DNA from: an uncultured Candidatus Peribacteria bacterium
GTDB taxonomy: Bacteria > Patescibacteriota > Gracilibacteria > Absconditabacterales > Absconditicoccaceae
Direction: 5' to 3'
Length of the DNA stretch: 64,000 nt
Assembly: GCA_964387665.1 (NCBI GenBank)
Contig: CAYLWY010000001.1
Span: 10,075-74,074 of the forward strand
The notes under the pieces are model-generated. The model saw nothing but the letters and a program-made list of their open reading frames with translations. It was not told where the DNA came from and ran no database searches. How positions within the stretch are numbered: the first letter of the stretch is position 1; the number at the start of each line of letters is the position of its first letter. A program made the position numbers and the translations under genes. Shown here piece by piece: positions 1 to 64,000 of this stretch.

Positions 1-2
1 AC

Positions 3-272
3 CGCCTATTTGGGACTTGGTCTGGAGGGTATTTCCACGGCGACAGTTGGCGATTAAACAGTGGAATAACCGAGGCCACTCGCGACGGGGACTACTACTA
101 CTTTTATGGTGCTAGTGGTAGCTGTTACAAGTGCTTCGTGAACGCCTACGGAGTTGCTAACTCTTATGGGCAGAGTGTACTAGACGAACTCATGCAACAG
201 GATATGATGAGATTGGAACTGGTAGAAAACCAGGAAGATTGGGTAGACTTCTTTAAAGACAAATTGGCGTAA
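3..272 (+). CDS. hypothetical protein, 5' end outside window
   Basis: Frame 3 is open from the window edge to TAA 270-272 (ends ...DWVDFFKDKLA). It is absent from the ORF track because no start lies in the window. The stop overlaps the next ATG (TAATG). Confidence 0.5.
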   Translation, partial: RLFGTWSGGYFHGDSWRLNSGITEATRDGDYYYFYGASGSCYKCFVNAYGVANSYGQSVLDELMQQDMMRLELVENQEDWVDFFKDKLA

Positions 273-403
273 TGACAAACATAATACCGGTAAACGATCT
301 AAAAGAACATACGGAAGATTCAACTTGCGAATGTATGCCGTCGATAGAATTCCACTATGGTGAGATGTTCGTCATACACAACGCGTACGACAACAGAGAA
401 TAA
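272..403 (+). CDS. small protein, 43 aa (MTNIIPVNDLKEHTEDSTCECMPSIEFHYGEMFVIHNAYDNRE)
   Basis: ATG 272 overlaps the upstream stop and TAA lies at 401-403. The ORF is below the ORF-track size cutoff. Translational coupling matches the rest of the block. Confidence 0.45.
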   Translation: MTNIIPVNDLKEHTEDSTCECMPSIEFHYGEMFVIHNAYDNRE

Positions 404-425
404 AAACAAAAAAAAAATTATAAAA

Positions 426-617
426 ATGGAAGAAAGATTAACCGTAAAAGAACTAATCGAACAGCTAAGGAAGTTCGACGAAAACAAAGAAGTCCAAGTT
501 GGAGCAGTAGGATTCACTCCTGAAGATAGTTGGGATGCACCTCTTACACTCGAAGAACTTACAGTAGATGAGTTCAAAGGAATTGTTAGGATAAATTTTA
601 GCATCTATCCTATTTAA
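426..617 (+). CDS. hypothetical protein (63 aa)
   Basis: Track ORF 357..617. The in-frame ATG at 426 (MEERLTVKELIEQL...) avoids overlap with the 272..403 ORF. Confidence 0.6.
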   Translation: MEERLTVKELIEQLRKFDENKEVQVGAVGFTPEDSWDAPLTLEELTVDEFKGIVRINFSIYPI

Positions 618-630
618 AAAAAATGTAAAT

Positions 631-837
631 ATGAACAAAGCTAAATTCGCAGTAAAAATACTGCAACAGTATGCCCTTGAGAATGGGATTAATGGAAGGG
701 ATACGACAGACCTCTCTCCTTTAGAAAAGTGGTTAATACTCCAACTTCATGGGACCCAAACCGCAATCGACAATTTTGAACAACTACAAATAAATTACAA
801 TGAGAAGAAGGAACTTAAGCGGGATATACATCTTTGA
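631..837 (+). CDS. hypothetical protein
   Basis: Track ORF, co-oriented and closely packed with its neighbours. No motif recognised. Confidence 0.6.
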   Translation: MNKAKFAVKILQQYALENGINGRDTTDLSPLEKWLILQLHGTQTAIDNFEQLQINYNEKKELKRDIHL

Positions 838-1021
838 TAAATTCCCGGACGAAGAAAAGCGGCAGCCTACTTGTTTTGAGGACTGTCAAGAGGCGACTCA
901 AGATGCATGGCTTACTACCCTAGAGCGCCCGGAGCTTGAAAATCTGGCTAAAATGCTAGGTAGCACAATACGTGCAATTGGGGAGCTATCGGGGTTGGCA
1001 CGAAACGTAGAAGACGAATAG
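800..1021 (+). CDS. hypothetical protein
   Basis: Track ORF that overlaps the previous ORF by 38 nt, so the start is uncertain. The stop TAG 1019-1021 abuts the tRNA-like gene. Confidence 0.5.
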   Translation: MRRRNLSGIYIFDKFPDEEKRQPTCFEDCQEATQDAWLTTLERPELENLAKMLGSTIRAIGELSGLARNVEDE

Positions 1022-1100
1022 GAAGTTGGCGCAGTGGTAGCGTGTCGGTGGGCGAAAGCAACAAACCGAGAGTCGGGCGGTTCGATTCCGCCCACTTCCT
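1020..1100 (+). tRNA. tRNA-like gene, anticodon not assignable (oversized anticodon loop)
   Basis: The acceptor stem is AGGAAGT/ACTTCCT (7 bp), followed by T8. The D arm is GCGC-AGTGGTA-GCGT and the T arm is GGCGG-TTCGATT-CCGCC. The stem TCGGT/ACCGA encloses 15 nt (GGGCGAAAGCAACAA) instead of 7. No CCA is encoded. Confidence 0.55.
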
Positions 1101-1104
1101 TTAG

Positions 1105-1290
1105 AATATACCCGAACCTGCGGAATGTAGGATTAGAAGTGTCCATCATATAATGAGTTGGCCCCTTGTGGGTGCGTACGGTAAAAGCCAATCTCCAAGA
1201 AACTCACTACTGGAGATCGCACGTTGGGCGTAGTGACCCACGTATCTTGGTGTAACAACACACCGCAATAGGTTCGGGTATTTTTTTTTA
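1105..1290 (+). ncRNA. structured RNA candidate, family unknown, ending in a T9 tract
   Basis: There is long-range pairing between 1108-1123 (ATACCCGAACCTGCGG) and 1263-1281 (CCGC aat AGGTTCGGGTAT), followed by T9 at 1281-1289. Internal helices are 1191-1197/1211-1217 (ATCTCCA/TGGAGAT), 1172-1176/1218-1222 (GTGCG/CGCAC) and 1161-1164/1225-1228 (GCCC/GGGC). Confidence 0.4.
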
Positions 1291-1291
1291 T

Positions 1292-1403
1292 AGTCAGGTG
1301 GTGGAATTGGTTAGACGCTATAATAGGTCGCTACTATTATATTAGCAGATGGAAACAACCAAAGAAACAATCTCTGTTACAGGTTCGAATCCTGTCCTGA
1401 CTA
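1292..1403 (+). tRNA. tRNA-like gene (type II-like D arm) with aberrant anticodon and variable regions
   Basis: The acceptor stem is AGTCAGG/CCTGACT. The D region TGGTGGAATTGGTTAGACGC resembles tRNA-Leu/Ser. The T arm is ACAGG-TTCGAAT-CCTGT. Total length is 112 nt. A 7-bp stem ATAATAG/CTATTAT carries the loop GTCGCTA (position 37 would be T), followed by a 38-nt variable region. Confidence 0.5.
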
Positions 1404-1556
1404 CTAAACAAAACAGTATGAAATACATTACAATCCGAGAAGTAGACAATCCGGAGTGCGCAAATGCCGGCTCAAAAAAGAGACGTTTTTCAAACGGCGC
1501 GATGTGTATTTAAAAGAAAGAACACCTTATTTAACCAAAACAATAATCAAATAAGC

Positions 1557-1766
1557 ATGGAAGCACCGAACTTAGACGGAATGGTCACTTGTTTTATCAT
1601 GGCCTTAGTAATAACAGCACTTCTTACGTGGGGCGCAGTAGAACTGGTGTATTGGGCCTTTATTGACGACGCAATTAGGTCAACCGAACCTATAATCCCA
1701 GAGATCGAACTTGTTGTAAAAGACAACGTAGTTGACACTATTTATGTTTATCGTAAACCAAACTAA
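1557..1766 (+). CDS. small membrane protein (69 aa)
   Basis: Track ORF 1464..1766 with an in-frame ATG at 1557. It contains a hydrophobic segment (MVTCFIMALVITALLTWGAVELVYWAF). Confidence 0.55.
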   Translation: MEAPNLDGMVTCFIMALVITALLTWGAVELVYWAFIDDAIRSTEPIIPEIELVVKDNVVDTIYVYRKPN

Positions 1767-1768
1767 CT

Positions 1769-2020
1769 ATGAGACTAATAAAATTAGCAGACATTAAAGA
1801 ATACCTCCCACTATTAGATCGTGGGGAAATCTCCCATTCTAAGTTTGCGGATTTATTAAACGAGGCGGCGCTCAAAGCCTTACGGGAGTACATCACCCAG
1901 AGACCTGCTACTAGCCGTCTTCCAGCTATAGAAAGCATCGACGTCGGTTTTTATTGCATAAAATGTGGGGCTAAATACGATGAGAAGTATAATAAACCCT
2001 GTAAGTGTGATACGGAATGA
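1769..2020 (+). CDS. hypothetical protein with C-terminal Cys4 ribbon
   Basis: Track ORF with the C-terminal motif CIKCGAKYDEKYNKPCKC. Confidence 0.6.
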   Translation: MRLIKLADIKEYLPLLDRGEISHSKFADLLNEAALKALREYITQRPATSRLPAIESIDVGFYCIKCGAKYDEKYNKPCKCDTE

Positions 2021-2061
2021 TACGCAAATATACTAAAATGATACTGTTAAATTAATAAAAC

Positions 2062-2325
2062 ATGAATAAAGAAAACGTATATGAAGCAATTGATTCTGAA
2101 TTGGCCTACATTTCAGAACAAGAACAAGTCGATGATTCTCATGTTGTAGAGGATTTCCCCTTAGCCGCGGGTTTAGAGGCAATACGATACAACGTAGACA
2201 AAGCTAGCCAATTTTGGTATATTGAGCAAGCCCCATACCCAAACGCGATGCACTTCCTAAGAAAAGTAGCCGCTATTTGTGTAAAAATGGGGATTAAATA
2301 TGACATGCCAAAACGAGACCAATGA
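2062..2325 (+). CDS. hypothetical protein
   Basis: Track ORF whose stop overlaps the start of the next gene. Confidence 0.6.
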   Translation: MNKENVYEAIDSELAYISEQEQVDDSHVVEDFPLAAGLEAIRYNVDKASQFWYIEQAPYPNAMHFLRKVAAICVKMGIKYDMPKRDQ

Positions 2326-2840
2326 GCTTAATTGTAGTAGACGTCGAGAGCGACGGGCCTATACCAAACAAATACTCCATGGTATGCTTCGGTGCTGTAG
2401 TAGTAGAGCCTAGTTTGTCGAAAACATTTTATGGACGAACGAAGCCTATATCTAAACTATGGGTACCGGAAGCCTTGGCTGTAAGTGGGTTTAGTCGAGA
2501 AGAACACGAAAAATTCGGCGACCCAAAAGCAGTGATGGAGGACTTCGCGCGGTGGGTTCAATTTATCTCTGTTGGAAAGCCTATCTTTATATCAGATAAC
2601 CCGGCATATGATTGGCAGTTCATAAACTATTATTTCCATTACTATATAGGTAGTAACCCATTTGGGTACTCCGCCCGTAGGATTGGGGATTTATATTGCG
2701 GAATGGTTAAGGATGGTTTTGCAAGGTGGAAGCATTTACGCAAAACAAGGCATGATCATAACCCCGTAAACGATGCAAAAGGAAACGCGGAAGCGTTATT
2801 ACAAATGAAAGAAATGGGGTTAAAAATTCCAACTAAATAA
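2322..2840 (+). CDS. DEDDh-type 3'-5' exonuclease (DnaQ-like fold)
   Basis: Three motifs are readable: VVDVESDG (Exo I), NPAYDWQF (Exo II) and HNPVNDA (Exo III, H-x4-D). Confidence 0.8.
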   Translation: MSLIVVDVESDGPIPNKYSMVCFGAVVVEPSLSKTFYGRTKPISKLWVPEALAVSGFSREEHEKFGDPKAVMEDFARWVQFISVGKPIFISDNPAYDWQFINYYFHYYIGSNPFGYSARRIGDLYCGMVKDGFARWKHLRKTRHDHNPVNDAKGNAEALLQMKEMGLKIPTK

Positions 2841-2847
2841 AATCTAT

Positions 2848-3111
2848 ATGAAAACATTTCAAATTTGGATGGAGGGATACGCCGCAACTGGGGAGCGCGG
2901 TACTGCGAATATGATAGGTACCGGCCAAGGCGAGACCTTTGACGATGCTGTAAGAGATTACATGGCAAGAACCCCCAAACACGGAATTGAGGAAAACGGA
3001 CGAAACCGCTATATTAACGAAAGCGCGTATCAAAGACGCCCTAGTAATTGGAATATCTGGGGATGTAACCTATACGACAACGAAGCGGAAGCCCGAAAAA
3101 CTTTCGGTTAA
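2848..3111 (+). CDS. hypothetical protein
   Basis: Track ORF whose stop overlaps the next ATG (TAATG). Confidence 0.65.
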   Translation: MKTFQIWMEGYAATGERGTANMIGTGQGETFDDAVRDYMARTPKHGIEENGRNRYINESAYQRRPSNWNIWGCNLYDNEAEARKTFG

Positions 3112-3260
3112 TGAAAAAGAAGAAACCAAAGCAGCAGTCTGCCGTAAAGTGGAGCCTCTACAATACTGAGGAAGGATTCCGCCGGCAGAAGCAGACTCAC
3201 GAGTTAAGGAAAAACAAGAAGAAATACAAAAACGATTTTTTAAACGAAACTGACTTATGA
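3111..3260 (+). CDS. small basic protein, 49 aa (MKKKKPKQQSAVKW...)
   Basis: It fills the apparent gap 3112-3256. ATG 3111 overlaps the upstream TAA, and the stop TGA 3258-3260 overlaps the dUTPase ATG (ATGA). It is below the track cutoff. Confidence 0.4.
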   Translation: MKKKKPKQQSAVKWSLYNTEEGFRRQKQTHELRKNKKKYKNDFLNETDL

Positions 3261-3733
3261 CTAAATTAGCTGTTAAATTAATACCTGGGGGCAAGCTCCC
3301 GGTACGCTCTACGGAAATGGCCGGGGCATGGGATATGTTTGCGCGTTCGGTAGAGCTAAAGCACGATGATGGATATACACGCGCTATTATTAGACTTGGT
3401 TGTGCAATGCAACCGGCAGATCCCAATTACCGTATTATGTTACAACCTAGGTCATCTATTACCAAGACGTCGTGGGTTATGCAAAATTCCCCAGGCCTCG
3501 GGGATCCTGATTTCGACCAGGAGTATCAAGCTAGGTTTATACTAATACCGGGGGGAGAAGACGAAGACACGGAAAAGGCGCTTCGTAAGCATCCATTTAA
3601 CATAGGAGACCGTGTTGTACAAATGTACTTAGAACGGATTGAACCGATTGAGATCGAACTATTAGGCGAAGACCGGCCGCTTCCGCACCAAACAGACCGT
3701 ACGGGAGGTTTTGGATCAACTGGTAAAAAATAA
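3257..3733 (+). CDS. dut: dUTPase
   Basis: The five dUTPase motifs are recognisable: AGAWDM, QPRSS, GLGDPDFDQEY, DRVVQM and the C-terminal RTGGFGSTG. Confidence 0.8.
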   Translation: MTKLAVKLIPGGKLPVRSTEMAGAWDMFARSVELKHDDGYTRAIIRLGCAMQPADPNYRIMLQPRSSITKTSWVMQNSPGLGDPDFDQEYQARFILIPGGEDEDTEKALRKHPFNIGDRVVQMYLERIEPIEIELLGEDRPLPHQTDRTGGFGSTGKK

Positions 3734-3743
3734 TTTGTTTTAT

Positions 3744-4097
3744 ATGGCAGTAAATACTTATCTTTGCATTACTTCCTCAGACGAGAGGTTTACCTTAAAA
3801 GTAGAGGTACGCGATGCTTATGAATATGGAGAGGCGTTGTTGACGTTAGCGTTTGCTGACGAACGTCGGACTGTCTATGTAAATGACGCAGACATAATAT
3901 TTGGGCCTATTTTAAACCTAACAGAAGTAGCCTGTCTAAATATAGATTTGGATGGAGACGCTGCTGAACAACTGGAAACAGTTTATGGTATAAAACCAAA
4001 CGATGTCTGTGAACTGTGGGACATGTATTTAGAAGCAAAAAAACTCGGAATATGGGAAGATGATGAAGGGGAGTTACCCCGATTTAGTGACAACTAA
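3744..4097 (+). CDS. hypothetical protein
   Basis: Track ORF 3711..4097. The ATG at 3744 lies just after the dUTPase stop. Confidence 0.6.
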   Translation: MAVNTYLCITSSDERFTLKVEVRDAYEYGEALLTLAFADERRTVYVNDADIIFGPILNLTEVACLNIDLDGDAAEQLETVYGIKPNDVCELWDMYLEAKKLGIWEDDEGELPRFSDN

Positions 4098-4109
4098 AAG
4101 TAACGACGT

Positions 4110-4490
4110 ATGCGATGTCCCGCATGTGGAGGCGATATGCCTTGGGTGTTATCTGAGCTAGTAGCAGGGGCTACTGTAGTAATCTATTTGAAAACGGAAT
4201 CCGCAAGAGTGTTTTCTGGTACCGCAGTCCTAATACGACCGGAACCCTCTTGGCGAACACCGGAGCCTTATCCGATAGTCTTAAAGTGTAAGTCTTGTCG
4301 TCGACAAGTAAACGCAATAGACCAACGGTGGTTAGTGCAATATCCTGATGGATTTGTTACGCATCGTTGGTTGACAACATTAATAAAACCAGGAACAATA
4401 AAAATTGACGATGATAACATTAGTAACAAAGAACCGGAGGAGCTATTGGGAGACGTATGGGACGATAGCGGAGGTACTGACCTATTTTAA
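4110..4490 (+). CDS. hypothetical zinc-ribbon protein
   Basis: It carries CPACGG near the N terminus and CKSCRR about 60 aa later. Confidence 0.6.
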   Translation: MRCPACGGDMPWVLSELVAGATVVIYLKTESARVFSGTAVLIRPEPSWRTPEPYPIVLKCKSCRRQVNAIDQRWLVQYPDGFVTHRWLTTLIKPGTIKIDDDNISNKEPEELLGDVWDDSGGTDLF

Positions 4491-6234
4491 AGACCATACA
4501 CATATTGGATTTGACACGGAAACTAGTGGAATGTCTTTCATGGACTCTGATCTACTCTGTGTACAATTCGGAGATTTTGAGAGGCAATTTGTCATTGAGA
4601 TGGATGACGGGGTTCTAGACGAACTTAAGCCTCTGTTTGAGAAGACTTTGATTCTTCAAAACTCCACATTCGACCTTCCGTTTTTATATCAATACGGAAT
4701 AGTACCAAACATTTATGACACGCTTTTAGCGGAAAAAAATCTTACTCTAGGTCTGCTAGTAGACCGTGGACTGGGCGATCTAGTCTTGCGGTACTGCGGG
4801 GTAGACTTGGATAAGAGTAAGCAGAAAACTATCGTACAAGGACTTATTGATAGGGAGTCTATTGAATACGCCGGGTTAGACGTGAAGTATCTGATTCCTA
4901 TCATGGAAGCGCAGATAGCCCAAGCGGAGAAAGAGCAGGTAATTAACGCCATCACACTAGACTGCCGGTTCGCCCGGGTCGCTGCGTACATGGAGTTCTG
5001 TGGTATCTATGTAAATAAAGATGCCCTAGACAAGATGATCCGAAAAAACGAAGCCTACGAGTATATGGCTGAGGAGGCTTTGTATAAATGGTTAGAAACA
5101 AATGCCCCGGAATATTACGACCCAGAATTCAATTGGGGGTCGTCGAAACAGGTTGTAGAGTTATTTAATGCCTTGGGAATCCCGCCGGTGTACAACAAAC
5201 AGTCCGGAGCCCAAGGTTGTGATATCAAAGAGCTCCGTAAGTTAGAAGACCCAACCGGTTTGCTTAAACTATTTATCGACTATTCCGTTAAGAGAAAGAC
5301 GGTTTCTACATATGGTAGGAATTGGTTAGAGTACATATTTGACGACGGAAGAGTACATTCTAAATTCAATGTTCTTGTAGATACTGGTAGAACTTCTGCC
5401 GGGAATACAAGGCAAGGTCCCTTCCCTAATCTACAAAACCTCTCTAAAAAGGGAGGAATGCGCACAATATTTGAAGGTAAAGGCCCTAACCGGTTAATCG
5501 CTTGTGACTATTCCGGGCAAGAATCCGTAGTCCTCGCCGATATTTCTCAAGAAGAAAAACTGCTAGAGTTCTATCGCGGGGGTTCCGGTGACTTGCACTC
5601 GTTTGTTGCTAAGCTACTCTTTCCAAAAGAGCTGGGCGATGTCGAAGAAACGGCCGTAGCCGATACTCGTGGAGATTTACGGCAACTTGCAAAAGGCGCC
5701 AACTTCGCAGTGGCTTATGGTGGTACTGGATATACAATCTCAGAGAACCTTAACATACCAAGGGCGCTAGGAGACCACGTATACGAATCGTTTCTAAATG
5801 CATTCCCAGGACTTCCGAAGTTCTTTGAAGACAACTTCCAAGACACGGTACGCCGCGGCTTTGTACGTATTAACTACGTAACCGGCCGTAAACGTAAGAT
5901 TGACTTTCTCCAAGATGCCGTTAAACGTAACGACAAACGCCTGTTGGCGCAAATCAATCGCCTAAGTACTAATACCAAAATACAGGGTACGTCAGCTGAT
6001 ATTTCAAAAACAGCTGCGGTATTGTTCTTTGAATGGATTTTGGAGAAGAAATTATTTAACAAAGTTTTAATAAACAATTTTATCCATGATGAGTTGTTGG
6101 TGGAGTGCCACCAAAGTCGCGCGCAACTAGTTGCTGACGTGTTACAAGAAATGATGGAATTAGCCGGGACATATTTCCTGTCTACGTTACCATTGAAAGC
6201 AGAGCCTAAAATCGGAAAAGGATGGGCAAAGTAG
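4405..6234 (+). CDS. family A DNA polymerase with N-terminal 3'-5' exonuclease domain
   Basis: Exonuclease motifs are FDTETSG, NSTFDLPFL and YAGLDVKYL. Polymerase motifs are A (IACDYSGQESVVLA), B (RQLAKGANFAVAYGG) and C (IHDELLVE). The start is either TTG 4405 or ATG 4411. Confidence 0.9.
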   Translation: MTMITLVTKNRRSYWETYGTIAEVLTYFKDHTHIGFDTETSGMSFMDSDLLCVQFGDFERQFVIEMDDGVLDELKPLFEKTLILQNSTFDLPFLYQYGIVPNIYDTLLAEKNLTLGLLVDRGLGDLVLRYCGVDLDKSKQKTIVQGLIDRESIEYAGLDVKYLIPIMEAQIAQAEKEQVINAITLDCRFARVAAYMEFCGIYVNKDALDKMIRKNEAYEYMAEEALYKWLETNAPEYYDPEFNWGSSKQVVELFNALGIPPVYNKQSGAQGCDIKELRKLEDPTGLLKLFIDYSVKRKTVSTYGRNWLEYIFDDGRVHSKFNVLVDTGRTSAGNTRQGPFPNLQNLSKKGGMRTIFEGKGPNRLIACDYSGQESVVLADISQEEKLLEFYRGGSGDLHSFVAKLLFPKELGDVEETAVADTRGDLRQLAKGANFAVAYGGTGYTISENLNIPRALGDHVYESFLNAFPGLPKFFEDNFQDTVRRGFVRINYVTGRKRKIDFLQDAVKRNDKRLLAQINRLSTNTKIQGTSADISKTAAVLFFEWILEKKLFNKVLINNFIHDELLVECHQSRAQLVADVLQEMMELAGTYFLSTLPLKAEPKIGKGWAK

Positions 6235-6587
6235 TAAGTAAGCATTATGAGGAGGTTTTCGATTTGATCGACGCTGCGCAAGAGCTGCACATTAAGAAAA
6301 AGGGTGTAGTTAATTGGCAAGATCGTTCATCTCGGGTTGGGTTTTTTATGACATTGTCTGACGTTATAGCAGAGCATGCTCTTATAACAAAAAGACTTAA
6401 CCAACGAACAGAACGAAAACAAGGACCGCGGCAAGCCTTTTATGCCGCACAACATTTAATGAAAGTCTATGGAAAAGACAATTTTGTAAAAGCAATAAAA
6501 GCATTAGGTTATGTTCAAACTCACAGAGGCGCCGGATTTGACTTCGAGGAATCCGAAAGCGTTGATTTCAGAGATTCATGCGAATAG
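6222..6587 (+). CDS. hypothetical protein
   Basis: Track ORF that overlaps the polymerase stop. Confidence 0.55.
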   Translation: MGKVVSKHYEEVFDLIDAAQELHIKKKGVVNWQDRSSRVGFFMTLSDVIAEHALITKRLNQRTERKQGPRQAFYAAQHLMKVYGKDNFVKAIKALGYVQTHRGAGFDFEESESVDFRDSCE

Positions 6588-7434
6588 GTTTAATTTTGAT
6601 CAACCATTGCCGGATAGGCCTGATTACCTCATTTGGTGTGAAGACTCTTCCGGAGATACCTATGGTATCGCCATGCCAGGGTCAATCATCGAAGTATCGG
6701 GGCAATCTAAAACCCGGAAATCAACATTCTTAGCAACGATTGCCGCTGCTTCGTTAAATCAAGACGGGGTTGCGCTTAATATGCGATCAGCAATTAAGTC
6801 GAACATCTTGTACTTTGATACGGAGCAATCGGATTACGAATTTCGGCGATTCCAAAAAATGGTATGTAGAATGGCTGGGGTTACGTCTCATCCATTGAAT
6901 TACTTCGGATACTCACTGCGCAGGTATGATGAAGAAAGTCGTCTACTAGCTGTAGATACCTTTCTTACACAGATGACCAAGCAGTTCTTGGAAAACATTG
7001 GGTTGATTATTATCGACGGTATTGCGGACTTTTTACCTTCGTCAAACGATTTGGTAGAATCCCGCAGACTCGTAACGCGGTTGACATATTGGGCAGACGA
7101 ACTTCAAGTTCCTATATTCGTAGCTATACACACCAACAAAGACGGAGAGAACTCTACCGGCACTCTAGGTGGATTCCTAGATAAGAAGTGTAGCTATCAC
7201 GTACGAACAGCGAATATCTCAGAAGCCCGGGATTCCCCCACAAGGGTTTCGTGTAAATTTTCACGGCTTGGAGAGGCCTTTCCACCGTTTAATTTTATGC
7301 ACGACTCCGGTACTGGGTTACCAATCCTAACGTCTATTGAGGATATCTCTCTGGACTTTATGGGGAAGACCCAAGAATTCTTCAAAGAAGACCCGCTACA
7401 AGACGAACCAGAAATACCAAAATTTAAACTATAA
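6511..7434 (+). CDS. RecA-fold ATPase, probable replicative helicase (DnaB / T7 gp4 C-terminal-like)
   Basis: It has a P-loop-like motif EVSGQSKTRKST and a Walker B-like motif LIIIDGIADF. It sits between the polymerase and the primase. The start is uncertain because of a 77-nt overlap. Confidence 0.6.
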   Translation: MFKLTEAPDLTSRNPKALISEIHANRFNFDQPLPDRPDYLIWCEDSSGDTYGIAMPGSIIEVSGQSKTRKSTFLATIAAASLNQDGVALNMRSAIKSNILYFDTEQSDYEFRRFQKMVCRMAGVTSHPLNYFGYSLRRYDEESRLLAVDTFLTQMTKQFLENIGLIIIDGIADFLPSSNDLVESRRLVTRLTYWADELQVPIFVAIHTNKDGENSTGTLGGFLDKKCSYHVRTANISEARDSPTRVSCKFSRLGEAFPPFNFMHDSGTGLPILTSIEDISLDFMGKTQEFFKEDPLQDEPEIPKFKL

Positions 7435-7437
7435 AAC

Positions 7438-7887
7438 ATGAGTACACAAGTAGAGGAGACCCTGTTTCCTACAACAACAGGGATAATTAAAAGCGTGGAA
7501 GAGAAACGCCCATTTAAGTCAAGTGACGGTACTGAGTGGCATGGCCGAACAGTTACGATGGCGAACGACGATACTTTTGACGTGTGGAATACGTCTACCG
7601 AGGTATTAGCTCAATTCAAAGTCGATGCTAAGCTTACCTATACTAGGAAACTAGTTAAAAAGAATGAGCGGGAATCTTACAAGCTTCAGGACTATGTATT
7701 TGTTATACCACGCGCCGAGCGGTTTGAGCCCATGGTTGTGGGTAAGATAGCTGATTGTATATCGTATGCCGCCTCATACGCTAAGGACGTTTGCGTAGCT
7801 GAGAATGATATGCAATATTTTGAAGAGTACGCCGAGCGTATGTATTCTTGGATGCGTAGTAAATACCTAGAGGAAACATTTGAGTAA
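7438..7887 (+). CDS. hypothetical protein
   Basis: Track ORF, tightly packed with its neighbours. Confidence 0.6.
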   Translation: MSTQVEETLFPTTTGIIKSVEEKRPFKSSDGTEWHGRTVTMANDDTFDVWNTSTEVLAQFKVDAKLTYTRKLVKKNERESYKLQDYVFVIPRAERFEPMVVGKIADCISYAASYAKDVCVAENDMQYFEEYAERMYSWMRSKYLEETFE

Positions 7888-8375
7888 TGCTAGGATCTAG
7901 TTACAAAGAGTTTCCAGTAGGAGAAGTTGTTTCAGGGGTTTTCTTAAAAAAGGTCGGATACGAATCCGGCGACGGTTGGGAAGCTGCTAAGTTTCTATTC
8001 CATAGAGACGGGGCTTGGCTAAGCGTCGCCGTTTTCAACCCAAAGCCAGTCTCCGATGACAAACTACTCCAAAAACGTCGCTACCGAGCCGCTATGCGCA
8101 TTGAGTCTATTGCCTCTATATTCTTAGGGGAGGAACTGATGCGAGAGTGTTTCAGAGAAGCAGATTCCTTTAGGGGATTTGTACAAAATATCGTAAACGA
8201 AATGAACAATGTCGACTATAAAAACGTTGAACTCGAGCTGAAAACGCTACGAACCGATCGGGGGGTAGATGCTGGATTAACACAGCCATTTATTCGAAAG
8301 AGAGGTGACAAGCGAATGCAATTATCTTATTCTGATTTTGAACTTAAAATTATCACTAATGTTAGGAAAACGTAA
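7887..8375 (+). CDS. hypothetical protein
   Basis: Track ORF whose start overlaps the previous stop. Confidence 0.6.
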   Translation: MLGSSYKEFPVGEVVSGVFLKKVGYESGDGWEAAKFLFHRDGAWLSVAVFNPKPVSDDKLLQKRRYRAAMRIESIASIFLGEELMRECFREADSFRGFVQNIVNEMNNVDYKNVELELKTLRTDRGVDAGLTQPFIRKRGDKRMQLSYSDFELKIITNVRKT

Positions 8376-9003
8376 TGACACCAGAACAACCTGGTTAAAA
8401 TTCTTCGATGGAAATATCGTGCAAGAATGGTCCTCTATGCCGGAAGGTGTAGATGGAATCCAGACGCGGGTAAACAAAAATGACAAAACAGTCTACTACC
8501 TGTCGTACGACTTCTTAGAAGCAGAAATCCTGGATGCGGAGTTACAGACTTCGGAATTCGGAGAATCTATTGTGCTTACCCTTATTGATCCAGAAGCCAC
8601 CTACAAACTAACCATTCAAGCGGCTAGTAGGTATGGGAACTCTTTCTTTTCGAGAATGCACAATATCGATTTAGACAAAGCCGTTAGGTTCTATCCATAC
8701 TCTTTTGTAGCGGAAGACGGAAAGCAGCGTACCGGAATATCCCTATCGCAAGAAGGGACTAAACTAGACTGGTGCTTCCCCAAAGGAACCGTACCGGATT
8801 TGGTAGAAAAGGTACGGGCAGGTAAGACTACGTACGATGATACTGATCGCTACAACTTCTACATTGAAGAGTACAATAAATTTGTAGCTAAGGTCAAGTC
8901 CAGGGTATCCCCCGCTAAAGTATCAGATGCTATGAATTTACCTCCAGATTTTGACGATGTGGTTATGGACGAAGAAGCCGGTGGATACGATCTGCCCTTC
9001 TAA
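8359..9003 (+). CDS. hypothetical protein with SSB-like acidic C-terminal tip
   Basis: Track ORF 8305..9003 with an in-frame ATG at 8359. The C terminus DFDDVVMDEEAGGYDLPF resembles SSB tails that end in D-(I/L)-P-F. It lies within the replication module. Confidence 0.5.
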   Translation: MLGKRNDTRTTWLKFFDGNIVQEWSSMPEGVDGIQTRVNKNDKTVYYLSYDFLEAEILDAELQTSEFGESIVLTLIDPEATYKLTIQAASRYGNSFFSRMHNIDLDKAVRFYPYSFVAEDGKQRTGISLSQEGTKLDWCFPKGTVPDLVEKVRAGKTTYDDTDRYNFYIEEYNKFVAKVKSRVSPAKVSDAMNLPPDFDDVVMDEEAGGYDLPF

Positions 9004-9032
9004 TTTTCTAACCCACAAAGCTGCTGAAAAGT

Positions 9033-9185
9033 ATGGAAGGTCATTATATAGGACTGCTATTTTATTTGTTTTTGTATCTTGCATCTATACAGTTCAAGAA
9101 TGAAAAACATACATTATGGAAGAATCGAATAGTTTATTTTAGTTTTTTCGTTCTTCCTTTTCTTATACCGTTAAATAAATCATGA
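9033..9185 (+). CDS. small two-segment hydrophobic protein, 50 aa
   Basis: The translation is MEGHYIGLLFYLFLYLASIQFKNEKHTLWKNRIVYFSFFVLPFLIPLNKS. The stop TGA 9183-9185 overlaps the primase ATG 9182 (ATGA). It is below the track cutoff. Confidence 0.4.
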   Translation: MEGHYIGLLFYLFLYLASIQFKNEKHTLWKNRIVYFSFFVLPFLIPLNKS

Positions 9186-10108
9186 AGTTATCGGCAATGA
9201 GGTTGCACTACTACGTTAGTGACGAAACAATACTGTTGTACTATTTTGGAGACTTTGAGATAGGGCAAAAATATCGTTCACCTTTTCGCCGAGATCCGAT
9301 ACCGTCTTTCATGATAGGGAATTATGAAGGCCGCCTTTTTTGGAAAGATTTTGGTTTAACAACTGCCGCGCCACTCGATGGCATTGGCTTTGTACAACAA
9401 CTAAAAGATATATCCAGAGAGGCGGCTATTTCTCTCATATGGAAAGATATAGTGCTAGGTAAGCCTGATATAAACAAAAAGCCACGTAGCTTGAATATCG
9501 GATTGCCTTACGATTTGAGGACTACTGCATTACGGGATTTTGAATTAGTCTATTGGCAAAGACATTGTATAGAGGTGCCCACTTTACGTAAGTATGGGGT
9601 TCTTGGCGTAACTGGATTATATAGACACGGTAAGTTACTATATGAATCAACTAGTGAAGAGCCTGCATATGCTTATATGTTTGGTACTGATGTATTTAAA
9701 GTATACAGACCATTATCAGAAGCTAAATTCAGGGGACAAAATAATGGTGAGGTAATAGAGGGGTATAGGCAGTTACCTAAAACGGCCCCGAAGTTAATAA
9801 TATCCTCATCGATGAAAGACACCATGGTACTAAACACGTTAGGCTACGCCGCTTGTAACCCAGGGGGTGAGGCGAACTTTAAGGCTATTGTTAGTAAAGC
9901 TAGAGAGTTAAATAACAGGTTTAGTGATATTTATATCTTATTTGATAATGACGGTCCTGGAATACGCGGGGCTTCCCGTTTGAGCCACCTTACCGGTTGG
10001 AAACCTGTATTCCTACCAAAAGAACTAGCCAAAGACCCATCTGATGTAGTGAAAAAATACGGAAATCGATTTGTAATCACAGAAACCATCAAAAAATTAA
10101 CCATTTAA
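9182..10108 (+). CDS. DnaG-like primase (TOPRIM) with degenerate zinc-finger region
   Basis: The TOPRIM DxD motif is ILFDNDGPGIRGA. The N-terminal SPFRRDPIPSFMI parallels the DnaG zinc-finger motif CPFHxExTPSF, but the Cys and His ligands are replaced. Confidence 0.7.
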   Translation: MKLSAMRLHYYVSDETILLYYFGDFEIGQKYRSPFRRDPIPSFMIGNYEGRLFWKDFGLTTAAPLDGIGFVQQLKDISREAAISLIWKDIVLGKPDINKKPRSLNIGLPYDLRTTALRDFELVYWQRHCIEVPTLRKYGVLGVTGLYRHGKLLYESTSEEPAYAYMFGTDVFKVYRPLSEAKFRGQNNGEVIEGYRQLPKTAPKLIISSSMKDTMVLNTLGYAACNPGGEANFKAIVSKARELNNRFSDIYILFDNDGPGIRGASRLSHLTGWKPVFLPKELAKDPSDVVKKYGNRFVITETIKKLTI

Positions 10109-10118
10109 ATTAATCACC

Positions 10119-10544
10119 ATGGATAAAGTATATACTCCAGAAGAGGTATTGGAGCAAGTCCAAAAGCTTATTATTCACTATAACAATAGGCGGGATAAGA
10201 TAACGGATTCGGAATTAGAAGAAACTCGAGCCTACTTGTCCGTAGGTACTTATCTTTTAGTAGAAACAAATCTCCAGCCGGCATATGCTGAGGTAACATT
10301 GGCTGAAATCAACCTAGAACGAACGGAAGGTACTTTATTTCTAAAGTACTTCCATGATTTCGAAAAGAAATACAGTGCTTCGGTGTCTATGGACTTAGCG
10401 CGAAAGGCGCTGAAAGCTGATCCCGAATACCTAGAAGCTTTGGAAGACCATAGTCGATCGAAGCAATACTCGTATCTCCTAAACAAGATACTAGACCAAG
10501 CTAATCAAGTATTAAATTCAATGTCCAAGAAAAGTCGCTTTTAA
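10119..10544 (+). CDS. hypothetical protein
   Basis: Track ORF that abuts the RNase H gene. Confidence 0.6.
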   Translation: MDKVYTPEEVLEQVQKLIIHYNNRRDKITDSELEETRAYLSVGTYLLVETNLQPAYAEVTLAEINLERTEGTLFLKYFHDFEKKYSASVSMDLARKALKADPEYLEALEDHSRSKQYSYLLNKILDQANQVLNSMSKKSRF

Positions 10545-11003
10545 ATGAATATAGACGCTTACACCGATGGTTCCTTTTCCGTAGTCACAAATGACATGGG
10601 GGTTGGGGTGGTTGTTTTTGTAGATGATAAATTCCATTCATCAATTTCTCTCTATGTTAAGAAGGGCCCAGACGGAAATTCTGCTAATTATGCAGAATAT
10701 GCCGCCGTAAAGGAACTTTTTCGTATGATTGAATTGTTACCCGAATCCACTGTTACGATCCACTCTGATTCTAAGTTGGTAGTCAACCAAATGAAAGGCT
10801 ATTGGAGGGTTGGAAATGGGGCATACGCCTCGATGGCAAAAGAAGTAAGGGATTTATACCGAAAGTGTAAGCACAAAGTTATATTCAAATGGATACCTAG
10901 GAAACAGAACGATCAGGCAGATACGCTTAGCAAAGAAGCTAGGGTGCATCAAAGTCGTATAGTGGTAGTAGGCACAGGTGCCGCATTATTCGGAACATTT
11001 TAA
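10545..11003 (+). CDS. RNase H (type 1)
   Basis: The D-E-D-D catalytic pattern is present: AYTDGS, NYAEYAA, IHSDSK and NDQADTLSK. Confidence 0.8.
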   Translation: MNIDAYTDGSFSVVTNDMGVGVVVFVDDKFHSSISLYVKKGPDGNSANYAEYAAVKELFRMIELLPESTVTIHSDSKLVVNQMKGYWRVGNGAYASMAKEVRDLYRKCKHKVIFKWIPRKQNDQADTLSKEARVHQSRIVVVGTGAALFGTF

Positions 11004-11256
11004 AAACAAGAACAGTGTGAAAGAACCAATAAATATCAAGAGCCCGAGTAAAGACAAGTTACTTATGCAATGTATTAAACAATTTCAACACTTAAGTGAA
11101 GTGTATGATACCCCAGTTTTAGAATCAACAAGAAGCTTAACTAGGGAGATCAGTAGGAGGTTAAATATTTGCCATCACGAGGGTACCTATGCAACTAAAA
11201 TAAACGCTAACGGAGATGAAGTATGCTGTAAATGTAAAAACCCCATATTAAAATGA
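10978..11256 (+). CDS. hypothetical Cys-containing protein
   Basis: Track ORF with an uncertain start (GTG 10978, GTG 11017 or ATG 11065). The C terminus carries the motif CCKCKNP. Confidence 0.5.
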   Translation: MPHYSEHFKNKNSVKEPINIKSPSKDKLLMQCIKQFQHLSEVYDTPVLESTRSLTREISRRLNICHHEGTYATKINANGDEVCCKCKNPILK

Positions 11257-11465
11257 ATGAACTTATAATAAATATGCTTGCGCAATATCTTGTAACTACG
11301 CATTACAAGTATGTCACGCTAGAGGCTAGTGGAGACGTTTACATCTGGAAAGTTAAACCAGAATATAACCGATCTAAAGGTGAGTGGGATGCCGAAGACC
11401 CGGAAGCAAGAAAAGTTGACGAGATTGAGTTCCACAAACTAATAGCCTCTCGTTCGGATTTATAA
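11253..11465 (+). CDS. hypothetical protein
   Basis: Track ORF with ATGA coupling to the upstream ORF. Confidence 0.6.
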   Translation: MNELIINMLAQYLVTTHYKYVTLEASGDVYIWKVKPEYNRSKGEWDAEDPEARKVDEIEFHKLIASRSDL

Positions 11466-11482
11466 ACTATAAAAACAAAAAC

Positions 11483-11788
11483 ATGCACTATTATTTAGAT
11501 GGAAAAAAAATCATTAAAGCAGACAATCTGGACGTATGGTTAGCCAATATCGATATGGTTCAAGTTGGTTTGCACAAAACGGACACTGTATTAGTATCGA
11601 CTCTATTTACAGGAGTTGATGCTAATCAATCCATTCTAGAATTAGAACCACTATTGTTTGAAACATTAGTAATAGGTGGACCTAAAGACGGGGAGCGATT
11701 CTTTTCAGATACTTGGGCAAACGCTGAAGATACACATAAAAGGATTTGCCGACTTGTGGGAATACCCACAAAAGACATTAATGAGTAA
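11483..11788 (+). CDS. hypothetical protein
   Basis: Track ORF whose stop overlaps the RNR ATG (ATGAGTAA). Confidence 0.6.
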   Translation: MHYYLDGKKIIKADNLDVWLANIDMVQVGLHKTDTVLVSTLFTGVDANQSILELEPLLFETLVIGGPKDGERFFSDTWANAEDTHKRICRLVGIPTKDINE

Positions 11789-14700
11789 CTTATTAAAACG
11801 CTGCATAAATATGAATGAAGGGAAAAAATTCCTAAGTGACTTAAAGTTGTATTCGGATTACCTTAAATGGGTACCCGAGAAAAACCGGTTCGAAACCTGG
11901 GAAGAGGCTTGTGAGGATGTTATAAACAACACCTACAGAAAAAAGTACCCCGACAAACGGTTAGACACTGTATTTGACTCTATCCTAGATAGTTACAAGA
12001 AGCGATTAATACTAGCTTCTCAGAGAAGTTTGCAGTATCGCAGTAAACAAATCGAAGCCCACAACGGGCGGCTGTACAATTGCTGTGTAAATTACTGTTA
12101 TTCTCCAGATGCGTTTGCTAAAGGATTCTATGTACTACTTTGTGGAGAGGGGTTAGGGGTTAACCTACACACTAAATTTGTGTCTCAACTACCTAAGCTC
12201 AAACGCCCCGTCTTAGGGACAAAGACTTTCATAGTTGAAGACTCTATTGAAGGTTGGGCCGATGCGGCTAACGCATTAATCTCCTCTTTTTGTGATACCA
12301 ACCCACCGGTTCCGGAATACCAAGGATATGGGATTAAATTTGACTTTTCCAAGATTCGGCCGAAAGGGGCTTTTATCTCCGGTGGATTTAGCGCCCCAGG
12401 GCCTGATGGACTAATTCAGTCATTAAGCAAGATAGAAAGCCTCTTACTTCGTGAAACCGCTAACGGAACGGTCGAATTCGCAGATATCGTTGCCTATGAT
12501 GTCTTTATGCACCTATCGAACGCCGTACTAAGCGGCGGAGTTAGGAGATGCCTACCCGAAGGGACTTTAGTCAAGACTACTAAAGGAAGTAAGCGGATTG
12601 AAGACATCCAGGTAGGTGATGTAATTTCCACCCCCAAAGGAGATAAACGTGTCGTGAATACGTTCTACCAAGGAGTACAGTCAACTATTAAAATCAAGCA
12701 CGTAGTTGGTGAGTTTGAATGTACTAGAAATCACCGTATGGCAGTTTTTACCCAAAAAGGTGAGTGGGAATTTAAAACTGCCGGTACTATAGAAAAAGGG
12801 GACCGCCTAGTTTGGGATAGTACTGCTTGGGCTGGAGAGGTGCAAAAGACCCCTATGCTAGATCTCTTACTTACCGTACCCGCGTCGTACTCCCGAAACA
12901 ATGGGAGGGAAACCACAATAACAAGATATCCGGATAGTACTTGTGAGATAGAGGGGTGTTTGAATATAGGTACAGGTAAAACCCGACTGGGATTGCTCTG
13001 TTCGACTCACGCGCAGAGATTATACAGATTCGGCGACCCACTACTAACCAAGGGGTGGGGTAAGCATATAAATCTACCATCAACTGTGACTGAAGATTTG
13101 GCATGGTTGGTCGGTCTTGTCCAAGGAGATGGGTACGTAAGCCTAATGCCGTCTAATAAGTCAGAGCTACAAGTAGCTAAAGGAGTACTGTCTATAGCCT
13201 TTCACGAAAAGGATACAAAAAGTATCGTTAGGGCGGAACGTATTATAGGTGAAATTTGCCCGGATTCTAAAGTTAAAATACGGAAGTCAAAAGGCGAAAA
13301 GTGCTACAAGCTAGTTGTAAGTTCTAAAAAGTTCGCAATGTGGTTGCACGCGTTCGTTAAGCAAGCGAACATCCCTCTTACAGTTCCCGAGTTTATAAAG
13401 AAATCGCCACCGCAAATAAGATCGGCTTATGTAGCGGGGTTGTTTGACGCCGATGGTTGTGATTCAATGCGCAGGTCATTTTCTTTACTTAGCTCTGTAT
13501 ACGACACCTTCTTAGAGGAGTTAATTGTCCTATGCACCACATTGGGTTTTTGTCCTAGCCTCAGAAAGGTAAGAGACGCTCAAGGTGTCTGGCAACCTCT
13601 ATACAGTTTGAGTATTGTGGGGTACGCTTTTAAAGAAAAAGCTATAGCCTTATTGGCTCAGTATTCCGAGACTTTCGTAGCGGAAAACGTAATGGCTGGA
13701 GATCTCTCCGCTATAAAGGAAGATTTTAACTCTTACCCCAATGGAGATACGGAAAAGGGGGACTCCTTTACTATACCTGTAAAAGTTCTATCTTTAGAGG
13801 AGGGGCGGACTGTACCGACTTACGATATAGAAGTTGAAGATATACACCAGTTTACTGCCAATGGGTTTGTAACGCACAATTCGGCTATGTTAGTAATGTT
13901 TGGTAAACACCAAACGGCCATGGTCGAGGCTAAAATGGGTAATTGGTTTGTAGAAAATCCACAAAGAGCCAGATCTAACAATTCAGTCATGCTAGTTCGT
14001 GGCGAATACACCCAAGAAGAGTTCGATGCTCTTCTAGGTTCCAATGACGGATTAAGTGACATTGGGTTTGTACTTGTTGATAATATCCATCAAGTAGTAA
14101 ATCCATGCCAACCCAGTTGGGCTACGGTCTTAACCCCACGCGGAATCTCAACTATCGGAGAAATCGAAGTGGGTTCTGTTATTTGGGGCGGAGACAAATG
14201 GGTAACCGTAACCAAAAAATGGTCGACGGGAGTTAAAGACGTAAACGCCTATACCACTAATGCTGGAGTATTTTATGGGACTGAGAACCACAAAGTCATA
14301 TCCGGCGGGGAGCGAGTAGAGGCTAAAGATGCCAATTCTATAGATATATCTTCAGGGCCTCTTCCTCGCCAAACTGCGCTTATACCCTCTATAGTGATGG
14401 ATGGTATTGTAATAGGTGATGGTAGTAAAAACACCCCAATGGGAGGTGTTGAGGTTCTTTTGAATATAGGGGCAAACGATGGGGATTACTTCTCCTCAGA
14501 AATAGCTCCGTTTATAGGTCCAGAAAAGCCTTGGCGAGCTGGTTTACATTCAGTAACAACATCAATTACCTACGACGAAGTTCCTAAAATTCATACCAGA
14601 ACTATTCCGGAACGTTTTGTTACTGCGGATGCAGCAACCGTGGCTTCTTTTTTACGGGGGTTGTACTCCGCCAACGGATCTATTTGTGGTAATCGAGTAA

Positions 14701-16325
14701 CGTTAAAATCTACTTCACTAGAACTAATACGTCAGGCTCAATTGATGTTGTCTTCGTTAGGGATAAGGTCGTACATAACAACCAATAAGCCCTCTACTAT
14801 AAAATGGCACAATGGGACTTATGAAAGTAGGGAATCATATGACTTGAATATCTCTTCGGATAGATCTACTTTTGCGTGGTACATAGGTTTCATTCAGCGA
14901 TATAAGCAAGAAAAACTAGAAGCTTTATGTAAGTCTGTTCGAAATGGGAAGGCCAAGCTCTCTTATGACGTAAACAGTGTGGAATATGTTTCTACCGAAG
15001 AGGTCTTTGACATTACAGTAGACTCAGATGAACATACATACTGGACAGGCGGTGTGTTGGTATCCAACTGCGCGGAGATTATGTTTAACTTCTACCATGA
15101 AATTAAAGATAAAAGCGAGGCGGTATTTCAAAAATGTAACCTAAACGAAATAAACGCAGCGGCCTGTGTCGGACCTGACGGTAAATTCAGTAAGGAAATG
15201 TTTATACTTGCGTGTAAAGACGCGGCCGCTCTAGGAACGTTCCAGGCGGGTTTTACTAGTTTTCCTTACCTAGGTAAACAAACCGAGGCAATCGTCGCAG
15301 GAGAGGCGCTCCTAGGCGTATCTATAACCGGTTGGATGGAAAGACCCGAGCTGTTTGATGCCGATTTATTGCGAGAAGGTGCTGAAGAGATTGTACGTAC
15401 CAATGCGCAAATTGCATCTGTCATCGGTATAAACCCGGCGGCTAGGACTACTTGTGTCAAACCTTCCGGAAACGCTTCGGTTGTGTTGCAGACTACTTCG
15501 GGTATTCACCCGGAACACTCGCCGAGATACTTTAGGGTAATGCAACTTAACAAAGGATCTCAGACCGCCAAGTGGTTAGAGGAGAACTACCCCAGTATGC
15601 TTGAGGAATCTGTGTGGTCGGCAACTAAGGCTGACTATGGAGTATTTGTTCCTGTAGTATCGTCTAGTTCCGCTATTTTCAAAGACTCCCTGTCTGGTGT
15701 AGAGCACTTGAAATTAATCAAACTCGTACAGGAGAACTGGGTGAAGCCTGGGAAAGTTGTAGAAAGATGTTACGATCCTTCTGGGAATCACAATACCAGT
15801 TGTACTGTGTTAATCGATTCGTACGATGAGATTGCGGAGTACATGAAAGAGCATTCAGAGGCCTTCACCGCCGTGTCTTTTTTGGCTAGGTCTGGTGATA
15901 AAGACTACAATCAAGCGCCTTTTACCTCTGTTAAGAACAGTCAAGAATTACTTGACGAATACGGCGATGGGGTTCTGTTTGCCTCCGGGCTTATCGTAGA
16001 CGGTCTGCACTACTTCGACGGTAATCTGTGGAAAGCGTGTGACCACGTAATGAATCGTAACTTACCTTTTGAAGGTAGTAGAGATAAGTGCTTACTTCAA
16101 AAAGACTGGGTTCGCCGGGCTAAGAAGTTTGCTAAGAATTATCTCAAGAACGATCTGACAAAAGCGGTGTATTGCCTAAAAGACGTACACCTTTGGCACA
16201 AGTGGCAAACAGTAAAACGCGAGTTTAAAACTGTCGACTTTAATAAAATATTAACAAAGCCAAACTACACTCTAGTATCTGATTACGCCGCCATGGCTTG
16301 CCACGGTGGTTCTTGTGAAATTTAG
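11781..16325 (+). CDS. nrdJ: ribonucleotide reductase, class II-type (NrdJ-like, monomeric size), interrupted by two inteins
   Basis: The spliced extein reads ...VVNP/CAEIMF, which is the NPC(A/G)EI thiyl-radical motif of class II. The C-terminal redox tail is ACHGGSCEI. The extein is about 749 aa once the two inteins (444 and 321 aa) are removed. No small-subunit gene lies nearby. The start ATG 11781 was chosen because it overlaps the upstream stop. Confidence 0.85.
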   Translation: MSNLLKRCINMNEGKKFLSDLKLYSDYLKWVPEKNRFETWEEACEDVINNTYRKKYPDKRLDTVFDSILDSYKKRLILASQRSLQYRSKQIEAHNGRLYNCCVNYCYSPDAFAKGFYVLLCGEGLGVNLHTKFVSQLPKLKRPVLGTKTFIVEDSIEGWADAANALISSFCDTNPPVPEYQGYGIKFDFSKIRPKGAFISGGFSAPGPDGLIQSLSKIESLLLRETANGTVEFADIVAYDVFMHLSNAVLSGGVRRCLPEGTLVKTTKGSKRIEDIQVGDVISTPKGDKRVVNTFYQGVQSTIKIKHVVGEFECTRNHRMAVFTQKGEWEFKTAGTIEKGDRLVWDSTAWAGEVQKTPMLDLLLTVPASYSRNNGRETTITRYPDSTCEIEGCLNIGTGKTRLGLLCSTHAQRLYRFGDPLLTKGWGKHINLPSTVTEDLAWLVGLVQGDGYVSLMPSNKSELQVAKGVLSIAFHEKDTKSIVRAERIIGEICPDSKVKIRKSKGEKCYKLVVSSKKFAMWLHAFVKQANIPLTVPEFIKKSPPQIRSAYVAGLFDADGCDSMRRSFSLLSSVYDTFLEELIVLCTTLGFCPSLRKVRDAQGVWQPLYSLSIVGYAFKEKAIALLAQYSETFVAENVMAGDLSAIKEDFNSYPNGDTEKGDSFTIPVKVLSLEEGRTVPTYDIEVEDIHQFTANGFVTHNSAMLVMFGKHQTAMVEAKMGNWFVENPQRARSNNSVMLVRGEYTQEEFDALLGSNDGLSDIGFVLVDNIHQVVNPCQPSWATVLTPRGISTIGEIEVGSVIWGGDKWVTVTKKWSTGVKDVNAYTTNAGVFYGTENHKVISGGERVEAKDANSIDISSGPLPRQTALIPSIVMDGIVIGDGSKNTPMGGVEVLLNIGANDGDYFSSEIAPFIGPEKPWRAGLHSVTTSITYDEVPKIHTRTIPERFVTADAATVASFLRGLYSANGSICGNRVTLKSTSLELIRQAQLMLSSLGIRSYITTNKPSTIKWHNGTYESRESYDLNISSDRSTFAWYIGFIQRYKQEKLEALCKSVRNGKAKLSYDVNSVEYVSTEEVFDITVDSDEHTYWTGGVLVSNCAEIMFNFYHEIKDKSEAVFQKCNLNEINAAACVGPDGKFSKEMFILACKDAAALGTFQAGFTSFPYLGKQTEAIVAGEALLGVSITGWMERPELFDADLLREGAEEIVRTNAQIASVIGINPAARTTCVKPSGNASVVLQTTSGIHPEHSPRYFRVMQLNKGSQTAKWLEENYPSMLEESVWSATKADYGVFVPVVSSSSAIFKDSLSGVEHLKLIKLVQENWVKPGKVVERCYDPSGNHNTSCTVLIDSYDEIAEYMKEHSEAFTAVSFLARSGDKDYNQAPFTSVKNSQELLDEYGDGVLFASGLIVDGLHYFDGNLWKACDHVMNRNLPFEGSRDKCLLQKDWVRRAKKFAKNYLKNDLTKAVYCLKDVHLWHKWQTVKREFKTVDFNKILTKPNYTLVSDYAAMACHGGSCEI
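12549..13880 (+). mobile_element. intein 1 (444 aa) with LAGLIDADG homing endonuclease
   Basis: The N-terminal junction reads GGVRR followed by the intein start CLPEGTLV. Block B is TRNH. The LAGLIDADG motifs are LVGLVQGDGYV and VAGLFDADGC. The intein ends in GFVTHN, with SAMLVMF as the downstream extein. An extra Cys/His ribbon is present (CEIEGC...LLCSTHAQRLYRFGDP). Confidence 0.85.
14106..15068 (+). mobile_element. intein 2 (321 aa) with LAGLIDADG homing endonuclease, inserted at the radical Cys codon
   Basis: The N-terminal junction reads VVNP followed by the intein start CQPSWATVLTPRG. Block B is TENH. The LAGLIDADG motifs are MDGIVIGDGS and LRGLYSANGS. The intein ends in GVLVSN, with CAEI as the downstream extein. 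The penultimate residue is Ser rather than His. Confidence 0.8.
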
Positions 16326-19300
16326 AACTCACCTTCGGAGATTCGTTTGGCCATTTCTTCAGAGATTTCTCTGTTAGCCTTACGGATCTCCGATCTGAGT
16401 TTTGCGTCAGTTATTTGTTCATCTCTATTAGAATAGTCTAATAATATTTGACTTATACGTTGCCTAAACAACTTTGTATATTCATTTTTTGCTTCAGCGC
16501 TTAGCTCCAATCCTTTCTTTGGATCTGGTATAACTCTAAGATTTCCAACTCCTCGCAATAGTCTTTCCGAATTTACGTTGTCGAGCTGCTCCGCGGCCGC
16601 AAACGTATCCATGGCGTCGTCGCTGTAATAATAACCAGCACCATGCATAGTTGGTCCAAAGAAGTGCAGCATCCTAGCTATTACAGTAGCAGCGTTAGTA
16701 TCGTCGTCATTGCTTAATTCTACTATGGTTTCTAACCCTGCTGATATAGTCAACGGGGTAAGCGCATCTCTTCCTATGATGAACAGTGCATCTAAGTACG
16801 AATCCCCTATCAATCTTCCTCTGAAATCCCTTCTCGTTGCTAACGTCTTCCCTACGGATACTACCGGGTTTAGCTTACCCTCAAGTACTCGCATACCTAA
16901 TGTCCAGACATTCTGGTCGGCTAGTGGTCCTGTCTTAGTTGGATAAGACGTTCCGCCTATAGTTATATTAGCATTAGTAGCTTCGGCAAATCGATCTAGC
17001 ATTTGTGCCCCAGTACGTAGCCAATAAGCATTACCTGCCATATATTCATAAACCGCAGAGCCGCATCTCAAGCGTAAGAAATCAGACCGTCTGTAGTCTA
17101 GTCCAAGACCTCCCCCACCTTCCTCTTCATCGCATGCTAACTTAAATAAACGATGTAATCCAGCGTGTACCGCTAAGAACACAAGTGTTTGTGCTATTGT
17201 ACCCGCAGTTCGGTGTTGGTGCGCCCTTATTTGGCCCGCATATTTACGGTTCATGGCCTCTTTACCATACAACTCCAACTCTGCTTTTTCTGGTATTAGT
17301 CCATGTATTCGAGCATATGCTTGAGCCATACGTAAAGGTGACGTAACTAAATACATCATACCTTTTATCTGCGCCGCGTAGTATCTGGGGGCCCATAAAA
17401 AAGAAGATACAATCGGACTAACCTTGTGGCCTAAGAAAGTATCTGCCCTACCAGTCCATACGTTAATAGACTCCGCTATTAGTTGCATCTCCTCAACGGT
17501 AACTATGCCATTTTGTAGCTCCGCTGCTTGCTGGTAATAAGCCTTAAACATTGCAAATCGCAAGTGGTTTAGGTAAGTAACGTAGTGGGACTCTGATGCA
17601 TCTTTAATCCTAGATGGTAGGTCCGCCATGCCGGCAAGAATTTTATTCTTATCTCCTGTCCGGGCCCATTTCCCCAAATCATCTAAATAAGAATCCATAA
17701 AGTATTCCTCCGCTAAATCCATACCCTCTTTAGGTACTGTAATAGCTAATTTTGCCATCTTGGCAACTGCGTACATTGGGTCATTTATAATCGACTCGTA
17801 TGCCTCTATTGTTTTGGACTCATCTCGTTTTGTCAATTCGTCGGTAGCTGCAATCCACGATTTTTTATAACCCTCTATGAGGTCTGTGAACGAGAATTGA
17901 TTTTTCATACTACCTCCCATTAGACTATACGCCCCCTGGGCCATTGCGATACGTAAGGCCATGCCACCTTGGTTAGAGAAGGATGACATATCAAACATAG
18001 TCTTAGATACACGAATAGTACTAAGCGTTTTCGTTATAGCGGTTAGTATTTTTCCTCTCGTCGCACGGTTCCCATCCTCTATAGCCCGCCTCAATTCACG
18101 GCGTTTAGCCGCTAATTCTGCTCTGGCTTTGGCTACTTCCGGAGCTTCGTATTTCTTGTCGAGTACGGGGGTTAATCCTAAAATAGCCTTATATTTAGCA
18201 GCAGGGTCTACGCTAGTAGCGGCCTGTTTTAGCGTAGCTAGTTTCGTATCTACATCTGCCATAGCCCGTTGAAGTCTTTCCGACTGTTGGAACGATTGGA
18301 TGTTACGAGCATTCTCAAGTATACGCGCTAATTTATCTTCTGTTATTGGGTAGTCATACCGGAATATATTGGTAAATTCAGATTGAAGTCTATTGATGTT
18401 ATTGATTAACCAAGTAGCTTGTTCTGGGCTATGTTCGAAAGCCGCAGCTTGCGCCATAAGCCTATCGATTATCTGGTTTACTAACACAAACTGCTGTTGA
18501 GACTGTGTTTCCGGATATAATTGAGATGCTTTTACTAGTCGTGCAGACTCTTCCCTATCATTTTTATACTCACGTAGTCTTTTCTGTACGTCTATCGCAA
18601 ATTCCGAAACTATAGAAGATAGCTTAGTAGCTGCTTTAGCCGCGGCGATTGTTTCTTTTTTCCAATCTTCATATGCAGTAATGGACTGGCTTACGTGTTC
18701 GACTGAATCGTAAGCCATGGCTACATACACGTCCATTTCACTAAGTTTGTATCCTATACTATCGTATAGTCTGATAACTTCCCCCACTACCGCATCGGGT
18801 GAGCCCATGGTATCCCGACCTACTATAATCGTTACTTGTTTTACATCGTACAAAAACTGACGCATATCCGGCGTAGTGCTTGTTGTAATAAATAACGGTT
18901 TGGACATAGAAGCATTTGGTTTATGCTTTGTTGCCCATTTGGCTAGAATAGCCTGTGCCGTAGTCGGTGCGGCTTTACCGGTAAAAGATTTCGCAAAAGC
19001 CCGTTCAAAAGCGGACTTAAATTGAAGAAATACCCGCTCGTCTGGGTCGTACTGGAACTTCTCAATTGTAGCCTCTAATTTTCTTATATCATCTATTAGC
19101 TTCTCGGCTTTCTTATGATATTGTTTAGGCGCCGTTGGTTTTAGTGCCGCCATAGCCCGCTGCTCATATGTCTTACCAATTCCCCATCTCCTAAATGCCA
19201 AGGCCCTAGCGTGCCCAGTACCGGACTGTTGTACCGCCATAGATATAGCGTGGTACGCGTCTCTCTCTGCTATATACTGCTTGCTGAATAATTGCCAAGC

Positions 19301-22300
19301 CGTAGCATCTGGGTGCCCTGTTTGGTATATTGCCTTAACATCAGCTTCCATCTTATCTAAGATAATCTCTAACTCTTCTGCCCGGGCCTTGGCTTTTTCA
19401 GCAGTAAACATCATTGCGAATTCTGCTGAAACAGGTACACTATCAATCTCCCCGGAGAATAACCGCTCTGCTGTACGTAGCGAGTGTTCAATATTGTCGA
19501 AGTGATGATCGTGTACTGCCGCAGTTACGACGTCAGCTCCCGTCATACCTATCACTGGATCTCGCTTGTCTAGTTTTAGAACCTTATACGCAAGCTCTAT
19601 ATTTCTCTTGTCAGTGTGTATGGCCACCCCGTCCCCCTCTAACTTGTGCTTCCAGCTTTCTGGGGTTGTGTTTTTTAAATTTTCCCAAGAGGCCCGCTGC
19701 TCGGCGGTGAATAAATCAGGAATAACTCCGTCAAAAACCTCCCGTATGTCGTTGTAGGATAACTCCATATACAACGGGTTCTCTTCAAGAGATGCGACAA
19801 ATTCACGATAAGTTATATTTCCGTTAGTAATTAAACGCCAATGCTCTAGTAGTTTGGCTAGCTCTTCTTTTGTTTTTTGTGTCTCTGCTTTTTGTTTATG
19901 CGCATATATATCTGCTGAATCTGTATAGAGTTTATCTAGTGGTATCCCCTGCCCTTTGATCAGCGCATTAGCTAGTCTAGTTGAGAACATGTCTACCGTC
20001 GATAGGTCGTCGAAGAACCCATCAAACACTTCGTTTTTGTCGAAAAACTTGTTTACCCTAGCCGCAGCGTTGGTTAGGCCTAAAGCAGAAAGCACGTCAT
20101 TGAGGAAATTCTGTAGACGCTCTCTTACAGACTTACGTTGTTTTGGTAGGTTCTGGAATACCTTAGCCATGGTCTCAGTGGCTAAGAGTTGCGTTAAGGC
20201 CTCATTGTCGAGTTCGTCGATTAATGCCGCCGCCTCTTCCGGAGTTTCCGGAGCTACCTGGGCGTATCCTTCCCAAGCAAACCCTGCCCAATATCTTTCG
20301 AATAGTATCGGGTCTGATACCATATTAGATACTAAGTCTTTGTATAGGTTTGGTTGCTTAGCGATTAAGTCGATAAGCATTGGGTGTATAGCTTCGTGCA
20401 ACGCCGTCTCGGCTGTAAAATCCCTAGCACCTGTAAACAAATGAATTTGCCCGTTACCATAAATCCCCTTAGAGTTTACAGCCAAGCTTTGAGTAGTACC
20501 TTCGTAAGTACTGATTTGGGCTATACCGTTGGCATAGCTTTCCACTGTGTCGTGTACAAATATTTGAATTCCAGAGTCTTTAAAGGACTTCTGAATCATT
20601 CCGACCAAGTCGTAGAACTTCTTCATTTCTCCCTTGGCCTTACTTGCTCGTCTACGGATTTCAAATCGACTCAATAGCGCCTTCACTGGAAACGCGTATG
20701 GATTTTCCCTACGTAATACTCTACCGGACATTTCCCGTACCCAAGCACGGTCTGCGTCTGATATTGTGGTATCTTCTTGTGTTGGGAAAGCCTCTGATAA
20801 CAGTTGGTTTAGATATCCTTTCGCCGCCTTTGGGTTGCTGCGTAGGTTGGCTATGATTCTAGCCTGTACAGTAGCTTCAGTTACTCCTTCTGGATATCCG
20901 TCAGGGTATACTTCACTAGGTACTAAAGGTAAGCCCTCTGCTATTTGTTTGTCTACATATGCGTCTATGGTTTCTTTTACACCGGCAGGGATGGAAGCTT
21001 GCGTAGGCGAACTGCCTATAGATGCTTTTGGTATTTCTTCGCCTAGCATCGTAGAATAAATATCGACCATGGTGTCGTTTAACTCCAAGTCGATGTCACT
21101 ACCTGTTACTCCGTTGTATATGTCGGTTAGCCATTGTTTGAAGCTCTCGAACGCCTTTTTCAATTTCGGCGTAGGTGCAATACCATCTGCTAAATATTTC
21201 TCAAATCCTCGGGCAAACTTCTCAGAAGTCTTTACTGTCCACTTTTTGTGCCCAGCCCAATCTAAAATAGCATTACGTTCTGCGTCAGTAAGGTAGTGCT
21301 CATATACGTGAGCTAACTCGTGCATAGGTGTGGAGACATTCGGATCGGTCAGGGCGTATACGATAGCCTGGTTGTCCATTGCTGTCATCATAGCACCCCG
21401 AGCCTGTATTGCATCCTTTTGGAATTTAATTACCTCTTCGATGCTTACGGCATTCTCGTCAAATACAACGTAGTTAAACCCTCTTGCTGTATCTGATGTA
21501 GTTCCACGAGCAACGCTTTCCGCTGGAAACTTTATACCGTCAATGCCATTTTCAAGTAAGAATTTTGATGCAGCTTTATCTGAGCCTAATTCTTCTGATA
21601 TACTTTCATATATAGATTGTCCAGAATTTACAGATTTATCTAAATAAGATTCTGCTTCTTCTTTAGTTCTAAAAAGACCTCCTAAATTACCGCCTCTATT
21701 ACTATTTATAACATACCCCCTAAAAGTGCCCCCGTAACCAAAAGATTCTTCTACATCATAGTCGCTCTTATTTACTACACTTAATTCTGGGAGTACTTTT
21801 TTTATTTTGTTTATTATACTATATGGAGTAGATTTATCCCACTCCAACCAAGTGTATTGGTCGGGTGTTTTTCCTTTGTGAAGGGATACTTTGTATAGAT
21901 TTCTACTTATATCTACACTTATATTGTTATTATTTATAAAATCTAATGCTTTTTTATAAACCTCCCTGCCACTTCTAACATAAGCACCCTCTAAATAATC
22001 TATAGATATTCTTTTATTATATTTATCTTTAATACCAACTCCTATGGCGTGTTGGATATGAGCTTGCACTACAATATCAATATCTGACGGGTATTTGTAA
22101 TCTTTTTTATCAATGCCGTTTATTTCTACAACGGGGGTTGATAACTTTTCTGCATAGTACCTCGCAATATTCTCTAAGTCCGTAAAATACAATCCCCATC
22201 CAAAAGCCTGTGCGCCCTCTCCAGTGCCGATGTTTTCAGTTGAAAATTTATCAACCTGATGCGGGCTGCCGTGCCAGGCGTCTATTTGAAACTTAACCCC

Positions 22301-25300
22301 TTCTGGAATGTTGGTGTTTTCTTGAAATAGTACCTCGTTGGTAAGCATGCTTCTTAATCTCCCTTCTGAGAGTACCGCATAAACCCCCTTTCCGTAATCG
22401 ATTACATCATAGCCTTCGCGTTTTATCTTATCGTGTAGTTCTTTTTGTAGCCTACCATAATTAGGTTTTGAGTTTAGAAATTTAAAATCTTCCGACGTAA
22501 TTTTATACGCTTTTCCTAATTCTAATTTCATGGGGATAACTCGAGAGGCCGTATTAATTTCTGCGAATTTACCAGTTACGTGGTCGTAGTCCCCAAATTT
22601 CATACTGTCGTTTTCCGTCGCATAATTAGATGCCTCTTGCGGTGAAACCGTAACAAATACCCCCTTACCGGTATCTCTAAACTTTTTGAAATCCTTATCC
22701 TTAGAAGTGCCATGATACACATCTAGTATTGTCTCAATGTCTTGTAACTTGACTCCTTTAGGTAAGCCCTCCATGGTAGACTTCTCGTAAGCAATCCTTT
22801 GGTACATCTCGTCCTTAGTAATGCCGGCGCGTTTTGCCATGGTCGTAACTAACGCGTCACCTACTGCCGCAGCTGCTTTAGCTTGCTCGTTGTTTAGGCC
22901 GAAAATCTGAGACATTACCTGCAACAAGCCTTTGATATTTCGAGGCTTAGTCTGCACTTTAGCGCCAATTTCTTCGGCAATGGCCGTTTTTTGAGCTTCT
23001 GAAACTGGTTTAGTGGTCGGTTTGGCCACTTCTTTGGCCGTTTCAGTAGTAGCCTTGGCCGGTTTGCTCGTTAAGTTGGCTGCGCGTTCTACTATTTGCT
23101 TACGCTTACCGGTAGGTGCCTTGCCGTCTTTATCCCGAAACTTACCGGTTTCTGGGTCATATGTATAAGTAATGTTATTACGCTGTGCGTCTCTTACGGT
23201 TACTACTTTCTTTCTAGGTACAATGGGCTCTGCCGCAGGTTTAGTTTCTGTTGTAGCCTCGGGCTTCTTAGGAGGCTCTTTAGCTAGCGCCGCGTTTATC
23301 TGTCTCACCCGTATCCCGGGAGCGTTTTTTCCATCGGGGGCTTCCCACTTTTCAGAAGTCTCATTATAGGTGTATGTAACCGCCCCCTTACCCTTAACGT
23401 TAATCGTTGCCGTCGTTTTTGCCGGTTTTTTCTTTGGAGTGTACGCCAACAATTCCTCAATCAACGCGTCCGCATATTGCTTACTAGCCATACCTTGGGC
23501 TTTTTGATCCCAAAGTATATCTTTTCCTATACCAATCTGAATATTTTGTTTATCTAACTCGCTATATACTTTATCTAAAGTCCACTTCTGTTTTTGGCCC
23601 TTTTCCATAATATCCCTAAAGGCCTTCATCTTCTCCGTACGGGCATCTCCTAGATATTGCATTCCCTCACTATCGTCGGCTCGCTTCTTAGAGATTACAA
23701 TACCAAGACGTTTCTTACGTCTCTGCTTTTTATTTCCATCCCCCTCTTCTACTTCTTCCTCTAAAAGACCTCTATTACCCGCGCGCAACAGTCCTGGTAT
23801 CATTACCAAATCTTCAAACGCGTCTAGGTCTTTCGGGATTGGTACCGCCTTTATTTTGGGAATACCGGCCTTATCTCCCAACTGTTCTCTAATAGTTTTA
23901 TTTGGATCTAGCTTTTCCCCAAACCGTTTCAATGACTCTTGTGGGAGTTCCCCAGGTTTTTTATCTAATGCGTCTATCCGCCACGCCTCATAGGTGGCTA
24001 CGTCAGATACGAACGTAGATGTCCCAAGCTTCCACGCTTCTGGATCAACTTCGCGTTTTGTCGTCTTAGCCAGCTCCTCGTACTGTGGGGCTGCCTCTGC
24101 TGGGGCGGCTTCCGGTGTAGCTGTTAAAGTCTCGGGAGCTTTCGTCTCAGGAGATTCTTCCTCAGTATCTACTTTAGGTAGTTTTGGATTGACAATCTCG
24201 GCTAGTTGGTTATCTATTTTCTGGATTTCAAGTTCCAGCGGTTCTAGTATTTGCTTAGACGCGCCGGTTTCTTTTAACGCTCCGTGTTTGTCTATGAGGG
24301 CACCACGCATCATTAGAGCCTGAGTGGCTTTGGCGAGGTCCTTGTCGGACACTTCCATGGCTTTGAGCGCCGAGGAAATCTCTGCAATCTTCTGTCCCTT
24401 AGTAGCCGCTAGTTCCGGATCGATTGCTGCTACTCCTTCTAAATAAGACTCTACAAGTTTTGGATTCTTTAAAACTGTCTGAATAGCGTCGTACGTTAAG
24501 CCCGTCTTGCTATATGCCCCAATGTTGGGTACGCTACCACCAATAGCACCTACGATACCACTAACGAGTAGCGTCTCTGAAATCGCAAGTGGATCTATTC
24601 TAAACTCATCTCCATACACTAAGGCATTATAACCACGTTCTAAAATGTGGTCTTGTACGGTTTCTTCAACCATCTCGCCGGCAGTCGAGCGTATTGTAGA
24701 TTTACCTAACTCCATCAGCGTATCGGTCCACGTCGCCTTGCCTAGGCTATATCGCTGCATAGCCTTAGTTAAAGTACTGGCGGGTACGCCTCCCATCATG
24801 CGAGCGGCCCATTTACCTTCAATAGGGTTAATTAAGCTGGTACCACCAATCATCATTCCCTTGGCGAACTTGTCTAACCAAACTTCACCTCCGGTACGCC
24901 CGGCTTCTAAGGAAGTTTGTACCGCTGCGTCTTGGGTTCTTAAATAACCGGCGCTTACAGTACCAATAGCAGAGGCTATTTTAGTACTAGCTCCAAGGCC
25001 CTTAGCTATTCCACCAACTTTCCGCGTTACTACGGCATCGAAAACTAAATCCCCCAAAACGTCAGCTACAATACTTAAAGTCCCGCTTTTGCTGAATTCT
25101 GTTTGTAGCTCGGCCGTTTGTGCTCGAGTAGAGTCTTCATCAGTTGGTGTATAGTCTTTTAATATATTTCCATCAGCGTCTCTAGCGCCTATTATTTGGC
25201 GGCTTTCTGGGTCTACTATTACGCGATTTCCATTATCGTCCATAAAATAATGAGACCAAGCCTGCGCCATATCATTCGGTCCGGAGGTAACTCGCCGAGC

Positions 25301-26536
25301 TATGACATCGTCAGCGTGCTTGTTTAACCAATCCCACTCCGCGGCTTGTGCTACGTTTTTAAAACCACGTCCAAGTATAGCCATTGTATAATCCAATGGG
25401 CGACCCACTGCTCCCAATACTGGAAAATCTTCTCGAAGTTTCTCCTGCTTAGCCATTAACTCTTCATGCTCGATTAATCGCTGGGCTTCGTTTGGGTTTT
25501 GTTTGATAAGCGCTAATTGCGCGTGACGGGCGTTGTTGAGTCCTCGGATTGCTCCAAGCGCCTTCTTTATAGCTGGATGCTCTAGTTTTCCTTTATTAAC
25601 CCTTTCGTAAGTTTCTAAATCTTTACGACCGGTTGGGGATAGTTGGGCAACAAGTACCATATTTTGGTACTCCTTTAATACTTTATCATATTCCCCGGTA
25701 CCGTTTTCTTGGTCATACTCCTCCTGAGCTTTGGCTATATTCTTCCAAGCGGCTTGTTCGTAGTTCTGCACGGCCTCCGACCCGACTCTAATACGACCTC
25801 GCTCGACTAACTCTGGATTTGAATCGTATATTTTCATACGATCGTCGTAGTTAGTCATCTGCCGTATACCCCAACCAATTGGGTCTTCATCACCCGTAAT
25901 CTCGGGAATGTCAGCTCCTTTTAAACTGCGTTGCTTTGCAGCTTGTTCTTCTACTATATCTTCCGCAGTGGCCATTGCTAGTCCACCAACGGGATTAATA
26001 GCCGCTTTCCAATAACGACGTATAGTCTTAGTGACCTCCTCGAACATTCCAGGCTCTTCCTCCTTGGGGGCCTCTGGTTTAGGTTCCGGTGCCTTCTCCT
26101 TTGCCGCAGGTTCTTGACCCTTCTTAAACATCTCCTCAAAAGCACCGTAACTAACATCAATAGCATCTGGCATCTCTTTCGAGATATCGTCATACACTTT
26201 CCCCAAATCCCCAGAATCCATCCAAGCTTTTGTAAGCTCTGCGTCAGATACGGATCCCATAAACTGCGGGTTCGCCTTCTTGATATTTTTGGCCAAGGTA
26301 GCTAGCTTGCCGGGATCTAGTGGGGCTTTTTCGGGGGCTCTACCCATGGCCTGCTGCAAGAACTGGTCACGGGGCATGTCTACCATATCTGGATGCTTAG
26401 CCTGCAACGTGTCGTAAAAAGACGTCGCGAACCGTTGGTCTTGCATATCAGCCGCCAATTGCTCCGCCGTCTTTTCCGGATATAAAGATGGATCAAGTTG
26501 TTTGATCTGTTTTAATGCTTCAGTTATGTTACTCAT
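16322..26536 (-). CDS. giant multidomain virion/ejection protein (3404 aa), polyvalent-type
   Basis: The ORF is uninterrupted over 10.2 kb. Residues about 1265-1720 hold two paralogous HG[ST]...GxYF/V modules. HExxH motifs lie at about aa 1739 (HELAH) and 2047 (HEAIH). Hydrophobic segments occur near the C terminus. It is the last gene of the late block. Confidence 0.85.
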   Translation of the reverse strand: MSNITEALKQIKQLDPSLYPEKTAEQLAADMQDQRFATSFYDTLQAKHPDMVDMPRDQFLQQAMGRAPEKAPLDPGKLATLAKNIKKANPQFMGSVSDAELTKAWMDSGDLGKVYDDISKEMPDAIDVSYGAFEEMFKKGQEPAAKEKAPEPKPEAPKEEEPGMFEEVTKTIRRYWKAAINPVGGLAMATAEDIVEEQAAKQRSLKGADIPEITGDEDPIGWGIRQMTNYDDRMKIYDSNPELVERGRIRVGSEAVQNYEQAAWKNIAKAQEEYDQENGTGEYDKVLKEYQNMVLVAQLSPTGRKDLETYERVNKGKLEHPAIKKALGAIRGLNNARHAQLALIKQNPNEAQRLIEHEELMAKQEKLREDFPVLGAVGRPLDYTMAILGRGFKNVAQAAEWDWLNKHADDVIARRVTSGPNDMAQAWSHYFMDDNGNRVIVDPESRQIIGARDADGNILKDYTPTDEDSTRAQTAELQTEFSKSGTLSIVADVLGDLVFDAVVTRKVGGIAKGLGASTKIASAIGTVSAGYLRTQDAAVQTSLEAGRTGGEVWLDKFAKGMMIGGTSLINPIEGKWAARMMGGVPASTLTKAMQRYSLGKATWTDTLMELGKSTIRSTAGEMVEETVQDHILERGYNALVYGDEFRIDPLAISETLLVSGIVGAIGGSVPNIGAYSKTGLTYDAIQTVLKNPKLVESYLEGVAAIDPELAATKGQKIAEISSALKAMEVSDKDLAKATQALMMRGALIDKHGALKETGASKQILEPLELEIQKIDNQLAEIVNPKLPKVDTEEESPETKAPETLTATPEAAPAEAAPQYEELAKTTKREVDPEAWKLGTSTFVSDVATYEAWRIDALDKKPGELPQESLKRFGEKLDPNKTIREQLGDKAGIPKIKAVPIPKDLDAFEDLVMIPGLLRAGNRGLLEEEVEEGDGNKKQRRKKRLGIVISKKRADDSEGMQYLGDARTEKMKAFRDIMEKGQKQKWTLDKVYSELDKQNIQIGIGKDILWDQKAQGMASKQYADALIEELLAYTPKKKPAKTTATINVKGKGAVTYTYNETSEKWEAPDGKNAPGIRVRQINAALAKEPPKKPEATTETKPAAEPIVPRKKVVTVRDAQRNNITYTYDPETGKFRDKDGKAPTGKRKQIVERAANLTSKPAKATTETAKEVAKPTTKPVSEAQKTAIAEEIGAKVQTKPRNIKGLLQVMSQIFGLNNEQAKAAAAVGDALVTTMAKRAGITKDEMYQRIAYEKSTMEGLPKGVKLQDIETILDVYHGTSKDKDFKKFRDTGKGVFVTVSPQEASNYATENDSMKFGDYDHVTGKFAEINTASRVIPMKLELGKAYKITSEDFKFLNSKPNYGRLQKELHDKIKREGYDVIDYGKGVYAVLSEGRLRSMLTNEVLFQENTNIPEGVKFQIDAWHGSPHQVDKFSTENIGTGEGAQAFGWGLYFTDLENIARYYAEKLSTPVVEINGIDKKDYKYPSDIDIVVQAHIQHAIGVGIKDKYNKRISIDYLEGAYVRSGREVYKKALDFINNNNISVDISRNLYKVSLHKGKTPDQYTWLEWDKSTPYSIINKIKKVLPELSVVNKSDYDVEESFGYGGTFRGYVINSNRGGNLGGLFRTKEEAESYLDKSVNSGQSIYESISEELGSDKAASKFLLENGIDGIKFPAESVARGTTSDTARGFNYVVFDENAVSIEEVIKFQKDAIQARGAMMTAMDNQAIVYALTDPNVSTPMHELAHVYEHYLTDAERNAILDWAGHKKWTVKTSEKFARGFEKYLADGIAPTPKLKKAFESFKQWLTDIYNGVTGSDIDLELNDTMVDIYSTMLGEEIPKASIGSSPTQASIPAGVKETIDAYVDKQIAEGLPLVPSEVYPDGYPEGVTEATVQARIIANLRSNPKAAKGYLNQLLSEAFPTQEDTTISDADRAWVREMSGRVLRRENPYAFPVKALLSRFEIRRRASKAKGEMKKFYDLVGMIQKSFKDSGIQIFVHDTVESYANGIAQISTYEGTTQSLAVNSKGIYGNGQIHLFTGARDFTAETALHEAIHPMLIDLIAKQPNLYKDLVSNMVSDPILFERYWAGFAWEGYAQVAPETPEEAAALIDELDNEALTQLLATETMAKVFQNLPKQRKSVRERLQNFLNDVLSALGLTNAAARVNKFFDKNEVFDGFFDDLSTVDMFSTRLANALIKGQGIPLDKLYTDSADIYAHKQKAETQKTKEELAKLLEHWRLITNGNITYREFVASLEENPLYMELSYNDIREVFDGVIPDLFTAEQRASWENLKNTTPESWKHKLEGDGVAIHTDKRNIELAYKVLKLDKRDPVIGMTGADVVTAAVHDHHFDNIEHSLRTAERLFSGEIDSVPVSAEFAMMFTAEKAKARAEELEIILDKMEADVKAIYQTGHPDATAWQLFSKQYIAERDAYHAISMAVQQSGTGHARALAFRRWGIGKTYEQRAMAALKPTAPKQYHKKAEKLIDDIRKLEATIEKFQYDPDERVFLQFKSAFERAFAKSFTGKAAPTTAQAILAKWATKHKPNASMSKPLFITTSTTPDMRQFLYDVKQVTIIVGRDTMGSPDAVVGEVIRLYDSIGYKLSEMDVYVAMAYDSVEHVSQSITAYEDWKKETIAAAKAATKLSSIVSEFAIDVQKRLREYKNDREESARLVKASQLYPETQSQQQFVLVNQIIDRLMAQAAAFEHSPEQATWLINNINRLQSEFTNIFRYDYPITEDKLARILENARNIQSFQQSERLQRAMADVDTKLATLKQAATSVDPAAKYKAILGLTPVLDKKYEAPEVAKARAELAAKRRELRRAIEDGNRATRGKILTAITKTLSTIRVSKTMFDMSSFSNQGGMALRIAMAQGAYSLMGGSMKNQFSFTDLIEGYKKSWIAATDELTKRDESKTIEAYESIINDPMYAVAKMAKLAITVPKEGMDLAEEYFMDSYLDDLGKWARTGDKNKILAGMADLPSRIKDASESHYVTYLNHLRFAMFKAYYQQAAELQNGIVTVEEMQLIAESINVWTGRADTFLGHKVSPIVSSFLWAPRYYAAQIKGMMYLVTSPLRMAQAYARIHGLIPEKAELELYGKEAMNRKYAGQIRAHQHRTAGTIAQTLVFLAVHAGLHRLFKLACDEEEGGGGLGLDYRRSDFLRLRCGSAVYEYMAGNAYWLRTGAQMLDRFAEATNANITIGGTSYPTKTGPLADQNVWTLGMRVLEGKLNPVVSVGKTLATRRDFRGRLIGDSYLDALFIIGRDALTPLTISAGLETIVELSNDDDTNAATVIARMLHFFGPTMHGAGYYYSDDAMDTFAAAEQLDNVNSERLLRGVGNLRVIPDPKKGLELSAEAKNEYTKLFRQRISQILLDYSNRDEQITDAKLRSEIRKANREISEEMAKRISEGEF
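21380..22744 (-). other. two tandem PARP/ART-like (H-Y-E type) modules inside the 3404-aa protein
   Basis: Module 1 reads LDVYHGTSKDKDFKKF...GVFVTVSPQEASNYA...GYDVIDYGKGVYAVLSEG. Module 2 reads IDAWHGSPHQVDKF...GEGAQAFGWGLYFTDLENIARYYA...GIDGIKF...NYVVFDEN. Boundaries are approximate. Confidence 0.5.
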
Positions 26537-26537
26537 G

Positions 26538-29165
26538 CTAGCTATTCTGTAGTTCCTTTAACCCACGATCTATTAAAGCGGCTTCTTTTTTACCGCGTTC
26601 TCCAACCGAGTCCTTTTGAACAAGTTCTTTTACTTTCTGCCAATTCTTACTTTTAAGTGCGGCTCCGTACTTGTTTGGGAAACCCGTACTACCTTTTTGG
26701 TAATACTGAGACAAAAGTACGGTTTTTAATGCTACTGGAAGTGTATCAAATTCAATTCCGTATTCTTTTACCTGAGCTCTAACCCCCCTTAGATTAGCCA
26801 ACTGCATAGAGCCCGTAAGGAACTTCGCTTCAGTGGGAGAGATTCTAAGAGGATTCTTCTTTAAGAACGCTACCGCGGCCCCTTTTTTCAGGCCCAAATA
26901 CGGTCTTAACTTCTCGATAAGATAAGGTGGTATGCCCGCTCTTTTAAGTTCTGCTACGCCTTGCCCGCCTAAATCTACTCCTCCACCAATGGTTACACCA
27001 CTGTTAAGTAACGCTTTACCTTCTTTCATTGGAACGTGGCCCTTACCGTTTTCCTTATCACCTTCTACCAAGGTCATGAAGTCTAAGTCTAAGTGCTTTT
27101 TTATAGTACTTTCTATTTTGCTGTAAGCCGTCTCTAGCGTCTGCTTCCTATTTAAAGTAGCTTTCCCAGTGCTGTTTAACCGGTGTAGCGCGTGATTCGT
27201 GTACTTCTTTTTGGCGTTATTCGCCTCGAGAATTTTGGGACCTTGATTAAAATCACTTACCCAAGCCTCGCCAGTCCACGTTTGCATATGTCCATTACCT
27301 CCACCGCCGGCAGATGCTACAATATCCCCAACTTGCCATTGTGATGGATCAGACAGGTAATTGTCTGGTAAAGCTGTTTTTGGGTTATATCCTTTAGACG
27401 CTTGGAAGTCAGCCTTACCGGTTGTGGAAAAATCGTCGGCATTTCCACCGATGTTTTGGGTGGTTGTAAACCAATCCAAACCAGTCATTGCTCCTACGAA
27501 ACACTTAACACCCCGTCCACAAGCGCCCACAGAAGACTTGGCTCCTTTTTCTAAATTAGCCGCAGTTTTCTTACCTAGCGCATCTGTTCCCGCATACGTA
27601 GCAGCTTCTTTAGTCAATCTATCTACTGAAATAGTAGGAGAAGATGTGGTGGTTTCAGTGTTAGTTGTAGTTTCCGTTGCTGGTTGAGTGGCTTCCCCAG
27701 ACATTATCGAAGATAGTGTTATTGGTTTAGTAGCCCCGGGTTGTGCCGCACCGGTCGCTGTTTGAGTCGTTGGTGCAGGGCCTGACATTACCGTTTTAGC
27801 TAACGCATGGACTTCACTCCAGCCTTGTCTAATTGATGCCTCGTCTTCAGACCCAAGAAGGCTTGCTAGCCCGGCCCGCATAGGCGCGTAAGTAGTTTCC
27901 CCAAAGTCCGCCGTAATAAAAGCATCGGCGTCTCGCGCGGCTACCTGTCCTAAAAAGTCTTCATAAGTACCTGTAAAACCATTTTCAGCATTAACCGAGG
28001 CCGTGTATAACGCCCGTAACCTATTACCACGTCTCCAAGCCTCTTTATCTATCGCCGTGTGTACGTCTTTTATTACCTCTTTAGAAGTTTTATTTGCAGT
28101 ATCTTTTTTAGCATTTGCTAATTGTGACAATATTTCACCTACTAAGGCAGTGCTTGCTGGATCTTCTAAGTCTACTCCTTGATTAGTGCCATAGATAAAG
28201 AAGTTATCAAACAGTGCAGCATCTACATCCTTAAGCCCACGTCGGCTAGCTGGAGTTCCGCCTTGAGCGTCTATGCGAAGTCCTGCCGAATTTAGTCCGG
28301 TTTTATTGCTTGGTAAGTTCTTTATACCAACAATCTGTTTAGTTTCTTGATTATAGGCACTAAGGATATCTTGAGTGTATTTTACCCCAGACTCTGTTAG
28401 TTCCCCGCTTTGTGGGTCGAGGTAACCCTTAGCAATCATATTGTTTCGGAACTTAGGGTCTTGCATACGCTCCGCCAAAATACTATCCAATGCCTCTTGG
28501 CTACGTTTTTGTATCTGCTCTTCGTACGAAACAGTATTGTTTTGAATTAGTTCAGACGTAGAGATTTGTGGTATCTTAGAAAACCGATCCATCAAATCCG
28601 CCGTTATATCTAAATCTTTATACGCATCTCCATTTATCTCTAATCCAGTTTTTTCACCATTCTGGTAAGCCCGGACTTGGTCAAAAAACATTTCTTGTAA
28701 TTTAGGATCTGCTGGAGGGTCTTTTACATACGCATTTAAGGTAGAATCAAAGACCGCCTGTTCGCGTATGACGTTCCTAATAGCCCCATCTGATACGAAC
28801 GCCGAAGTAGCTTTTGCGACATTCCCCATTGTATATGGGTTTTTCAATTGCTCGGCGCTCATATTAAACATGTCCTCAGAAATTCCAATACGTTGCTTGG
28901 TTTCTTCAATCACTTGTTGCTGGTTGACATTGTCATATCTGACTTTAGTTATCGCGTCATAAGCAGACGCCAACCCCGCCATATTATCTTGCGCTACTTT
29001 ACGATCCTGTTCTTGGATTTTAGTATACGTATCCAGGGCAGAAGTCAGCGGCGTAAGGCTGACTTCGGGTAAATCTAATGTAGGGGCATATGATACATTT
29101 GGTACACCTAAACCGGTATTAACGTCATGTATTACTGATCCTCCTCTTTGGTATCGCTTTGTCAT
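26538..29165 (-). CDS. internal virion/ejection protein (875 aa) with CHAP/NlpC-like and lysozyme-like domains
   Basis: A Cys...His pair (VGACGRGVKCF ... GNGHMQTW) lies at about aa 549-630. The C-terminal stretch GVTIGGGVDLGGQG resembles GH24/pesticin-type muramidase motifs. Confidence 0.75.
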   Translation of the reverse strand: MTKRYQRGGSVIHDVNTGLGVPNVSYAPTLDLPEVSLTPLTSALDTYTKIQEQDRKVAQDNMAGLASAYDAITKVRYDNVNQQQVIEETKQRIGISEDMFNMSAEQLKNPYTMGNVAKATSAFVSDGAIRNVIREQAVFDSTLNAYVKDPPADPKLQEMFFDQVRAYQNGEKTGLEINGDAYKDLDITADLMDRFSKIPQISTSELIQNNTVSYEEQIQKRSQEALDSILAERMQDPKFRNNMIAKGYLDPQSGELTESGVKYTQDILSAYNQETKQIVGIKNLPSNKTGLNSAGLRIDAQGGTPASRRGLKDVDAALFDNFFIYGTNQGVDLEDPASTALVGEILSQLANAKKDTANKTSKEVIKDVHTAIDKEAWRRGNRLRALYTASVNAENGFTGTYEDFLGQVAARDADAFITADFGETTYAPMRAGLASLLGSEDEASIRQGWSEVHALAKTVMSGPAPTTQTATGAAQPGATKPITLSSIMSGEATQPATETTTNTETTTSSPTISVDRLTKEAATYAGTDALGKKTAANLEKGAKSSVGACGRGVKCFVGAMTGLDWFTTTQNIGGNADDFSTTGKADFQASKGYNPKTALPDNYLSDPSQWQVGDIVASAGGGGNGHMQTWTGEAWVSDFNQGPKILEANNAKKKYTNHALHRLNSTGKATLNRKQTLETAYSKIESTIKKHLDLDFMTLVEGDKENGKGHVPMKEGKALLNSGVTIGGGVDLGGQGVAELKRAGIPPYLIEKLRPYLGLKKGAAVAFLKKNPLRISPTEAKFLTGSMQLANLRGVRAQVKEYGIEFDTLPVALKTVLLSQYYQKGSTGFPNKYGAALKSKNWQKVKELVQKDSVGERGKKEAALIDRGLKELQNS

Positions 29166-29172
29166 ATGTTAT

Positions 29173-31611
29173 TTATTGTCGGTTTGGTGTTTTATTTATA
29201 TCGTAGGCCGGCATCGCTGTTATCGGTGGGAAATTAGGATCACGCGCATCGTAAATTATCTTACCATTTCGATCGCGAATTATTACTACTACTTTTCTCC
29301 CTTTCGCTCCATACTTACCTGTAGTGTCGAGAATTACATCACCTTTCTGGGCATATCTAATAGCCCCTGGGCCTTTTCCTGGGTCTAAGAGATTTGGGCT
29401 AGGTAAGTCTCCGTCTACTTCATTCGTTCCGTAATAATACCTTCCTCCACTAGCTGGGGTTATTTTCCAAGTATTGCCTGCATATGTCTCGATTCGTTTA
29501 CGATCTGCGGAGCTTAATTCGGGGCTTTCTATGAATGTTTCATACTCCGGTCTAGGTGTCTCGGTGGTACTTCCAGGTATCATGGGTATCACGTTAGGCC
29601 AGGAGTCTATTTCTGGTGTATTTTCTTGGGGTATACCTGGAGTTGGTAATAACGTTGTATCGATTTCTTCAATAGTAGGTTGCTCACCGCCTAATGGCAT
29701 CTCGCCACTTTCTAATAAATCCACACCGTCTATCTCTTGATCGGCTTCCGGGCTTGCTACTACCGTCTGCTCTTCCCCAGTTATTGGCTCCGTTTTGGTA
29801 GTGGTAGTTGGGATCGCATCTCTAGCGGTTGTCAAGGGGCCTTTTTTCTGACTTGCCGCTAGTAGGTTTGCGTCGTCGCGTTGTGTCTTCAGAACCTCCA
29901 ACGCTTTTTCTAGATCTTTTCCAACGAATCCTACTTCCGCTAATAATGTCCTATACTCGTTATCTGTGTATTCCTTTTTCGCGCCACGTCTAGTAGCTAC
30001 GTCCATGGTTTCTAGATTAGCTAGATTTTTACTATAATCCGTAGACGTGTCTGCGAGTTGTTGAATTTGTTGATTTTGGGCAGCTAAAATAGCGTTATCG
30101 TTATTCGTCCTGCTCGCCATATTCGCATTCTCTAGCGAGGTTAAGAAGTCAAAATACTGCGCATCTGCCTGGGCATTAGTCGCAAAGCGCTGTGCTGCTA
30201 ACTCGTTTTGACCAGATACGTGTCTACTGTAAAGTGGAGCAAGAAGAGATGATATTTCAGAAGGACGTGCTCCTTGCATACGTAACGTGTCGGCAACTGC
30301 TCTTAGCTGTGACTCGGATTCTACCCGTTTAACGTCGAGTAGGTATTGTGGCATTCTCGACGCCTGCCTTCTTGCGTCTGCAAATCCACGATCCTGTAAT
30401 ACCGGTTTGGTATAAGGGCTTTGCGCTATAGTGCCGGCTGCTGAAGAAGTAAATTGGCGACCGGCATATCCACGTAATTTATCCATTAATGTAGCGTAGT
30501 CTTCTGTAGATGCCGCATAATTAGCCTCGTTATCACTTCGCATCTTGTCGAATAGTTGTGGATACCTAGCGTAGAATTCACCTAACATGTCTTCCATGGT
30601 TTTCGGTTTGTTTGGATCCGAAACCATCGATGTTCCTGGGGTTAGCCTTCTCGCTTCTGGCTCTCCATAAACGCCGCTGTTGGCTGCGTCTAATAAATCT
30701 GCATCTGATATCCCTGTAGATTCTAATGGGTCATACGGATCAATTCCCGAAGTTAAAGGAGGGCCATCTTCTATGTTCGTAACTAAAGGGTTGAACATGT
30801 CAGGTATTGTATAATGAGGGGCCCTTGGGGGTTGCCCAGGGCGTACTGTCTCACCTGTTTGGGGAGCTTCTTCTGGGCTGGGGGTTGTTGGGAATGTTTT
30901 ACTTCCGATAGATGGTAAAGGGGATAATATATCCGCATACGGTCCTTGGGTGTAACTACCCGGTGCTTTTGCTGTTGGTGGCGCTGTTTGTGGTAAAGTG
31001 GGCCTGCCACCTGGTATTGGTGTAAGCTTAGTGGGTAATGTACTAGGGGTAAAGCTTCTGTTTTTATCGAGCATAACTGGGAAAAGGTCACGTTCGTAGT
31101 AGTCTCTCTCTTCCTTAGAATTATCTGCAGCATCATATTCCGCAGTTCCTGGTACTAAACCTAACCCCCTTGTTAGGTAATCTTCGAAATTAGCTTCGAA
31201 TTCTTCTTCAGGATTTGTTGAGTTATATGCTTGTTGATTGCTGTTCCATACCGATCCTCCGCTTTGCTTCTTAGGTATCTCCAAAACCGCGGCGGCTCCC
31301 TTGAACATGTGGTCTGTTCCGGGTTTCATAAGCCGAGGCATTCCGACATTCATATTGGCATCTAGAGGATACCCAACAACAGGAAAAGGCGTATCCTTCA
31401 TGGTGATATTACCACCTGGAATAATATTAAAAGGGTTGTCAAACGACTCTGCCCCGGGCGTGTAGCCCTCCATATTAACAGGAGACCCCCCAAACTGCAT
31501 AGCTAAAGCGCTAACGCCTTTCATGTCGCCCTTCTCTATCAATCTACGTACCTTCCGTTCTAGATGTCTAGGTACTACAACTGTATTTCCAAGATTGTCT
31601 TTTATTTTCAT
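29173..31611 (-). CDS. proline-rich internal virion protein (812 aa)
   Basis: Long ORF with a Pro-rich low-complexity middle region. The C terminus (KGDVILDTTGKYGAKGRKVVVIIRDRNG) is weakly reminiscent of an RlpA-like barrel, at low confidence. Confidence 0.7.
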   Translation of the reverse strand: MKIKDNLGNTVVVPRHLERKVRRLIEKGDMKGVSALAMQFGGSPVNMEGYTPGAESFDNPFNIIPGGNITMKDTPFPVVGYPLDANMNVGMPRLMKPGTDHMFKGAAAVLEIPKKQSGGSVWNSNQQAYNSTNPEEEFEANFEDYLTRGLGLVPGTAEYDAADNSKEERDYYERDLFPVMLDKNRSFTPSTLPTKLTPIPGGRPTLPQTAPPTAKAPGSYTQGPYADILSPLPSIGSKTFPTTPSPEEAPQTGETVRPGQPPRAPHYTIPDMFNPLVTNIEDGPPLTSGIDPYDPLESTGISDADLLDAANSGVYGEPEARRLTPGTSMVSDPNKPKTMEDMLGEFYARYPQLFDKMRSDNEANYAASTEDYATLMDKLRGYAGRQFTSSAAGTIAQSPYTKPVLQDRGFADARRQASRMPQYLLDVKRVESESQLRAVADTLRMQGARPSEISSLLAPLYSRHVSGQNELAAQRFATNAQADAQYFDFLTSLENANMASRTNNDNAILAAQNQQIQQLADTSTDYSKNLANLETMDVATRRGAKKEYTDNEYRTLLAEVGFVGKDLEKALEVLKTQRDDANLLAASQKKGPLTTARDAIPTTTTKTEPITGEEQTVVASPEADQEIDGVDLLESGEMPLGGEQPTIEEIDTTLLPTPGIPQENTPEIDSWPNVIPMIPGSTTETPRPEYETFIESPELSSADRKRIETYAGNTWKITPASGGRYYYGTNEVDGDLPSPNLLDPGKGPGAIRYAQKGDVILDTTGKYGAKGRKVVVIIRDRNGKIIYDARDPNFPPITAMPAYDINKTPNRQ

Positions 31612-33749
31612 TTCCGCTTCTTTGATAAAGCTCCCTTCTTACGTAAGGGAGGTCTGTTTTGTTTCCCAATTCGAGCTAGGTAAATTTGGCTCGGGTCTAT
31701 TTTATCTCCAAACATTTCGGTACGATCTCCAACTCCTTTCGTAGCTTTTTGAGTACTTCTGTATTTTATTCCTACTACGTTTTTATCGTCGTCATATACC
31801 CAATCTTTAAATATTACTGAATGACCAGAGCCATTCTTTCGCCAGATTTGCGCAATGTCGCCGGGTTTTGCGCTTTCGTGGGGTACTTCGTATCCGAGGC
31901 CATACTTCTGCAAAGCCGCAGTTGAAAGCGATTCTTTGTCCCCTTTCTTATAGTCTTTAGCTCCGTACCATATCTGTTTAAAGTCGGCTAGTTGCTTGTC
32001 GTCTAGGTCTTTTAGTAAGCCTGAATCTTGCATTGCTTTTAAAGATACGCCACAGGTATACCCGGAACAGTAAGTTCCTTCGGCTTGCTTGGCTAGTATC
32101 TTAGCGCTGTTGTGTTCTATGTCATATGGAGATCCACTTCCGGAAGGGTCCCAATTGTAACCGCCGCCTTCTAGGGAATCCGCTAATTGTAAAATAGCGG
32201 CGTTATAATCCGGCTCAGATTCGCGATTCACAAAATCAGGTATTGTAAATATTCCTTTTTGGGATTTTTGTACACCCCCGCCTTGTTGGAAAAATTTATT
32301 AGATAATCTATTAAAAGCCTGTCCATCTACTACTTTAATAGCGTCACGTACTTTAGCTCCTCTATCACCTAATATGGGAGTTATGCTATTATGGCCTACT
32401 TGGAGATACCCATCTTCGAACAACGAGCCAGAGGGGACCTTGTTTATATCAAAATCAGGGAAATGCCTATTGTAATTCTTTTTAGCTTGGGATGTAGTCC
32501 TCATCCTTAGTACCTTATTGATAAGCCCTTCGGGCATTTGATCTTTATAGACCTTTACATAGTAAGGATTTTCTCCTCCATATCTAGGTCCTAGCCAAGT
32601 AGGGTCATTTGAATAATATAGAATATCTTTGTTGGTACCTTTAACTAATTCTTCATGCCCACCTGACCTTCTACCTCTATTAAAAACATTGTTAGGGGCT
32701 ACTGTAGTGCCCATATACTTAGCCACATCGTAGGGATCATCTGGGTTTAATCCAGCCGAAGCTATGTTCTGCCTTATTATAGGATCTCGCATTAAATCAG
32801 GGTTAACGTCTACTACTCTATATAAAGGCTTAGTGTTATATTGTTGATCTAGCCATTTATCAAAACCTGCGGGATTATCAGGTATAGATCCCACTAACCC
32901 TTGGCTTTGTAATTTTTTAGCTAAGGCATGGGCTTCTTGTACGTCCGCCGACGTCGCTCCATCAGAAGTCCTTCTTACTATCCGAGCCCAATCGTCAGAG
33001 GGATCAGGTGCGCTTTTGAATTTAATAGGGAACCCACTTGCGGCTACGTTGTGATCTAGCGCCCATTGCATCCCTGGGCTATTACTAGGACTTGTAGGTA
33101 TTTTTTTAGCTAAATCTTTTATTTTACGCGCCGCTAACGACTTGCCTATACCCCTTAGTCCCGCCCCCACGATAGCTGGATCTAGCATGTCTAGGGCAAA
33201 ACCAGGCACGCCACCTACTCCAGTAACTTCTGACATGGTACGCTGACCTCCAGGATAAGTAGTTCCTTGGCCATACAGGGGATTAAATAAATCATAAGGA
33301 CGGCCTTTAAGCGCTTCGTAGCCTTCCGCCAATAATGAGTTACCTATTTGAAAAGGATCAAGAGGTAATAAATCAGTAGGGCTTTCTATCTTTCCGGAAC
33401 CTCTTTTAAGTTTGTCTTCTAGTACCATTCGGGCAGGGCCAGCAAGCTCCGATCCCCAAGGATTTGTTTTTAGACCTTCTAGCGCTTTGTTAAAGTCGCC
33501 GCCGTAATTCTCTTTAGCCCAATGTACTAGCTGTGGTTCCCAAGCTGCGCGTTGATCGTCGGTGAGTGTTGTACCCCCATGTTGCTTCTTTACAGGTACG
33601 ACTTTCTGATATACGTCAGGGTGTGCGTCCTTGAGGTAGGCTAGTGCTGTATGCCGGGCTTTTGTCTTGGACATGCCCTGGGATACGTAGTAAGGAATTA
33701 ACTCAGTATTTAAGTATTCCTTAAGATGTGCTACTCGACTATCTGCCAT
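31608..33749 (-). CDS. internal virion protein (713 aa) with C-terminal NlpC/P60- or CHAP-like cysteine peptidase domain
   Basis: The candidate Cys/His catalytic pair is EGTYCSGYTCG (Cys about aa 561) ... NGSGHSVIFKDW. Confidence 0.7.
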   Translation of the reverse strand: MADSRVAHLKEYLNTELIPYYVSQGMSKTKARHTALAYLKDAHPDVYQKVVPVKKQHGGTTLTDDQRAAWEPQLVHWAKENYGGDFNKALEGLKTNPWGSELAGPARMVLEDKLKRGSGKIESPTDLLPLDPFQIGNSLLAEGYEALKGRPYDLFNPLYGQGTTYPGGQRTMSEVTGVGGVPGFALDMLDPAIVGAGLRGIGKSLAARKIKDLAKKIPTSPSNSPGMQWALDHNVAASGFPIKFKSAPDPSDDWARIVRRTSDGATSADVQEAHALAKKLQSQGLVGSIPDNPAGFDKWLDQQYNTKPLYRVVDVNPDLMRDPIIRQNIASAGLNPDDPYDVAKYMGTTVAPNNVFNRGRRSGGHEELVKGTNKDILYYSNDPTWLGPRYGGENPYYVKVYKDQMPEGLINKVLRMRTTSQAKKNYNRHFPDFDINKVPSGSLFEDGYLQVGHNSITPILGDRGAKVRDAIKVVDGQAFNRLSNKFFQQGGGVQKSQKGIFTIPDFVNRESEPDYNAAILQLADSLEGGGYNWDPSGSGSPYDIEHNSAKILAKQAEGTYCSGYTCGVSLKAMQDSGLLKDLDDKQLADFKQIWYGAKDYKKGDKESLSTAALQKYGLGYEVPHESAKPGDIAQIWRKNGSGHSVIFKDWVYDDDKNVVGIKYRSTQKATKGVGDRTEMFGDKIDPSQIYLARIGKQNRPPLRKKGALSKKRK

Positions 33750-34765
33750 TTGTTTCCAAATTTAGGTGGCGCAGGTGGGGTTCCGTATTTTCTTAGTACG
33801 AATTTATCTTTACCAAACGTTCCGAATTGGAACTCTTCGGGCATCTGCTCCTCCATTTCCCCCTCGCCGCCAATCGTTGAACCCATCCTTCCAGATTCCA
33901 TATTCTTCTGGTCCTGGAGGCTTATTAACTCCATGAGGTAGGGTACTCTCGTTTCTAGATTATCTGTATCGGTTGCGAGGTTTAATATATCATTACTATC
34001 CCCAACAGTCTTTATCTTATTCCGTAGTGTCTTGGCCGCAGCCGCAAAAGTAAGTTTCCCCTTTTTAGGGAGGAAATCTCCTAACAACATCTCCTCGGTA
34101 TCGTAGTCGGTATGTTCGTCGTAGTGTGACATCCCATAACCAATGACTTTATCTTTAACGTCTTTCACGTTAAACTTCATGTTTTTGTCATCAGAAAATA
34201 CATACGAACCCTCTGGTAGTATGTCGGTAACTTTTTCATCCGACATATTCGAGTGCTTCTTCTTTGCCTTGACATTGGGGAGTGTATTGTCGGGGAATAA
34301 AACGACTTCCCCATACTCTGTTTGGGCCATTACATCTCCGGGGGTTTCCCCACCGAACTGGGCATAATACCCTAAATCTTGTGATACTTTTTTATTTTCG
34401 TGTTGTTGCTTTTCGTATAGTTGCCGCAGGTTGTCATATGCACTTGCGTTTCGGGCTGTCGTAAAACCCGCCATTCCCGCTCCTATAAGAGCTCCGGGTA
34501 TGCCTCCTACTGCGGCCCCCTGTAAAGCCCCCGCTCCAATACCCATTGCTACGTTTGGTCTAAATCCAGGCGCATTAGCCCCACTCATGGCTAGTTGAGA
34601 AAGCGGTGCCATAAAAGACCCCGCCGATTTAGTTTCGTCATTCGCGATTTTCCAATACTTTGCCCAACTGTTTTCCTCTTCCTCTACATCTGGGTCGTAT
34701 GTATAATCGTCGTAATTCTCCTCTATTTGAGGTGTGCCAAATTGATATTTAAATAACGGAAGCAT
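33731..34765 (-). CDS. virion protein (344 aa) with glycine-zipper hydrophobic segment
   Basis: The segment is GANAPGFRPNVAMGIGAGALQGAAVGGIPGALIGAGMAGF, with an acidic N terminus. Confidence 0.7.
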   Translation of the reverse strand: MLPLFKYQFGTPQIEENYDDYTYDPDVEEEENSWAKYWKIANDETKSAGSFMAPLSQLAMSGANAPGFRPNVAMGIGAGALQGAAVGGIPGALIGAGMAGFTTARNASAYDNLRQLYEKQQHENKKVSQDLGYYAQFGGETPGDVMAQTEYGEVVLFPDNTLPNVKAKKKHSNMSDEKVTDILPEGSYVFSDDKNMKFNVKDVKDKVIGYGMSHYDEHTDYDTEEMLLGDFLPKKGKLTFAAAAKTLRNKIKTVGDSNDILNLATDTDNLETRVPYLMELISLQDQKNMESGRMGSTIGGEGEMEEQMPEEFQFGTFGKDKFVLRKYGTPPAPPKFGNKWQIVE

Positions 34766-35085
34766 ATTACGGTAATTGTTACTACGATTAGTGGGAATAC
34801 TAAATCGACGTTTTGTAGTAATTGGTAAACGTCGGATTTTTCAAATGAGTAATTGTCGTACATCGGTCGCCCGTAGATGTGGATAAAAACGTTATTCTCT
34901 AAATACGTAAGTGGACAACCGTTGTACAAAAATACAACTGCCACCCACACATATAACGATATATAAAGTCTCAATAAAGCCCGAATTGGCCTAAATCTCC
35001 AGGTAGAGAATACTAGGACAATACCCCATATAAGAAGATAATGCAGTATTGTTACAATTAATTTAGCAGTATCAAAACACATCAT
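34723..35085 (-). CDS. small multi-pass membrane protein (120 aa)
   Basis: It has three to four hydrophobic segments and the motif NGCPLTYLE. It overlaps both neighbours slightly. Confidence 0.55.
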   Translation of the reverse strand: MMCFDTAKLIVTILHYLLIWGIVLVFSTWRFRPIRALLRLYISLYVWVAVVFLYNGCPLTYLENNVFIHIYGRPMYDNYSFEKSDVYQLLQNVDLVFPLIVVTITVICFRYLNINLAHLK

Positions 35086-38000
35086 CCTCTGTTTCTGCTA
35101 TTGTAATAATCCCACGGACTACTAGCTTAACATCCTCAAAGGTACTACTATGTAGCGAATAAACCAAATAATTATCTACTAATGTCTGATTTGTTATATC
35201 TAAAGATAAATTTTGTTTATTTGGAGATTTCGGTCCAATAGCGCATAAACGATCAAACATTACATCATCTGAACTTATTAGTTTATCTTTTAAATCAGAG
35301 AATGTCCATCTTGGGAGGGAGTACTTCAAATCAACTATGTCGTCATTTTGTGTACTGTTTTCTACAATTGACTTCTCGTCTGTGTAAGAAAAGTCAAGCA
35401 TGCCCGTATTTTGGTGACGGTTGAAGGCCATTACCTTATCAAAAGTACGGCGAACCCCATGTACGTACATCCCATCCCCAACCCAACGGCTGGCTTCTGT
35501 ATCAAGTATCGTCGAGTGATATCTAAACGGTCTAGGGTCCGTAGCTACTACTTCTAACACAATTGGATGTTGGGTATCGTAAAACTTGCTAAAACTACCC
35601 ACAACATTGTGCTCCCACATAGCTCTTTGGTCGAAAGAGTATAGAGTAAAACGATTCCACGCATACCAATTAGGCGTATAGTAATGGAAGCTAATCCAAC
35701 TTTTCGACTCAAACGAGTATGAGGCGGTGAATGATTTGTTACAGAAGTATCTAGGATCGCCGGCGTAGACGCGTTCGTTGTCTTCGTTTAAGAAATACCT
35801 GCCATCGGGTGATAAGGTAAGTTTAGTTGGGTCGTATGCCTCATAGTCTATCTTAGTCACGAGTATCCTATTGAGCTCGTTGTCTATTCCTATCGAATAC
35901 CCAACTCCGTAACGCGTCTTTTTGTCTACGAGAGCAAATCCCGGAAACTGGTCTACCAAGCGTAGATTAAGGTTTTCTCGCATAAAATGCTTCAGCCCCA
36001 AATCCGAAATAGGAACAGAGGATTCTCCATTAAAGAAGTTTACTTTCCTCGCTTCTCTATCTACTGATATATGTCCAAACTTAGAATTAACAGATGCATT
36101 GGGGTCTTTAGTTCCTGCGTTACCTTCAACGACGCCGCCGTAAAGAGCATCCGCTTGTCTCATGAATGAACCTGTCCCTAAGTAAATCGAACCATCACCA
36201 CGTAAAGCTAACTCCTCATGATGAGTGTTTAGGTTCCACATATTATCTGTCGTTTGGACAAACATCTTATTTCCAATTACAAAAATATCTTGTATTGCTC
36301 CGGTGTCGAAAGGTAACTCCAGGTAATTGTTTATGTGGAAATTCCTCCAAGCATTAGTGGTTGACCCTACTACTTGTTTATTTGAGTATACAATTTTATT
36401 AGTCTCCTCTCCTACACAAGGCCTAGTATCATACGAAGATGTAACCGAAAATCCTTGATCTATATCATTGACAAGTGAATAATCGTAGTTATATCGTGCG
36501 TAGTTATCCCTGAAGCCGTAGACATTTTCTTCTTCCGGAGCCCCTTGTGCATCGTTTTTACATTGATATATACTTAAGATTCTGTTAATATTAGTACATG
36601 TAAATAAAACAAATACCAAAATAATAAAAAAGGCCAAGAATAGAGCTACACGTACTCCGAATAGGAATATATCTGTATAATCGGCTTCGATCTTAAACCC
36701 GTCTTTAATAAACCATAGTAATGGTACTATAAACGCCGCGGCTCGGATTAAAATCTTTGCAAGCAGTTTCCATTGTGGAATACGTTCGTGCCTAGCCGCA
36801 AAATGATTCAAGAACGCGTTGTCGAAGTGCTCTTCGGTGAGTGATGAATCTAGGGGTTTATTTTTAAGCCTAGGATACGCTAACTCAAAATTGTCAGGAT
36901 CTCCAAGTTCTCTAAACCAGGTATTAGAATCCGCCTCTACCCAAGTTACGATTAACGTTTTCAGAGTTCTTGGATAGTACATATCCCGGATAGAGTCTCT
37001 AAAAAACGCCTCATACCAACCAGGACATGGAGTATCTCGACTAACGCTCGCGTGCCAAGGCCGTAGATTGGCTAAGTTTTTAGGATCTCCACCGTTGCAA
37101 GAAATAGGTAATTTACTACAATCCCCAAAACACATAAATCGTTTCAATGCGCTGGATACTCTAGGTTCTATGTTGTCTCCTACTTTATTCGAGATATACG
37201 ACTTGCGAACCAATGTCCAAGGACCTATATAAGCATCTCCAGAAGAGCCTGTTATTCTCCCACGTAGCGCATCTCCCATGGTACCTTCAGTACCTGTTGG
37301 AATCATTCTGAGACCTTCTACGCTTCCGTATTGGTCGCTTCTGTGTTGAATTAAAGATCCATACCACGCGCCGGCTCTAGGTACCACGCATTCGTGACAT
37401 ACTCCATCTCCTACAAAAGAAGCATCGTCTGTACGGTATTCGGAGTCATTATCCAACAAATCTGCGCGTGTAACTTGATTTAGTGGATTTACGTAATTAC
37501 CCTCAAACTGTACGAACACCGAAGATTCCCTATATCTATTCATTAGTGGCGCAGGTACCGTAACCCGTTCGCCGTTCTCTAATCGTTCGAAAGTAAATCC
37601 CTCATTTGCATCTACAATACTGTCTGCTTCTGCGTACGTAATACCAGCAACGCACTTTTGATGTGGGCCTTTTACCGGTATGTAATGATTTAGGTTAATA
37701 GATTGTCGCGTACCTCGTTGGTCAACTTGTTGTTGGAAGAACGTATCTGGTTCTTCACCCTCGGCATATTGCCCATGACGAAATCCCCAACCCATTAGTT
37801 GCAAATCAAAAACAGCACGATTACTTCCGCCTAGGAATGGCCTGTCAAACGAAGTATCGGGGGAATGGAAATTATATATTGGGAAGTCGTTTGGTTTCCC
37901 TTTCTTTTCGTTATCTATTGGACGGCACGTTCCGGTGGTTCCGCCAGGTGGTGGGCAGGTGGGGCAACTCTCTGGGCACTCTGCGTCGGTGGTACAAGGA

Positions 38001-41000
38001 ATAGCCTCACACTCCGGCTTAGGTACACAAACGTAAATATTACGACACAAGAGATCCCCCATAACTGTGCTCGTTGCGCAGACACCGAAAGGATCTAATG
38101 GATTGTCATAGTTACAGAAACAATTCTCTCCAGAACAATCCGCTGCTGTGCTACAAGGTGAACCACCACATGGGTCGTAACACTCGCAACCCTCTGGACA
38201 ATCCTGTAACGTACAGGTTGAGTTGCTACATACTGTATCAGATACGGGTAAACAATCACAATCCTCGCCGCATCCTACCGCCGGGTCGCAGGGGTTGCCT
38301 GCGCAACTAGGTGGTTCTGCTGGTTGGCAATACCTTATACCTGGATCTGGAAGCGCGCCGTTACATTCGCACCCTGGATTACAGTCCGTATTATAAAAAC
38401 AGTCTGATACACCGCAATCGGCTGTATTCTCAATTTCGTTGTATATATTTCTATCTACATACTCTAAGGAGTTAACGGCGTGCTTGGGGAACACGTAATC
38501 CTTCCCAAATACATTACCCAAAAACGTATGCGTAAACATTCCACTTGCAATAACCCGCTTATTTGTTGGGTCACGTTTGACATATGTAATCGTGAATGGG
38601 TTATTTGGGCAAAGAGGTTTTGGTGGATTTTCCGGTAACTTTATACCTTTATAAGTTAACCATATAGGGCGAATAAACGTATCTTGTAATTCGTAACCAG
38701 AGGCATCTGATGCGTTTACAACTCCGTCGTGATAAGATACGAAATGAGGTTCTATTTCTGAGTTAGGAGTTCGGTGTAACCTAACGGGGGTTCCCGCTAA
38801 TTCACCAAATAGGAAATTACCATTGCAATCTTTAGTCAATGGATATATTTCCGAAGACTGCCAAACCCCTAATTTCCCCTCCGCTACAATTGGATAAAGT
38901 TTATCAACAACCTCACAACCGTCATCACTATATACTCTAATCTTGGCGTATTTCAATTTTGGGTTAGAAGACTCGGCCGCCTCTGCAATTGCCGAAAGTG
39001 GAACTGCTTCGTTAGGAACTACGGTTCCATGGTATTTGTAATACTTCCTTCGTTTACGTCTTTCCGTTACATGGAACAACAAATTCTGAATAGCCTGTAA
39101 AAACGTCTCAGGCTGTTTGAAACATGTAAATCTACAATATCCGTCTTCGTTACATTCGTAACAAGAGTCGAAAGCTAATGGGTCTGAGCAACTTCCTGAG
39201 CCGCCGCATTTCCCAGCACTACCCGAACAAGAAGAGCATGACGACATTGATGGAATCGACGGGATTGTAGACGCCGCCATAGCAGAAGCCTCTAGTTCCC
39301 AATCATTTATAGTCTGCGACGACCCGTCTGGGTATATCGCAATAATTTGGGGGAAGTACCCAATGTTGTAATTCGCAGCTAGTATTTCTATTAAATCCGC
39401 ACTAGCGTTTACTAGGGGGTAGTTGGCGGTTGTGAAGTCTCCTTGTGTACCAGAACCCGTGCCTTCGATCTGTGCAACTGTAGTGGAGGGGTCGAATTCG
39501 ATTCCGATAACCTGTACAGTATCCATTCCGGCAGGTCCGTAAGCGCTATAAAAGTCATCAACAATACTAGAAGTATGTTGGGTAAAGCAAGGGCCGCACC
39601 AAGTAGTAAAAGCCTTAATATAAACAGTTTTACCCGCATCGTTTAGGTCTTTAATGTTATAAAGATTTCCATCGATATCCTCAACTGTGATATCGTTTAG
39701 AAGTGATTGCAGTGGTGTAGTGGTTTGGCTAGGTGGGACATAGCCTTCCGGAAGATCTCCGTCTTGTAAACCCGCGGTGAACCCAGACCCAGCACTTACG
39801 CAATTAAAATACGGTTCTTCTGTACATTGGCATCCATCGGGGCATGGGAAGTTGCGGCAATTATAAGCCGAACAGTTTAGACCTGGATCGTTTCCTCCAC
39901 CTTCGTCGCCTTGATCGGGACCGTCATTGTGTAGGTAGTCTTCTAGGGATCCTATAATATCATTAAATCCTTGTCCGAACCCACCTCCAAAAGTAGATAG
40001 CGTATCTTGTAATCTATTGCAGCACTCTTCTGACAAACCTACGCGTAGGTCGTAATGTGATATGTTTAACGGATTTAGCGTAGTAAGCGTGCCGTCTATT
40101 GTCAGTAACTCCGTAAGACACCCGCAAATGTCCGCAGTCATTTCATTTGGATTATGATCCAATATATCTGCTACTGATTCCGGGATATCTACTGGCTCTG
40201 TTTCTTCTACATATTCTGGTGGCTTGTAAGAAACTTTTTTATTAGGTGGCTTGAATAGCGCACTGGTATCTTTTGCAATGTGCCACTCATCATCAAACGG
40301 ATTATCAGGGTTGGGGAATCGATCCGCCGTGTTGTATACATCCCATTTGGGTTTTACACAAGATGCGCAATTCTCGTCGTTTTCGTCTGGAATTAATTCA
40401 GCCTCTTCTGGAGTTGGTCGTCTTCCTGGGATTATAAAATCCGCAGAGGAAGTACCGTCACAATAATTCCACCTAATACCTAATAGATAATTCTCATCTC
40501 TACGCATCGTTTTAACCAGATGCGCATCCTCTGCGGGTACTAATCCAACCGCATAAGTAACCTCGATCTCGTTAGCTAGGTGTTGATAGTCTAGATTGGT
40601 CTCCCCTAATACGTTATATAGAATTAATCTACCATCGTGTTGTACTAAATTTCGACCACGTATGTAGGAGGGGTTTTTAACTAAAACCGCCTCGAAGGGT
40701 AGGCTGTCCCCTTTTTGGCCATTATAAACTACTGATACTTTTCCGGAAGCGTAGTTTCGCTTGAAGATTACCTCGGGAGGGAATGTTTGCCCACCAATAG
40801 TTTTGATAACCGCAATATTAACCTGCTCGTACTCGTCGTCTAAGTCTGAGATATCTATACGAATAGAGCGGCGGGTTGGTTCCCCGGCGACAAAGTCTTG
40901 TTCGGCTACATATACAGGTTGGGATATTTTGAACCAATTAGTTTGGTTACCATCTTTATCCTCTAGCTGTGCTGCAAATTGATAAGCACCATTCGCCAAT

Positions 41001-41554
41001 GTTCCGCCGCCTTCTTGAATAACAGGCGCTATAATAGGTCCGCAAATACAGCGGAACAATTCCATATCGGCCAGTGTGTAATTACAGCACTCGACCTCTA
41101 GGTTTATATATCGATAAGTGTAATCGTTAGACCAATACGCGTGTAATTCGTTACAGGGTTGCTCTACTTTTAGCTCAATATTAATAAGCTCGTCGTCAAA
41201 ACAGAGTTTACCGTCAGGTAACTTGTCGTCATTTACAACGGTTCTATACGTCTTTGTTCTTTCGTCGATTATCCCGATTTCGGAGATATTCCCCTTCGCA
41301 CTATATAGAAATAGGACAAACCAATCACGCTCTTCAGCATACGCTAAACCACGAATCTCATAGCCCTCTGGTATGAGAGTATGAATCATATTGGACGCTT
41401 CGCTAGCTACTCCAAATCCACTTTCAGTGTCAGTACTATTGACAAGGCCCCAACCCTCTCGGTACGTACCTTTGGGTTGCATAGAAAACGGCGCGTCGGA
41501 ATTCATGCCATTCTCAAAAGTGGAAATGATTATCTTACTATCTTGATCAGCCAT
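35072..41554 (-). CDS. giant cysteine-rich virion protein (2160 aa) with embedded TlpA/thioredoxin-like domain
   Basis: The 6.5-kb ORF is uninterrupted. The WCGPC redoxin domain spans aa about 620-755. Cys-rich arrays lie at about aa 565-600, 770-815 and 1040-1210. Two hydrophobic helices lie at about aa 1590-1650. Confidence 0.85.
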   Translation of the reverse strand: MADQDSKIIISTFENGMNSDAPFSMQPKGTYREGWGLVNSTDTESGFGVASEASNMIHTLIPEGYEIRGLAYAEERDWFVLFLYSAKGNISEIGIIDERTKTYRTVVNDDKLPDGKLCFDDELINIELKVEQPCNELHAYWSNDYTYRYINLEVECCNYTLADMELFRCICGPIIAPVIQEGGGTLANGAYQFAAQLEDKDGNQTNWFKISQPVYVAEQDFVAGEPTRRSIRIDISDLDDEYEQVNIAVIKTIGGQTFPPEVIFKRNYASGKVSVVYNGQKGDSLPFEAVLVKNPSYIRGRNLVQHDGRLILYNVLGETNLDYQHLANEIEVTYAVGLVPAEDAHLVKTMRRDENYLLGIRWNYCDGTSSADFIIPGRRPTPEEAELIPDENDENCASCVKPKWDVYNTADRFPNPDNPFDDEWHIAKDTSALFKPPNKKVSYKPPEYVEETEPVDIPESVADILDHNPNEMTADICGCLTELLTIDGTLTTLNPLNISHYDLRVGLSEECCNRLQDTLSTFGGGFGQGFNDIIGSLEDYLHNDGPDQGDEGGGNDPGLNCSAYNCRNFPCPDGCQCTEEPYFNCVSAGSGFTAGLQDGDLPEGYVPPSQTTTPLQSLLNDITVEDIDGNLYNIKDLNDAGKTVYIKAFTTWCGPCFTQHTSSIVDDFYSAYGPAGMDTVQVIGIEFDPSTTVAQIEGTGSGTQGDFTTANYPLVNASADLIEILAANYNIGYFPQIIAIYPDGSSQTINDWELEASAMAASTIPSIPSMSSCSSCSGSAGKCGGSGSCSDPLAFDSCYECNEDGYCRFTCFKQPETFLQAIQNLLFHVTERRKRRKYYKYHGTVVPNEAVPLSAIAEAAESSNPKLKYAKIRVYSDDGCEVVDKLYPIVAEGKLGVWQSSEIYPLTKDCNGNFLFGELAGTPVRLHRTPNSEIEPHFVSYHDGVVNASDASGYELQDTFIRPIWLTYKGIKLPENPPKPLCPNNPFTITYVKRDPTNKRVIASGMFTHTFLGNVFGKDYVFPKHAVNSLEYVDRNIYNEIENTADCGVSDCFYNTDCNPGCECNGALPDPGIRYCQPAEPPSCAGNPCDPAVGCGEDCDCLPVSDTVCSNSTCTLQDCPEGCECYDPCGGSPCSTAADCSGENCFCNYDNPLDPFGVCATSTVMGDLLCRNIYVCVPKPECEAIPCTTDAECPESCPTCPPPGGTTGTCRPIDNEKKGKPNDFPIYNFHSPDTSFDRPFLGGSNRAVFDLQLMGWGFRHGQYAEGEEPDTFFQQQVDQRGTRQSINLNHYIPVKGPHQKCVAGITYAEADSIVDANEGFTFERLENGERVTVPAPLMNRYRESSVFVQFEGNYVNPLNQVTRADLLDNDSEYRTDDASFVGDGVCHECVVPRAGAWYGSLIQHRSDQYGSVEGLRMIPTGTEGTMGDALRGRITGSSGDAYIGPWTLVRKSYISNKVGDNIEPRVSSALKRFMCFGDCSKLPISCNGGDPKNLANLRPWHASVSRDTPCPGWYEAFFRDSIRDMYYPRTLKTLIVTWVEADSNTWFRELGDPDNFELAYPRLKNKPLDSSLTEEHFDNAFLNHFAARHERIPQWKLLAKILIRAAAFIVPLLWFIKDGFKIEADYTDIFLFGVRVALFLAFFIILVFVLFTCTNINRILSIYQCKNDAQGAPEEENVYGFRDNYARYNYDYSLVNDIDQGFSVTSSYDTRPCVGEETNKIVYSNKQVVGSTTNAWRNFHINNYLELPFDTGAIQDIFVIGNKMFVQTTDNMWNLNTHHEELALRGDGSIYLGTGSFMRQADALYGGVVEGNAGTKDPNASVNSKFGHISVDREARKVNFFNGESSVPISDLGLKHFMRENLNLRLVDQFPGFALVDKKTRYGVGYSIGIDNELNRILVTKIDYEAYDPTKLTLSPDGRYFLNEDNERVYAGDPRYFCNKSFTASYSFESKSWISFHYYTPNWYAWNRFTLYSFDQRAMWEHNVVGSFSKFYDTQHPIVLEVVATDPRPFRYHSTILDTEASRWVGDGMYVHGVRRTFDKVMAFNRHQNTGMLDFSYTDEKSIVENSTQNDDIVDLKYSLPRWTFSDLKDKLISSDDVMFDRLCAIGPKSPNKQNLSLDITNQTLVDNYLVYSLHSSTFEDVKLVVRGIITIAETEDDVF
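39290..39697 (-). other. TlpA/ResA-like thiol-disulfide oxidoreductase domain (WCGPC at 39587-39601)
   Basis: The domain reads GKTVYIKAFTTWCGPCFTQHTS ... VQVIGIEFD ... NYPLVNASADLIEILAANYNIGYFPQIIAIYPDGS. This matches the redoxin-family pattern GK-x-hhhhFWA-WC-x-PC ... vigvs-D ... P-t-fhhD-dG. Confidence 0.75.
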
Positions 41555-42561
41555 TACTTCTTAGTTAATCTCGACATGGTAGTGTCGTATGGATCTCTTT
41601 GTTTTCGTCCCATTTGTTGGAAATGGTCGTAATACGGATACACTCTTGAAGTTACGTTTTCCATAAACGCCCACCAACTTTGGAAATCTGGAGTTATTAA
41701 GGCTTCCCTCGCCCTGGCCATAGCCGTTTCTTTCTGTTGCATCGCATACTGCGAAGCTCTTAGATTTGATGGGTCCTTACCCGTGCGGAACTCCCTATAC
41801 AGCATACGCTCTTCGATATACCAACTTACGGCCTCAAACGCGTATGGGTGATTCGGTAGTAGTAAATAACCATCCTCACTCGTACGTCTAGCGAAATAGG
41901 ACAATAATATCTGTCCCTCTTTAACATTAAGCCTAAGTATCGGTGGTTCGTGCGAGAACTCGTATGGGACATCGGCCATTAGTTTTTGGTCTAAATTCAA
42001 ACAGCCCTTGATGTAGAAATCAGCATTGAAAAAATTGTGCTGCGCTGCTCGTAGGATAACGAACTCGGGGTGGTAGGTCGATCTTGGTAGCCCATCATTG
42101 ACCCACCCCCCTGTTCTAACAAAGTGTGACATGTACCCATATTTAAGCTCGGGGTGGTTCATTTCCCACATTCTATCCACGTCAATGATTACTTCGGGAG
42201 ACGCACACGAGCAGTCTGCTTGTTTACACCTGGGGCAGTCCATTGTTATAGTGAACTCGCAACCCGAACCATCCAAAGCTTTTTGGGTCCATTCTACAAT
42301 TTCATAGCGACGAGCTTTCCTTGTTACTTCGGGGCGCAGCGCTACTTGGGTTATTTTAGCAAGATCATCGGGTAATCTTACTATATGCCCCCGCACGTCA
42401 AGGAGGGCTACTTTATGAATTAAGTTATCTTCAAACTGTAGCTTAAGCGCTACGTCATTTGCCCATTTTAATATTGTACTCTTCTCTAACCGTCCTCGAT
42501 AGTCGGTTAAGTCAAGATACTCGTCAATTGCCGTTGTTATTGGAACGAAATTTACTTTCAT
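41554..42561 (-). CDS. virion-associated hypothetical protein (335 aa)
   Basis: Track ORF carrying the Cys cluster MDCPRCKQADCSC. It is coupled to the downstream gene. Confidence 0.65.
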   Translation of the reverse strand: MKVNFVPITTAIDEYLDLTDYRGRLEKSTILKWANDVALKLQFEDNLIHKVALLDVRGHIVRLPDDLAKITQVALRPEVTRKARRYEIVEWTQKALDGSGCEFTITMDCPRCKQADCSCASPEVIIDVDRMWEMNHPELKYGYMSHFVRTGGWVNDGLPRSTYHPEFVILRAAQHNFFNADFYIKGCLNLDQKLMADVPYEFSHEPPILRLNVKEGQILLSYFARRTSEDGYLLLPNHPYAFEAVSWYIEERMLYREFRTGKDPSNLRASQYAMQQKETAMARAREALITPDFQSWWAFMENVTSRVYPYYDHFQQMGRKQRDPYDTTMSRLTKK

Positions 42562-42563
42562 AA

Positions 42564-43091
42564 TCAGTCTATATGGGCTCTATAATCCGGAACTGCTGGA
42601 TTTTCGGAGCAGGCTTTTATGTGTTTGGCTAACCCTAAATTACCAACCCATTCCTTGTTTTTGGTACCTCTAGTTGGGATGAATTTATAAGGCGTTAAGA
42701 TCTTTGGCGTAAGGCCATTTTTTCGCATTACGATTTTAAACAACCGCCCACTGGAATGCATATTGCTATGGCGTACCAATTTTCTAAGTTTTTTCGAAGA
42801 TACCCAATCTACGGGACGTCTTTGACCAACCATTTCTTTAACATAAAACTCCAGCTTAGTGTATGGCATTTGAAATCGCCACAACTCTGTCACCATAGCT
42901 TTATAAATCTCGGTATGGACGCGCTTTAAAATGTCAGAAAATTCAGAGTACGAGTAGGCCTCACCTCTTCCTTTTTTGTACATGCGCCATAAATACTCAC
43001 TTTGTATTACTAAATAACCGTTACGATTTGCTTTGTATCTATGTTTACTGTTTACTGCTCGTGTTTTGTACTGCTGCATCGGGTATATCAT
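42564..43091 (-). CDS. hypothetical basic protein (175 aa)
   Basis: Track ORF with an uncertain start (it overlaps the upstream ORF by 47 nt). Confidence 0.6.
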   Translation of the reverse strand: MIYPMQQYKTRAVNSKHRYKANRNGYLVIQSEYLWRMYKKGRGEAYSYSEFSDILKRVHTEIYKAMVTELWRFQMPYTKLEFYVKEMVGQRRPVDWVSSKKLRKLVRHSNMHSSGRLFKIVMRKNGLTPKILTPYKFIPTRGTKNKEWVGNLGLAKHIKACSENPAVPDYRAHID

Positions 43092-43809
43092 TATTTATGA
43101 GATCCGCCCCGGCATACGCACCTCGTATACCTTGAAGTGCCTGGAAAGCGTACTCAAATACTTGTGCTTGTAATTCTGGTTCTATATGAAATTCTTGGTC
43201 TAAAATATTGCATAATGGTTTTACTTCTTCACCACATGTAGGAAAAGCTAAAACCTCTAGTGGGTCTTTAAATACTGCCGTAACTGCGACCCCTCTTAAT
43301 TCCGGATACCGTTCGTTATTTGCGTATATGTATAAATGGGTATCCATGTCTACGTCTTTTAACGTATAGTAAAGGCCTTTAGATTGGGCCGCAATTCTGG
43401 AATTTACTTTATAGTGCATGTTATTCCAGCGTACGTAATCAAACTCTTTTACTTCGCCGCCACAGTTAATGCACTCAGACCCTAATACAGATACGCTAAG
43501 TGGTAGCCCATCTAGCATACTAGGTAATTTGTGCTTACTTTTCATAAAATAACATCCAGATGGCGGTGCGAATGGAGTCTCGACTACATCTACTGCCATA
43601 AGTTCTATACAAGGTAACGTCTGTATAATACCTTCGTCAATGTTCAGAGATGATCGACGAGTTTTTTCTTGAAATAGTACCCGCTTGTGGTACATATTCA
43701 AATAATAGTAAATCAGTTTAGGAGGATGTAATATCGTTTGCGATGGTCGCCCGGTACGATCCTCAAAAAAATGAAGAAAAGAATCTACTGCGTCTCGTAT
43801 GGTGTTCAT
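43045..43809 (-). CDS. hypothetical protein (254 aa)
   Basis: Track ORF, co-oriented and tightly packed. Confidence 0.65.
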   Translation of the reverse strand: MNTIRDAVDSFLHFFEDRTGRPSQTILHPPKLIYYYLNMYHKRVLFQEKTRRSSLNIDEGIIQTLPCIELMAVDVVETPFAPPSGCYFMKSKHKLPSMLDGLPLSVSVLGSECINCGGEVKEFDYVRWNNMHYKVNSRIAAQSKGLYYTLKDVDMDTHLYIYANNERYPELRGVAVTAVFKDPLEVLAFPTCGEEVKPLCNILDQEFHIEPELQAQVFEYAFQALQGIRGAYAGADLINNDIPDAAVQNTSSKQ

Positions 43810-44045
43810 CTCATAGATTTAGACCCCTTACATTTCCATTTTTTACGAGAAAGTGCGTTGGGGCTGTTTGGGTTACTTTTCCAGTCACCCTTTATTTTGG
43901 CGCTTCTGGCACAGTAGGCATCGCCTTTTTTAGTGCCCGGGGCTATAGTTGCATTGGCGTCTCCGAAAGAAACCTTTCGCTTACGCCCCGTTTTTGGGTC
44001 CTTGTATTCTTTGGTATATTTCTTACCCTTAGCTGGTTGTGCCAT
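43806..44045 (-). CDS. small basic protein (79 aa)
   Basis: Track ORF, Lys-rich, containing GDAYCARSAKIKG...KWKCKG. Confidence 0.6.
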   Translation of the reverse strand: MAQPAKGKKYTKEYKDPKTGRKRKVSFGDANATIAPGTKKGDAYCARSAKIKGDWKSNPNSPNALSRKKWKCKGSKSMR

Positions 44046-44354
44046 TTATCTTAAATAAAAACGTACTTCAATGGTATCCGTAACTCCTGTTATGTAAATA
44101 GCGCCGCCAAATAAAGCAACGCTTAGTACTGTAGGTACGCCGGCAGTTATTAGTTCTGCCGCAGCTATCTCTGTTCCCGCCGGCGTAGTACCTATATCGA
44201 TGGTTTGATTAACCGCAGACTCTATAACAATATTGTCAATAAGTTTAGTTTCCGGAATATCAAAAGAGAAGTCATCTACTGCGGTGACTTTCCGAGGGCA
44301 ACTAGCGCAATTGAGAGCGCGTTTGACTTTTTCATAGAATGCGTAATCAGACAT
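44046..44354 (-). CDS. hypothetical protein (102 aa)
   Basis: Track ORF that abuts the next gene. Confidence 0.6.
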   Translation of the reverse strand: MSDYAFYEKVKRALNCASCPRKVTAVDDFSFDIPETKLIDNIVIESAVNQTIDIGTTPAGTEIAAAELITAGVPTVLSVALFGGAIYITGVTDTIEVRFYLR

Positions 44355-44364
44355 GAGTTTCTTT

Positions 44365-45657
44365 TTAGAAATAGAAGTTTTTAGCGGAAAGTACTAGTGG
44401 GGTATCGTGGGCTACTATTTCAAATTCAAACCCTTTATATCCCGCTCCGTAGTTATGCTGAATCCAGGACGATGCTCCAAACATTGACATGACGTTTTTA
44501 TATCTAAAACGTTTGGCGTACTCTTCATTGCTACTGTGTAAATCGCCCTTTATCAAATGGATACACGCACGTTCTTGGCTATATTCAAGATGTTTGCCCA
44601 ATCCATAGTAATCGATATATTCAGAAATGAACTTCTCTGTATCTGGATCGAGTTTCATTGGAAATGGGCGTTTTCTATATCTATCGTCCTTACCGTGGGT
44701 ATATATAAATCTGTGCATACCGTAAGCTTGGTGGAACATGAAATCCCTAGTAACGAAAGTTTCTAAATCCGGAAACTTTACATTTAAATATTCCTGTAAG
44801 GCCCGGGCCGCTACATACATGCCAAAACCACCGTGGTTGTCGTTACAAGCTACTGTGTATTTCAGTTTCTTCGTAACCCCCATTTTATGTATAGCGTCAA
44901 ATAAAGTCTTATGAGCGCCTACGTATAGGTCAAACTGATCGGTATCTTCTAAATACTGGTCTAACCCATGCCCTCCCCGAGTAGTTACCCCTCCTACCCC
45001 GTCAATTCCGTCTCCTAAGTCTATGAAGTTAATAGTATCTATTTCTCCAACAAAACCATATACTAGCTGAACCGCTTTCAGGGTTTCTTGAAGTCTCCGC
45101 TCGAACTCCGTATTATCATAATGCGAATCAAAAAGTGGCCTACGAAGTAAAGAGCCGGCGTGTTTATCTGTGGTATAGATATGTAGTGCATACTTCGTAG
45201 CGTTGTCTTTAATTGTAGGTAATTTTACGGGAACGATATTCTCGTCAGTTACCAACACTCGGACCTTATCTATAATATCTTCTTGGAACTTTTGTAAGTC
45301 CGCCAACTCTGAATCAAATTCGTATGAGTGTAGCGTTACAATTTCCCCGTCTTTTGTACGTTGTTCCCAAGCGCGTCTAGGTTTTACCCCATCATATTTG
45401 TCTGGAAATTTTGTAGGAACTGCTCCTAAATCGAGAGCTCCAAGGGCGCTATCAACTTTTTCTGCCCACTCTTTCTCTACGGGAATTCCGGGTAACCATT
45501 CTTTTTTGTTTGGGTATTTGGACCTGAATTTCCTTAACCAACCACGTAAGCACTCTCCATTCTCACCGTAAGTGTCGCTGTATTCAGCGTACGTCTTTCG
45601 TTTTCCCTGAGATACGTCGTTTAGGTACTCTTTTAAAAACGCAATTCTTTTGCTCAT
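44365..45657 (-). CDS. calcineurin-like metallophosphoesterase (430 aa)
   Basis: The motif series is TTDKHAG (DxH), IDLGDGIDG (GDxxD), CNDNHGG (GNHx) and YTHGKDD (GH). The start was moved to ATG 45657, just past the upstream stop. Confidence 0.7.
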   Translation of the reverse strand: MSKRIAFLKEYLNDVSQGKRKTYAEYSDTYGENGECLRGWLRKFRSKYPNKKEWLPGIPVEKEWAEKVDSALGALDLGAVPTKFPDKYDGVKPRRAWEQRTKDGEIVTLHSYEFDSELADLQKFQEDIIDKVRVLVTDENIVPVKLPTIKDNATKYALHIYTTDKHAGSLLRRPLFDSHYDNTEFERRLQETLKAVQLVYGFVGEIDTINFIDLGDGIDGVGGVTTRGGHGLDQYLEDTDQFDLYVGAHKTLFDAIHKMGVTKKLKYTVACNDNHGGFGMYVAARALQEYLNVKFPDLETFVTRDFMFHQAYGMHRFIYTHGKDDRYRKRPFPMKLDPDTEKFISEYIDYYGLGKHLEYSQERACIHLIKGDLHSSNEEYAKRFRYKNVMSMFGASSWIQHNYGAGYKGFEFEIVAHDTPLVLSAKNFYF

Positions 45658-45673
45658 ATTTTTGGTGTTGTTG

Positions 45674-46852
45674 TTAACAAGTTCCTCCAGCGCATCCGCC
45701 ACCCCCGCCAGAAGAACCGCCACTTCCTAACGAATTAGGATACGTGCCTCCTGCTGATTGAAGTGCGGCTGTGTTACCATCGCAACATGCCTGGATTTGA
45801 CCCTGCAAGATAGTAACTTTTTCTGATAACTCCTTAAGTTTTTGTTGTAAATCGCAAATAATATCACCTTGCCTTTTAAAAGCTTCGTGTACGGTAACTT
45901 CAATTAAGTTATCTCCGCATTCATCGGAGCACTCTCGATATTGAATCTTATTTAACTTATCAAGTATTTCTAAAATATCACACAGCTCAGATGCGTGTAC
46001 TGCAATAATTGCTTTTATATCTGTATTTGGGTACTGAATCTTGTCACAACCTAATAGTTGGAGATTTCTCAGTTGGTCCAATCCTTGCTTTGTATCGCAC
46101 ACTTGCGCAGCGACAAGTGCGTTAAATGTCTCTTGCGTAAGTAGTCCGACCCCCTGTGCATAATCTTTTATAGTAAAAGCCTGCCCGGCAGCTTGCGACA
46201 CTGCGGAAGGTACTACCAACGTGTGTACCATATCAATGGTACCGTTTGGGGAATTTACACGTACTTGAAAATCGGCTACAATTGGAAAGCGATCGTTCTC
46301 TACATGAATAGACGCAGCCGGTTGGGAAGATGTTGCAATGACTGTTTTTCCATTTTTCATCTTACCAGAAACCGTAACCGACATTCGACCTAATGAATAC
46401 CCGGCGGGTAATCCAGAAATACCCGAACTCATGTCATATCCAAAAGAACTGCCGACAGTCGCCGGTTCTACGAAATATTGATAACCCCTGCCTAATAGAG
46501 ATACGCCGTCAACTGACATAGAATTACCCCCGAGGCAGTATAACGGTCCGGAATGAATAATATCGGCAGAAGTTAGGGTACATATCTTATCTATTAAGAT
46601 CTGAACCGCTTCTGGAACCGGAACTACCGGATCACACGTATTACAACTATTTGTATAAAGGCAATGTAGGGATACTTTTTGGTCCAGCAAAAAACGTAAA
46701 CGCTCTATGAGGGCCATAGTTACTTGGCTATAACGAAATCCGTTATATACATTAACGATTTCCATATCAGGGCCGGTATAGATGATGCACTCGTCTCCGT
46801 GCTCTTCCATACATCCACAACCTATACAATCTTTATTTAAACGATTAGCCAT
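45674..46852 (-). CDS. Cys-rich virion protein (392 aa) with Gly-rich C terminus
   Basis: The N terminus carries DCIGCGCMEEHGDEC and the C terminus reads SGGSSGGGGGCAGGTC. Confidence 0.7.
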   Translation of the reverse strand: MANRLNKDCIGCGCMEEHGDECIIYTGPDMEIVNVYNGFRYSQVTMALIERLRFLLDQKVSLHCLYTNSCNTCDPVVPVPEAVQILIDKICTLTSADIIHSGPLYCLGGNSMSVDGVSLLGRGYQYFVEPATVGSSFGYDMSSGISGLPAGYSLGRMSVTVSGKMKNGKTVIATSSQPAASIHVENDRFPIVADFQVRVNSPNGTIDMVHTLVVPSAVSQAAGQAFTIKDYAQGVGLLTQETFNALVAAQVCDTKQGLDQLRNLQLLGCDKIQYPNTDIKAIIAVHASELCDILEILDKLNKIQYRECSDECGDNLIEVTVHEAFKRQGDIICDLQQKLKELSEKVTILQGQIQACCDGNTAALQSAGGTYPNSLGSGGSSGGGGGCAGGTC

Positions 46853-48450
46853 GTTCCTTCGGTTCTTAAATCATTTGATGGGCCTATACCTACAAGTCTA
46901 CTAACGTGCCCAGCCGAGGCCAAAATAACTGGATCTAGTGAAGGTACGTCTCTGACGGTATCATCTATGTACTCACCTATTGCGGAGTAGATATTGACCG
47001 CGTCCGCGCCTACGTTTTTAATCGTAATAGACTGCCCTTCTAAAGATGATGGGAGTACTACCGTTACGGGTACGCCTACTCCAGGTTCTACCATTACTAA
47101 ATTGTGGCGCTTACTGCTAAACGAAAGTGTGTTTAGGTTTGTATCAGCAGCCACGTAGAATATTAAAAATTGCGGAACCTCATGTGATGTTTCTAGTGCC
47201 TGAAGGGCTTGTTTTACAGTTACGTTATCTGGAATAGTAGTTCCTGTAAACGTCCCGAGATTTGCCGCATTTGCCGCGACACCACTCAGCGTAATAAGGT
47301 TCGTTACGTTAGTAGCTGAAGCCTTTGTCTCCAAAGAAGTTTCTAGCGCTTGAAGGGCTTGTTTTTCGGTCTGATTGTCTGGAATAGTAGATCCCGTAAA
47401 TGTTCCCAAATTGGTAGCGTTAGCCGCTACTCCACTTAACGTAATGAGGTTGGTTACTCTAGTAGTTTGGGTTGAAAGGTCGCCGTCTAGTTCGTTTATG
47501 GCAGCCTGCACCGTAATAGACGCAATAGTACCGGCTGGTACATTCGTTACATTACTAGCTGTGTAGTCGCCGTTTGCCGCCACTACTGCCCCAGTTCTGC
47601 CGAAGACTGATGATACTGGGCTTGGAGTACCTTGAACTCCTTGCGGTCCTTGAGAACCCTCCACACCTTGCGGTCCTTGGGCTCCAGTTGCACCCTGAAC
47701 GCCTTGCGATCCCGCCGGTCCCTGAGCGCCGGCGATTCCTTGGGTTCCTTGTGGACCAGTTGCGCCTTGAGTTCCTTGGGAACCTGTAGAACCTTGAGGG
47801 CCTTGTGGGCCGGAAAGTCCTTGAGTTCCTTGAGGGCCTTGTATTCCTTGTGGACCCGTAGAACCTTGCGCACCGGTCGTACCTTGAGGTCCCTGAGCGC
47901 CTGTAGTTCCTTGTGGCCCTTGCGAACCGGCGTCTCCTTGTGGGCCCTGTGCTCCCGTATCACCTTGGGTTCCTTGTGCACCTTGGGGTCCGACAACTCC
48001 TTGAGTTCCTTGTGGACCTTGCGCGCCGGCGATAACCCACGGATCGTTAATAGATCCAGATCCTGGTATTGGATTTCCTATTGAATCTACTAAAGATATA
48101 CAGGAACGAATATCGCAACACGTTTGAGTTTCCTCAATCTGGCTTACCCAAACGTTGTCTGATAAATCATCCCCGGAAGTAGATGTGCTTACTGTCGCGG
48201 TCATCTCAAACGATGTCGGACAGTCGCCTTCATAAATAAGGCAAATTTCTATAGTCTCTTCTTGGAGTGGGATTAACGTTCCGACAGTCCAAGTAAGTAC
48301 ACTGAACGAACCCGTGCTTGGGGTAGTGCTATCTATTACGAATCCCGACGGAATGGTTAATACCATTTCTACATCGTCCGCATTGGTAGTTGGGTGGGTA
48401 TTGCGTACCGTTCTAGTAAAGCAAAATATCTCACCGGGAGTAAGTATCAT
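46837..48450 (-). CDS. collagen-like fibre protein (537 aa)
   Basis: There are 45 uninterrupted G-X-Y triplets (aa 142-276), followed by two 50-aa tandem modules. Confidence 0.85.
   Translation of the reverse strand: MILTPGEIFCFTRTVRNTHPTTNADDVEMVLTIPSGFVIDSTTPSTGSFSVLTWTVGTLIPLQEETIEICLIYEGDCPTSFEMTATVSTSTSGDDLSDNVWVSQIEETQTCCDIRSCISLVDSIGNPIPGSGSINDPWVIAGAQGPQGTQGVVGPQGAQGTQGDTGAQGPQGDAGSQGPQGTTGAQGPQGTTGAQGSTGPQGIQGPQGTQGLSGPQGPQGSTGSQGTQGATGPQGTQGIAGAQGPAGSQGVQGATGAQGPQGVEGSQGPQGVQGTPSPVSSVFGRTGAVVAANGDYTASNVTNVPAGTIASITVQAAINELDGDLSTQTTRVTNLITLSGVAANATNLGTFTGSTIPDNQTEKQALQALETSLETKASATNVTNLITLSGVAANAANLGTFTGTTIPDNVTVKQALQALETSHEVPQFLIFYVAADTNLNTLSFSSKRHNLVMVEPGVGVPVTVVLPSSLEGQSITIKNVGADAVNIYSAIGEYIDDTVRDVPSLDPVILASAGHVSRLVGIGPSNDLRTEGTWLIV
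47186..47465 (-). repeat. tandem 150-nt (50-aa) duplication within the fibre gene
   Basis: T(R/N)VTNLITLSGVAANA(T/A)NLGTFTG(S/T)TIPDN.T.KQALQALETS occurs twice. The DNA units start near 47191 and 47341. Confidence 0.8.
47623..48027 (-). repeat. collagen G-X-Y coding repeat (45 triplets)
   Basis: The run GAQGPQGTQGVVGPQ...GPQGVQGTP was read directly from the translation. It generates spurious ORFs in other frames and on the other strand. Confidence 0.9.
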
Positions 48451-49682
48451 ATTTCTTTAATTCCGCACCACCGCTCGTCGTACCATCCTTTCAAGGCGAT
48501 TAGGTGGGCTCCGATTATTGGGATCTTGGGATCGTCCCACCAGTATTCCACAATACGAGCTTTTTGAAATCTACCCGTATATTGTGGTCGTATAAACCGC
48601 GCCTGCTTTTCGTTAGTATAATATTCGAACGACAGTAAGTTAAAAAACTTTTTATGTGTAGGGTCGGCGAATGCGCCATCTCCCTTTACGCTAGGTACCT
48701 CTAATAAGAGGAAGCCACCTGGAGCTAATACCCGGAACGCCTCGTTGAAGAAGTGAATTGGGTCTTCTAAATGTTCCAATAAATGGTACGCCCTAATAAC
48801 GCCTATACTATCGTTGGCAAAAGGCCATGGCCCTTCTAAATCGACGATAATATCCGCGTCTAGTAAATCTACTGATTTATAACCTACGGGACAATTAAAC
48901 CGCCCGCCTAAATCAATAGCCGCTAACCCCTCGTCTTTGGCCCATCGTAAATACATCTGCTCTGCGTATTTAACGTAGTTCCGATCGACCTGTTCTTGAA
49001 CTTCTCGGTTCTTATTGTCCGCTGAGGTGTTATCACCATGGAGTCTATAATAATACAAACACTTATCAATGTGTTTGAAACCCCTCTCGCCGTACTTTAT
49101 GTAAAACCGGCAACAGAGATCGTGGTCATCCCCCACTTCTAGAGGCATATATTCCAACGTCTTATATGCCGAAGCCCGATACGCGCGTACGTGATTTGGA
49201 GCCCACCAAATATTTCTAAGATAATGAGCCGTAGCTGGAAACGCTACGTTTTCTTCGAACCCCTCTTCGGTTACACGATGTGTCCAACCAAAAGCTTTAC
49301 CGTATGTTAAAAAAGACCCGTCATTACGGACCTCTATTGAATTGGAATATACATACTGAACCGCTTCATCTTCGAAGGCTTTCGAAACTTCTTCTAAGGC
49401 CGTCGGTAAAAGCTCATCATCATAATCTAATTCTACTAAAATATCTCCTTTTGCATAATTGCAGCAAGCCCACTTTAAGGCTCCGATATTTCCGTTATCT
49501 TTTGGGTCTGCCGTTATCACCCTTGCCCATGGTACGATTTCTTTAACCCAAGAGGCCCGGGCTTGCCCGTTTACTAGTAAAATCCATTCGACCTCTCCTT
49601 TGTAGGTCTGTTTAGAAATACTGTCTGCTGCGAGGCGTAAGAATACATTTTCTTTGTGAATTGGTGTGAATATGGTTATCAT
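48447..49682 (-). CDS. bifunctional GT2 glycosyltransferase / class I SAM methyltransferase fusion (411 aa)
   Basis: The N-terminal GT-A signature is ITIFTPIHKEN...SKQTY...EWILLVNG...VELDYDDELLP...GDDHDLCCRF. The C-terminal methyltransferase signature is AIDLGGR...HLLEHLEDPIHFFNEAFRVLAPGGFLLLEVP. Confidence 0.75.
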   Translation of the reverse strand: MITIFTPIHKENVFLRLAADSISKQTYKGEVEWILLVNGQARASWVKEIVPWARVITADPKDNGNIGALKWACCNYAKGDILVELDYDDELLPTALEEVSKAFEDEAVQYVYSNSIEVRNDGSFLTYGKAFGWTHRVTEEGFEENVAFPATAHYLRNIWWAPNHVRAYRASAYKTLEYMPLEVGDDHDLCCRFYIKYGERGFKHIDKCLYYYRLHGDNTSADNKNREVQEQVDRNYVKYAEQMYLRWAKDEGLAAIDLGGRFNCPVGYKSVDLLDADIIVDLEGPWPFANDSIGVIRAYHLLEHLEDPIHFFNEAFRVLAPGGFLLLEVPSVKGDGAFADPTHKKFFNLLSFEYYTNEKQARFIRPQYTGRFQKARIVEYWWDDPKIPIIGAHLIALKGWYDERWCGIKEI

Positions 49683-50278
49683 GTTTCAAAAATTAAGTAT
49701 CCCATATAGCCATCATTACTATCTAGTACTGTGGCAGTAACGCTGCAAGATACAACTTCTTTTGATTTTGAAACAAAATTTATTTTACCAAAAACATCAC
49801 GTTTATCATTCAAGGCAGATAGTAACTCGAGTACATAATCTTGGTCTTGATCTAAGAAGTTATGCCAGCCCATCCCGCTCAGTTCTTCTTTTGTCGATTG
49901 TAACCGATTGGCGAATGTTCTATTTATGTAGAAAAAACGCCCATTAAAATCGCACATAAAAATTCCATATGGGTGTAGGTCCATACCTACATGGGCTTGT
50001 GCCGCTAAGCGGCGGACCAACTCCTCCGTTCTCGTCAACGAGTCCTTTAGAGATTGTCCGCCATTTCGCTTTAATTCATGATTTAGAAGTTCCTTTAAAT
50101 CGCCAAGATCTTTCTCAACCTTTTCATACTTTAGATTGCTTTGTGATATTTCTTCTATTCCTTTGTAAATCAACCGTATTGGCTTCCACTTTAGCTCGAG
50201 TATTATCAGGGCTGCTAATACAGCCCAGGAACCAAAGAGGTCCCATAAATATGGTAAAATTTTTATAATCTCCTCCAT
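49679..50278 (-). CDS. membrane-anchored PAS-domain protein (199 aa)
   Basis: It has an N-terminal hydrophobic helix (WAVLAALIILEL) and a coiled-coil linker. The PAS-like core reads PYGIFMCDFNGRFFYINRTFANRLQSTKEELSGMGWHNFL...VSCSVTATVLDSNDGYMGYLIFE. No output domain is present. Confidence 0.65.
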   Translation of the reverse strand: MEEIIKILPYLWDLFGSWAVLAALIILELKWKPIRLIYKGIEEISQSNLKYEKVEKDLGDLKELLNHELKRNGGQSLKDSLTRTEELVRRLAAQAHVGMDLHPYGIFMCDFNGRFFYINRTFANRLQSTKEELSGMGWHNFLDQDQDYVLELLSALNDKRDVFGKINFVSKSKEVVSCSVTATVLDSNDGYMGYLIFET

Positions 50279-50312
50279 ATTTCATTTTTACGGCTTTGGG
50301 TTTGGTTTTAAA

Positions 50313-50801
50313 TTATTCCTTATTTCTAGCCGCTAAAATCTGTTTTTTCTTCTCTGTAGTATGTACGCCCGTAAGTGCCATAACCACAGCAGTTAACCAA
50401 AACATGACTTTGGCTAAAATACCAGTAGTGTCATTAATAAAACAAGAATTAGTAGCCACTGTAATGAACTCGTTGGTTGGTGAATCCGTTACCTTGAATA
50501 CCCAAGTAGCTATACCACCTTTATCTGCAAAGACTATGCCATCTTCGTCGTTAACCCACGTTCCTACAAGCGAATCCGCAATAAACGTATTTAAATTAAT
50601 ACTGTCTCCGGGGCTGACGTGTACATAATGATCAGCAATGACATTCTTTTCCCAATCTGAGCATACCACGCCTTTATTCGTGGCCTCTGTAAGTAATCCC
50701 AATAAAGCCAAAAGGCCCACTGAAATCATACCAAAAATCTTAGGGTTTCGGACTTTGAAAAAATCCGCAGCCCATACCAATAACGTATCGATTAGTAACA
50801 T
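50313..50801 (-). CDS. two-TM membrane protein (162 aa), holin-like topology
   Basis: The TM segments are IFGMISVGLLALLGLL and ILAKVMFWLTAVVMALTGV. The C terminus is basic (EKKKQILAARNKE). Confidence 0.55.
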   Translation of the reverse strand: MLLIDTLLVWAADFFKVRNPKIFGMISVGLLALLGLLTEATNKGVVCSDWEKNVIADHYVHVSPGDSINLNTFIADSLVGTWVNDEDGIVFADKGGIATWVFKVTDSPTNEFITVATNSCFINDTTGILAKVMFWLTAVVMALTGVHTTEKKKQILAARNKE

Positions 50802-50819
50802 CTGTTTGTATTTTATAAG

Positions 50820-51035
50820 TTACGCCAGCAACGCTAGCAATGCTTCAATTTGATCTCCAGTTAAAACTACGCGCTCCCCGTCCGAGTTTTTCAAGGCAAG
50901 GTAGCCGTCGCAGCAACTAATGCCACAACCACACTTTGCCTCTTCATCTAGGATATCACGAAATTTTGTAATCTGTTCCCCTTTCTTGTCGAATGCGACG
51001 CCGGGGATAAATACTACACCTTGGTTCTTTGCCAT
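50820..51035 (-). CDS. small Cys-cluster protein (71 aa)
   Basis: Track ORF containing the motif KCGCGISCCDG. Confidence 0.55.
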   Translation of the reverse strand: MAKNQGVVFIPGVAFDKKGEQITKFRDILDEEAKCGCGISCCDGYLALKNSDGERVVLTGDQIEALLALLA

Positions 51036-51046
51036 TTCTTAGGTTT

Positions 51047-51505
51047 TTAATTAATTTGTATATTAAGCGCAGCCTCTGGGCACAATCCGGTACACGGATC
51101 ACAAGAGTCGTGGCACTCTATTGGACATGGGTTAGCGAAGCATATGTACACATTTCCAGTAGCACTTAGTATGTTACACGGACATGTTACCTTATACTTA
51201 ATTACTGGATATTCGTTGAATTCGTACCAGTCTAATGTAGTTCCTGTCAATTCGCCGGCTGCCGACACCGCGACACCGGTAAAGGCGTCCGTGTCATAGG
51301 ATACCAATGAGTAGACAGGTACGCCGCAATCGCAAGCCGTTAGGTCGTTGCCTACGGTTAGGTCGATTGTGAATGCCTCCCCGCAAGGATCAGGACCGCT
51401 ATCGCAAGGTAGGCGGTAGCTGCTCACCACCAAACAGTCATCACAGGGTTGTGATTCTGGGGTTGGGGGGATATTGTATTGTAAATTTCCGCAATTACAG
51501 GGCAT
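51047..51505 (-). CDS. Cys-rich virion protein (152 aa)
   Basis: It starts MPCNCGN and ends NPCPIECHDSCDPCTGLCPE. Confidence 0.65.
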   Translation of the reverse strand: MPCNCGNLQYNIPPTPESQPCDDCLVVSSYRLPCDSGPDPCGEAFTIDLTVGNDLTACDCGVPVYSLVSYDTDAFTGVAVSAAGELTGTTLDWYEFNEYPVIKYKVTCPCNILSATGNVYICFANPCPIECHDSCDPCTGLCPEAALNIQIN

Positions 51506-51508
51506 GGG

Positions 51509-54500
51509 TTATTGTTCGCAATTAAAGAATACGGCTTCGGTTTTCTCACAACCATCTACAACAATTCTGATACTAGCAGAACTCGGTGCTGTTGGTGGTG
51601 TGTATTCAAATACTGGGGCGGTGCCATTGTACAGAAGAGTAGCGGATGTACCTACGATTAAGTAAACCTGCATGGCTTTTGGGCCTACAGTACCGTTTGT
51701 AACTACTAGCGTACCTACTGCTCCTGGACCATTACCACTTCTACATTCAATCGCCAACGTAACCTGGTCGGTAATATCCTCGCAGCAATCATCGAAATTG
51801 AACGTAGTTAGTAACAGGTCATCGCATCCAGATGTACTTGCTGATCTAACGGTTACAGAATAGGTTCCATCTAGCGTTTTAGTCACCGTTTGGAGTCCTG
51901 AAGAACTTGCCGTTATCGTCTTTGTCGCGATTACTGTACCCGAAGGATTTTTCACTTCGAAGATAGTCGTAATAGCTGAATTATTCGTCAGCGTCAGTCT
52001 AATCTGTGTAGCCTCTATACATTCTTGCTCTACCAAGAAGTCGCCTACTTCCAAATTTCCGCAGCAATTTAAAGTTACGTTAGTATCAGTAACTGCGCAG
52101 GTTGGATCCGCATTCAGCGAGAACGTAATGTCGACAAGTGTATTCTCTGGGAACGTAACTGTTCCAGTACCACCTGGAGCTACGTTAGCTGAGCCTAAAG
52201 AGGTTAGTGTACCTGCGGCGAATACTTGTAGCGTAGCTGAGGAGCCAAAGTTATTCGTACCTCGTACGTATGCGGTGCTACCTGAACAACCAGTGTTTAG
52301 GAGTAGTTTCGCAGCGGCTGAAGAACCGGCTGGGTCTAGCAATTGCGTATCAGTTATTCCGACACTATCACTTAATCTTACTACATTGACTGTAATAGGC
52401 TCTGGGCTTACTGGGTCGGTAATACCGGTAATAGTTACCGTTGGTCCGTAGAAAGTACCAGAAGCTAATGACGCTGGGACAGTATCAAGAATATCATAAG
52501 ACTGCTGAACCAAGGGCCCTGCATTAGTCGTAATAGTAACTGAGAAGGTTCCGGAAATATCGCAAGATGCTTTAGACATACTGAATACCCCCTCAAACCT
52601 TTCGCAATCGCCCGGCACGTCAATGTCACAAATGTGGCAGACATCTTCTACAAGTCTAAGTCCTACAGAAGTTACCGGTGATGGTGAAACGATAGTACCT
52701 AGCGCTACCAGAGGAATAGTTCCGGCTGCTGCCGTAACCACTGGGACTGAATTGAGTACCGCACCGTTTACGAGAACTCGGTATTGAGGATTACCGGCCG
52801 CCATTACGTCGCATGTAATTGTGATGTCTGAATCGAAGTCAAACTCCGTACAATTAGTAGCTGGGTCAATCGTATAAAGTAAATCAGAATCTTCCAAGTG
52901 GCAGAATACTAATTTAGTGGGCAGCTCGCCGGGGCCATAACATGAGTATAGGGCGGGGGTTGCACAACCACAATCTACTGATACTCTGTGATATTGGTTG
53001 TAGCTGATTCCTTCGGCTAAGTCCGCCTTTGCTACCCAGATTTTCTGGTCAGTCGGAGATGGCGGGATAACCGCCGTTCCATACTCATAATGGAAAGCTG
53101 CGTTAGAGGTGGCCAAGGCTTGGGTAGTTCCTTTTTGGAATACAAACAACGGTGCTCTGCATTGAGTTACTTTCGTAAACTGTAAGCCCATATCGGCTGC
53201 GTCGAACGCTGCGATAAACTGAGTAAAGTTCTGTAAACCAAGACTTTCGAATACAATCGTATCGCCTTGTAGTTGGTACTCACACTGGTTCGCTAAGGTC
53301 AGAGAGCCGGTAAAGAAGTACACTACTTTAGAAATTCCTGTTGGATTTCCAAGTGGGTCAAATCCGGGGAATGCGTGCGTAAAGTTACGAACTGAAGTAT
53401 CGTCGCCAATCAAATCTGATGAGATATTAATAGACGTCGTCTGCTCTGAGCCGTTTGTGAAATAAACCGTTCTACGCAATCTAATATCTACCGCAGTTGG
53501 AAGTACTGGATTTCCAGAGGGGTCTAATACGGTTGTCAAAAGAGGTAAATCATTCCAATCATCACTTCCCAGATTTCCTACACGTAATGTAGTTGTTGCT
53601 GTGGCTCCATATCCAGGGCCGGCAGCGGTGGAGAAATCTACGGCGATAACTAAGTCTTCACAACTACAACAATCTTTTTGGGACAGCGTAGCCACTAATT
53701 CACACGTATCATCGTCTTTGCCTACAATCAATAAGTCTTTACAACCCTCTTTGCCGCAATCGAAGTTTTCTGGAGGACATGGTTGGCATAAACCACCTTC
53801 GCAGAAGCAGTTAATACCGCAATCTCCGTTGTTCTCACAGTAGTTATTTCGGCAAGGATTACCCATACAGATACCATCATCGCAATAACAGCCTTCTGGG
53901 CATGGGTCGCTGTCACAAGTATAGGCTTGGCATTTTACGCATTCTCCGCCGTAACAGCCGCAATCAACACCGTCACAATTATCTGCATTTACACACGCCT
54001 CTTTACAAGGGGATGGTTCGCAGTTATTATCTATACAATCACAACCCGCGGCAAACGCGCATTGGTTGCCTTCGCAAACTAAATCTTCACAAGAAACGCA
54101 GTTACCTTGGTAACATCCGCAACCGGGGCCGCAATCGTTACTTGACAAACACGCCCCAACGCAACCAGAAGGTGCGCAGTTTATGCCTACGCATTCGCAC
54201 CCACTAGTTTGGGCACATTCCGTAGTTTGGCAAGATGCCGACTCGCAAGGGTAGCAATACCCTTCGAAACAACCGCAACCCTCACCGCAATCACCTCCAT
54301 TATGGCAAATACCATAGCATGGGTTTGGTTTACATTGGCCGTTGTCGCAATAGCAACCTTCCCCACAATCTACATTGGCATCACAAGCTCCGAAACAGGA
54401 GGTACAAACGCAAACGTCCCCCGCAATGGGGATACAGTTTTCAACACCAGGACATGCCGGGGCGTCACAATCGCATTCTTTTTGGCAACAAGGGAAAGTA

Positions 54501-55285
54501 CCGGTGAATACATATCCAGCAGGGCATGATTGAGGTTCACACCCCGTTACGGAATCACAAATATAACAATCGGGGCAATCTGCGTCAGTTAAGCAACCTG
54601 GATCTGGTACGCAATCTCCTAGAGAGTCCCGTACAAAACCAAAGCAACATTCGCATTCATTGCTTATACAACACTCGTTATCACCCGCACAATCACCAGT
54701 TCCGTTACATTCTACGCAATCACCACTTACAGGATCGCATACACCTTCTGGGCAAATCTTAGGCTCACAACCATCTGCCGAACAGACATAGCAAGGATCA
54801 CAATCAGAGTCCGTGAGACAATCTGAGCAACAACCTTTAGAGTCGACATTTGTCTTACCGGGAGGGCATTGGCAGTCTCCATTAACGCACACTTGATTGC
54901 AAGGGCAAGGTACCGTATCGTCACACTCTACACAATCTCCACCAGAGCAAAACTCTCCAGTCAAACATGTAGTAACGCATAGGTTATCTTGGCATACTTC
55001 GCAATCTGGGCAATCTGCGTCGACTTCGCATGGGCAAATTTTAATTCGCTCAGGCTCGCACTCGCCGCAGTCGTCGAGACAATCGATGATTACATAAACG
55101 CAAGGATCCGGGCAATCCTCCGGAATCTCTACCTTTAATATGGTAGTTCCGTCGGTTTGCTCGGTAAAGCATCTGACATCTGTACAATACGGCTCCTCCC
55201 AAGTTACGGAAGGCGTTGTACACAAATTACCGTTCTGGGATATGTCCTCTAGACGGATTTCGTAAATTTTGCGGTTGATGGCCAT
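51509..55285 (-). CDS. giant Cys-rich repeat protein (1258 aa), probable fibre/decoration protein
   Basis: About 500 aa of tandem Cys-rich modules are followed by a Cys-poor, Thr/Val/Ser-rich region that looks beta-rich. Confidence 0.85.
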   Translation of the reverse strand: MAINRKIYEIRLEDISQNGNLCTTPSVTWEEPYCTDVRCFTEQTDGTTILKVEIPEDCPDPCVYVIIDCLDDCGECEPERIKICPCEVDADCPDCEVCQDNLCVTTCLTGEFCSGGDCVECDDTVPCPCNQVCVNGDCQCPPGKTNVDSKGCCSDCLTDSDCDPCYVCSADGCEPKICPEGVCDPVSGDCVECNGTGDCAGDNECCISNECECCFGFVRDSLGDCVPDPGCLTDADCPDCYICDSVTGCEPQSCPAGYVFTGTFPCCQKECDCDAPACPGVENCIPIAGDVCVCTSCFGACDANVDCGEGCYCDNGQCKPNPCYGICHNGGDCGEGCGCFEGYCYPCESASCQTTECAQTSGCECVGINCAPSGCVGACLSSNDCGPGCGCYQGNCVSCEDLVCEGNQCAFAAGCDCIDNNCEPSPCKEACVNADNCDGVDCGCYGGECVKCQAYTCDSDPCPEGCYCDDGICMGNPCRNNYCENNGDCGINCFCEGGLCQPCPPENFDCGKEGCKDLLIVGKDDDTCELVATLSQKDCCSCEDLVIAVDFSTAAGPGYGATATTTLRVGNLGSDDWNDLPLLTTVLDPSGNPVLPTAVDIRLRRTVYFTNGSEQTTSINISSDLIGDDTSVRNFTHAFPGFDPLGNPTGISKVVYFFTGSLTLANQCEYQLQGDTIVFESLGLQNFTQFIAAFDAADMGLQFTKVTQCRAPLFVFQKGTTQALATSNAAFHYEYGTAVIPPSPTDQKIWVAKADLAEGISYNQYHRVSVDCGCATPALYSCYGPGELPTKLVFCHLEDSDLLYTIDPATNCTEFDFDSDITITCDVMAAGNPQYRVLVNGAVLNSVPVVTAAAGTIPLVALGTIVSPSPVTSVGLRLVEDVCHICDIDVPGDCERFEGVFSMSKASCDISGTFSVTITTNAGPLVQQSYDILDTVPASLASGTFYGPTVTITGITDPVSPEPITVNVVRLSDSVGITDTQLLDPAGSSAAAKLLLNTGCSGSTAYVRGTNNFGSSATLQVFAAGTLTSLGSANVAPGGTGTVTFPENTLVDITFSLNADPTCAVTDTNVTLNCCGNLEVGDFLVEQECIEATQIRLTLTNNSAITTIFEVKNPSGTVIATKTITASSSGLQTVTKTLDGTYSVTVRSASTSGCDDLLLTTFNFDDCCEDITDQVTLAIECRSGNGPGAVGTLVVTNGTVGPKAMQVYLIVGTSATLLYNGTAPVFEYTPPTAPSSASIRIVVDGCEKTEAVFFNCEQ
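53696..55198 (-). repeat. array of Cys-rich modules (consensus about C-x3-4-[DN]-C-G-x-[GN]-C-x-C-x2-G-x-C-x2-C)
   Basis: Examples are ACDANVDCGEGCYCDNGQC, ICHNGGDCGEGCGCFEGYC, ACLSSNDCGPGCGCYQGNC, ACVNADNCDGVDCGCYGGEC and YCENNGDCGINCFCEGGLC. By eye, roughly a fifth to a quarter of residues are Cys. Confidence 0.8.
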
Positions 55286-55288
55286 AGT

Positions 55289-56266
55289 TTATAAATCTAG
55301 GACGTTAAAGTCACAAGAAAAGATATCTTCTGTTAGTTCACTTAAATCTAAGTCGTTATATAGGTGGACTGATGTAGTCCCTACTGTCAAAACTGGGCAT
55401 AATTTCTTGGCGTCATAACTTACAGTCAAACCACATGAAACCAGTTTTGCAATTATGTCGGTAGTCATGTTACACGCTAAGAGTGATACATAAGTACCGA
55501 AATCAAGATTACATTTGGTTTGCTTTATCAGGAGGTTGTAGGCTAATTTACACTCCGCGGCTTGTTCTACTGTAAGTCCGTAAGATAAACACTTATCTAA
55601 ATCTATCTTTCTGATTGACTTAAGTACCGTTAAGTCGCACTCCACCGGTTTGGCTGTCCAAACTACATCGTAACAGTTTTCCTGCGTATTGATACTGTAT
55701 GCTTTAATCGCATACATTACAGAACACTTATCTAAAGTGCTTGTGGAGATTGTGTAGACTAACTTGCAAACTTCAGCTAAAGTGGTTACTTTTTCTACAC
55801 GTATTCCGAGGGTTGGGCAAGCCTTTCTAAAGGACTTTTCCCACTCTTCGTAAACAACGCAGCTGGTGTTAAGTAAGTTCCATTCGTCTTGCCCGGATTT
55901 GTCAATTATAAGATCCCTCCTTTGAGGGTCTTTACAACACGAAAGCCCTACTATACTCTGCGCCGCCTCGAGGATTGTTTGAATCTCGTTGGGGCATAAG
56001 CATGTAGGGTATCCATTTCGTAATGCATCAATGTGGGTTTTTAAAGCTCTTCGATATACGTAAAGTCTATTTTTCGCTATCGGTTTTTTCTGGGAGTACC
56101 CCCATCGCATCTCACAAACAGTCTGCTCTAAATTCTCGGAAAGCTTATAATTTACTGCGTAAAGTACCTCTTCTATTTTCGATAACCGATGGTCGTAACA
56201 ACCGGGACAATCATTGCAGGTTTTGCAACAACTATTAGTGTTAACATCCGCATGATCCACAGTCAA
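55289..56266 (-). CDS. Cys-periodic virion protein (325 aa)
   Basis: The N terminus carries NSCCKTCNDCPGC. Single Cys residues then recur about every 12-20 aa. The start is non-ATG (TTG 56266 or GTG 56260) and uncertain. Confidence 0.6.
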   Translation of the reverse strand: MTVDHADVNTNSCCKTCNDCPGCYDHRLSKIEEVLYAVNYKLSENLEQTVCEMRWGYSQKKPIAKNRLYVYRRALKTHIDALRNGYPTCLCPNEIQTILEAAQSIVGLSCCKDPQRRDLIIDKSGQDEWNLLNTSCVVYEEWEKSFRKACPTLGIRVEKVTTLAEVCKLVYTISTSTLDKCSVMYAIKAYSINTQENCYDVVWTAKPVECDLTVLKSIRKIDLDKCLSYGLTVEQAAECKLAYNLLIKQTKCNLDFGTYVSLLACNMTTDIIAKLVSCGLTVSYDAKKLCPVLTVGTTSVHLYNDLDLSELTEDIFSCDFNVLDL

Positions 56267-56753
56267 GGTGTTCTACTTTTTTCTTTAGTAACTTATAAAT
56301 ATCGCGAGCGGTTTCTACTTTGCCCAACTCCGCGTTGGTGTAGACGCCATCCAGCATCGTCTGTAGTTCTAGTATCTTTGAAAAGTCCTGCTCGTCTTTG
56401 GCTGCCGCTATAAGTGAAGTTATCCTACACTCTAACGTACATAAAACGGCTCTGGATATCGTGTATGAAATTCCACAACTCTCCGTTTTAAAACAGTAGA
56501 TTTCGTCAGGGAAGCAAAGGGGCTCTGCCGTTCCGAAAAAGCCCACAGTGCTAAATACATTTCTCTTCCCCGTTTCGATCTGTATAGAGATGTCTCGATT
56601 CCGAGATGGAACCGAGACTTCTACTGTTATAGTATCTGGAATTGCGTACCCAGCATCTTTTATCCACTTACTCTGGTCTTCGATTACCAAGGACTTGCAG
56701 TCCAAGTGCCGGAGCGACAGGTCGAAGTGGTTTTGAATACAGGCACAACTCAT
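56241..56753 (-). CDS. Cys-containing virion protein (170 aa)
   Basis: It starts MSCACIQ and ends LDCGSCGC. Confidence 0.6.
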   Translation of the reverse strand: MSCACIQNHFDLSLRHLDCKSLVIEDQSKWIKDAGYAIPDTITVEVSVPSRNRDISIQIETGKRNVFSTVGFFGTAEPLCFPDEIYCFKTESCGISYTISRAVLCTLECRITSLIAAAKDEQDFSKILELQTMLDGVYTNAELGKVETARDIYKLLKKKVEHLDCGSCGC

Positions 56754-56763
56754 ACATTAGTTA

Positions 56764-58293
56764 TTAGTCTTGCGTACAGGATACAACTGAGTCCTCGCAA
56801 AGTCCTAGTTTGACTAATTCAGTCAAGTAGGTTTCCCAAGAGGTACGGGTAGTCGTATCAGCCGAAGGGATTAGAATGAACGATGCATCAGTATTGCTCA
56901 CACTGAAAGCATTGTTAAACCTAAGATTCTTGGTCGCTGTAGACAAGATGTTGTATACACAATATGTGCGGTTACAAGCAATCGTTGTGTTGGAATCGCG
57001 AGAAGCGCTATCAGGAAGACCTATAATTCCGACCTTACGGTTAGAGTAACGATAGTCACGTCCCTGGCCACCATTGTGTTGGTACCTTTCGCGGTCCTGG
57101 TAGAAGTAACCAAATCCTTCTGGTAATACTTGATCACCAGCTTTGTACACTTCGAAGTTATCCTTAACCCAACCTTCTCCTATTTTCTGCACATCTAGTG
57201 TACGGCCATAGTAGTTAGGTACAGGAAGGTTAGCTGGCCAATCGCATAGACATTCTACGGTAATAGGATCTGCTACTAGGCGGAAACCGCAAGTAAGCGA
57301 AGTACCATGTACGGTGAATGGGTTGGATTGAACTGAAGGCGCAATCAAGTTATCTACTGGATCTACCCCGGCTCCGTCTAGCAAAATAATCGCGGCGCTA
57401 GAGCTGATTTGGATACAGTAAGGGCAACAACCATGAAGACCGTAGGTCATATGCGCATCACCTACACCGGCAGCAGAAAGAGCCTCTTTGATTTGCTCGA
57501 TAACTGCGGGCATTTGACCTACCAACGTATCGCCATTTGCGTCTACCGTTCCGACAAATTCAGTAACCTCACCTCCGATAGAAATACCTCCGATTCCGCC
57601 TGCTACTAAAGTACAGGTATCGCAATCAGCGTCTCCCAAATCAAAGCAATACTCTTTTAGGGAGTTCGCTGCGTTGTACAGAGGAAGTGCGCGGAATGGC
57701 TGATACTGTTGCTCAGCACGTCTGCGTTGGAACCAAACATGATCTGTTGGGTTGTCAGAGAAGTTGAAATTCAGTTGCTTAACAATCTGATCGCGAACTT
57801 CTACGCAAGGTACGTCCGTTTCGCAATCGTCGCAACCACCACACTCAGTTTGAGCCGTATAGATATACTTGGCACGTTCGTTTACGTTGTAACGCGAGCG
57901 GACTAAGGAATCATCCAAGCCTACCTGAATAGCATAGTTTTCATCACACTTGGTGCAATCGAAAAATACATCTTGTGCTTCGGGGGCTGCGCATTGAGGC
58001 GGGGTTGCCAGTGCGCTAAGCTTGGCGGTACAGAGATTGAACTCCTCACCAGCCAAGAACCGTAAAGAATCGGCCATCTGGCCCTCTTTACCTACACCTA
58101 CCGCAATAGATACGCGGTCTTGGGTAAGAACCGAAGCCGCAGCTACGGTTAGGTTTGTTTTCGGGTTAAATACTACTAGCTCGCCTGTGTATACATTTAA
58201 CCTGCCTGAAGGCAAGTAAACTTCTTCGCCGGCTGCTTTGACCACGCGATCACCACTGGTGGCTAGATAGGTGTAACGATTAAATTGGGCCAT
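56764..58293 (-). CDS. structural protein (509 aa), Cys-rich
   Basis: Long ORF starting MAQFNRYTY and containing clusters such as ECGGCDDCETDVPC and HGCCPYC. Confidence 0.7.
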   Translation of the reverse strand: MAQFNRYTYLATSGDRVVKAAGEEVYLPSGRLNVYTGELVVFNPKTNLTVAAASVLTQDRVSIAVGVGKEGQMADSLRFLAGEEFNLCTAKLSALATPPQCAAPEAQDVFFDCTKCDENYAIQVGLDDSLVRSRYNVNERAKYIYTAQTECGGCDDCETDVPCVEVRDQIVKQLNFNFSDNPTDHVWFQRRRAEQQYQPFRALPLYNAANSLKEYCFDLGDADCDTCTLVAGGIGGISIGGEVTEFVGTVDANGDTLVGQMPAVIEQIKEALSAAGVGDAHMTYGLHGCCPYCIQISSSAAIILLDGAGVDPVDNLIAPSVQSNPFTVHGTSLTCGFRLVADPITVECLCDWPANLPVPNYYGRTLDVQKIGEGWVKDNFEVYKAGDQVLPEGFGYFYQDRERYQHNGGQGRDYRYSNRKVGIIGLPDSASRDSNTTIACNRTYCVYNILSTATKNLRFNNAFSVSNTDASFILIPSADTTTRTSWETYLTELVKLGLCEDSVVSCTQD

Positions 58294-58298
58294 GTTTC

Positions 58299-59015
58299 TT
58301 AAAGATTAGGTTCTATTTGAAGAATTTTAGTTAATTGCATTTGCATTTCTTTCTGGTCTCCGATATCGGTTCGTCCTAACAATACTGCTATATCTACTAT
58401 TTTTCGATAAGCGAATGTGTTGTCAAGCTCCAGATCTACATCCTTTTTTTGAATTACCCCGTTCCAGTCTTCGTACTCCTTTTTAGTAGTCATCGACGGT
58501 GCGTGTAATTCTGCCGGTTTACGATAGTAATCTGTGTAGACTTCTTCTACAACAAAATCACCTCCGTGATATAAGTAAAGACCTTCTTTACCCTCGTCGC
58601 CTATCAGATGCTCCCATTCAAAAGAAGATCTCCAATTTGCATTTTTTAATGCCCTACTCAAGTCGTCTGTCGCCATTTTAATGACTGGGACTATCTTTTT
58701 AGGGCAACCTTCCCTGGATATCAACGCAGTAGATCGTAAGATTTGAAAATAATCTTTAGGATACTCCGCAATAGCCATTTCTGGTAAATGCTTTTTGATC
58801 TTGAGCTTTCGCTCTTTCTCTTCTAAAGGTCGCAACTCTTCCCGAACAGTGGAATTAATTTCAGCGAGCTTTACCCGGTTTTCAAAGAATATCTGAACAG
58901 CTTCATTAAGCAGGCTCAGTTTGTGTTCTAGTCGTAACTTGGCTTTATTTTGCCCGGCGAATCTATCAAATCTTCGGTCGAACTCTACTATAAGCCTAGA
59001 TGTCTTTATTGGCAT
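58299..59015 (-). CDS. hypothetical structural-module protein (238 aa)
   Basis: Track ORF, tightly packed. Confidence 0.65.
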   Translation of the reverse strand: MPIKTSRLIVEFDRRFDRFAGQNKAKLRLEHKLSLLNEAVQIFFENRVKLAEINSTVREELRPLEEKERKLKIKKHLPEMAIAEYPKDYFQILRSTALISREGCPKKIVPVIKMATDDLSRALKNANWRSSFEWEHLIGDEGKEGLYLYHGGDFVVEEVYTDYYRKPAELHAPSMTTKKEYEDWNGVIQKKDVDLELDNTFAYRKIVDIAVLLGRTDIGDQKEMQMQLTKILQIEPNL

Positions 59016-59914
59016 TTGTCTAAAATCTCGTCTAAGATATCCGCATTTTCGACGTTTCCTAAGTATTCCCGAACTTCAGATAGGTTTTTACCTAACGTTA
59101 TTTGTCCAAATTTATACTTACCGTCTTTAGCTTTATTGATAACCCGAGATTGACGTGCTCTTTCAATAAGTCCTTGTAAGTTTAGGTCTTCGGAGGTTGT
59201 TGTAGCTAACCGCAAGAATGCTTCTATGTTAGTTTCCAATCCACCGGTTACGTTACGAAGGTTTTTCTCTTCAGTAATCCTGCGGAATAAAGTATTTTTA
59301 ACTACTTTAGGGTCCGGATTCTTTGAGTCAATACCCATTGCTCTCAAAATATTGACCTGCTTCTCGTAGTCCATAGCATTTAGCAACTCAGCTGCTTTCA
59401 TACTCTGATCAGTTGCTTGGTCAATTTTCGCAACGTTCTCCTCTGCTTTTGCAATTGTAAATCTTACGTTTGCTGCAATAGCCGGGTTTACTTCGTCTCC
59501 CAGCATTTTAAACTGAGGATCTGATTCAAAACATTTGATGAAAAACTTATCTCTTGGGTTCTCATCATCTAGAGTCGCGCTCATGTTTTCCATGTACAGA
59601 CTCGTGCTAACATGCTTCCAAAAGGGCGCGGACTCGTTAGTCAGAGGTGCATCTACGATCTGGGCACCGTTATCTTCATACAAGTGCATTTCCTTTACCA
59701 ACGCATTTAGTTCCTCCTGAGATAGGTTTACTAAATAGCGCCGCTTTCGGAGGCTATATTTTGGACGATACACTCTGGAGGCTCCTGGAACTGTTGGCTG
59801 TGTATATTTGCCTTCGTCCACAATCTCTCCCTCTGCGGTAATTCTCCGTTTTTCAGGAGTACCTTTTACCGACATGAATGTATTCTTCTTTGTGTAGTTT
59901 ACTGTATATAGCAT
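59006..59914 (-). CDS. hypothetical structural-module protein (302 aa)
   Basis: Track ORF. An alternative start is MSVKGTPEK, 13 codons downstream. Confidence 0.65.
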   Translation of the reverse strand: MLYTVNYTKKNTFMSVKGTPEKRRITAEGEIVDEGKYTQPTVPGASRVYRPKYSLRKRRYLVNLSQEELNALVKEMHLYEDNGAQIVDAPLTNESAPFWKHVSTSLYMENMSATLDDENPRDKFFIKCFESDPQFKMLGDEVNPAIAANVRFTIAKAEENVAKIDQATDQSMKAAELLNAMDYEKQVNILRAMGIDSKNPDPKVVKNTLFRRITEEKNLRNVTGGLETNIEAFLRLATTTSEDLNLQGLIERARQSRVINKAKDGKYKFGQITLGKNLSEVREYLGNVENADILDEILDKCQ

Positions 59915-59948
59915 ATTGTTTTATGTTTTTAGTTATGTCGTATTTTAC

Positions 59949-60242
59949 TTAGCTTTTACAACCTTTCGACTTTATTTTTCCGCCACGTTTGTAATTAGGG
60001 GGCAATACTCTATCTTCTAGTTTTGGTACTTTTAGCCCTTTCGTTGTTACGTTTGGTATCTTAGGTACTTTTGGTCGTTCTTTACTTGTGGGTAAGACCC
60101 TGTCTTCTAGTTTTGGAGCTTTAGGGCCCTTCGTAGTACTGTCGGGTAGTTTTGGTAACTTCGGACGTCCTCCAGATTGCATCTTCGGAGGCTTGGTAGC
60201 TGTCTTTTTACTAGCGACTTTTTTTGTAGGCTTCCCTCGCAT
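59949..60242 (-). CDS. very basic Lys/Pro-rich protein (97 aa) with internal 30-aa tandem repeat
   Basis: RPKLPKLPDSTTKGPKAPKLEDRVLP and RPKVPKIPNVTTKGLKVPKLEDRVLP form the repeat. The ORF overlaps the upstream 49-aa ORF. Confidence 0.65.
   Translation of the reverse strand: MRGKPTKKVASKKTATKPPKMQSGGRPKLPKLPDSTTKGPKAPKLEDRVLPTSKERPKVPKIPNVTTKGLKVPKLEDRVLPPNYKRGGKIKSKGCKS
60000..60167 (-). repeat. 90-nt tandem coding repeat (2 copies)
   Basis: This is the DNA counterpart of the 30-aa repeat. It is visible as cttctagttttgg...tt(t)agg/gcc motifs spaced 90 nt apart. Confidence 0.7.
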
Positions 60243-60360
60243 TTGTATTAGATTTAGAAGTCTGTTCTACTTTGGCGGCTTTGGCTTTAGCCCGACTTTC
60301 AGCTTTTGCTGCTCGAAGGGCTCTTGCCTTAGCGCATGGAGAACAATTAGTAGCTGCCAT
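60211..60360 (-). CDS. very basic Ala/Lys-rich protein, 49 aa (MAATNCSPCAKARALRAAKAESRAKAKAAKVEQ...)
   Basis: ATG 60360-60358 overlaps the TAA of the upstream ORF (TAATG). It is below the track cutoff. Confidence 0.5.
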   Translation of the reverse strand: MAATNCSPCAKARALRAAKAESRAKAKAAKVEQTSKSNTNAREAYKKSR

Positions 60361-60593
60361 TACTTTTTCTTTGCAACAGGTTTCTTAGTTACGGGCGTCT
60401 TTTTAGCTGGTGGTTTATATGGCGTAGAAAACGGGAGTGGTCCGGCGTTTCTCGCGGACTCTAAGTCACGCTTACGCTTTGATTCCTGCATCTGCGCCTT
60501 CTTCTTCTTCTTGGCAGCACGTTCCTTACGGTCGTTATCCCAATCGAATCCAACGGTATATCCGCCATATTGCTTCTTGGTCGCTTTCGCCAT
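60360..60593 (-). CDS. very basic Lys-rich protein (77 aa)
   Basis: Track ORF 60360..60617, trimmed to the ATG that overlaps the capsid gene TAA (TAATG). It ends PPAKKTPVTKKPVAKKK. Confidence 0.6.
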   Translation of the reverse strand: MAKATKKQYGGYTVGFDWDNDRKERAAKKKKKAQMQESKRKRDLESARNAGPLPFSTPYKPPAKKTPVTKKPVAKKK

Positions 60594-62149
60594 TACACAA
60601 TCGCTGGTTGGTACCAAATACAGAACCCTGGGTCTTTCATTACTAGGCCAAACATTTCTTCGTGGATGTACCAGTAAGCGTTCTCACGAGTACCTGCCGA
60701 AGCGAAACGTCCTGCAACATTAGAGCGTCCGAGAACTGGGCCCATTGGAGACCAAGTACCTACTGCGTAGCCGTATTGTGATACGTCTTCGTTCTTCAGA
60801 AGGTGTACATTCGAATCACGTCCGTCGCCATAACCAAAGTTAAACACGATAAACTGATAGGAAGTAACTGGTAAGCCATTATAAGTACGAGTCTCAACTT
60901 GCTCAGAGTCTAGGAAAGGTAGGTAGTGTACACGAACCAAACCAAAAGGCTCGATAAATGCAGCACGATACTGACGTGCTCCGATAGCAACTCCTTTACG
61001 ACCTGAGAACAAGGCCTCTTCGTTTCCGTAGTTTAGTTCGGCTGTTTGGAGTACGCCGGCAACGTCTGCCTTCTCGCACCATTTCTGCCATAAAATCAAA
61101 CCACCTGTACCGGTGTAGATATCAACTCTACGGTTTTCGGGGTCTACTTTATCGTGCCATAGGCTAGGTAGGTGTTCGCGGAACATATCGATGCCGCCAC
61201 CGGTGATAGAGTATTCGTATATTCGGCTAGATTCTAGGAATTCGAATAAACCAGGACCTGCCTGAAGGGGTTTTTCGGTAATGCCATCGAGGAATTTACC
61301 AGCAAATCTACCAGCGCTACGACCGTACGTCAACCACAAGTCTTTCTGGTGGTTTACGGCAGCCATAAATTTAAGCTCCAGAGAGTTGACGAGAACGTCA
61401 GCACCTCCCAACGGAGTTTTAACATCAGCTTGATCACGTGGTTGTAGACGGTAGTTCTTGGACGCCAAGTGGGCGTTGTCTGTAATCTTCATCTCCCAAC
61501 CCATACGGGTCATTGGTACTTCGAATTCGATAAACGCCTCGCCGTCCCCGAAGTGGATATTACCACGCTCCATAGTAGCCTCGCCAATCAAAGATCCGAC
61601 CTGCAACAGGCGGGTTCCTAAGTCAAGGTATTCCAATGGGAAGTAAGCGGATGGGTTATCATCGAATAGGCGTACCTCGTATTTCCAAGCGGTTCCATCG
61701 GGGATGGCCTCAGATATTACTAAGATAGGTACTTCACGCAGTCCTTCAAAGATCAAAAGATCGTTAGGACCAAACCATTCTACGTCCAAACCGATTTCAA
61801 AAACGTTACTATGACGGCCTACGTATTCGTTTCCGGCTTCGTAGTTTTTGATAAAAGTTGCACGGATGTCGCCGGGGTTAGTATAAAGGCGCCATTGAAT
61901 ATAGCGGCTCTTTGTATTAACTACACGCGCATTTGATTCAAATACTCGCATAAGGTTACCATCTTTATCGATGATGTTACCTCTTGAGTATGAGGAAATC
62001 TGACGCCTAGCGGGGTCCAGTGTTTCATAGTCAATCAAGTTTGGGTACACTTCAAAAAGCGCCCGCTCGTCTACCAGCTTATTAAAGTACTGGTGTTGAT
62101 TGATGTCCTCTTCGTAAATTTTGAATTTGGATTCGACTACGTTAGCCAT
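60593..62149 (-). CDS. probable major capsid protein (518 aa)
   Basis: The call is positional: it lies immediately downstream of the scaffold-like gene in a portal-scaffold-capsid order. The ORF is long with few low-complexity regions. No motif-level proof is available. Confidence 0.5.
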   Translation of the reverse strand: MANVVESKFKIYEEDINQHQYFNKLVDERALFEVYPNLIDYETLDPARRQISSYSRGNIIDKDGNLMRVFESNARVVNTKSRYIQWRLYTNPGDIRATFIKNYEAGNEYVGRHSNVFEIGLDVEWFGPNDLLIFEGLREVPILVISEAIPDGTAWKYEVRLFDDNPSAYFPLEYLDLGTRLLQVGSLIGEATMERGNIHFGDGEAFIEFEVPMTRMGWEMKITDNAHLASKNYRLQPRDQADVKTPLGGADVLVNSLELKFMAAVNHQKDLWLTYGRSAGRFAGKFLDGITEKPLQAGPGLFEFLESSRIYEYSITGGGIDMFREHLPSLWHDKVDPENRRVDIYTGTGGLILWQKWCEKADVAGVLQTAELNYGNEEALFSGRKGVAIGARQYRAAFIEPFGLVRVHYLPFLDSEQVETRTYNGLPVTSYQFIVFNFGYGDGRDSNVHLLKNEDVSQYGYAVGTWSPMGPVLGRSNVAGRFASAGTRENAYWYIHEEMFGLVMKDPGFCIWYQPAIV

Positions 62150-62162
62150 ATTTTTAGATTAA

Positions 62163-63290
62163 TTAGGGTAACTCCCTTCTTTGAATTGTGTCTGAATTAA
62201 TTTCTCTAACTCCTTTTATAGTGACTTGAACAGATTTGTTCAGTTCTCTAAGCGTGTCATTTTTACCTTTAATCCTGCCGGTCTCTTCAATCGATTTGGC
62301 GTCATAGCCTAAAATAAAATCGACTACAGATTTAAGGTTCTTTTCAAAATCGTTCTGGTACTCCCAACGTTTTTTCTCGTAAGGTGTTACTCTATAACGA
62401 TTCCCTTCAGCGTCTACGATTACCTCCGATTTCTCAAATAACGCCTTTTTTACTTGGGCTATCTGTTCTTGGCTGTATTTTGTACCTGCGATTTCGCCGC
62501 GCGTTAGGTAGTCGTTCATTCGCTTTACCTGCGCCTCTGCTTGGGCTTTCTTTTGTTGTTCCGCTTGCTTCTCGGCTTGCTTGAACTGTTGGTACATTAA
62601 TCCGGCCCTATCTCTGAAGTAGTTCTGTGCGTCTTCTACTACGCTCTCTACTTCGGGATCTTCTAAATCACGGTAAACATAACGATCAATTTTATCTTGT
62701 GCGAAACCTTTGTCCGCATAAAATTGTGTTAATATCTGGCGTGCGTATTCTTCGTAGTTGTCGTCTTCTGGGTCAAGTTGAACTTCCCCCATTATACGAT
62801 ACGCGTCGGCCTGCGTGATTGCTTCTTTCGGAACACCTGACTTAATTAGTTTCGCTGTTTCTAGAATTTCTGGATCGTAACCCTTCTCCTGCATTTCTTG
62901 TAAGAGCCTGGTGCGAACCTCTTGTTCTATAAGCGATTCTTTGTGTGTCCGATAGACTTCTTCTAAATCCTCTTCAGAAAGATCTTCGGGTACTTCGTAC
63001 TCATCTGGAAGGTAGCCTTTGCTTTTCCAGTCTTTGGCTATAATAGCTATTGGATTTCCGGATATTTTTACATCGTATTCAAGTTCCTCTTTTTCAGGTT
63101 CTCGAATAGGTGCGTCATTATCATCATCCTCTAACTCTGGTGCGACATGCGATTCCGTATCTTTTCGGATAATTGGTTCATCGCGACCTTCATCTTCTAA
63201 CCTATCTAAATCCTCTACTAATGGATCTTTTCGTAGATCGTCTTGTAGTAATTCAAACGGTGTTAATGGGGTTCTTTCAATTGTTGTCAT
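62163..63290 (-). CDS. probable scaffolding protein (375 aa)
   Basis: The composition is highly acidic, Glu/Lys/Gln-rich and helical, consistent with a coiled coil. It lies between the portal-like and capsid-like genes. Confidence 0.55.
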   Translation of the reverse strand: MTTIERTPLTPFELLQDDLRKDPLVEDLDRLEDEGRDEPIIRKDTESHVAPELEDDDNDAPIREPEKEELEYDVKISGNPIAIIAKDWKSKGYLPDEYEVPEDLSEEDLEEVYRTHKESLIEQEVRTRLLQEMQEKGYDPEILETAKLIKSGVPKEAITQADAYRIMGEVQLDPEDDNYEEYARQILTQFYADKGFAQDKIDRYVYRDLEDPEVESVVEDAQNYFRDRAGLMYQQFKQAEKQAEQQKKAQAEAQVKRMNDYLTRGEIAGTKYSQEQIAQVKKALFEKSEVIVDAEGNRYRVTPYEKKRWEYQNDFEKNLKSVVDFILGYDAKSIEETGRIKGKNDTLRELNKSVQVTIKGVREINSDTIQRRELP

Positions 63291-63356
63291 GGCAAATGTC
63301 TTAATTTTTTATTTACTGGCAAAGTGTTTGGTTAACAAAAATGAGTCACCTATGCC

Positions 63357-64000
63357 TTATGACCGATTTTTGGTTGCTTGATTTTTATATTTCAAATCGG
63401 CTTCGTAATATTTGAAGTCCAATTCGTTTTCTTTGATCTCTTCATCAATTTCTTTCATTTTGCTATCATGTTGCATTTGTTGAATAGCCTTTTCTAATGA
63501 GTCGTTTATTCCGTCCCTATTAACGTCGTTGGCATTTTGTAACAACATAGCGTTTAATTCCGCCATCTGTATCTTAGCCTGTCTGTCTCTTTCGTTTTGT
63601 TCTGCGGTGAACGCCTGCTGTAATTCCATCTGTGCCTTCTGCATCTCAGCTTGTTGTTGTGACATGCTCTGTTCGTGTTGGCGCTGTTCTTCGACTTGCT
63701 TGATTCTACGACGTTCTGATTTATCGAGAATGTCTTTAATCTCGCCCATAGATCTAGCTGATACCACTTCTGCAATATCGTTTACAGATCCACCGTTTTG
63801 TAATATCGTCATAGCTAATTGGCGCATTTGCTCCAAACGTTCTGATTCACGGAAGTCGTCTACTACGTACAGACCAAGTTCGCAAGCTGCGAATGGTTCC
63901 ATGGCGTTTTCCAAATAAGCCTTACCGAAATCATCTAGCAATACACTTTTAGCGTACTCGTTATTTTTAATCGCCGCCAAGGATACATCCAATAAGGCGT
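63357..64000 (-). CDS. probable portal protein, C-terminal part (5' end outside window)
   Basis: The frame stays open to the window edge, so the track start (a TTG) is an internal Leu. The Gln/Glu-rich C-terminal helix resembles a portal barrel. It is positioned upstream of the scaffold gene. Confidence 0.45.
   Translation of the reverse strand, partial: ALLDVSLAAIKNNEYAKSVLLDDFGKAYLENAMEPFAACELGLYVVDDFRESERLEQMRQLAMTILQNGGSVNDIAEVVSARSMGEIKDILDKSERRRIKQVEEQRQHEQSMSQQQAEMQKAQMELQQAFTAEQNERDRQAKIQMAELNAMLLQNANDVNRDGINDSLEKAIQQMQHDSKMKEIDEEIKENELDFKYYEADLKYKNQATKNRS

Follow-up and report, generated by a model that had tools for sequence, protein, structure and literature searches.

Small stable RNAs encoded within the tRNA clusters of phages T4 and T5 have been known for about fifty years, and we know of none to which a function has been assigned. 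In T4, rnaD (species 2 RNA, 119 nt, not tRNA-like) lies between tRNA-Arg and the tRNA-like rnaC (species 1). The T5 record (NC_005859) annotates six 'stable RNAs with unknown functions' in the tRNA region. RNAIII, RNAIV and RNA2H of T5 (NC_005859 30284-33083) each fold into a structure closed by a helix joining both ends, with ~8-12 pairs in RNAIII and RNAIV and ~17 pairs in RNA2H (172 nt, NC_005859 31808-31979). According to two papers (PMC3014915, PMC9697503), no role has yet been established for RNAC and RNAD of T4. An earlier note on the DNA analysed here, made from its sequence, had likened the context of a candidate structured RNA to that of phage structured RNAs near tRNA clusters, and T4 rnaD and T5 RNAIII, RNAIV and RNA2H are indeed precedents for such an arrangement.

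The window, that is, the whole 64-kb stretch of DNA analysed, corresponds to positions 10075-74074 of contig C1, and positions below are those of the window unless prefixed by a contig or locus. C1 is 118,580 bp (~118.6 kb) long with a G+C content of 42.6%, whereas the other large contigs in the bin mostly have ~38-40%. It encodes a capsid protein with a distant likeness to Flavobacterium FpV4-type phage capsids, a family-A DNA polymerase (PolA) and a 3,404-aa ORF, from which C1 is read as a phage genome of Bacteroidota type, binned together with a small bacterial genome. The first 55 nt (C1:1-55) are repeated at the very end of the contig. This repeat points to a genome that is circular or terminally redundant. 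A 128-nt segment including these 55 nt occurs in two copies near the end, 535 nt apart (C1:117917-118045 and C1:118452-118580). A search with the capsid protein found only a 17.7-kb fragment and one relative (30% identity), and PolA 8-mers had no match in IMG/VR.

The genes around the candidate form a dense array of small ORFs, all on the + strand. Within this array, a cassette of 385 nt (1020-1404) contains RNA only, and the element (~1102-1290; ~185-190 nt; 186 nt for the protein-free stretch 1105-1290) lies in its centre (Table 1). As with the stable RNAs of phage tRNA clusters, a non-coding, non-tRNA unit is thus placed between tRNA-like genes of the same strand. The packing is tight: the TAG stop of the 73-aa gene (1019-1021) shares two bases with the start of tRNA-like 1, the stem of the element begins 6 nt past tRNA-like 1, and its T-run stops 2 nt before tRNA-like 2. 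Folding of 1020-1405 gave three independent domains, a cloverleaf, a stem-closed unit and a second cloverleaf. The 6-nt spacer after tRNA-like 1 is likely the 3'-processing site of that gene and would hence set the 5' end of the element. Over 1106-1283, closing helix included, the G+C content is 48%, against the lower contig-wide value.

Table 1. Features of the RNA cassette (window positions) and stem-closed units found upstream of tRNA-Leu-shaped genes at other loci
Feature	Position	Strand	Evidence or remark
Last protein gene upstream of cassette, 73 aa	800..1021	+	ORF list; no family match
tRNA-like 1	1020..1101	+	ARAGORN with introns or relaxed settings only; cloverleaf in whole-cassette fold
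Spacer TAGAAT, 6 nt, from tRNA-like 1 to closing helix	1102..1107	+	Sequence
Closing helix, 5' strand: ATACCCGAACCT + GCGG	1108..1123	+	Pair probabilities 0.83-1.0; inverted repeat
Interior ('cargo'), 139 nt; local hairpins including ATCTCCA/TGGAGAT (1191-1217)	1124..1262	+	Fold, shuffles
Closing helix, 3' strand: CCGC, AAU bulge, AGGTTCGGGTAT	1263..1281	+	Fold
T9 tract; U-tract of putative intrinsic terminator	1281..1289	+	Sequence
tRNA-like 2, tRNA-Leu-shaped, variable middle	1292..1404	+	ARAGORN with introns; shared 24-nt end
Stem-closed unit, 235-250 nt	L072:3473-3707 (-)		Mutually unrelated to the two below
Stem-closed unit, 235-250 nt	L123:5006-5257 (-)		Mutually unrelated to the other two
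Stem-closed unit, 235-250 nt	L179:581-818 (-)		Mutually unrelated to the two above

At default settings ARAGORN found no tRNA in the window, and it returned the two flanking genes when introns were allowed; both are real, as had been claimed, though aberrant. The acceptor stem, D arm and T arm of tRNA-like 1 are normal, and its 'anticodon loop' consists of 15 nt with a GC-GAAA-GC (GNRA) mini-hairpin. With such a loop in place of an anticodon, tRNA-like 1 cannot decode. tRNA-like 2 has a bacterial tRNA-Leu D arm, a 7-pair stem and a long extra arm. Its last 24 nt, the T-arm/acceptor end, were found in over 120 contigs of IMG/VR, often in several copies on one contig, and always paired with the same 5' end and with a middle that was highly variable in length and sequence. 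Only 22 of the 124 unique members of this tRNA-Leu-shaped family (loci L063-L182) were called as tRNAs. The acceptor/D/T frame is constant across the family; the middle ranges from 40 to >200 nt and differs between copies, of which there are up to six per contig.

In marine phage contigs (loci L043-L062) the final 24 nt of tRNA-like 1 are found again, and in L046 they form the T arm of a true permuted tmRNA. These marine relatives begin with GGGAGTGATAAGGTAAG, like the tRNA-like domain of tmRNA, have a G3:U70 pair, and carry a short variable middle, often with a GCGAAAGC hairpin. The 5' half of tRNA-like 1 had no match in IMG/VR. Directly after the marine tRNA-like genes, and before a tRNA, lies a stem-closed RNA of ~100 nt (L043:6446-6545, - strand, and six relatives), an analogue of the element by position. 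Its closing stem differs among the seven copies by one compensatory change from AU to GC and by one change from AU to GU, its inner palindromic hairpin varies (GAAGTACTTC, GAAGCGCTTC or GAAGATCTTC), and it has no Rfam match. Comparison of the element with two stem-closed elements of marine phages showed no similarity. Elsewhere on C1, the sole canonical tRNA of the phage is a tRNA-Cys (C1:9591-9662). A 9-pair hairpin, TTGCCAATG...CATTGGCA, followed by CTTT (C1:9553-9590, window -521 to -484), ends directly at the 5' end of this tRNA, and the order of stem, U-run and tRNA start is the same as that at 1281-1292.

Analysis of the element itself showed that its two ends are joined by a long-range helix. 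ATACCCGAACCT (1108-1119) and AGGTTCGGGTAT (1270-1281) form 12 perfect pairs, and four more (GCGG/CCGC, 1120-1123 with 1263-1266) lie beyond the 3-nt AAU bulge, with pair probabilities of 0.83-1.0 throughout. The 16-bp helix described earlier was thus recovered exactly where it had been placed. It can be extended outward by three weaker pairs (1104-1106 with 1283-1285, p ~0.7), and the closing helix alone, capped with a tetraloop, has a folding energy of -26.3 kcal/mol. A U9 tract after the helix had also been claimed: nine T residues are present at 1281-1289, of which the first forms the last pair of the helix, leaving eight to follow it. The whole element has a minimum free energy (MFE) of -61 kcal/mol (z = -3.2), a value reached by 0 of 200-300 shuffles. 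The reverse strand folds equally well, and energy is therefore no guide to the strand; it is the U-tract, together with the co-oriented neighbours, that speaks for the + strand.

It could be argued that the helix is a chance inverted repeat in leftover DNA, with no role at the RNA level. Perfect 12-nt inverted repeats no more than 400 nt apart are expected ~1.5 times in a 64-kb window and were found four times, so repeats of this length do arise by chance. The other three, however, lie inside genes, and the closing helix alone lies in non-coding DNA, exactly between RNA genes, with four additional pairs and with one of the rare T9 runs abutting it at once. The stretch is also nearly unchanged in activated-sludge metagenomes from four studies. 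We therefore regard a chance origin as highly improbable.

A duplex of this kind could instead be a processing stalk of the RNase III type, in which cleavage of both strands would free the interior RNA. Such stems flank rRNAs and the early RNAs of T7, and a duplex is available here, of 16 pairs or of as many as 19 if the outer A-U pairs are counted. RNase III prefers roughly two helical turns, however, and the helix is shorter than this preferred length; the U-tract directly past it would also be left unexplained. This explanation appears improbable.

The earlier note had described a multi-helix structured RNA with helices nested inside the closing stem, and this part of the description was not supported. 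The nested helices are present in the sequence (ATCTCCA/TGGAGAT, 1191-1197/1211-1217; GTGCG/CGCAC, 1172-1176/1218-1222; GCCC/GGGC, 1161-1164/1226-1229), but are no better than chance. In the minimum-energy fold, GTGCG/CGCAC and GCCC/GGGC are replaced by other local hairpins. Folded alone, the interior gave an MFE of -33.7 against a mean of -35.1 for dinucleotide shuffles (z = +0.35), and its ensemble was more diffuse than that of the average shuffle. In these folding models, the signal of the whole element comes entirely from the closing helix. No GNRA, T-loop or other hallmark motif was seen in the interior. A 6-pair loop pseudoknot (1154-1159 with 1201-1206) was rejected as within chance by our own estimate, and a search for antisense targets in the phage or the bin gave only matches of up to 15 nt, at chance level.

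These properties raise the question of whether the element is simply a bulky intrinsic terminator or 3'-end stabiliser, which would end or attenuate the early transcript before tRNA-like 2 and the replication genes, the interior being a functionless spacer such as a decayed remnant. A stable, G+C-containing stem followed directly by a U-tract is what an intrinsic terminator requires, and the concentration of the thermodynamic signal in that stem speaks for one. Only two T9 runs follow strong stems on the + strand of C1, that of the element and that of a textbook intrinsic terminator at C1:93975-94011, which indicates that the phage uses such signals. Another possible stem ahead of the T-run is a local imperfect hairpin (1236-1279, -15.6 kcal/mol). 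The short loop of a terminator is missing, however: 139 nt separate the two strands, far beyond the usual 3-10 nt, and a simple terminator scan did not list the element. The plain terminator of the phage occupies ~35 nt, yet here 139 extra nt are kept in a genome that is otherwise tightly packed, which we counted in favour of a separate RNA unit.

No ORF on either strand matched any PHROGs or Pfam family, in agreement with the non-coding character assigned to the element earlier. The interior does contain a 26-codon ORF with an ATG start (1153-1233), which raises the possibility that the element acts in cis as a switch, be it an attenuator with a leader peptide or a sensor of a ligand. Translation of this ORF, or the interior fold, would then decide whether the terminator helix forms and so tune read-through into tRNA-like 2 and the downstream genes. 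Consistent with this, the 5' strand of the helix can pair with 1218-1232 before the 3' strand has been made (P(unpaired) 0.3). The ORF, however, overlaps neither strand of the terminator helix and has no homologue, the alternative pairing is much weaker than that of the terminator (-26 kcal/mol), and there is no Rfam riboswitch match. A switch is about as improbable as the processing stalk, if not slightly more so.

The earlier note had not recognised a family, and Rfam 15 gave no match in the window at the gathering cut-off. With E up to 10, cmscan of 950-1450 returned only matches of 12-14.5 bits, driven by the T arm of tRNA-like 1, among them weak matches to permuted tmRNA models at 1076-1129 (E = 0.077 and 2.9). 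These matches, and the identity of the 24-nt end of tRNA-like 1 with the permuted-tmRNA T arm of L046, would suit a divergent member of a named class, namely the coding piece of a two-piece tmRNA. The scores fall far below the cut-offs, however (14.5 bits against 70, and 12.1 against 47), and concern the T arm only; ARAGORN in tmRNA mode returned nothing, and tRNA-like 1 closes on its own 5' strand. The size of the element is near that of 6S RNA (~184 nt), but no 6S-type model matched at E up to 10, and a rod-like reading is possible by eye only. For a Y RNA/YrlA there was no Rfam match at this threshold, and neither the bin at large nor its phage contig has Ro60/TROVE (PF05731) or RtcB. For a retron msr-msd no model matched at E up to 10, and reverse transcriptase (PF00078) was not found in the bin, again including the phage contig; the usual partners of Y RNAs and retrons are thereby removed. 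HDV-like theta ribozymes adjoin phage tRNAs (PMC10879173), and one could trim the upstream tRNA here; up to E = 10 there was no match to any HDV-type Rfam model, however, and by eye no complement to the 7 nt after the tRNA end was seen. On these searches, membership of the tmRNA, 6S RNA, Y RNA and retron classes is largely refuted and a theta ribozyme appears improbable, and we assign minimal probability to the element being a member of any of these classes. A reading of the element as a MITE was likewise rejected.

To examine conservation, we turned to strain variants and related phage DNA. In a sludge strain diverged by ~2%, one change was found in the 281 nt of 999-1279, compared with 11 changes in 508 nt of coding flanks (one contig, low depth). 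The sole change, A1200G, lies in a hairpin loop, and none of the strain variants altered the closing stem. Our own Poisson estimate for this contrast is p ~0.02 from a single comparison, a weak hint that the sequence of 999-1279 may be under constraint. In strain variants the stretch is at least as conserved as its coding flanks, which counts against a bulky terminator. The T-run is T8 in two sludge runs/strains. In three sludge metagenomes, contigs with matches of at least 99% elsewhere all break off within the variable middle of tRNA-like 2 or shortly ahead of it (1280-1490), and one such contig continues with unlike sequence after 1470. These breaks would fit strain-to-strain exchange of the middle, though contig ends prove little.

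A related contig from a Saprospiraceae bin (L270) has the same gene order, with an HNH-like ORF, an exonuclease and PolA at 47%, 81% and 42% identity, respectively. Its HNH-exonuclease interval is fully coding, with unrelated small ORFs and with no RNA cassette, terminator or gap. This makes the cassette a dispensable, accessory insert in a region that varies. Since the same gene order persists there with neither terminator nor gap, no terminator is required at this boundary, which counts against the bulky terminator.

Searches for homologues of the element gave none. A blastn search of 900-1500 against 50,697 phage records found nothing; in IMG/VR, the 16-mer of the 5' strand of the closing helix had 41 matches, all by chance and in genes, and the 3' strand with T6 had 16 chance matches. 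Judged by these matches, neither strand of the closing stem appears to recur in IMG/VR. Neither nhmmer against the collected phage loci and the bin, nor a covariance model built from the single sequence and run on ~1.5 Mb of phage tRNA-cluster loci, identified a homologue, and the same model found only short hairpins of at most 11 bits in the tRNA regions of T4 and T5. No homologue occurred in the whole records of the nearest contigs, or in 400 genomes of the phylum of the bin and 400 of the family of genome G001. Many contigs encode exonucleases 80-86% identical to that of the phage; loci anchored on this gene were mostly unrelated and had no other neighbouring gene in common.

At four further loci, from phages binned with Flavobacteriales (L205, L210, L275 and L283, ~3100-5500), a tRNA-rich region surrounds a homologue of the 172-aa DEDD exonuclease, and the 300-750 nt immediately upstream of it are non-coding. 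A tRNA-like motif, GTGCCGTAGA...GAG(T/A)TACTTCG...T arm, recurs at these loci. Relatives of the exonuclease carry PF16473, an Rv2179c-like 3'-5' exoribonuclease domain. Together, these features suggest that the exonuclease serves in RNA 3'-end trimming.

Although no homologue of the element was found in these collections, its arrangement recurs. Among 119 tRNA-Leu-shaped genes of IMG/VR with enough upstream DNA, 10 had a stem of at least 8 pairs abutting a T-run directly upstream, compared with 2 of 357 control positions. In three independent cases (L072/L092, L123 and L179), stems of 11-12 pairs close 207-219 nt and are followed by T4-7, and the L072 unit starts right after a tRNA. On these predicted structures, the layout of tRNA-type gene, ~200-nt long-stem unit, T-run and tRNA-Leu-shaped gene recurs with unrelated sequences in other uncultured phages. 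The recurrence of long-range stems closing ~200 nt speaks against a bulky terminator, although plain short-loop terminator hairpins occupy the same position upstream of the tRNA-Leu-shaped gene in L063, L146 and L120 and speak for it. Weighing all of this, we consider the bulky terminator unlikely, though of enough weight to be the main rival, and rank it below a stem-closed RNA.

We give an even chance to the element being a small non-coding RNA, closed by its stem, released by processing at the neighbouring tRNA shapes, and both terminated and protected by its own helix and U-tract. The cassette would be transcribed from the + strand along with the upstream early genes. Enzymes of tRNA processing would act on the tRNA-shaped neighbours; their cuts would place the 5' end directly behind tRNA-like 1 and, where transcription reads through, the 3' end directly ahead of tRNA-like 2. 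The 16-pair helix with U8-9 would act as an intrinsic terminator, and the same helix would clamp both ends and so shield them against exonucleases. The product would be a stable RNA presenting the 139-nt interior.

A bolder extension is that the terminator-type stem is a natural display frame, parallel to the tRNA-Leu-shaped frame, and that phages swap unrelated cargo RNAs into either. The interior would then be an active cargo; one example would be a decoy or sponge aimed at a host factor of defence or RNA processing. We hold this tentatively and find it doubtful. If true, the 385-nt cassette would be a three-part, RNA-only accessory module and an undescribed system. An active interior would make such units a pool of exchangeable phage RNAs; an inactive one would serve as a warning that a strong folding score for a whole element can stem from a single closing helix.

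How, then, does the element compare with the described RNAs? Like RNA2H, RNAIII and RNAIV of T5, it is a non-coding, non-tRNA unit among tRNA or tRNA-like genes, with a helix joining its ends and a branched interior in the predicted fold, and RNA2H is nearly its size. The T5 RNAs, however, have no U-tract after the stem, and RNA2H has a strong folding signal overall (z = -4.95), whereas in the element the closing stem supplies all of it. In their record the T5 RNAs are annotated as stable, whereas the element is known here from sequence alone, and the two show no similarity in sequence or by model. The order in T4, of tRNA, non-tRNA small RNA and tRNA-shaped RNA, is that of tRNA-like 1, element and tRNA-like 2. 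T4 rnaD has no long closing helix and no U-tract and is not homologous to the element, and no homology to any described stable RNA of T4 or T5 was found. The folding score of rnaD is unremarkable (z = -0.83), and as rnaD is nevertheless real, a weak score does not rule out a real stable RNA. With intrinsic terminators the element shares a G+C-containing helix followed at once by eight or nine U; their loops are 3-10 nt, whereas its 'loop' of 139 nt makes the helix a long-range one.

By this analogy, the element is most likely one more small stable RNA of the kind that T5 and T4 keep in their tRNA clusters, and ordinary within its class. It would add to these T4- and T5-type RNAs an example from a distant, uncultured phage of Bacteroidota type, and one of clean design, in which a long stem would serve as both terminator and end-clamp, wedged between two tRNA-shaped RNAs unable to decode. 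Thus, judged by position and architecture, it is the same kind of unit as the T4 and T5 RNAs, with the added feature that its closing stem would double as a terminator stem.

Follow-up and report, generated by a model that had tools for sequence, protein, structure and literature searches.

Gene setting of the giant ORF

We identified a single intact ORF of 3,404 aa, with an ATG start, at 16322-26536 on the minus strand of the window, that is, the whole 64,000-nt stretch of DNA that was analysed. These limits are exactly those given in an earlier sequence-only reading, and all the features described below lie on the same strand. The ORF is colinear from end to end with its orthologues P0002 and P0003 in sequence comparison, and thus is neither a chance nor a frameshifted reading frame. 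It belongs to a crAss-like phage from activated sludge and closes the late (structural and cargo) operon, which also holds capsid, ring, muzzle, tail fibre and lysozyme-bearing ORFs. Its ATG lies 1 nt past the stop of an 875-aa ORF upstream, and its own stop overlaps that of a convergent RNR gene. A BLAST comparison of this RNR with its counterpart at the related locus L002, aimed at intein positions, returned no match.

The gene order ahead of the giant ORF is tail ring, muzzle and three ORFs of 700-900 aa, with a lysozyme-bearing ORF among this block. The crassvirus-type muzzle protein (2,160 aa; PF25731, E 3e-16) and tail ring protein 1 (335 aa; PF24228, E 1.4e-21), encoded at 35072-42561, directly match gp44 and gp43 of ΦcrAss001, respectively; these two genes set the tail type and mark the start of the cargo block. 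Two further ORFs (812 and 713 aa; 29173-33749) are syntenic with L002 and L003, gave no match in family searches, and occupy the position of candidate cargo or ejection proteins. The 875-aa ORF (26538-29165) carries a C-terminal pesticin/T4-lysozyme-like muramidase (PF16754, E 3e-28) and, from its sequence, is likely to be an ejected cell-wall hydrolase. In its orthologues, Peptidase_M15_3 replaces the muramidase.

The same order of ring, muzzle, upstream ORFs and giant ORF was found at the P0002 and P0003 loci, the P0004 gene likewise lies downstream of ring and muzzle genes, and the layout, in which a phage encodes the giant protein next to its late (virion) genes, is equal in four related contigs. 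Family matches and related contigs therefore bear out the initial placement of the ORF at the distal end of the structural and cargo gene block. Its position, last in the late operon and after the ring, muzzle and lysozyme-bearing ORFs, fits a virion cargo protein.

Conserved arms and payload modules

The giant protein is a three-part mosaic in which a conserved N-terminal module and a C-terminal arm flank a fixed payload slot, here spanning aa 1160-1850. A helical adaptor fills the first part of the slot, followed by two homologous ADP-ribosyltransferase (ART) domains of ART-PolyVal type and then by a small HExxH domain.

The N-terminal chassis module (aa 1-1090; 23267-26536) shares 36-37% identity with P0002 and P0003. 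A GDEDPIGWGIR motif at aa 215-225 is invariant, two stretches (aa 484-530 and 647-675) are amphipathic and rich in Gly/Ala, and the core of the module (aa 460-730) recurs near the N-terminus of giants of 5.8-7.5 kaa. The acidic, Lys-rich low-complexity N-terminal region described earlier was recovered by an entropy scan as an acidic/Lys/Pro-rich linker at aa 129-173 (26018-26152), but it is short, and the 1,090-aa N-terminal module overall is conserved rather than of low complexity; the scan placed further low-complexity linkers at aa 783-834, 1080-1117 and 1152-1190. A duplicated module had also been proposed, and its two copies, VTYTYNETSEKWEAPDGKNAPG (aa 1053-1074; 23315-23380) and ITYTYDPETGKFRDKDGKAPTG (aa 1122-1143; 23108-23173), gave a local alignment score of 82 compared with 29.8 +/- 5.6 across 2,000 shuffles. 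Orthologues have one copy only, and in a variant strain the linker separating the copies carries an extra PPKKPE unit (18 nt behind 23257).

The payload opens with the helical adaptor (aa 1160-1262; 22751-23059), which is common to P0004-P0010, is modelled as helices with a pLDDT of about 75-80, and gives no match in Pfam. It is followed by ART1 (aa about 1264-1415; 22299-22754), an ART-PolyVal domain (Pfam PF18760) matched at aa 1271-1397 with an E value of 2.7e-10 and 41.6 bits against a cut-off of 31.2; the His of its VYHGT motif is residue 1275. ART2 (aa 1412-1700; 21437-22303) is an ART-PolyVal-type domain with an insert of ~180 aa that was reached by iterated search from ART1 at E 4e-10 (hhalign 99.9%). 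The two ART-like modules noticed at the outset are thus both real, the first by the Pfam cut-off and the second by homology to it. The N-terminus of ART2 also matches DUF3990 (E 7e-4). Conserved ART2 residues are H1422, GEG (1439-1441), GWG (1446-1448), Y1450 and NYVVFDE (1688-1694), with H1422, Y1450 and the GEG and GWG motifs kept in 17-20 of about 20 homologues. The ART-PolyVal / Tox-ART-HYD2 clade has a His on strand 1, a Tyr on strand 2 and an acidic residue on strand 5 (PMC5512222), and in the ART2 model strand 1 carries H1422 and strand 2 carries Y1450. Alignments fix no acidic catalytic residue in either domain, the candidates being D1377 in ART1 and D1692 or E1693 in ART2. The ART1 model is poor (pLDDT 26-60). 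A fold search of the central model against PDB, probably hurt by a multi-domain query with long inserts, gave nothing significant, the best hit (E about 1) being the catalytic domain of diphtheria toxin.

Two HExxH motifs had been reported, and both are present with no others in the ORF, where 0.055 are expected by chance; MHELAHVYEH is located at 21296-21325, about 10 nt off the range first given. The HExxH-1 module (aa 1705-1847; 20996-21424) is conserved in about 25 homologues and bears H1739, E1740 and H1743 (motif H1739-H1743), together with EKFARGFEKY, in which E1772 and E1779 are conserved. Its motif is kept in 26 of 28 sequences, and its model (pLDDT 90-97) shows strands and then a helix bearing HExxH. 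Zincin-like metallopeptidases have the HExxH helix after a small beta-sheet, and a Glu of the next helix is the third ligand. Pfam and PDB searches with HExxH-1 gave no match, and only a weak match (13 bits) links it to aa 2140-2212 of ΦcrAss001 gp47. In the HExxH-2 module (aa 1960-2210; 19907-20659), which always lies upstream of the C-terminal domain, 21 homologous segments conserve H1995, H2047, E2048, H2051, P2052 and Y2091. The motif itself (H2047-H2051; ALHEAIHPM at 20378-20404) is present in all 21, and no third zinc ligand is evident in their alignment. The two modules align with each other only locally (26% probability). They are candidate zincin-type modules on the basis of conserved motifs and predicted secondary structure, not of a fold match.

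HExxH-2 opens the C-terminal arm (aa 1960-3404), which then runs through a helical region to a C-terminal domain of 730 aa. The middle helical region (aa 2211-2674; 18515-19906) is conserved only in the close orthologues P0002, P0003 and P0057-59. The C-terminal domain (aa 2675-3404; 16325-18514) has the motifs NQGG (2855), ..RxxMF.., TGR (3028-3030), WAPRYY (3048) and DF.RLRCG (3152). It was found in 975 proteins (E<=1e-3) that represent about 1,000 metagenomic protein clusters, mostly at or near the C-terminus; wherever the context is readable, it ends proteins encoded beside tail genes. The domain has no counterpart in Pfam, PHROGs or PDB. Its AF2 model is helical (pLDDT 79.6, pTM 0.77) and found no match in a PDB fold search; in BFVD it matches phage proteins named "Large polyvalent protein associated domain-containing", with weak, non-significant matches to tape-measure proteins. 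A C-terminal domain shared with the P0006, P0011 and P0018 polyvalent groups was considered and rejected, as jackhmmer and hhalign were negative. The hydrophobic C-terminal part claimed earlier is only weakly apparent: hydropathy scored over 19 residues stays below a typical transmembrane value throughout, with a C-terminal maximum of 1.32 at aa 3113-3136, and the profile of the ORF reveals no convincing transmembrane helix.

Relatives and strain variation

The N-terminal core, HExxH-2 and the C-terminal domain occur together in 15 proteins of 2.6-7.5 kaa, in which the payload between the arms ranges from about 190 to about 4,500 aa. For example, the P0073 payload includes LPD5, LPD1 and a ResIII helicase, and P0003 keeps both arms with almost no payload. 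ART-PolyVal, Kinase-PolyVal, ddrB-ParB or an AHH nuclease is found in further proteins that share the C-terminal domain. The central modules turn up again in more than 50 giant metagenomic proteins with ART-PolyVal, LPD38, LPD1/5, Kinase-PolyVal, ddrB-ParB and SNF2/methylase domains, and LPD37 is also found among the homologues. P0004 shares the payload (53% identity) but bears different arms.

Payload variation was also observed in other activated-sludge metagenomes. In a strain whose arms are 95-99% identical to those described here, a precise deletion of 456 nt that keeps the frame and lies at a GVK microhomology has removed ART1; the joint 22298->22755 was seen in runs X4, X5 and X7. The ART2 insert of this strain is also unalignable. 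The payload is the fast-evolving, exchangeable part of the protein, both between species and between natural strains.

No characterised protein was known with this combination of domains, and our searches agree. Sequence searches of PDB with the whole protein and with three-orthologue, central and C-terminal-domain profiles gave noise or coiled-coil matches only, and PADLOC and NCBIfam searches gave no match. Among GenBank phages, neither megablast of the gene nor tblastn of the C-terminal 1,492 aa found a match, and tblastn of aa 1-3000 found matches confined to aa 1264-1891. A search of IMG/VR with the three-orthologue alignment found no relative.

A probable polyvalent-type cargo protein and its counterparts

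Based on these analyses, the giant protein is a further case of the already described polyvalent protein class. It joins several unrelated domains, hallmark ones included, in the form of two ARTs and two conserved HExxH modules. The reading of the ORF as a polyvalent protein is supported by the ART-PolyVal match above the curated cut-off, by the recurrence of its central modules in giants with polyvalent domains, and by the matches of the C-terminal model. We regard the giant protein as the probable polyvalent-type cargo of a crassvirus-like podophage: it most likely travels inside the virion and, once injected, would serve to reprogram or disarm the host cell.

We suggest that the giant protein is made late, alongside the tail, muzzle and other cargo gene products, and that its C-terminal arm may direct loading into the capsid. 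During infection, the partly unfolded chain would be extruded via portal, tail and muzzle before the DNA or along with it, beside the products of the upstream ORFs, one of them lysozyme-bearing. The N-terminal module could aid envelope passage via its amphipathic Gly-rich helices. Once inside, the ART domains would consume NAD+ and ADP-ribosylate targets of the host, such as components of transcription or translation, defence proteins, or possibly nucleic acids. At least one of the HExxH domains might process the polyprotein into functional pieces, or else act upon proteins of the host.

The foremost alternative is that the product is a non-packaged late multi-enzyme that acts inside the producing cell, either modifying host or phage proteins during assembly or excluding competing phages. 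The sequence data are compatible with such an enzyme, and T4 ModA and ModB are examples of ADP-ribosyltransferases that work within the infected cell (cited in PMC5512222). We nevertheless consider it unlikely, since the gene is translationally coupled to the cargo and lysozyme ORFs that end the structural operon, both in three related phages and in another one whose arms differ. In addition, it is difficult to see why an enzyme confined to the cytoplasm would have about 2,500 aa of conserved arms that are non-enzymatic, and, wherever the context is readable, the C-terminal domain terminates tail-gene-adjacent proteins.

It is slightly less probable again that the protein is a structural ejectosome or conduit component, like T7 gp15/gp16 or tape-measure-like, in which the ART and HExxH regions are decayed, non-catalytic remnants. 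The protein is mostly helical in the models of its central part and C-terminal domain, its N-terminal module has amphipathic Gly-rich segments, and the BFVD search touched tape-measure proteins at a non-significant level. The retention of both arms by P0003 with almost no payload points the same way and indicates that the arms have a role of their own. Against this, even distant homologues retain the catalytic-type residues, enzymes can be recognised in the payloads of relatives (helicase, kinase, nuclease and ARTs), and the fast gain, loss and replacement of ARTs among strains is typical of effectors under conflict and not of scaffolds. A divergent virion RNA polymerase, either akin to N4 gp50 or an RNAP-associated cargo protein of crassvirus type, is very improbable: gene position and size resemble N4 gp50 and ΦcrAss001 gp47 and gp50, and HExxH-1 weakly matches the sole HExxH region of gp47, yet sequence searches of Pfam and PDB gave no polymerase match, the DxDxD motif is absent from the giant ORF and the three ORFs upstream, the family HMMs score negative on N4 gp50, and ART domains fill the payload slot.

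Returning to the polyvalent cargo protein, it is quite possible, though somewhat less likely than not, that the N-terminal module, HExxH-2 and the C-terminal domain form a hitherto undefined, widespread delivery chassis of crass-like and other podophages, with one slot for effectors of ~0.2-4.5 kaa and with modules that move between chassis and are gained or lost in populations. The ART1 indel in activated sludge indicates that effector modules are gained and lost within natural populations. If this model is true, the phages would possess in this chassis a natural and programmable device with which proteins are injected into hosts of Bacteroidota type, and it would suggest a route by which counter-defence enzymes are exchanged and by which foreign proteins might be loaded into virions. 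To our knowledge, polyvalent proteins have been defined almost wholly by computation, and few have been followed experimentally. The locus makes the idea testable, as constant arms are set apart from a payload slot and natural variants with and without ART1 allow a direct comparison. In addition, it belongs to a crass-like phage, and for the cargo proteins of such phages cryo-EM and proteomics already provide a framework. Naming the common but unannotated C-terminal domain would improve the annotation of "dark" giant genes in environmental podophages.

Several known systems share part of this design. The podovirus ejectosome (T7 gp14-gp16; P22 gp7, gp16 and gp20) is alike in its gene position after the tail and its association with a peptidoglycan hydrolase, here the 875-aa neighbour, but the giant protein has neither a sequence nor a fold match in PDB. 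T4 Alt and phage P1 DarB, which modify the host or counter restriction, resemble it in the proposed action, as head-packed enzymes injected with the DNA, although neither has its arms. Alt is an ART, a small protein of the R-S-E clade (PMC5512222), and DarB is a methylase-helicase, comparable to the helicase payload that P0073 carries on the same type of chassis.

Among crassviruses, the genes after the muzzle gene of ΦcrAss001 encode virion proteins found by mass spectrometry (Bayfield et al. 2023, PMC10172136). The giant ORF is likewise encoded downstream of the muzzle gene. It resembles gp45-gp50 in lying directly after that gene, in size and in being predicted mainly helical, and the capsid, ring and muzzle proteins of the window are homologous to gp32, gp40, gp43 and gp44. 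Apart from the 13-bit HExxH-1/gp47 match, no similarity to gp45-gp50 was found, nor were two-barrel RNAP motifs (no DxDxD); the ΦcrAss001 giants are RNA-polymerase-associated, whereas the protein described here has ARTs and no polymerase motif. FpV4 has a 4,287-aa "virion structural protein" in the equivalent position. Homology of FpV4 gp30-gp32 to the four cargo-block ORFs was rejected, as the correspondence is positional only, with no sequence similarity.

The polyvalent proteins of Iyer et al. 2017 (PMC5512222), among them the vRNAP of Roseovarius Plymouth podovirus 1, which bears an ART, are alike in being giant late-operon proteins in which unrelated enzymatic domains are joined. They share ART-PolyVal (H-Y-D clade) and HExxH domains with the giant ORF, whose homologues also have LPD, kinase, ParB and helicase/methylase modules. 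They differ in that its N-terminal module, HExxH-2 and C-terminal domain match no Pfam polyvalent model, and the C-terminal domain is linked to them by predicted fold only, profiles against the C-termini of three other families being negative.

Coliphage N4 gp50 offers an architectural parallel: it is of similar size (about 3,400-3,500 aa), its gene is likewise the last of a late operon and faces replication genes convergently, and it has an N-arm, a central enzymatic payload and a C-arm with a single conserved HExxH about 60-64% along the protein (in gp50 its only HExxH, at residue 2228 of 3,500). HMM searches detect no similarity between the two, the scores being negative; gp50 has a T7-like polymerase payload and a Schitoviridae tail, compared with two ARTs, no T7-like RNAP domain and a crassvirus-type tail here. 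In gp50 the N-terminal arm serves injection and the C-terminal arm encapsidation (PMC5512222). The giant protein may follow the same logic, with injection through its N-arm and encapsidation through its HExxH-bearing C-arm, and with ARTs replacing the RNA polymerase.

The giant ORF in its gene neighbourhood

The giant ORF (P0001) forms one reading frame of 3,404 aa on the minus strand (16322-26536). It is colinear from the first to the last residue with the related metagenomic proteins P0002 (3,578 aa) and P0003 (2,654 aa), and is therefore a real, intact gene. A DNA search of GenBank phages with this gene returned no similar sequence. The phage sequence itself is present in activated-sludge metagenomes of several studies.

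We found that the operon around it on the minus strand forms a structural module, which includes a major head protein (60593-62149, minus), a collagen-like tail fibre (46837-48450, minus), a 335-aa ring protein (minus; Pfam CrAss_Ring_1, E 1.4e-21) and a 2,160-aa muzzle protein (35072-41554, minus; crAss_MUZ, crassvirus muzzle, E 3e-16). Direct comparison with the window proteins recovered gp32, gp40, gp43 and gp44 of ΦcrAss001, and the structural backbone is common to the window phage and Flavobacterium phage FpV4. Past the muzzle gene come five ORFs (120, 344, 713, 812 and 875 aa) and then the giant ORF, which starts 1 nt past the stop of the 875-aa ORF (26538-29165, minus), a protein with a C-terminal pesticin/T4-lysozyme-like muramidase (PF16754, E 3e-28). 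At its distal end, the stop codon of the giant ORF overlaps that of a convergent ribonucleotide reductase (RNR) gene (TTAG, 16322-16325), so that the two transcription units have no intergenic room between them for a terminator. The gene order is the same on the P0002 and P0003 contigs.

The sequence-only reading had put the gene at the distal end of the ejection-protein gene set, a predicted position that is backed by synteny with ΦcrAss001 and FpV4. In ΦcrAss001, mass spectrometry detected the products of the post-muzzle genes gp45, gp46, gp47, gp49 and gp50 in virions, and they were described as cargo that is ejected (PMC10172136); in FpV4, the position matching the giant ORF is taken by a 4,287-aa "virion structural protein". 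The reading with the best support is that the giant protein serves as virion cargo and follows the layout of N4 gp50. An unlikely alternative is a late enzyme that is not packaged; the place of the gene at the end of the structural operon, coupled to the candidate cargo and lysozyme-bearing ORFs, argues against it.

Several other features of this neighbourhood were observed. The cell-wall hydrolase at the C-terminus of the ORF just upstream of the giant gene is exchanged between relatives: it is a muramidase in the window, whereas both orthologous phages carry Peptidase_M15_3 (L002, 7678-9999; L003, 3878-6235). The 344-aa ORF (33731-34765, minus) is weakly similar to the N-terminal region of the cargo protein gp45 around a predicted transmembrane helix (aa 71-110 against gp45 aa 121-159; E 5e-3 with 10 sequences searched). 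At aa about 610-690 of the muzzle protein lies a thioredoxin/redoxin-like segment (E 1.3e-3 by phmmer against the PDB; Pfam Redoxin E 1e-4, which is below the cut-off), and such a redoxin-like insert is unusual in a tail-tip gatekeeper protein. Also within the structural module are an exonuclease-like ORF (phrog_284; 44365-45723, minus), with an "exonuclease" at the corresponding place in FpV4, a methyltransferase-like ORF (phrog_6636; 48447-49682, minus) and a Cys-rich 1,258-aa ORF (51509-55285, minus) with no match in PHROGs or Pfam. The RNR ORF (11676-16325, plus) encodes 1,549 aa and probably carries one or two inteins, since it has an HNH-endonuclease match at aa 472-563, alongside intein-like spurious hits, and exceeds its orthologues in length (830 aa in L002; 1,135 aa with a LAGLIDADG domain in L003).

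Domains of the giant protein

Local BLAST, HMMER and domain HMMs were used to partition the protein. An N-terminal module (aa 1-1090), common to P0002 and P0003 at ~37% identity, is followed by linkers and a duplicated module (aa 1030-1200) that is single copy in the orthologues, and by a helical adaptor (aa 1160-1262) common to the metagenomic proteins P0004-P0010. The middle part continues with ART1 (aa 1264-1408; ART-PolyVal family), ART2 (aa 1412-1700; also in about 45 giant proteins) and HExxH-1 (aa 1705-1847; also in about 25 proteins). HExxH-2 (aa 1960-2210; 21 segments), a helical region restricted to close orthologues (aa 2211-2674) and the C-terminal domain (aa 2675-3404) complete the protein.

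Most of the regions proposed from sequence alone held up. The duplication (aa 1053-1074 and 1122-1143) gave a local alignment score of 82 against 29.8 +/- 5.6 for shuffles, there are exactly two HExxH motifs (at 1739 and 2047; chance expectation 0.055), and Pfam ART-PolyVal matches aa 1271-1397 at E 2.7e-10, above the curated cut-off, with a weak DUF3990 match at aa 1421-1466. The claimed low-complexity N-terminal region does contain an acidic/Lys/Pro-rich stretch, but a short one (aa 129-173 only); three further linkers lie at aa 783-834, 1080-1117 and 1152-1190. The hydrophobic C-terminal part was overstated, as the best C-terminal 19-residue window reaches at most 1.32 (Kyte-Doolittle), and the N-terminal segments aa 484-505 and 647-675 are more hydrophobic than any C-terminal one on this scale.

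ART2 is predicted to be an ART-PolyVal-type domain interrupted by a ~180-aa insert, because an iterated search seeded with ART1 reaches it at E 4e-10 and profile-profile comparison links the two at 99.9% probability, a value that is partly circular in that the ART1 profile already holds ART2-type sequences. The residues H1422 and Y1450 and the GEG and GWG motifs are kept in 17-20 of about 20 homologues. H1422 and Y1450 occupy consecutive strands of the AF2 model, a predicted placement that agrees with the strand-1 His and strand-2 Tyr by which the family is described (PMC5512222); candidates for the acidic catalytic residue are D1377 in ART1 and D1692 or E1693 in ART2. A PDB fold search with the model gave nothing significant (best match diphtheria toxin, E about 1), and ART1 gave a poor AF2 model. 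Short contigs from metagenome runs X1-X3 (6.5-54x depth) match only ~40-100 nt within 22184-22280, which codes for the conserved GEGAQAFGWGLYF start of ART2, and then diverge; therefore other abundant elements in the same samples share the ART motif. Four of seven such pieces are deeper than the phage (10.6-17.1x).

In HExxH-1 the motif is fully conserved, with a conserved E..A..FE.Y helix ~30 residues further on, and the modelled order of strands then helices (pLDDT 90-97) appears zincin-like; neither Pfam nor PDB gave a match confirming a zincin. HExxH-2 retains H2047, E2048 and H2051 in 21/21 sequences, and H1995 and Y2091 are also kept. A second alternative, in which the giant protein is mainly a structural ejectosome protein with dead enzyme remnants, is also unlikely, and the retained residues argue against it. 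The mass-spectrometry-verified ΦcrAss001 (L006) cargo protein gp47 has its sole HExxH at residue 2157 of 2,341, and its aa 2140-2212 align with the HExxH-1 family over a stretch that takes in the E..AEGF motif further downstream (13 bits, E 3e-6, single-sequence search). This similarity is a hint that the small domain is also present in the RNAP-associated cargo proteins of crassviruses.

The last 1,200 aa, searched as a profile against 1.84 billion representative proteins, gave 975 matches at E<=1e-3. In nearly all of these proteins, which are about 300 to 7,500 aa long, the matched part (query aa about 2675-3404) sits at the C-terminus or close to it. The domain is absent from Pfam and PHROGs and almost so from GenBank phages, where the single match is a 1,582-aa protein whose gene directly follows the tail genes in a podophage-like genome of 43 kb. 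Its AF2 model (50 sequences) is confident and mainly helical (pLDDT 79.6, pTM 0.77). A PDB fold search found no match (best E 0.098, TM < 0.25), and eleven BFVD models match at E<1e-3, the named ones being [quoted passage not shown] or "Phage MuF C-terminal domain-containing protein". At the sequence-profile level the domain is unrelated to the C-termini of three other polyvalent families.

Chassis, payload and strain variation

The N-terminal core (aa 460-730), HExxH-2 and the C-terminal domain occur together and in this order in 15 proteins (P0001-3, P0057-59, P0061 and eight giants of 5.8-7.5 kaa), and the span from the N-terminal module to HExxH-2 varies widely among them. This payload is about 190 aa with essentially no content in P0003, about 870 aa in the giant protein (adaptor, ART1, ART2, HExxH-1), about 1,120 aa in P0002 (repeats and HExxH-1), about 1,475 aa in P0058 (DUF7178 among its content) and about 3,500-5,100 aa in the giants, of which P0073 carries LPD5, LPD1, a ResIII helicase and, as seen by eye, an NPPFG methylase motif. 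Other proteins that end in the C-terminal domain carry ART-PolyVal, Kinase-PolyVal, ddrB-ParB, AHH nuclease or LPD37. P0004 has the same payload as the giant protein (adaptor, ART2, HExxH-1; 53% identity) between unrelated arms, and its gene is likewise downstream of crass ring and muzzle genes.

We also aligned contigs from eight metagenome runs to the giant gene. Five of the eight (X4-X8) hold a strain 95-99% identical across the arms, adaptor and HExxH-1, with a common 18-nt insertion behind 23257 that duplicates a PPKKPE linker unit. In X4, X5 and X7, contigs join 22298 to 22755, skipping 456 nt at a 7-nt microhomology; this in-frame deletion takes out aa 1264-1415, exactly ART1, and joins "...GLPKGVK" to "FQIDAWHGSPH...", the same arrangement as in P0004. 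Over about 21548-22212, which is the ART2 insert, X4-X8 gave no sequence at least 80% alike, with a common breakpoint at 21547 in X4, X7 and X8. The payload is therefore the fastest-changing part, through module gain, loss and replacement. Such behaviour would be expected for effectors in an arms race.

A proposed cargo protein and its known counterparts

The analysis shows the domain content, gene context, chassis-and-payload structure and natural variation. By analogy with N4 gp50, the giant protein would be loaded into the capsid through its C-terminal arm and extruded N-terminus first, together with the other cargo ORF products and the lysozyme-bearing protein. The ART domains would then ADP-ribosylate host targets, and the HExxH domains may have a processing role. 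The weakest alternative, a divergent virion RNA polymerase, finds neither polymerase matches nor a DxDxD motif in the giant protein.

The kind is already known, since polyvalent proteins that bear ARTs and HExxH domains and are encoded in podophage late operons were described in 2017. New are the occurrence of such a protein as the last cargo gene in crass-like phages, the definition of a specific chassis that has one payload slot, a C-terminal domain that is abundant yet unannotated and has no solved fold, and direct evidence from metagenomes that ART modules are gained or lost between strains. The likeness to N4 gp50 is confined to design, and HMMs of the giant-protein family score <0 on gp50. 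In that protein about 1,000 aa at the N-terminus take part in injection, the middle is an enzyme, and the C-terminal 1,400 aa are needed for encapsidation and hold an HExxH domain (PMC5512222), its one HExxH lying at residue 2228 of 3,500. Like the giant ORF, gp50 is the last late-operon gene, convergent with replication genes.

What the first reader, a model, noticed from the sequence alone, without database searches (positions are those of the whole stretch)
26538..34765. Recurrent K/M-Q-x-G-G motif in the presumed internal/ejection proteins, a candidate processing or targeting signal
Q-x-G-G occurs eight times in six proteins. The 875-aa protein has YQRGG-S at residue 6. The 812-aa protein has AMQFGG-S and KKQSGG-S. 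The 713-aa protein has KKQHGG-T and FQQGG-G. The 344-aa protein has AQFGG-E. At the second locus (59949-60593), the 97-aa basic protein has KMQSGG-R and the 77-aa basic protein has KKQYGG-Y. By eye I found only one further Q-x-G-G in all other proteins of the window (QEGG in the 2160-aa protein). The contexts are similar to each other: a basic or hydrophobic residue, then Q-x-G-G, then a small residue. Cleavage after Gly-Gly is the hallmark of adenovirus protease, the ASFV polyprotein protease and ubiquitin-like proteases. Two of the motif-bearing proteins themselves carry papain-like Cys/His (CHAP/NlpC-like) domains. The hypothesis is a virion maturation or capsid-targeting system based on Q-x-G-G sites.
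Basis: partly seen in the sequence, partly recalled or inferred. Interest (0 to 1): 0.7.

Follow-up and report, generated by a model that had tools for sequence, protein, structure and literature searches.

The report
Recurring Y/K-Q-x-G-G signal in phage cargo proteins
A short sequence signal (basic/aromatic residue, Gln, any residue, Gly-Gly) really does mark the N-termini and module junctions of the proteins that this crAss-like phage ejects into its host. It is conserved across hundreds of related uncultured phages and looks like an undescribed processing or packaging signal, but cleavage has not been shown.

Summary
The six named proteins (2,926 aa) hold 8 non-overlapping Q-x-G-G sites against about 1 expected. 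It is the top-ranked of 40,000 tripeptide patterns.

The window is a distant crAss-like phage with tail ring proteins, a muzzle protein, cargo proteins and a giant polyvalent protein. The motif is family-wide:
- In 149 representative homologues, Q.GG occurs 496 times against 59 expected (z about 58). The consensus is K-[Y/F]-Q-x-G-G.
- It is position-specific. G-G is strict, P4 is Q, P5 is aromatic and P1' is free.
- It lies in low-confidence (likely flexible) segments at module junctions.
- In 44 of 148 proteins it ends a short, very basic N-terminal leader.
- In 80 independent IMG/VR loci it is enriched only in the cargo ORFs (1.7 per 1000 aa against 0.26 elsewhere).
- One cargo module has bacterial homologues that carry a Sec signal peptide where the phage copies carry this leader.

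My best reading is a recognition signal for sorting and proteolytic processing of cargo polyproteins (confidence about 0.45 for actual cleavage). No protease was identified. The two papain-like domains are probably cell-wall hydrolases and are not universal. A non-cleaved docking motif remains a serious rival. I found no description of the motif in the literature searched.

The parts
29139..29150 (-). Q-R-G-G site, residues 6-9 of the 875-aa cargo protein. It ends the N-terminal leader MTKRYQRGG|S.
   Evidence: Conserved in L001. Same type of leader as in 44 of 148 family proteins and in the syntenic 686-aa protein of L011, MKKRIYKYQQGG.
26538..29165 (-). 875-aa cargo protein. It has an N-terminal leader, a Cys549/His626 papain-like (CHAP/NlpC-like) region at about 27126-27578, and a C-terminal pesticin-type lysozyme at 26685-27092.
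   Evidence: Pfam Pesticin, E = 3e-28, residues 692-827. The Cys/His region was read from the sequence only.
31486..31497 (-). Q-F-G-G site, residues 39-42 of the 812-aa cargo protein, immediately before the 72-aa beta domain.
   Evidence: 63 of 148 homologous domains have Q.GG within about 16 aa upstream.
31267..31485 (-). Conserved ~72-aa beta domain of the 812-aa protein (residues 43-115). Consensus: [VI]N.TGYTPG..S.NNP.NIIPS..ITM..TPFPV.G....G....M.PG..Y.F.....V.E[IV]P.
   Evidence: 449 hits in the exhaustive HMMER search. AF2 model: mean pLDDT 82.8, most core 10-residue blocks 92-96, flanking motif blocks about 53. No significant PDB fold match. BFVD matches only uncharacterised phage proteins.
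31255..31266 (-). Q-S-G-G site, residues 116-119 of the 812-aa protein, at the end of the beta domain (VLEIPKKQSGG|S).
   Evidence: The aligned position is Q.GG in Cellulophaga phage phi4:1 gp040 (QAGG), Leptolyngbya phage Lbo-JY46 (QAGG) and L001 (QYGG). 76 of 148 domains have Q.GG at their C-terminal edge.
33573..33584 (-). Q-H-G-G site, residues 56-59 of the 713-aa cargo protein.
   Evidence: In L001 the homologue (276 aa) joins residues 1-59 directly to residues 499-713.
32289..33572 (-). Optional ~430-aa module of the 713-aa protein (residues 60-487), bounded by the two Q.GG sites.
   Evidence: Absent from the L001 homologue. The alignment breaks fall at the motifs.
32277..32288 (-). Q-Q-G-G site, residues 488-491 of the 713-aa protein, immediately before the papain-like C-terminal module.
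   Evidence: Stand-alone phage homologues of this module begin MKTNKANKKIKKYQEGG| and MNLLRKYQQGG|.
31611..32267 (-). C-terminal papain-like Cys/His module of the 713-aa protein (residues 495-713; invariant Cys561 and His643).
   Evidence: 35 homologues. Many of the ~200-aa ones begin with hydrophobic N-terminal segments that read as Sec signal peptides, and at least three are on Bacteroidota or long bacterial-length contigs. AF2 pLDDT 87.4. Weak Foldseek matches to cysteine peptidases (7v6t, IdeS/IdeC; E = 4e-3, TM 0.27-0.56).
34349..34360 (-). Q-F-G-G site, residues 136-139 of the 344-aa cargo protein. It lies between a Gly/Ala-rich hydrophobic segment and a conserved module.
   Evidence: YAQFGGE matches YAQAGGE in phi4:1 gp041. 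The module after the site occurs inside 42 of the 149 family polyproteins, and several alignments start at residues 131-148.
33731..34765 (-). 344-aa cargo protein. It also carries relaxed sites: KYQFGT at residues 6-11 and EFQFGT at 311-316.
60168..60179 (-). Q-S-G-G site, residues 22-25 of the 97-aa basic protein (59949-60242). It ends a 21-residue basic leader.
60561..60572 (-). Q-Y-G-G site of the 77-aa basic protein (60360-60593). Leader: MAKATKKQYGG|Y.
   Evidence: The ATG overlaps the MCP stop codon as TAATG.
35072..41554 (-). 2160-aa muzzle protein, which sets the context. It has a single QEGG at 41006-41017, probably a background occurrence.
   Evidence: Pfam crAss_MUZ, E = 3e-16. In IMG/VR loci the ORF upstream of the cargo ORF has near-background motif density, 0.33 per 1000 aa.
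16322..26536 (-). 3404-aa giant polyvalent protein downstream of the cargo genes. It has no Q.GG. HExxH motifs lie at residues 1739 and 2047.
   Evidence: Pfam ART-PolyVal. HExxH motifs, both conserved in the Lbo-JY46 giant ORF.
41554..43809 (-). crAss-type tail ring proteins R1 (41554-42561) and R2 (43045-43809), which identify the virion type.
   Evidence: Pfam CrAss_Ring_1, E = 1.4e-21, and CrAss_Ring_2, E = 6e-14.

Best explanation
K/R-rich leader plus [Y/F/K/M]-Q-x-G-G is a short linear recognition signal specific to the ejected 'cargo' proteins of a clade of crAss-like phages. The clade includes this phage, Cellulophaga phages phi4:1 and phi17:2, Leptolyngbya phage Lbo-JY46 and hundreds of uncultured relatives.

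The cargo is built from exchangeable modules: peptidoglycan hydrolases, membrane-active segments, a 72-aa beta domain and ADP-ribosyltransferases. These modules are encoded either as separate genes or fused into polyproteins of up to about 2,700 aa. Each module is preceded by the signal, either as a short basic N-terminal leader or as the junction to the preceding module.

The most likely mechanism is as follows. A Gly-Gly-specific endopeptidase, phage or host, not yet identified, recognises P5-P1 and cuts after the second Gly during or after incorporation into the procapsid. This removes leaders and separates modules. It would be analogous to T4 gp21 with its capsid-targeting sequences, to phiKZ gp175, and to adenovirus protease acting on core proteins.

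Shown here: the motif's existence, specificity, conservation, location at leaders and junctions, and restriction to the cargo genes.
Inferred: recognition by a protein partner.
Not shown: cleavage, and the identity of any protease.
For: Window:
- 8 sites against 1.03 expected, 0 of 20,000 shuffles, top of 40,000 patterns.
- Codons at the sites differ, so this is not a DNA repeat.

Relatives:
- All sites are kept in L001. There the sequence diverges or is deleted immediately after two of them.
- phi4:1 gp040 has 4 sites and gp041 has 1.
- Lbo-JY46 has 2 + 2 sites in two adjacent cargo proteins.
- L011 has 7 + 1 sites in its two cargo proteins and none elsewhere. L013 has 5 + 1 + 1.

Family of 149 representatives:
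- 496 sites against 59 expected. With the domain core masked, 492 against 56, z = 58.
- Permuted patterns (QGG, Q..GG, GG.Q and others) have O/E of 0.7-2.0. At P4 only Q is strong (8.4x), with K and R at 2.0-2.3x. No substitute for either Gly exceeds 2.2x (Q.GM). P5 is Y (7x), F (5.9x) or M (3.2x). P1' is broad.
- In alignments of 60% identity or less, Q, G and G are 53%, 69% and 66% conserved, against about 30% for the flanks and 26% for x.

Position:
- BLAST HSP ends fall within 5 aa of a motif in 19-21% of cases, against 4.6% for random positions, even after excluding the domain.
- 44 of 148 proteins start with a leader of mean length 12.5 aa that is 37% K+R.
- The AF2 model gives the flanking motifs low confidence.

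Within-genome control in 80 IMG/VR loci: 1.70 per 1000 aa in the cargo ORF, 1.37 and 0.83 in the next two ORFs, 0-0.33 upstream and 0.26 elsewhere.

The leader sits where a signal peptide would be: bacterial homologues of the 713-aa C-terminal module start with what read as Sec signal peptides, and phage versions start with M..KKYQEGG.
Against: - No peptidase family was detected in the window proteins scanned or in 39 late proteins of phi4:1.
- The HExxH zincin-like motifs of the giant protein also occur in FpV4 and crAss001, which lack the motif, and are absent from phi4:1 gp035 and gp038.
- The papain-like modules are not shared by the family.
- MCP and scaffold carry no site, so this would not be a general head-maturation protease.
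- When the 72-aa domain is at the very N-terminus, or stands alone, the 'KKYQ' or 'KKQ' part is kept but Gly-Gly is often lost (for example MKKKYQRKS... and ...EVPIKKQSLYNKIFKK). This suggests the upstream half has a role that does not need cleavage.
- No protein ends at ...Q-x-G-G (0 of 132).
- The crAss001 cryo-EM and mass-spectrometry study reports no cargo processing, although crAss001 lacks the motif.
Confidence: 0.45

Rival explanations
1. The motif is a non-cleaved docking or packaging signal. The basic-aromatic-Q-x-G-G peptide, often preceded by a (L/E)-I-P strand, binds a repeated site inside the procapsid, portal or tail barrel, or binds a chaperone. Every cargo module is thereby recruited and held in an extended state. 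Several copies give avidity. Nothing is cut.
For: - N-terminal copies have nothing upstream to be separated from.
- The extended consensus E-[IV]-P-x-[YF]-Q-x-G-G repeats the last beta strand of the 72-aa domain. The leaders of L013 cargo proteins read LIPSYQFGG and LIPRFQQGG.
- 'KKYQ' and 'KKQ' persist without G-G at N-terminal and stand-alone domains.
- In crAss001, short segments of cargo protein gp45 are bound at 12 or 6 symmetric sites on the ring, portal and muzzle proteins (PMC10172136).
- No protease was found.
- From my own knowledge, PVC/eCIS cargo uses uncleaved N-terminal packaging leaders.
Against: - A strict G-G with no tolerated substitute and an unconstrained following residue is more typical of a protease subsite pattern than of a binding peptide.
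- Up to 8 copies per protein at module borders, with a median spacing of 153 aa, fit polyprotein junctions.
- Phages with the stand-alone domain have no motif enrichment, so the domain is not an obligatory partner.
Confidence: 0.3
2. The motif is a passive flexible hinge. Gly-Gly linkers are favoured between modules of extended, unfoldable ejection proteins. The neighbouring Y/F-Q is a by-product of local composition or of shared ancestry of the linkers.
For: - The sites are in low-confidence, presumably flexible segments and at module borders.
- Cargo proteins must unfold to pass through the tail (PMC10172136).
Against: - A hinge is not needed 5-25 residues from an N-terminus (44 of 148 proteins).
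- Order and spacing are strict: QGG, Q..GG and GG.Q are not enriched or only about 2x.
- Q is conserved 53% against a 30% background in divergent alignments.
- P5 aromatic is enriched 6-7x.
- Codons differ and the contexts are otherwise unrelated, so common descent of a linker is unlikely.
Confidence: 0.1
3. The motif is a covalent modification or cross-linking site. The Gln of K-K-[Y/F]-Q-x-G-G would be an acyl donor, and the flanking Lys residues acceptors, for a transglutaminase-like (papain-fold) enzyme. This would stitch cargo proteins together or to the virion. Alternatively, the site could be used in a Pup/ubiquitin-like reaction.
For: - Invariant Gln next to Lys-rich sequence.
- Two papain-fold Cys/His domains in the cargo proteins of this window.
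- From my own knowledge, transglutaminases share the papain fold, and Pup ends in ...Y-V-Q-K-G-G-Q.
- P1' Glu is enriched 2.7x.
Against: - The papain-like modules are absent from most motif-bearing relatives.
- Homologues of the 713-aa module are secreted bacterial enzymes.
- No motif lies at a C-terminus.
- There is no direct evidence of any kind.
Confidence: 0.07
4. Chance, or an artefact of post-hoc pattern picking within one window.
For: Within the window alone, after correction for 40,000 patterns and for choosing the protein set afterwards, significance is only borderline.
Against: There is independent replication:
- in 149 representative proteins (z about 58),
- in 80 IMG/VR loci with a within-genome control, and
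- in cultured phages infecting two host phyla.
There is also column-level conservation.
Confidence: 0.01

Closest known systems
Adenovirus protease (adenain, MEROPS C5) acting on core and cement precursors pVII, pX/mu, pVI, pIIIa, pVIII and pTP (own knowledge; review PMC4246237 listed)
   Same: - Consensus with Gly at P2 and P1 and a defined P4: (M/L/I)-x-G-G|x.
- Substrates are internal, often very basic DNA-associated proteins that lose short N-terminal peptides. Compare the 77-aa and 97-aa basic proteins here.
- There are several sites per virion proteome, and the major capsid protein is spared.
   Different: - P4 here is Gln with an aromatic or Lys at P5.
- No C5 or clan CE peptidase was detected.
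- This is a tailed phage with modular polyproteins.
- Cleavage is unproven.
T4 prohead protease gp21 with capsid-targeting sequences of the internal proteins (L/I-x-E|), and phiKZ/SPN3US gp175-type proteases (S/A/G-x-E|) acting on inner-body and ejection proteins (own knowledge; PMC5694885 and PMC9026906 listed)
   Same: - A short motif is shared by many internal or ejected proteins.
- An N-terminal leader of about 10-25 residues both targets the protein to the procapsid and is removed at the motif.
- Large internal proteins carry multiple sites.
   Different: - The motif chemistry differs (Gly-Gly rather than Glu at P1).
- In T4 and phiKZ the MCP and scaffold are cleaved too, whereas here they carry no site.
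- No protease gene lies between the portal and MCP genes. That position is occupied by a 375-aa acidic, scaffold-like protein with no family hit.
Polyvalent proteins of phages and conjugative elements (Iyer et al. 2017, PMC5512222)
   Same: - Large multi-domain proteins delivered with the DNA.
- The window's 3404-aa protein and family member P0012 carry the ART-PolyVal domain.
- SLT, YkuD and peptidoglycan-binding domains occur in family members.
- That paper proposes proteolytic release of domains.
   Different: - That work proposes zincin-like MPTase autoprocessing and, in the passages found by term search, describes no junction motif.
- Here a defined junction/leader motif is found, and it does not track HExxH domains.
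crAss001 cargo proteins C1/C2 (gp45, gp46) and crassvirus virion architecture (Bayfield et al. 2023, PMC10172136)
   Same: - The gene order is the same: ring proteins, muzzle, cargo proteins, giant RNAP-associated/polyvalent proteins.
- Pfam CrAss_Ring_1, CrAss_Ring_2 and crAss_MUZ all hit.
- Cargo proteins have a Gly-rich hydrophobic segment and a basic N-terminus.
   Different: - crAss001 has no Q.GG at all in 50 kb that include its cargo genes.
- FpV4 has none in its cargo genes.
- The motif is therefore specific to one environmental branch, and no processing is reported for crAss001.
SUMO/Smt3 precursor processing by Ulp/SENP (Q-[T/I]-G-G|) and other Gly-Gly-directed papain-like peptidases (own knowledge)
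   Same: The four-residue core Q-x-G-G is identical, with cleavage after Gly-Gly.
   Different: - Ulp recognises a folded beta-grasp domain before the site.
- Here the sites are mostly in unstructured leaders and linkers.
- The one folded domain that precedes a site has no significant PDB fold match of any kind (best Foldseek E = 0.097).
- No C48 peptidase was found.
Sec signal peptides, and N-terminal packaging leaders of PVC/eCIS cargo (own knowledge)
   Same: An N-terminal, positively charged, module-independent tag. In the family of the 713-aa C-terminal module, the tag occupies the position that a signal peptide occupies in the bacterial homologues.
   Different: - There is no hydrophobic core.
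- The tag is much shorter.
- It also occurs internally at junctions.

Membership tests
crAss-like (Crassvirales-type) virion module | Paralogous tail ring proteins R1 and R2 | tested here: met
   Pfam CrAss_Ring_1 (41554-42561; E = 1.4e-21) and CrAss_Ring_2 (43045-43809; E = 6e-14), both above the curated cut-off.
crAss-like (Crassvirales-type) virion module | Muzzle protein followed by cargo genes and giant RNAP-associated/polyvalent protein(s) | tested here: met
   Pfam crAss_MUZ on the 2160-aa protein (E = 3e-16). The same synteny is seen in L011, L013, phi4:1 and Lbo-JY46. RNA polymerase activity of the 3404-aa protein was not tested.
Polyvalent proteins (Iyer et al. 2017) | A large multi-domain protein with effector domains typical of the class, in a virion or transfer context | tested here: met
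   ART-PolyVal PF18760 at residues 1271-1397 of the 3404-aa protein (41.6 bits against a cut-off of 31.2). Family members carry ART-PolyVal, SLT, YkuD and PG_binding domains.
Polyvalent proteins (Iyer et al. 2017) | Zincin-like MPTase domain proposed to process the polyprotein | tested here: inconclusive
   HExxH is present at residues 1739 and 2047 of the giant protein, and 18 HExxH occurrences were listed among the 149 family proteins (17 against 0.6 expected in the domain-masked count). There is no Pfam MPTase hit at E <= 0.01, and HExxH presence does not track the motif.
Adenain-type (clan CE, C5/C48/C63) Gly-Gly maturation system | A clan CE cysteine peptidase encoded by the virus | tested here: not met
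   No such Pfam family in the 24 late-strand window proteins scanned or in 39 late proteins of phi4:1. About 54 kb of this phage's genome lies outside the window and was not examined.
Adenain-type (clan CE, C5/C48/C63) Gly-Gly maturation system | Substrate consensus (M/L/I)-x-G-G|x or G-G|x | tested here: not met
   G-G is met, but P4 is Gln (O/E 8.4). At P4, L, I and M have O/E of 0.8-1.5.
Adenain-type (clan CE, C5/C48/C63) Gly-Gly maturation system | Demonstrated cleavage after Gly-Gly in virion proteins | not testable with these tools
   Requires N-terminal or semi-tryptic proteomics of virions.
T4/phiKZ-type prohead protease with capsid-targeting leaders | A prohead protease gene in the head module (between portal and MCP, or nearby) | tested here: not met
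   The ORF between the portal and MCP genes is a 375-aa acidic protein with no Pfam or PHROG hit. No peptidase hit anywhere in the module.
T4/phiKZ-type prohead protease with capsid-targeting leaders | The same motif in the MCP and scaffold as well as in the internal proteins | tested here: not met
   The MCP (60593-62149) and the 375-aa protein have no Q.GG.
T4/phiKZ-type prohead protease with capsid-targeting leaders | Short N-terminal leaders ending in the motif on internal proteins | tested here: met
   The 875-aa, 97-aa and 77-aa proteins. 44 of 148 family proteins.
Ubiquitin/SUMO-like precursor (beta-grasp domain ending in x-G-G) | A beta-grasp fold immediately before the Gly-Gly | tested here: not met
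   The AF2 model of the 72-aa domain (pLDDT 82.8) has no significant PDB match. The best hits are weak and are a protein of unknown function and cupin-type folds (E >= 0.097). Most sites have no folded domain before them.
Double-glycine bacteriocin-type leader (C39 peptidase/ABC exporter) | A leader with hydrophobic residues at -4, -7 and -12, plus an associated C39 transporter | tested here: not met
   Position -4 is Gln, and the leaders are 37% K+R and lack the hydrophobic pattern. No C39 or ABC hit was found in the scanned proteins.
NlpC/P60-CHAP papain-like hydrolases (713-aa C-terminus, 875-aa middle) | A conserved Cys...His pair in a papain-like fold | tested here: inconclusive
   Invariant Cys and His in 23 homologues. 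The AF2 model is confident (87.4). Foldseek hits to cysteine peptidases are weak (E = 4e-3, TM 0.27-0.56). The PDB profile search hits RipA-type NlpC/P60 only at E = 2.4. No Pfam hit. The 875-aa region was judged by eye only.

The most novel reading that the evidence does not exclude
A whole branch of crAss-like marine and environmental phages builds its ejected cargo as modular polyproteins. The modules are tagged and separated by a dedicated K-[Y/F]-Q-x-G-G signal. This signal is read by an as yet unknown Gly-Gly-specific protease, or by another reader that is not a recognisable member of any known peptidase family. It would serve as both the capsid-packaging address and the maturation site. 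That would be the first proteolytic, leader-based cargo-sorting system in crassvirus-type virions. It would also give a simple sequence rule for predicting which phage proteins are injected into the host.
Probability: 0.35. Interest if true: 0.8.

Novelty: new variant of a known kind. Interest (0 to 1): 0.68.

Why it matters
How crAss-like phages select, pack and release their large protein cargo is an open question. The crAss001 structure could only place fragments of one cargo protein.

A short, strictly defined signal that marks every cargo module would have several uses:
- It would give a sequence-only predictor of injected proteins in thousands of uncultured phage genomes.
- It would show that cargo genes evolve by shuffling tagged modules between split and fused forms.
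- It would point to a missing enzyme or receptor that reads the signal.
- It would offer a handle for loading foreign proteins into such capsids.

The hypothesis is directly testable, because Cellulophaga phage phi4:1 is cultured and carries five sites in two virion proteins already verified by mass spectrometry.

Tried and rejected
- **Close relatives in public phage sets.** Megablast and tblastn of the region and of the 812-aa protein against INPHARED found nothing. The IMG/VR scans with single proteins also found nothing.
- **Rest of the genome.** I tried exact-protein look-ups and exact DNA searches in genome contigs and viral contigs. All were negative, so about 54 kb of this phage was not examined for a protease.
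- **DNA-level repeat or internal Shine-Dalgarno (GGAGG) explanation.** Rejected, because the Gly codons differ between sites and no start codon follows at a suitable distance.
- **Ubiquitin-like fold for the 72-aa domain.** Rejected.
- **The 72-aa domain as an obligatory partner or receptor of the motif.** Weakened. 44 of 78 IMG/VR loci have a stand-alone domain with no motif enrichment.
- **Papain-like modules as the universal processing protease.** Rejected as universal, since they are absent from the 149 family proteins.
- **HExxH zincin of the giant protein as the protease.** No correlation with motif presence.
- **PDB sequence searches with the 713-aa and 812-aa proteins.** Nothing significant.
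- **Literature searches** for cargo cleavage in crassviruses, Gly-Gly sites in phage virions, 'QxGG', and polyvalent-protein processing. No description of this motif was found.
- **General Crassvirales feature.** Rejected, because crAss001 and FpV4 lack it.

Full report
**Context**

On the minus strand from 16.3 to 64 kb the window encodes, in order:
- a portal fragment;
- a 375-aa acidic scaffold-like protein;
- the major capsid protein, MCP (PHROG major head protein);
- two small basic proteins;
- tail genes, including crAss-type ring proteins R2 and R1 (Pfam CrAss_Ring_2 and CrAss_Ring_1);
- a 2160-aa muzzle protein (Pfam crAss_MUZ);
- a 120-aa membrane protein;
- four proteins of 344, 713, 812 and 875 aa;
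- a 3404-aa giant protein with an ART-PolyVal domain.

This is the crassvirus layout of rings, muzzle, cargo and giant RNAP-associated/polyvalent protein (PMC10172136). The phage is very distant from cultured ones. The MCP is 25% identical to that of Flavobacterium phage FpV4. There are no nucleotide matches in the phage collection. The finding therefore concerns the cargo (ejected) proteins and two MCP-adjacent basic proteins.

**Checking the observation**

All eight sites are present where stated.

In the six proteins (2,926 aa), composition predicts 1.03 sites and 8 are seen. None of 20,000 shuffles reached 8. Q.GG ranks first among 40,000 gapped tripeptide patterns. Because both the pattern and the protein set were chosen after looking, this alone is only borderline. 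The codons at the sites differ, so the signal is in the protein and not in a DNA repeat.

**Conservation in relatives**

- **L001.** The only close relative is a 9.3-kb metagenome contig, L001. It keeps every site. Two cases are informative. The 812-aa homologue keeps K-Q-x-G-G at residue 116 while the sequence after it diverges completely. The 713-aa homologue is only 276 aa and consists of residues 1-59 joined to residues 499-713. The ~430 residues between the two sites are an optional module.
- **Distant cultured relatives.** The N-terminal region of the 812-aa protein matches a mass-spectrometry-verified virion protein of Cellulophaga phage phi4:1 (gp040) and a protein of Leptolyngbya phage Lbo-JY46. 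Both alignments end exactly at the second site. gp040 carries four Q.GG sites and its neighbour gp041 carries one. The whole phi4:1 genome has 9 sites against 5 expected. Lbo-JY46 has 2 + 2 sites in two adjacent cargo proteins.
- **Phages without the motif.** FpV4 and crAss001 have none in their cargo genes. The feature therefore belongs to one branch and not to all crassviruses.

**Family-wide test**

An exhaustive HMMER search with the 812-aa protein found 449 proteins. Almost all match only a ~72-aa segment. This is a beta-rich domain. AlphaFold gives it a mean pLDDT of 82.8, with most core blocks at 92-96. It has no significant PDB fold match, and its BFVD matches are uncharacterised phage proteins.

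In the 149 listed representatives (128,062 aa):
- Q.GG occurs 496 times against 59 expected.
- With the domain core masked it is the most over-represented pattern, at 492 against 56, z about 58. The only patterns ranked near it are cysteine patterns with expectations close to zero.
- The signal depends on order and spacing. QGG, Q..GG, GG.Q, QG.G and similar patterns have O/E of 0.7-2.0.
- At P4 only Gln is strongly enriched (8.4x), with Lys and Arg at about 2x.
- No residue other than Gly exceeds 2.2x at P2 or P1.
- P5 is Tyr (7x), Phe (5.9x) or Met (3.2x). P6 is often Lys, and P7 is Pro in 109 of 484 sites.
- P3 and P1' are broad, with Glu enriched 2.7x at P1'.
- In alignments of 60% identity or less that span sites not adjacent to the domain, Q, G and G are conserved 53%, 69% and 66%. 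The flanks are about 30% conserved and the x position 26%.

**Where the sites lie**

- Proteins carry 0-8 sites, with a median spacing of 153 aa.
- Ends of BLAST alignments between family members lie within 5 residues of a site in 19-21% of cases, against 4.6% for randomised positions. HSPs overlapping the shared domain were excluded, and HSPs are not independent. The sites are therefore module junctions.
- Known domains fall between consecutive sites: SLT at residues 162-268 in P0020 and ART at residues 325-475 in P0012.
- The module that follows the site in the 344-aa protein is an internal segment of 42 of the 149 polyproteins. The same modules are therefore split into separate genes here and fused elsewhere.
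- 44 of 148 proteins begin with a leader that ends in the motif, such as MKKINKYQFGG or MSNKKYQKGG. The mean length before Gln is 12.5 aa. The leaders are 37% K+R, against a 12% background. The window's 875-aa, 77-aa and 97-aa proteins begin the same way.
- In the AlphaFold model the two sites flanking the domain have low confidence, which suggests they are flexible.

**Within-genome control**

In 80 independent IMG/VR loci holding the domain, the density of Q.GG is:

| ORF class | Q.GG per 1000 aa |
|---|---|
| Large domain-bearing cargo ORFs | 1.70 |
| Next ORF downstream | 1.37 |
| Second ORF downstream | 0.83 |
| Upstream ORFs (rings, muzzle) | 0-0.33 |
| All other ORFs | 0.26 |
| Expected from composition | 0.20 |

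Loci L011 and L013 show the same synteny as the window, and all or nearly all of their sites lie in the cargo genes. In 44 loci the domain is a stand-alone 78-84-aa protein that ends ...EVPIKKQSLYNKIFKK. It keeps the Lys-Lys-Gln but has no Gly-Gly, and these loci show no motif enrichment.

**A leader in the place of a signal peptide**

The C-terminal module of the 713-aa protein has an invariant Cys and His, and its AlphaFold pLDDT is 87.4. Its Foldseek hits to cysteine peptidases are weak. It has ~200-aa homologues, several on Bacteroidota or long bacterial-length contigs, and many begin with what read as typical Sec signal peptides. The phage homologues begin instead with MKTNKANKKIKKYQEGG or MNLLRKYQQGG, or, as here, follow an internal site. 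The motif-bearing leader thus occupies the position of an export signal. This supports its being an address tag.

**Mechanism**

The anatomy resembles the site of a Gly-Gly-directed endopeptidase combined with a capsid-targeting leader:
- strict Gly-Gly;
- defined P4 and P5;
- a permissive P1';
- a location in low-confidence, presumably flexible segments, at leaders and junctions;
- several sites per polyprotein.

Precedents from my own knowledge are T4 gp21 with its targeting sequences, phiKZ gp175, and adenovirus protease acting on basic core proteins. I rate actual cleavage at about 0.45.

The weak points are as follows:
- No peptidase family was detected in the window proteins scanned or in 39 late proteins of phi4:1.
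- The HExxH motifs of the giant protein do not track the motif.
- The papain-like modules are not shared by the family and are more plausibly cell-wall hydrolases.
- The MCP and the scaffold-like protein have no site.
- The upstream K-K-Y-Q part persists without Gly-Gly at N-terminal and stand-alone domains.

These points keep a non-cleaved docking or packaging motif alive (about 0.3). That reading fits the multi-point anchoring of cargo seen in crAss001. A passive hinge (about 0.1), a modification or cross-link site (about 0.07) and chance (about 0.01) are less likely.

**Comparison with known systems and novelty**

The system works like motif-directed sorting and processing of internal virion proteins. 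It is not a member of the adenain, T4 gp21, Ulp/SUMO or C39 double-glycine families, because defining features were tested and not met (see the membership table). The proteins themselves belong to the crassvirus cargo class and to the polyvalent-protein class. In the passages found by term search, the polyvalent-protein paper proposes zincin-mediated processing and mentions no junction motif. The crAss001 structural paper mentions no cleavage. Searches for the motif found nothing. I classify the finding as a new variant of a known kind. The function is unproven, but the sequence feature is real, widespread and apparently undescribed.

**Limits**

- About 54 kb of the phage genome could not be retrieved.
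- The representative proteins were selected for carrying the 72-aa domain, so motif-bearing cargo proteins that lack it are under-sampled.
- HSP-based statistics use non-independent alignments.
- The CHAP-like region of the 875-aa protein was assessed only by eye.

Noticed in passing
window 11676-16325 (+): A 1549-aa ribonucleotide reductase ORF with an HNH endonuclease segment and other inserted sequence. It is probably an intein-bearing RNR (PHROG hits).
   Followed up: no
window 16322-26536 (-): A 3404-aa giant protein with an ART-PolyVal domain (residues 1271-1397), a weak DUF3990 hit, and two HExxH motifs (residues 1739 and 2047). Both HExxH motifs are conserved in the giant ORF of Leptolyngbya phage Lbo-JY46. 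The protein has no Q.GG at all. Whether it is a virion RNA polymerase was not tested.
   Followed up: partly
window 60591-60595 (-): The 77-aa basic protein's ATG overlaps the MCP stop codon (TAATG). This suggests translational coupling and high copy number of this small basic protein.
   Followed up: yes
window 59949-60242 (-): The 97-aa basic protein contains two ~30-aa internal repeats (RPKLPKLPDSTTKGPKAPKLEDRVLP and RPKVPKIPNVTTKGLKVPKLEDRVLP). It also has a relaxed site, YKRGG, near its C-terminus.
   Followed up: no
window 48447-50278 (-): A glycosyltransferase-2/methyltransferase fusion protein (411 aa) and a PAS-domain protein (199 aa) sit inside the structural gene block.
   Followed up: no
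window 31267-31485 (-); loci L008 and L013-L092: The 72-aa beta domain of the 812-aa protein is a widespread, unannotated phage domain. It occurs once per protein at any position. In 44 of 78 IMG/VR loci it is an abundant stand-alone 78-84-aa protein. It has no Pfam family and no PDB fold match.
   Followed up: partly
L013 about 14000-20258: In the closest IMG/VR relative (122-kb contig), no long ORF is found in the standard code downstream of the cargo genes, where a giant ORF is expected. This could be stop-codon reassignment or a poor-quality region.
   Followed up: no
window 33731-34765 (-); L006 23503-24957; L007 29853-31649: The 344-aa protein, FpV4 gp30 and an Lbo-JY46 protein share a module with the pattern E-x-G-E-[VI]...H-x-x-G-G...P-x-G-[ST]-x-[IVY]-[FY]-S. 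It follows a Gly/Ala-rich hydrophobic segment and is the commonest partner module in the family, found in 42 of 149 proteins.
   Followed up: partly
window 35072-41554 (-), residues 622-683: There is a weak Redoxin-like Pfam hit inside the muzzle protein (E = 1e-4, below the curated cut-off).
   Followed up: no
L002-L005 (Cellulophaga phage phi4:1): phi4:1 (genus Lightbulbvirus) has crAss-type ring proteins R1 and R2 and the same muzzle/cargo/giant-protein synteny. It is a cultured model for this branch.
   Followed up: partly
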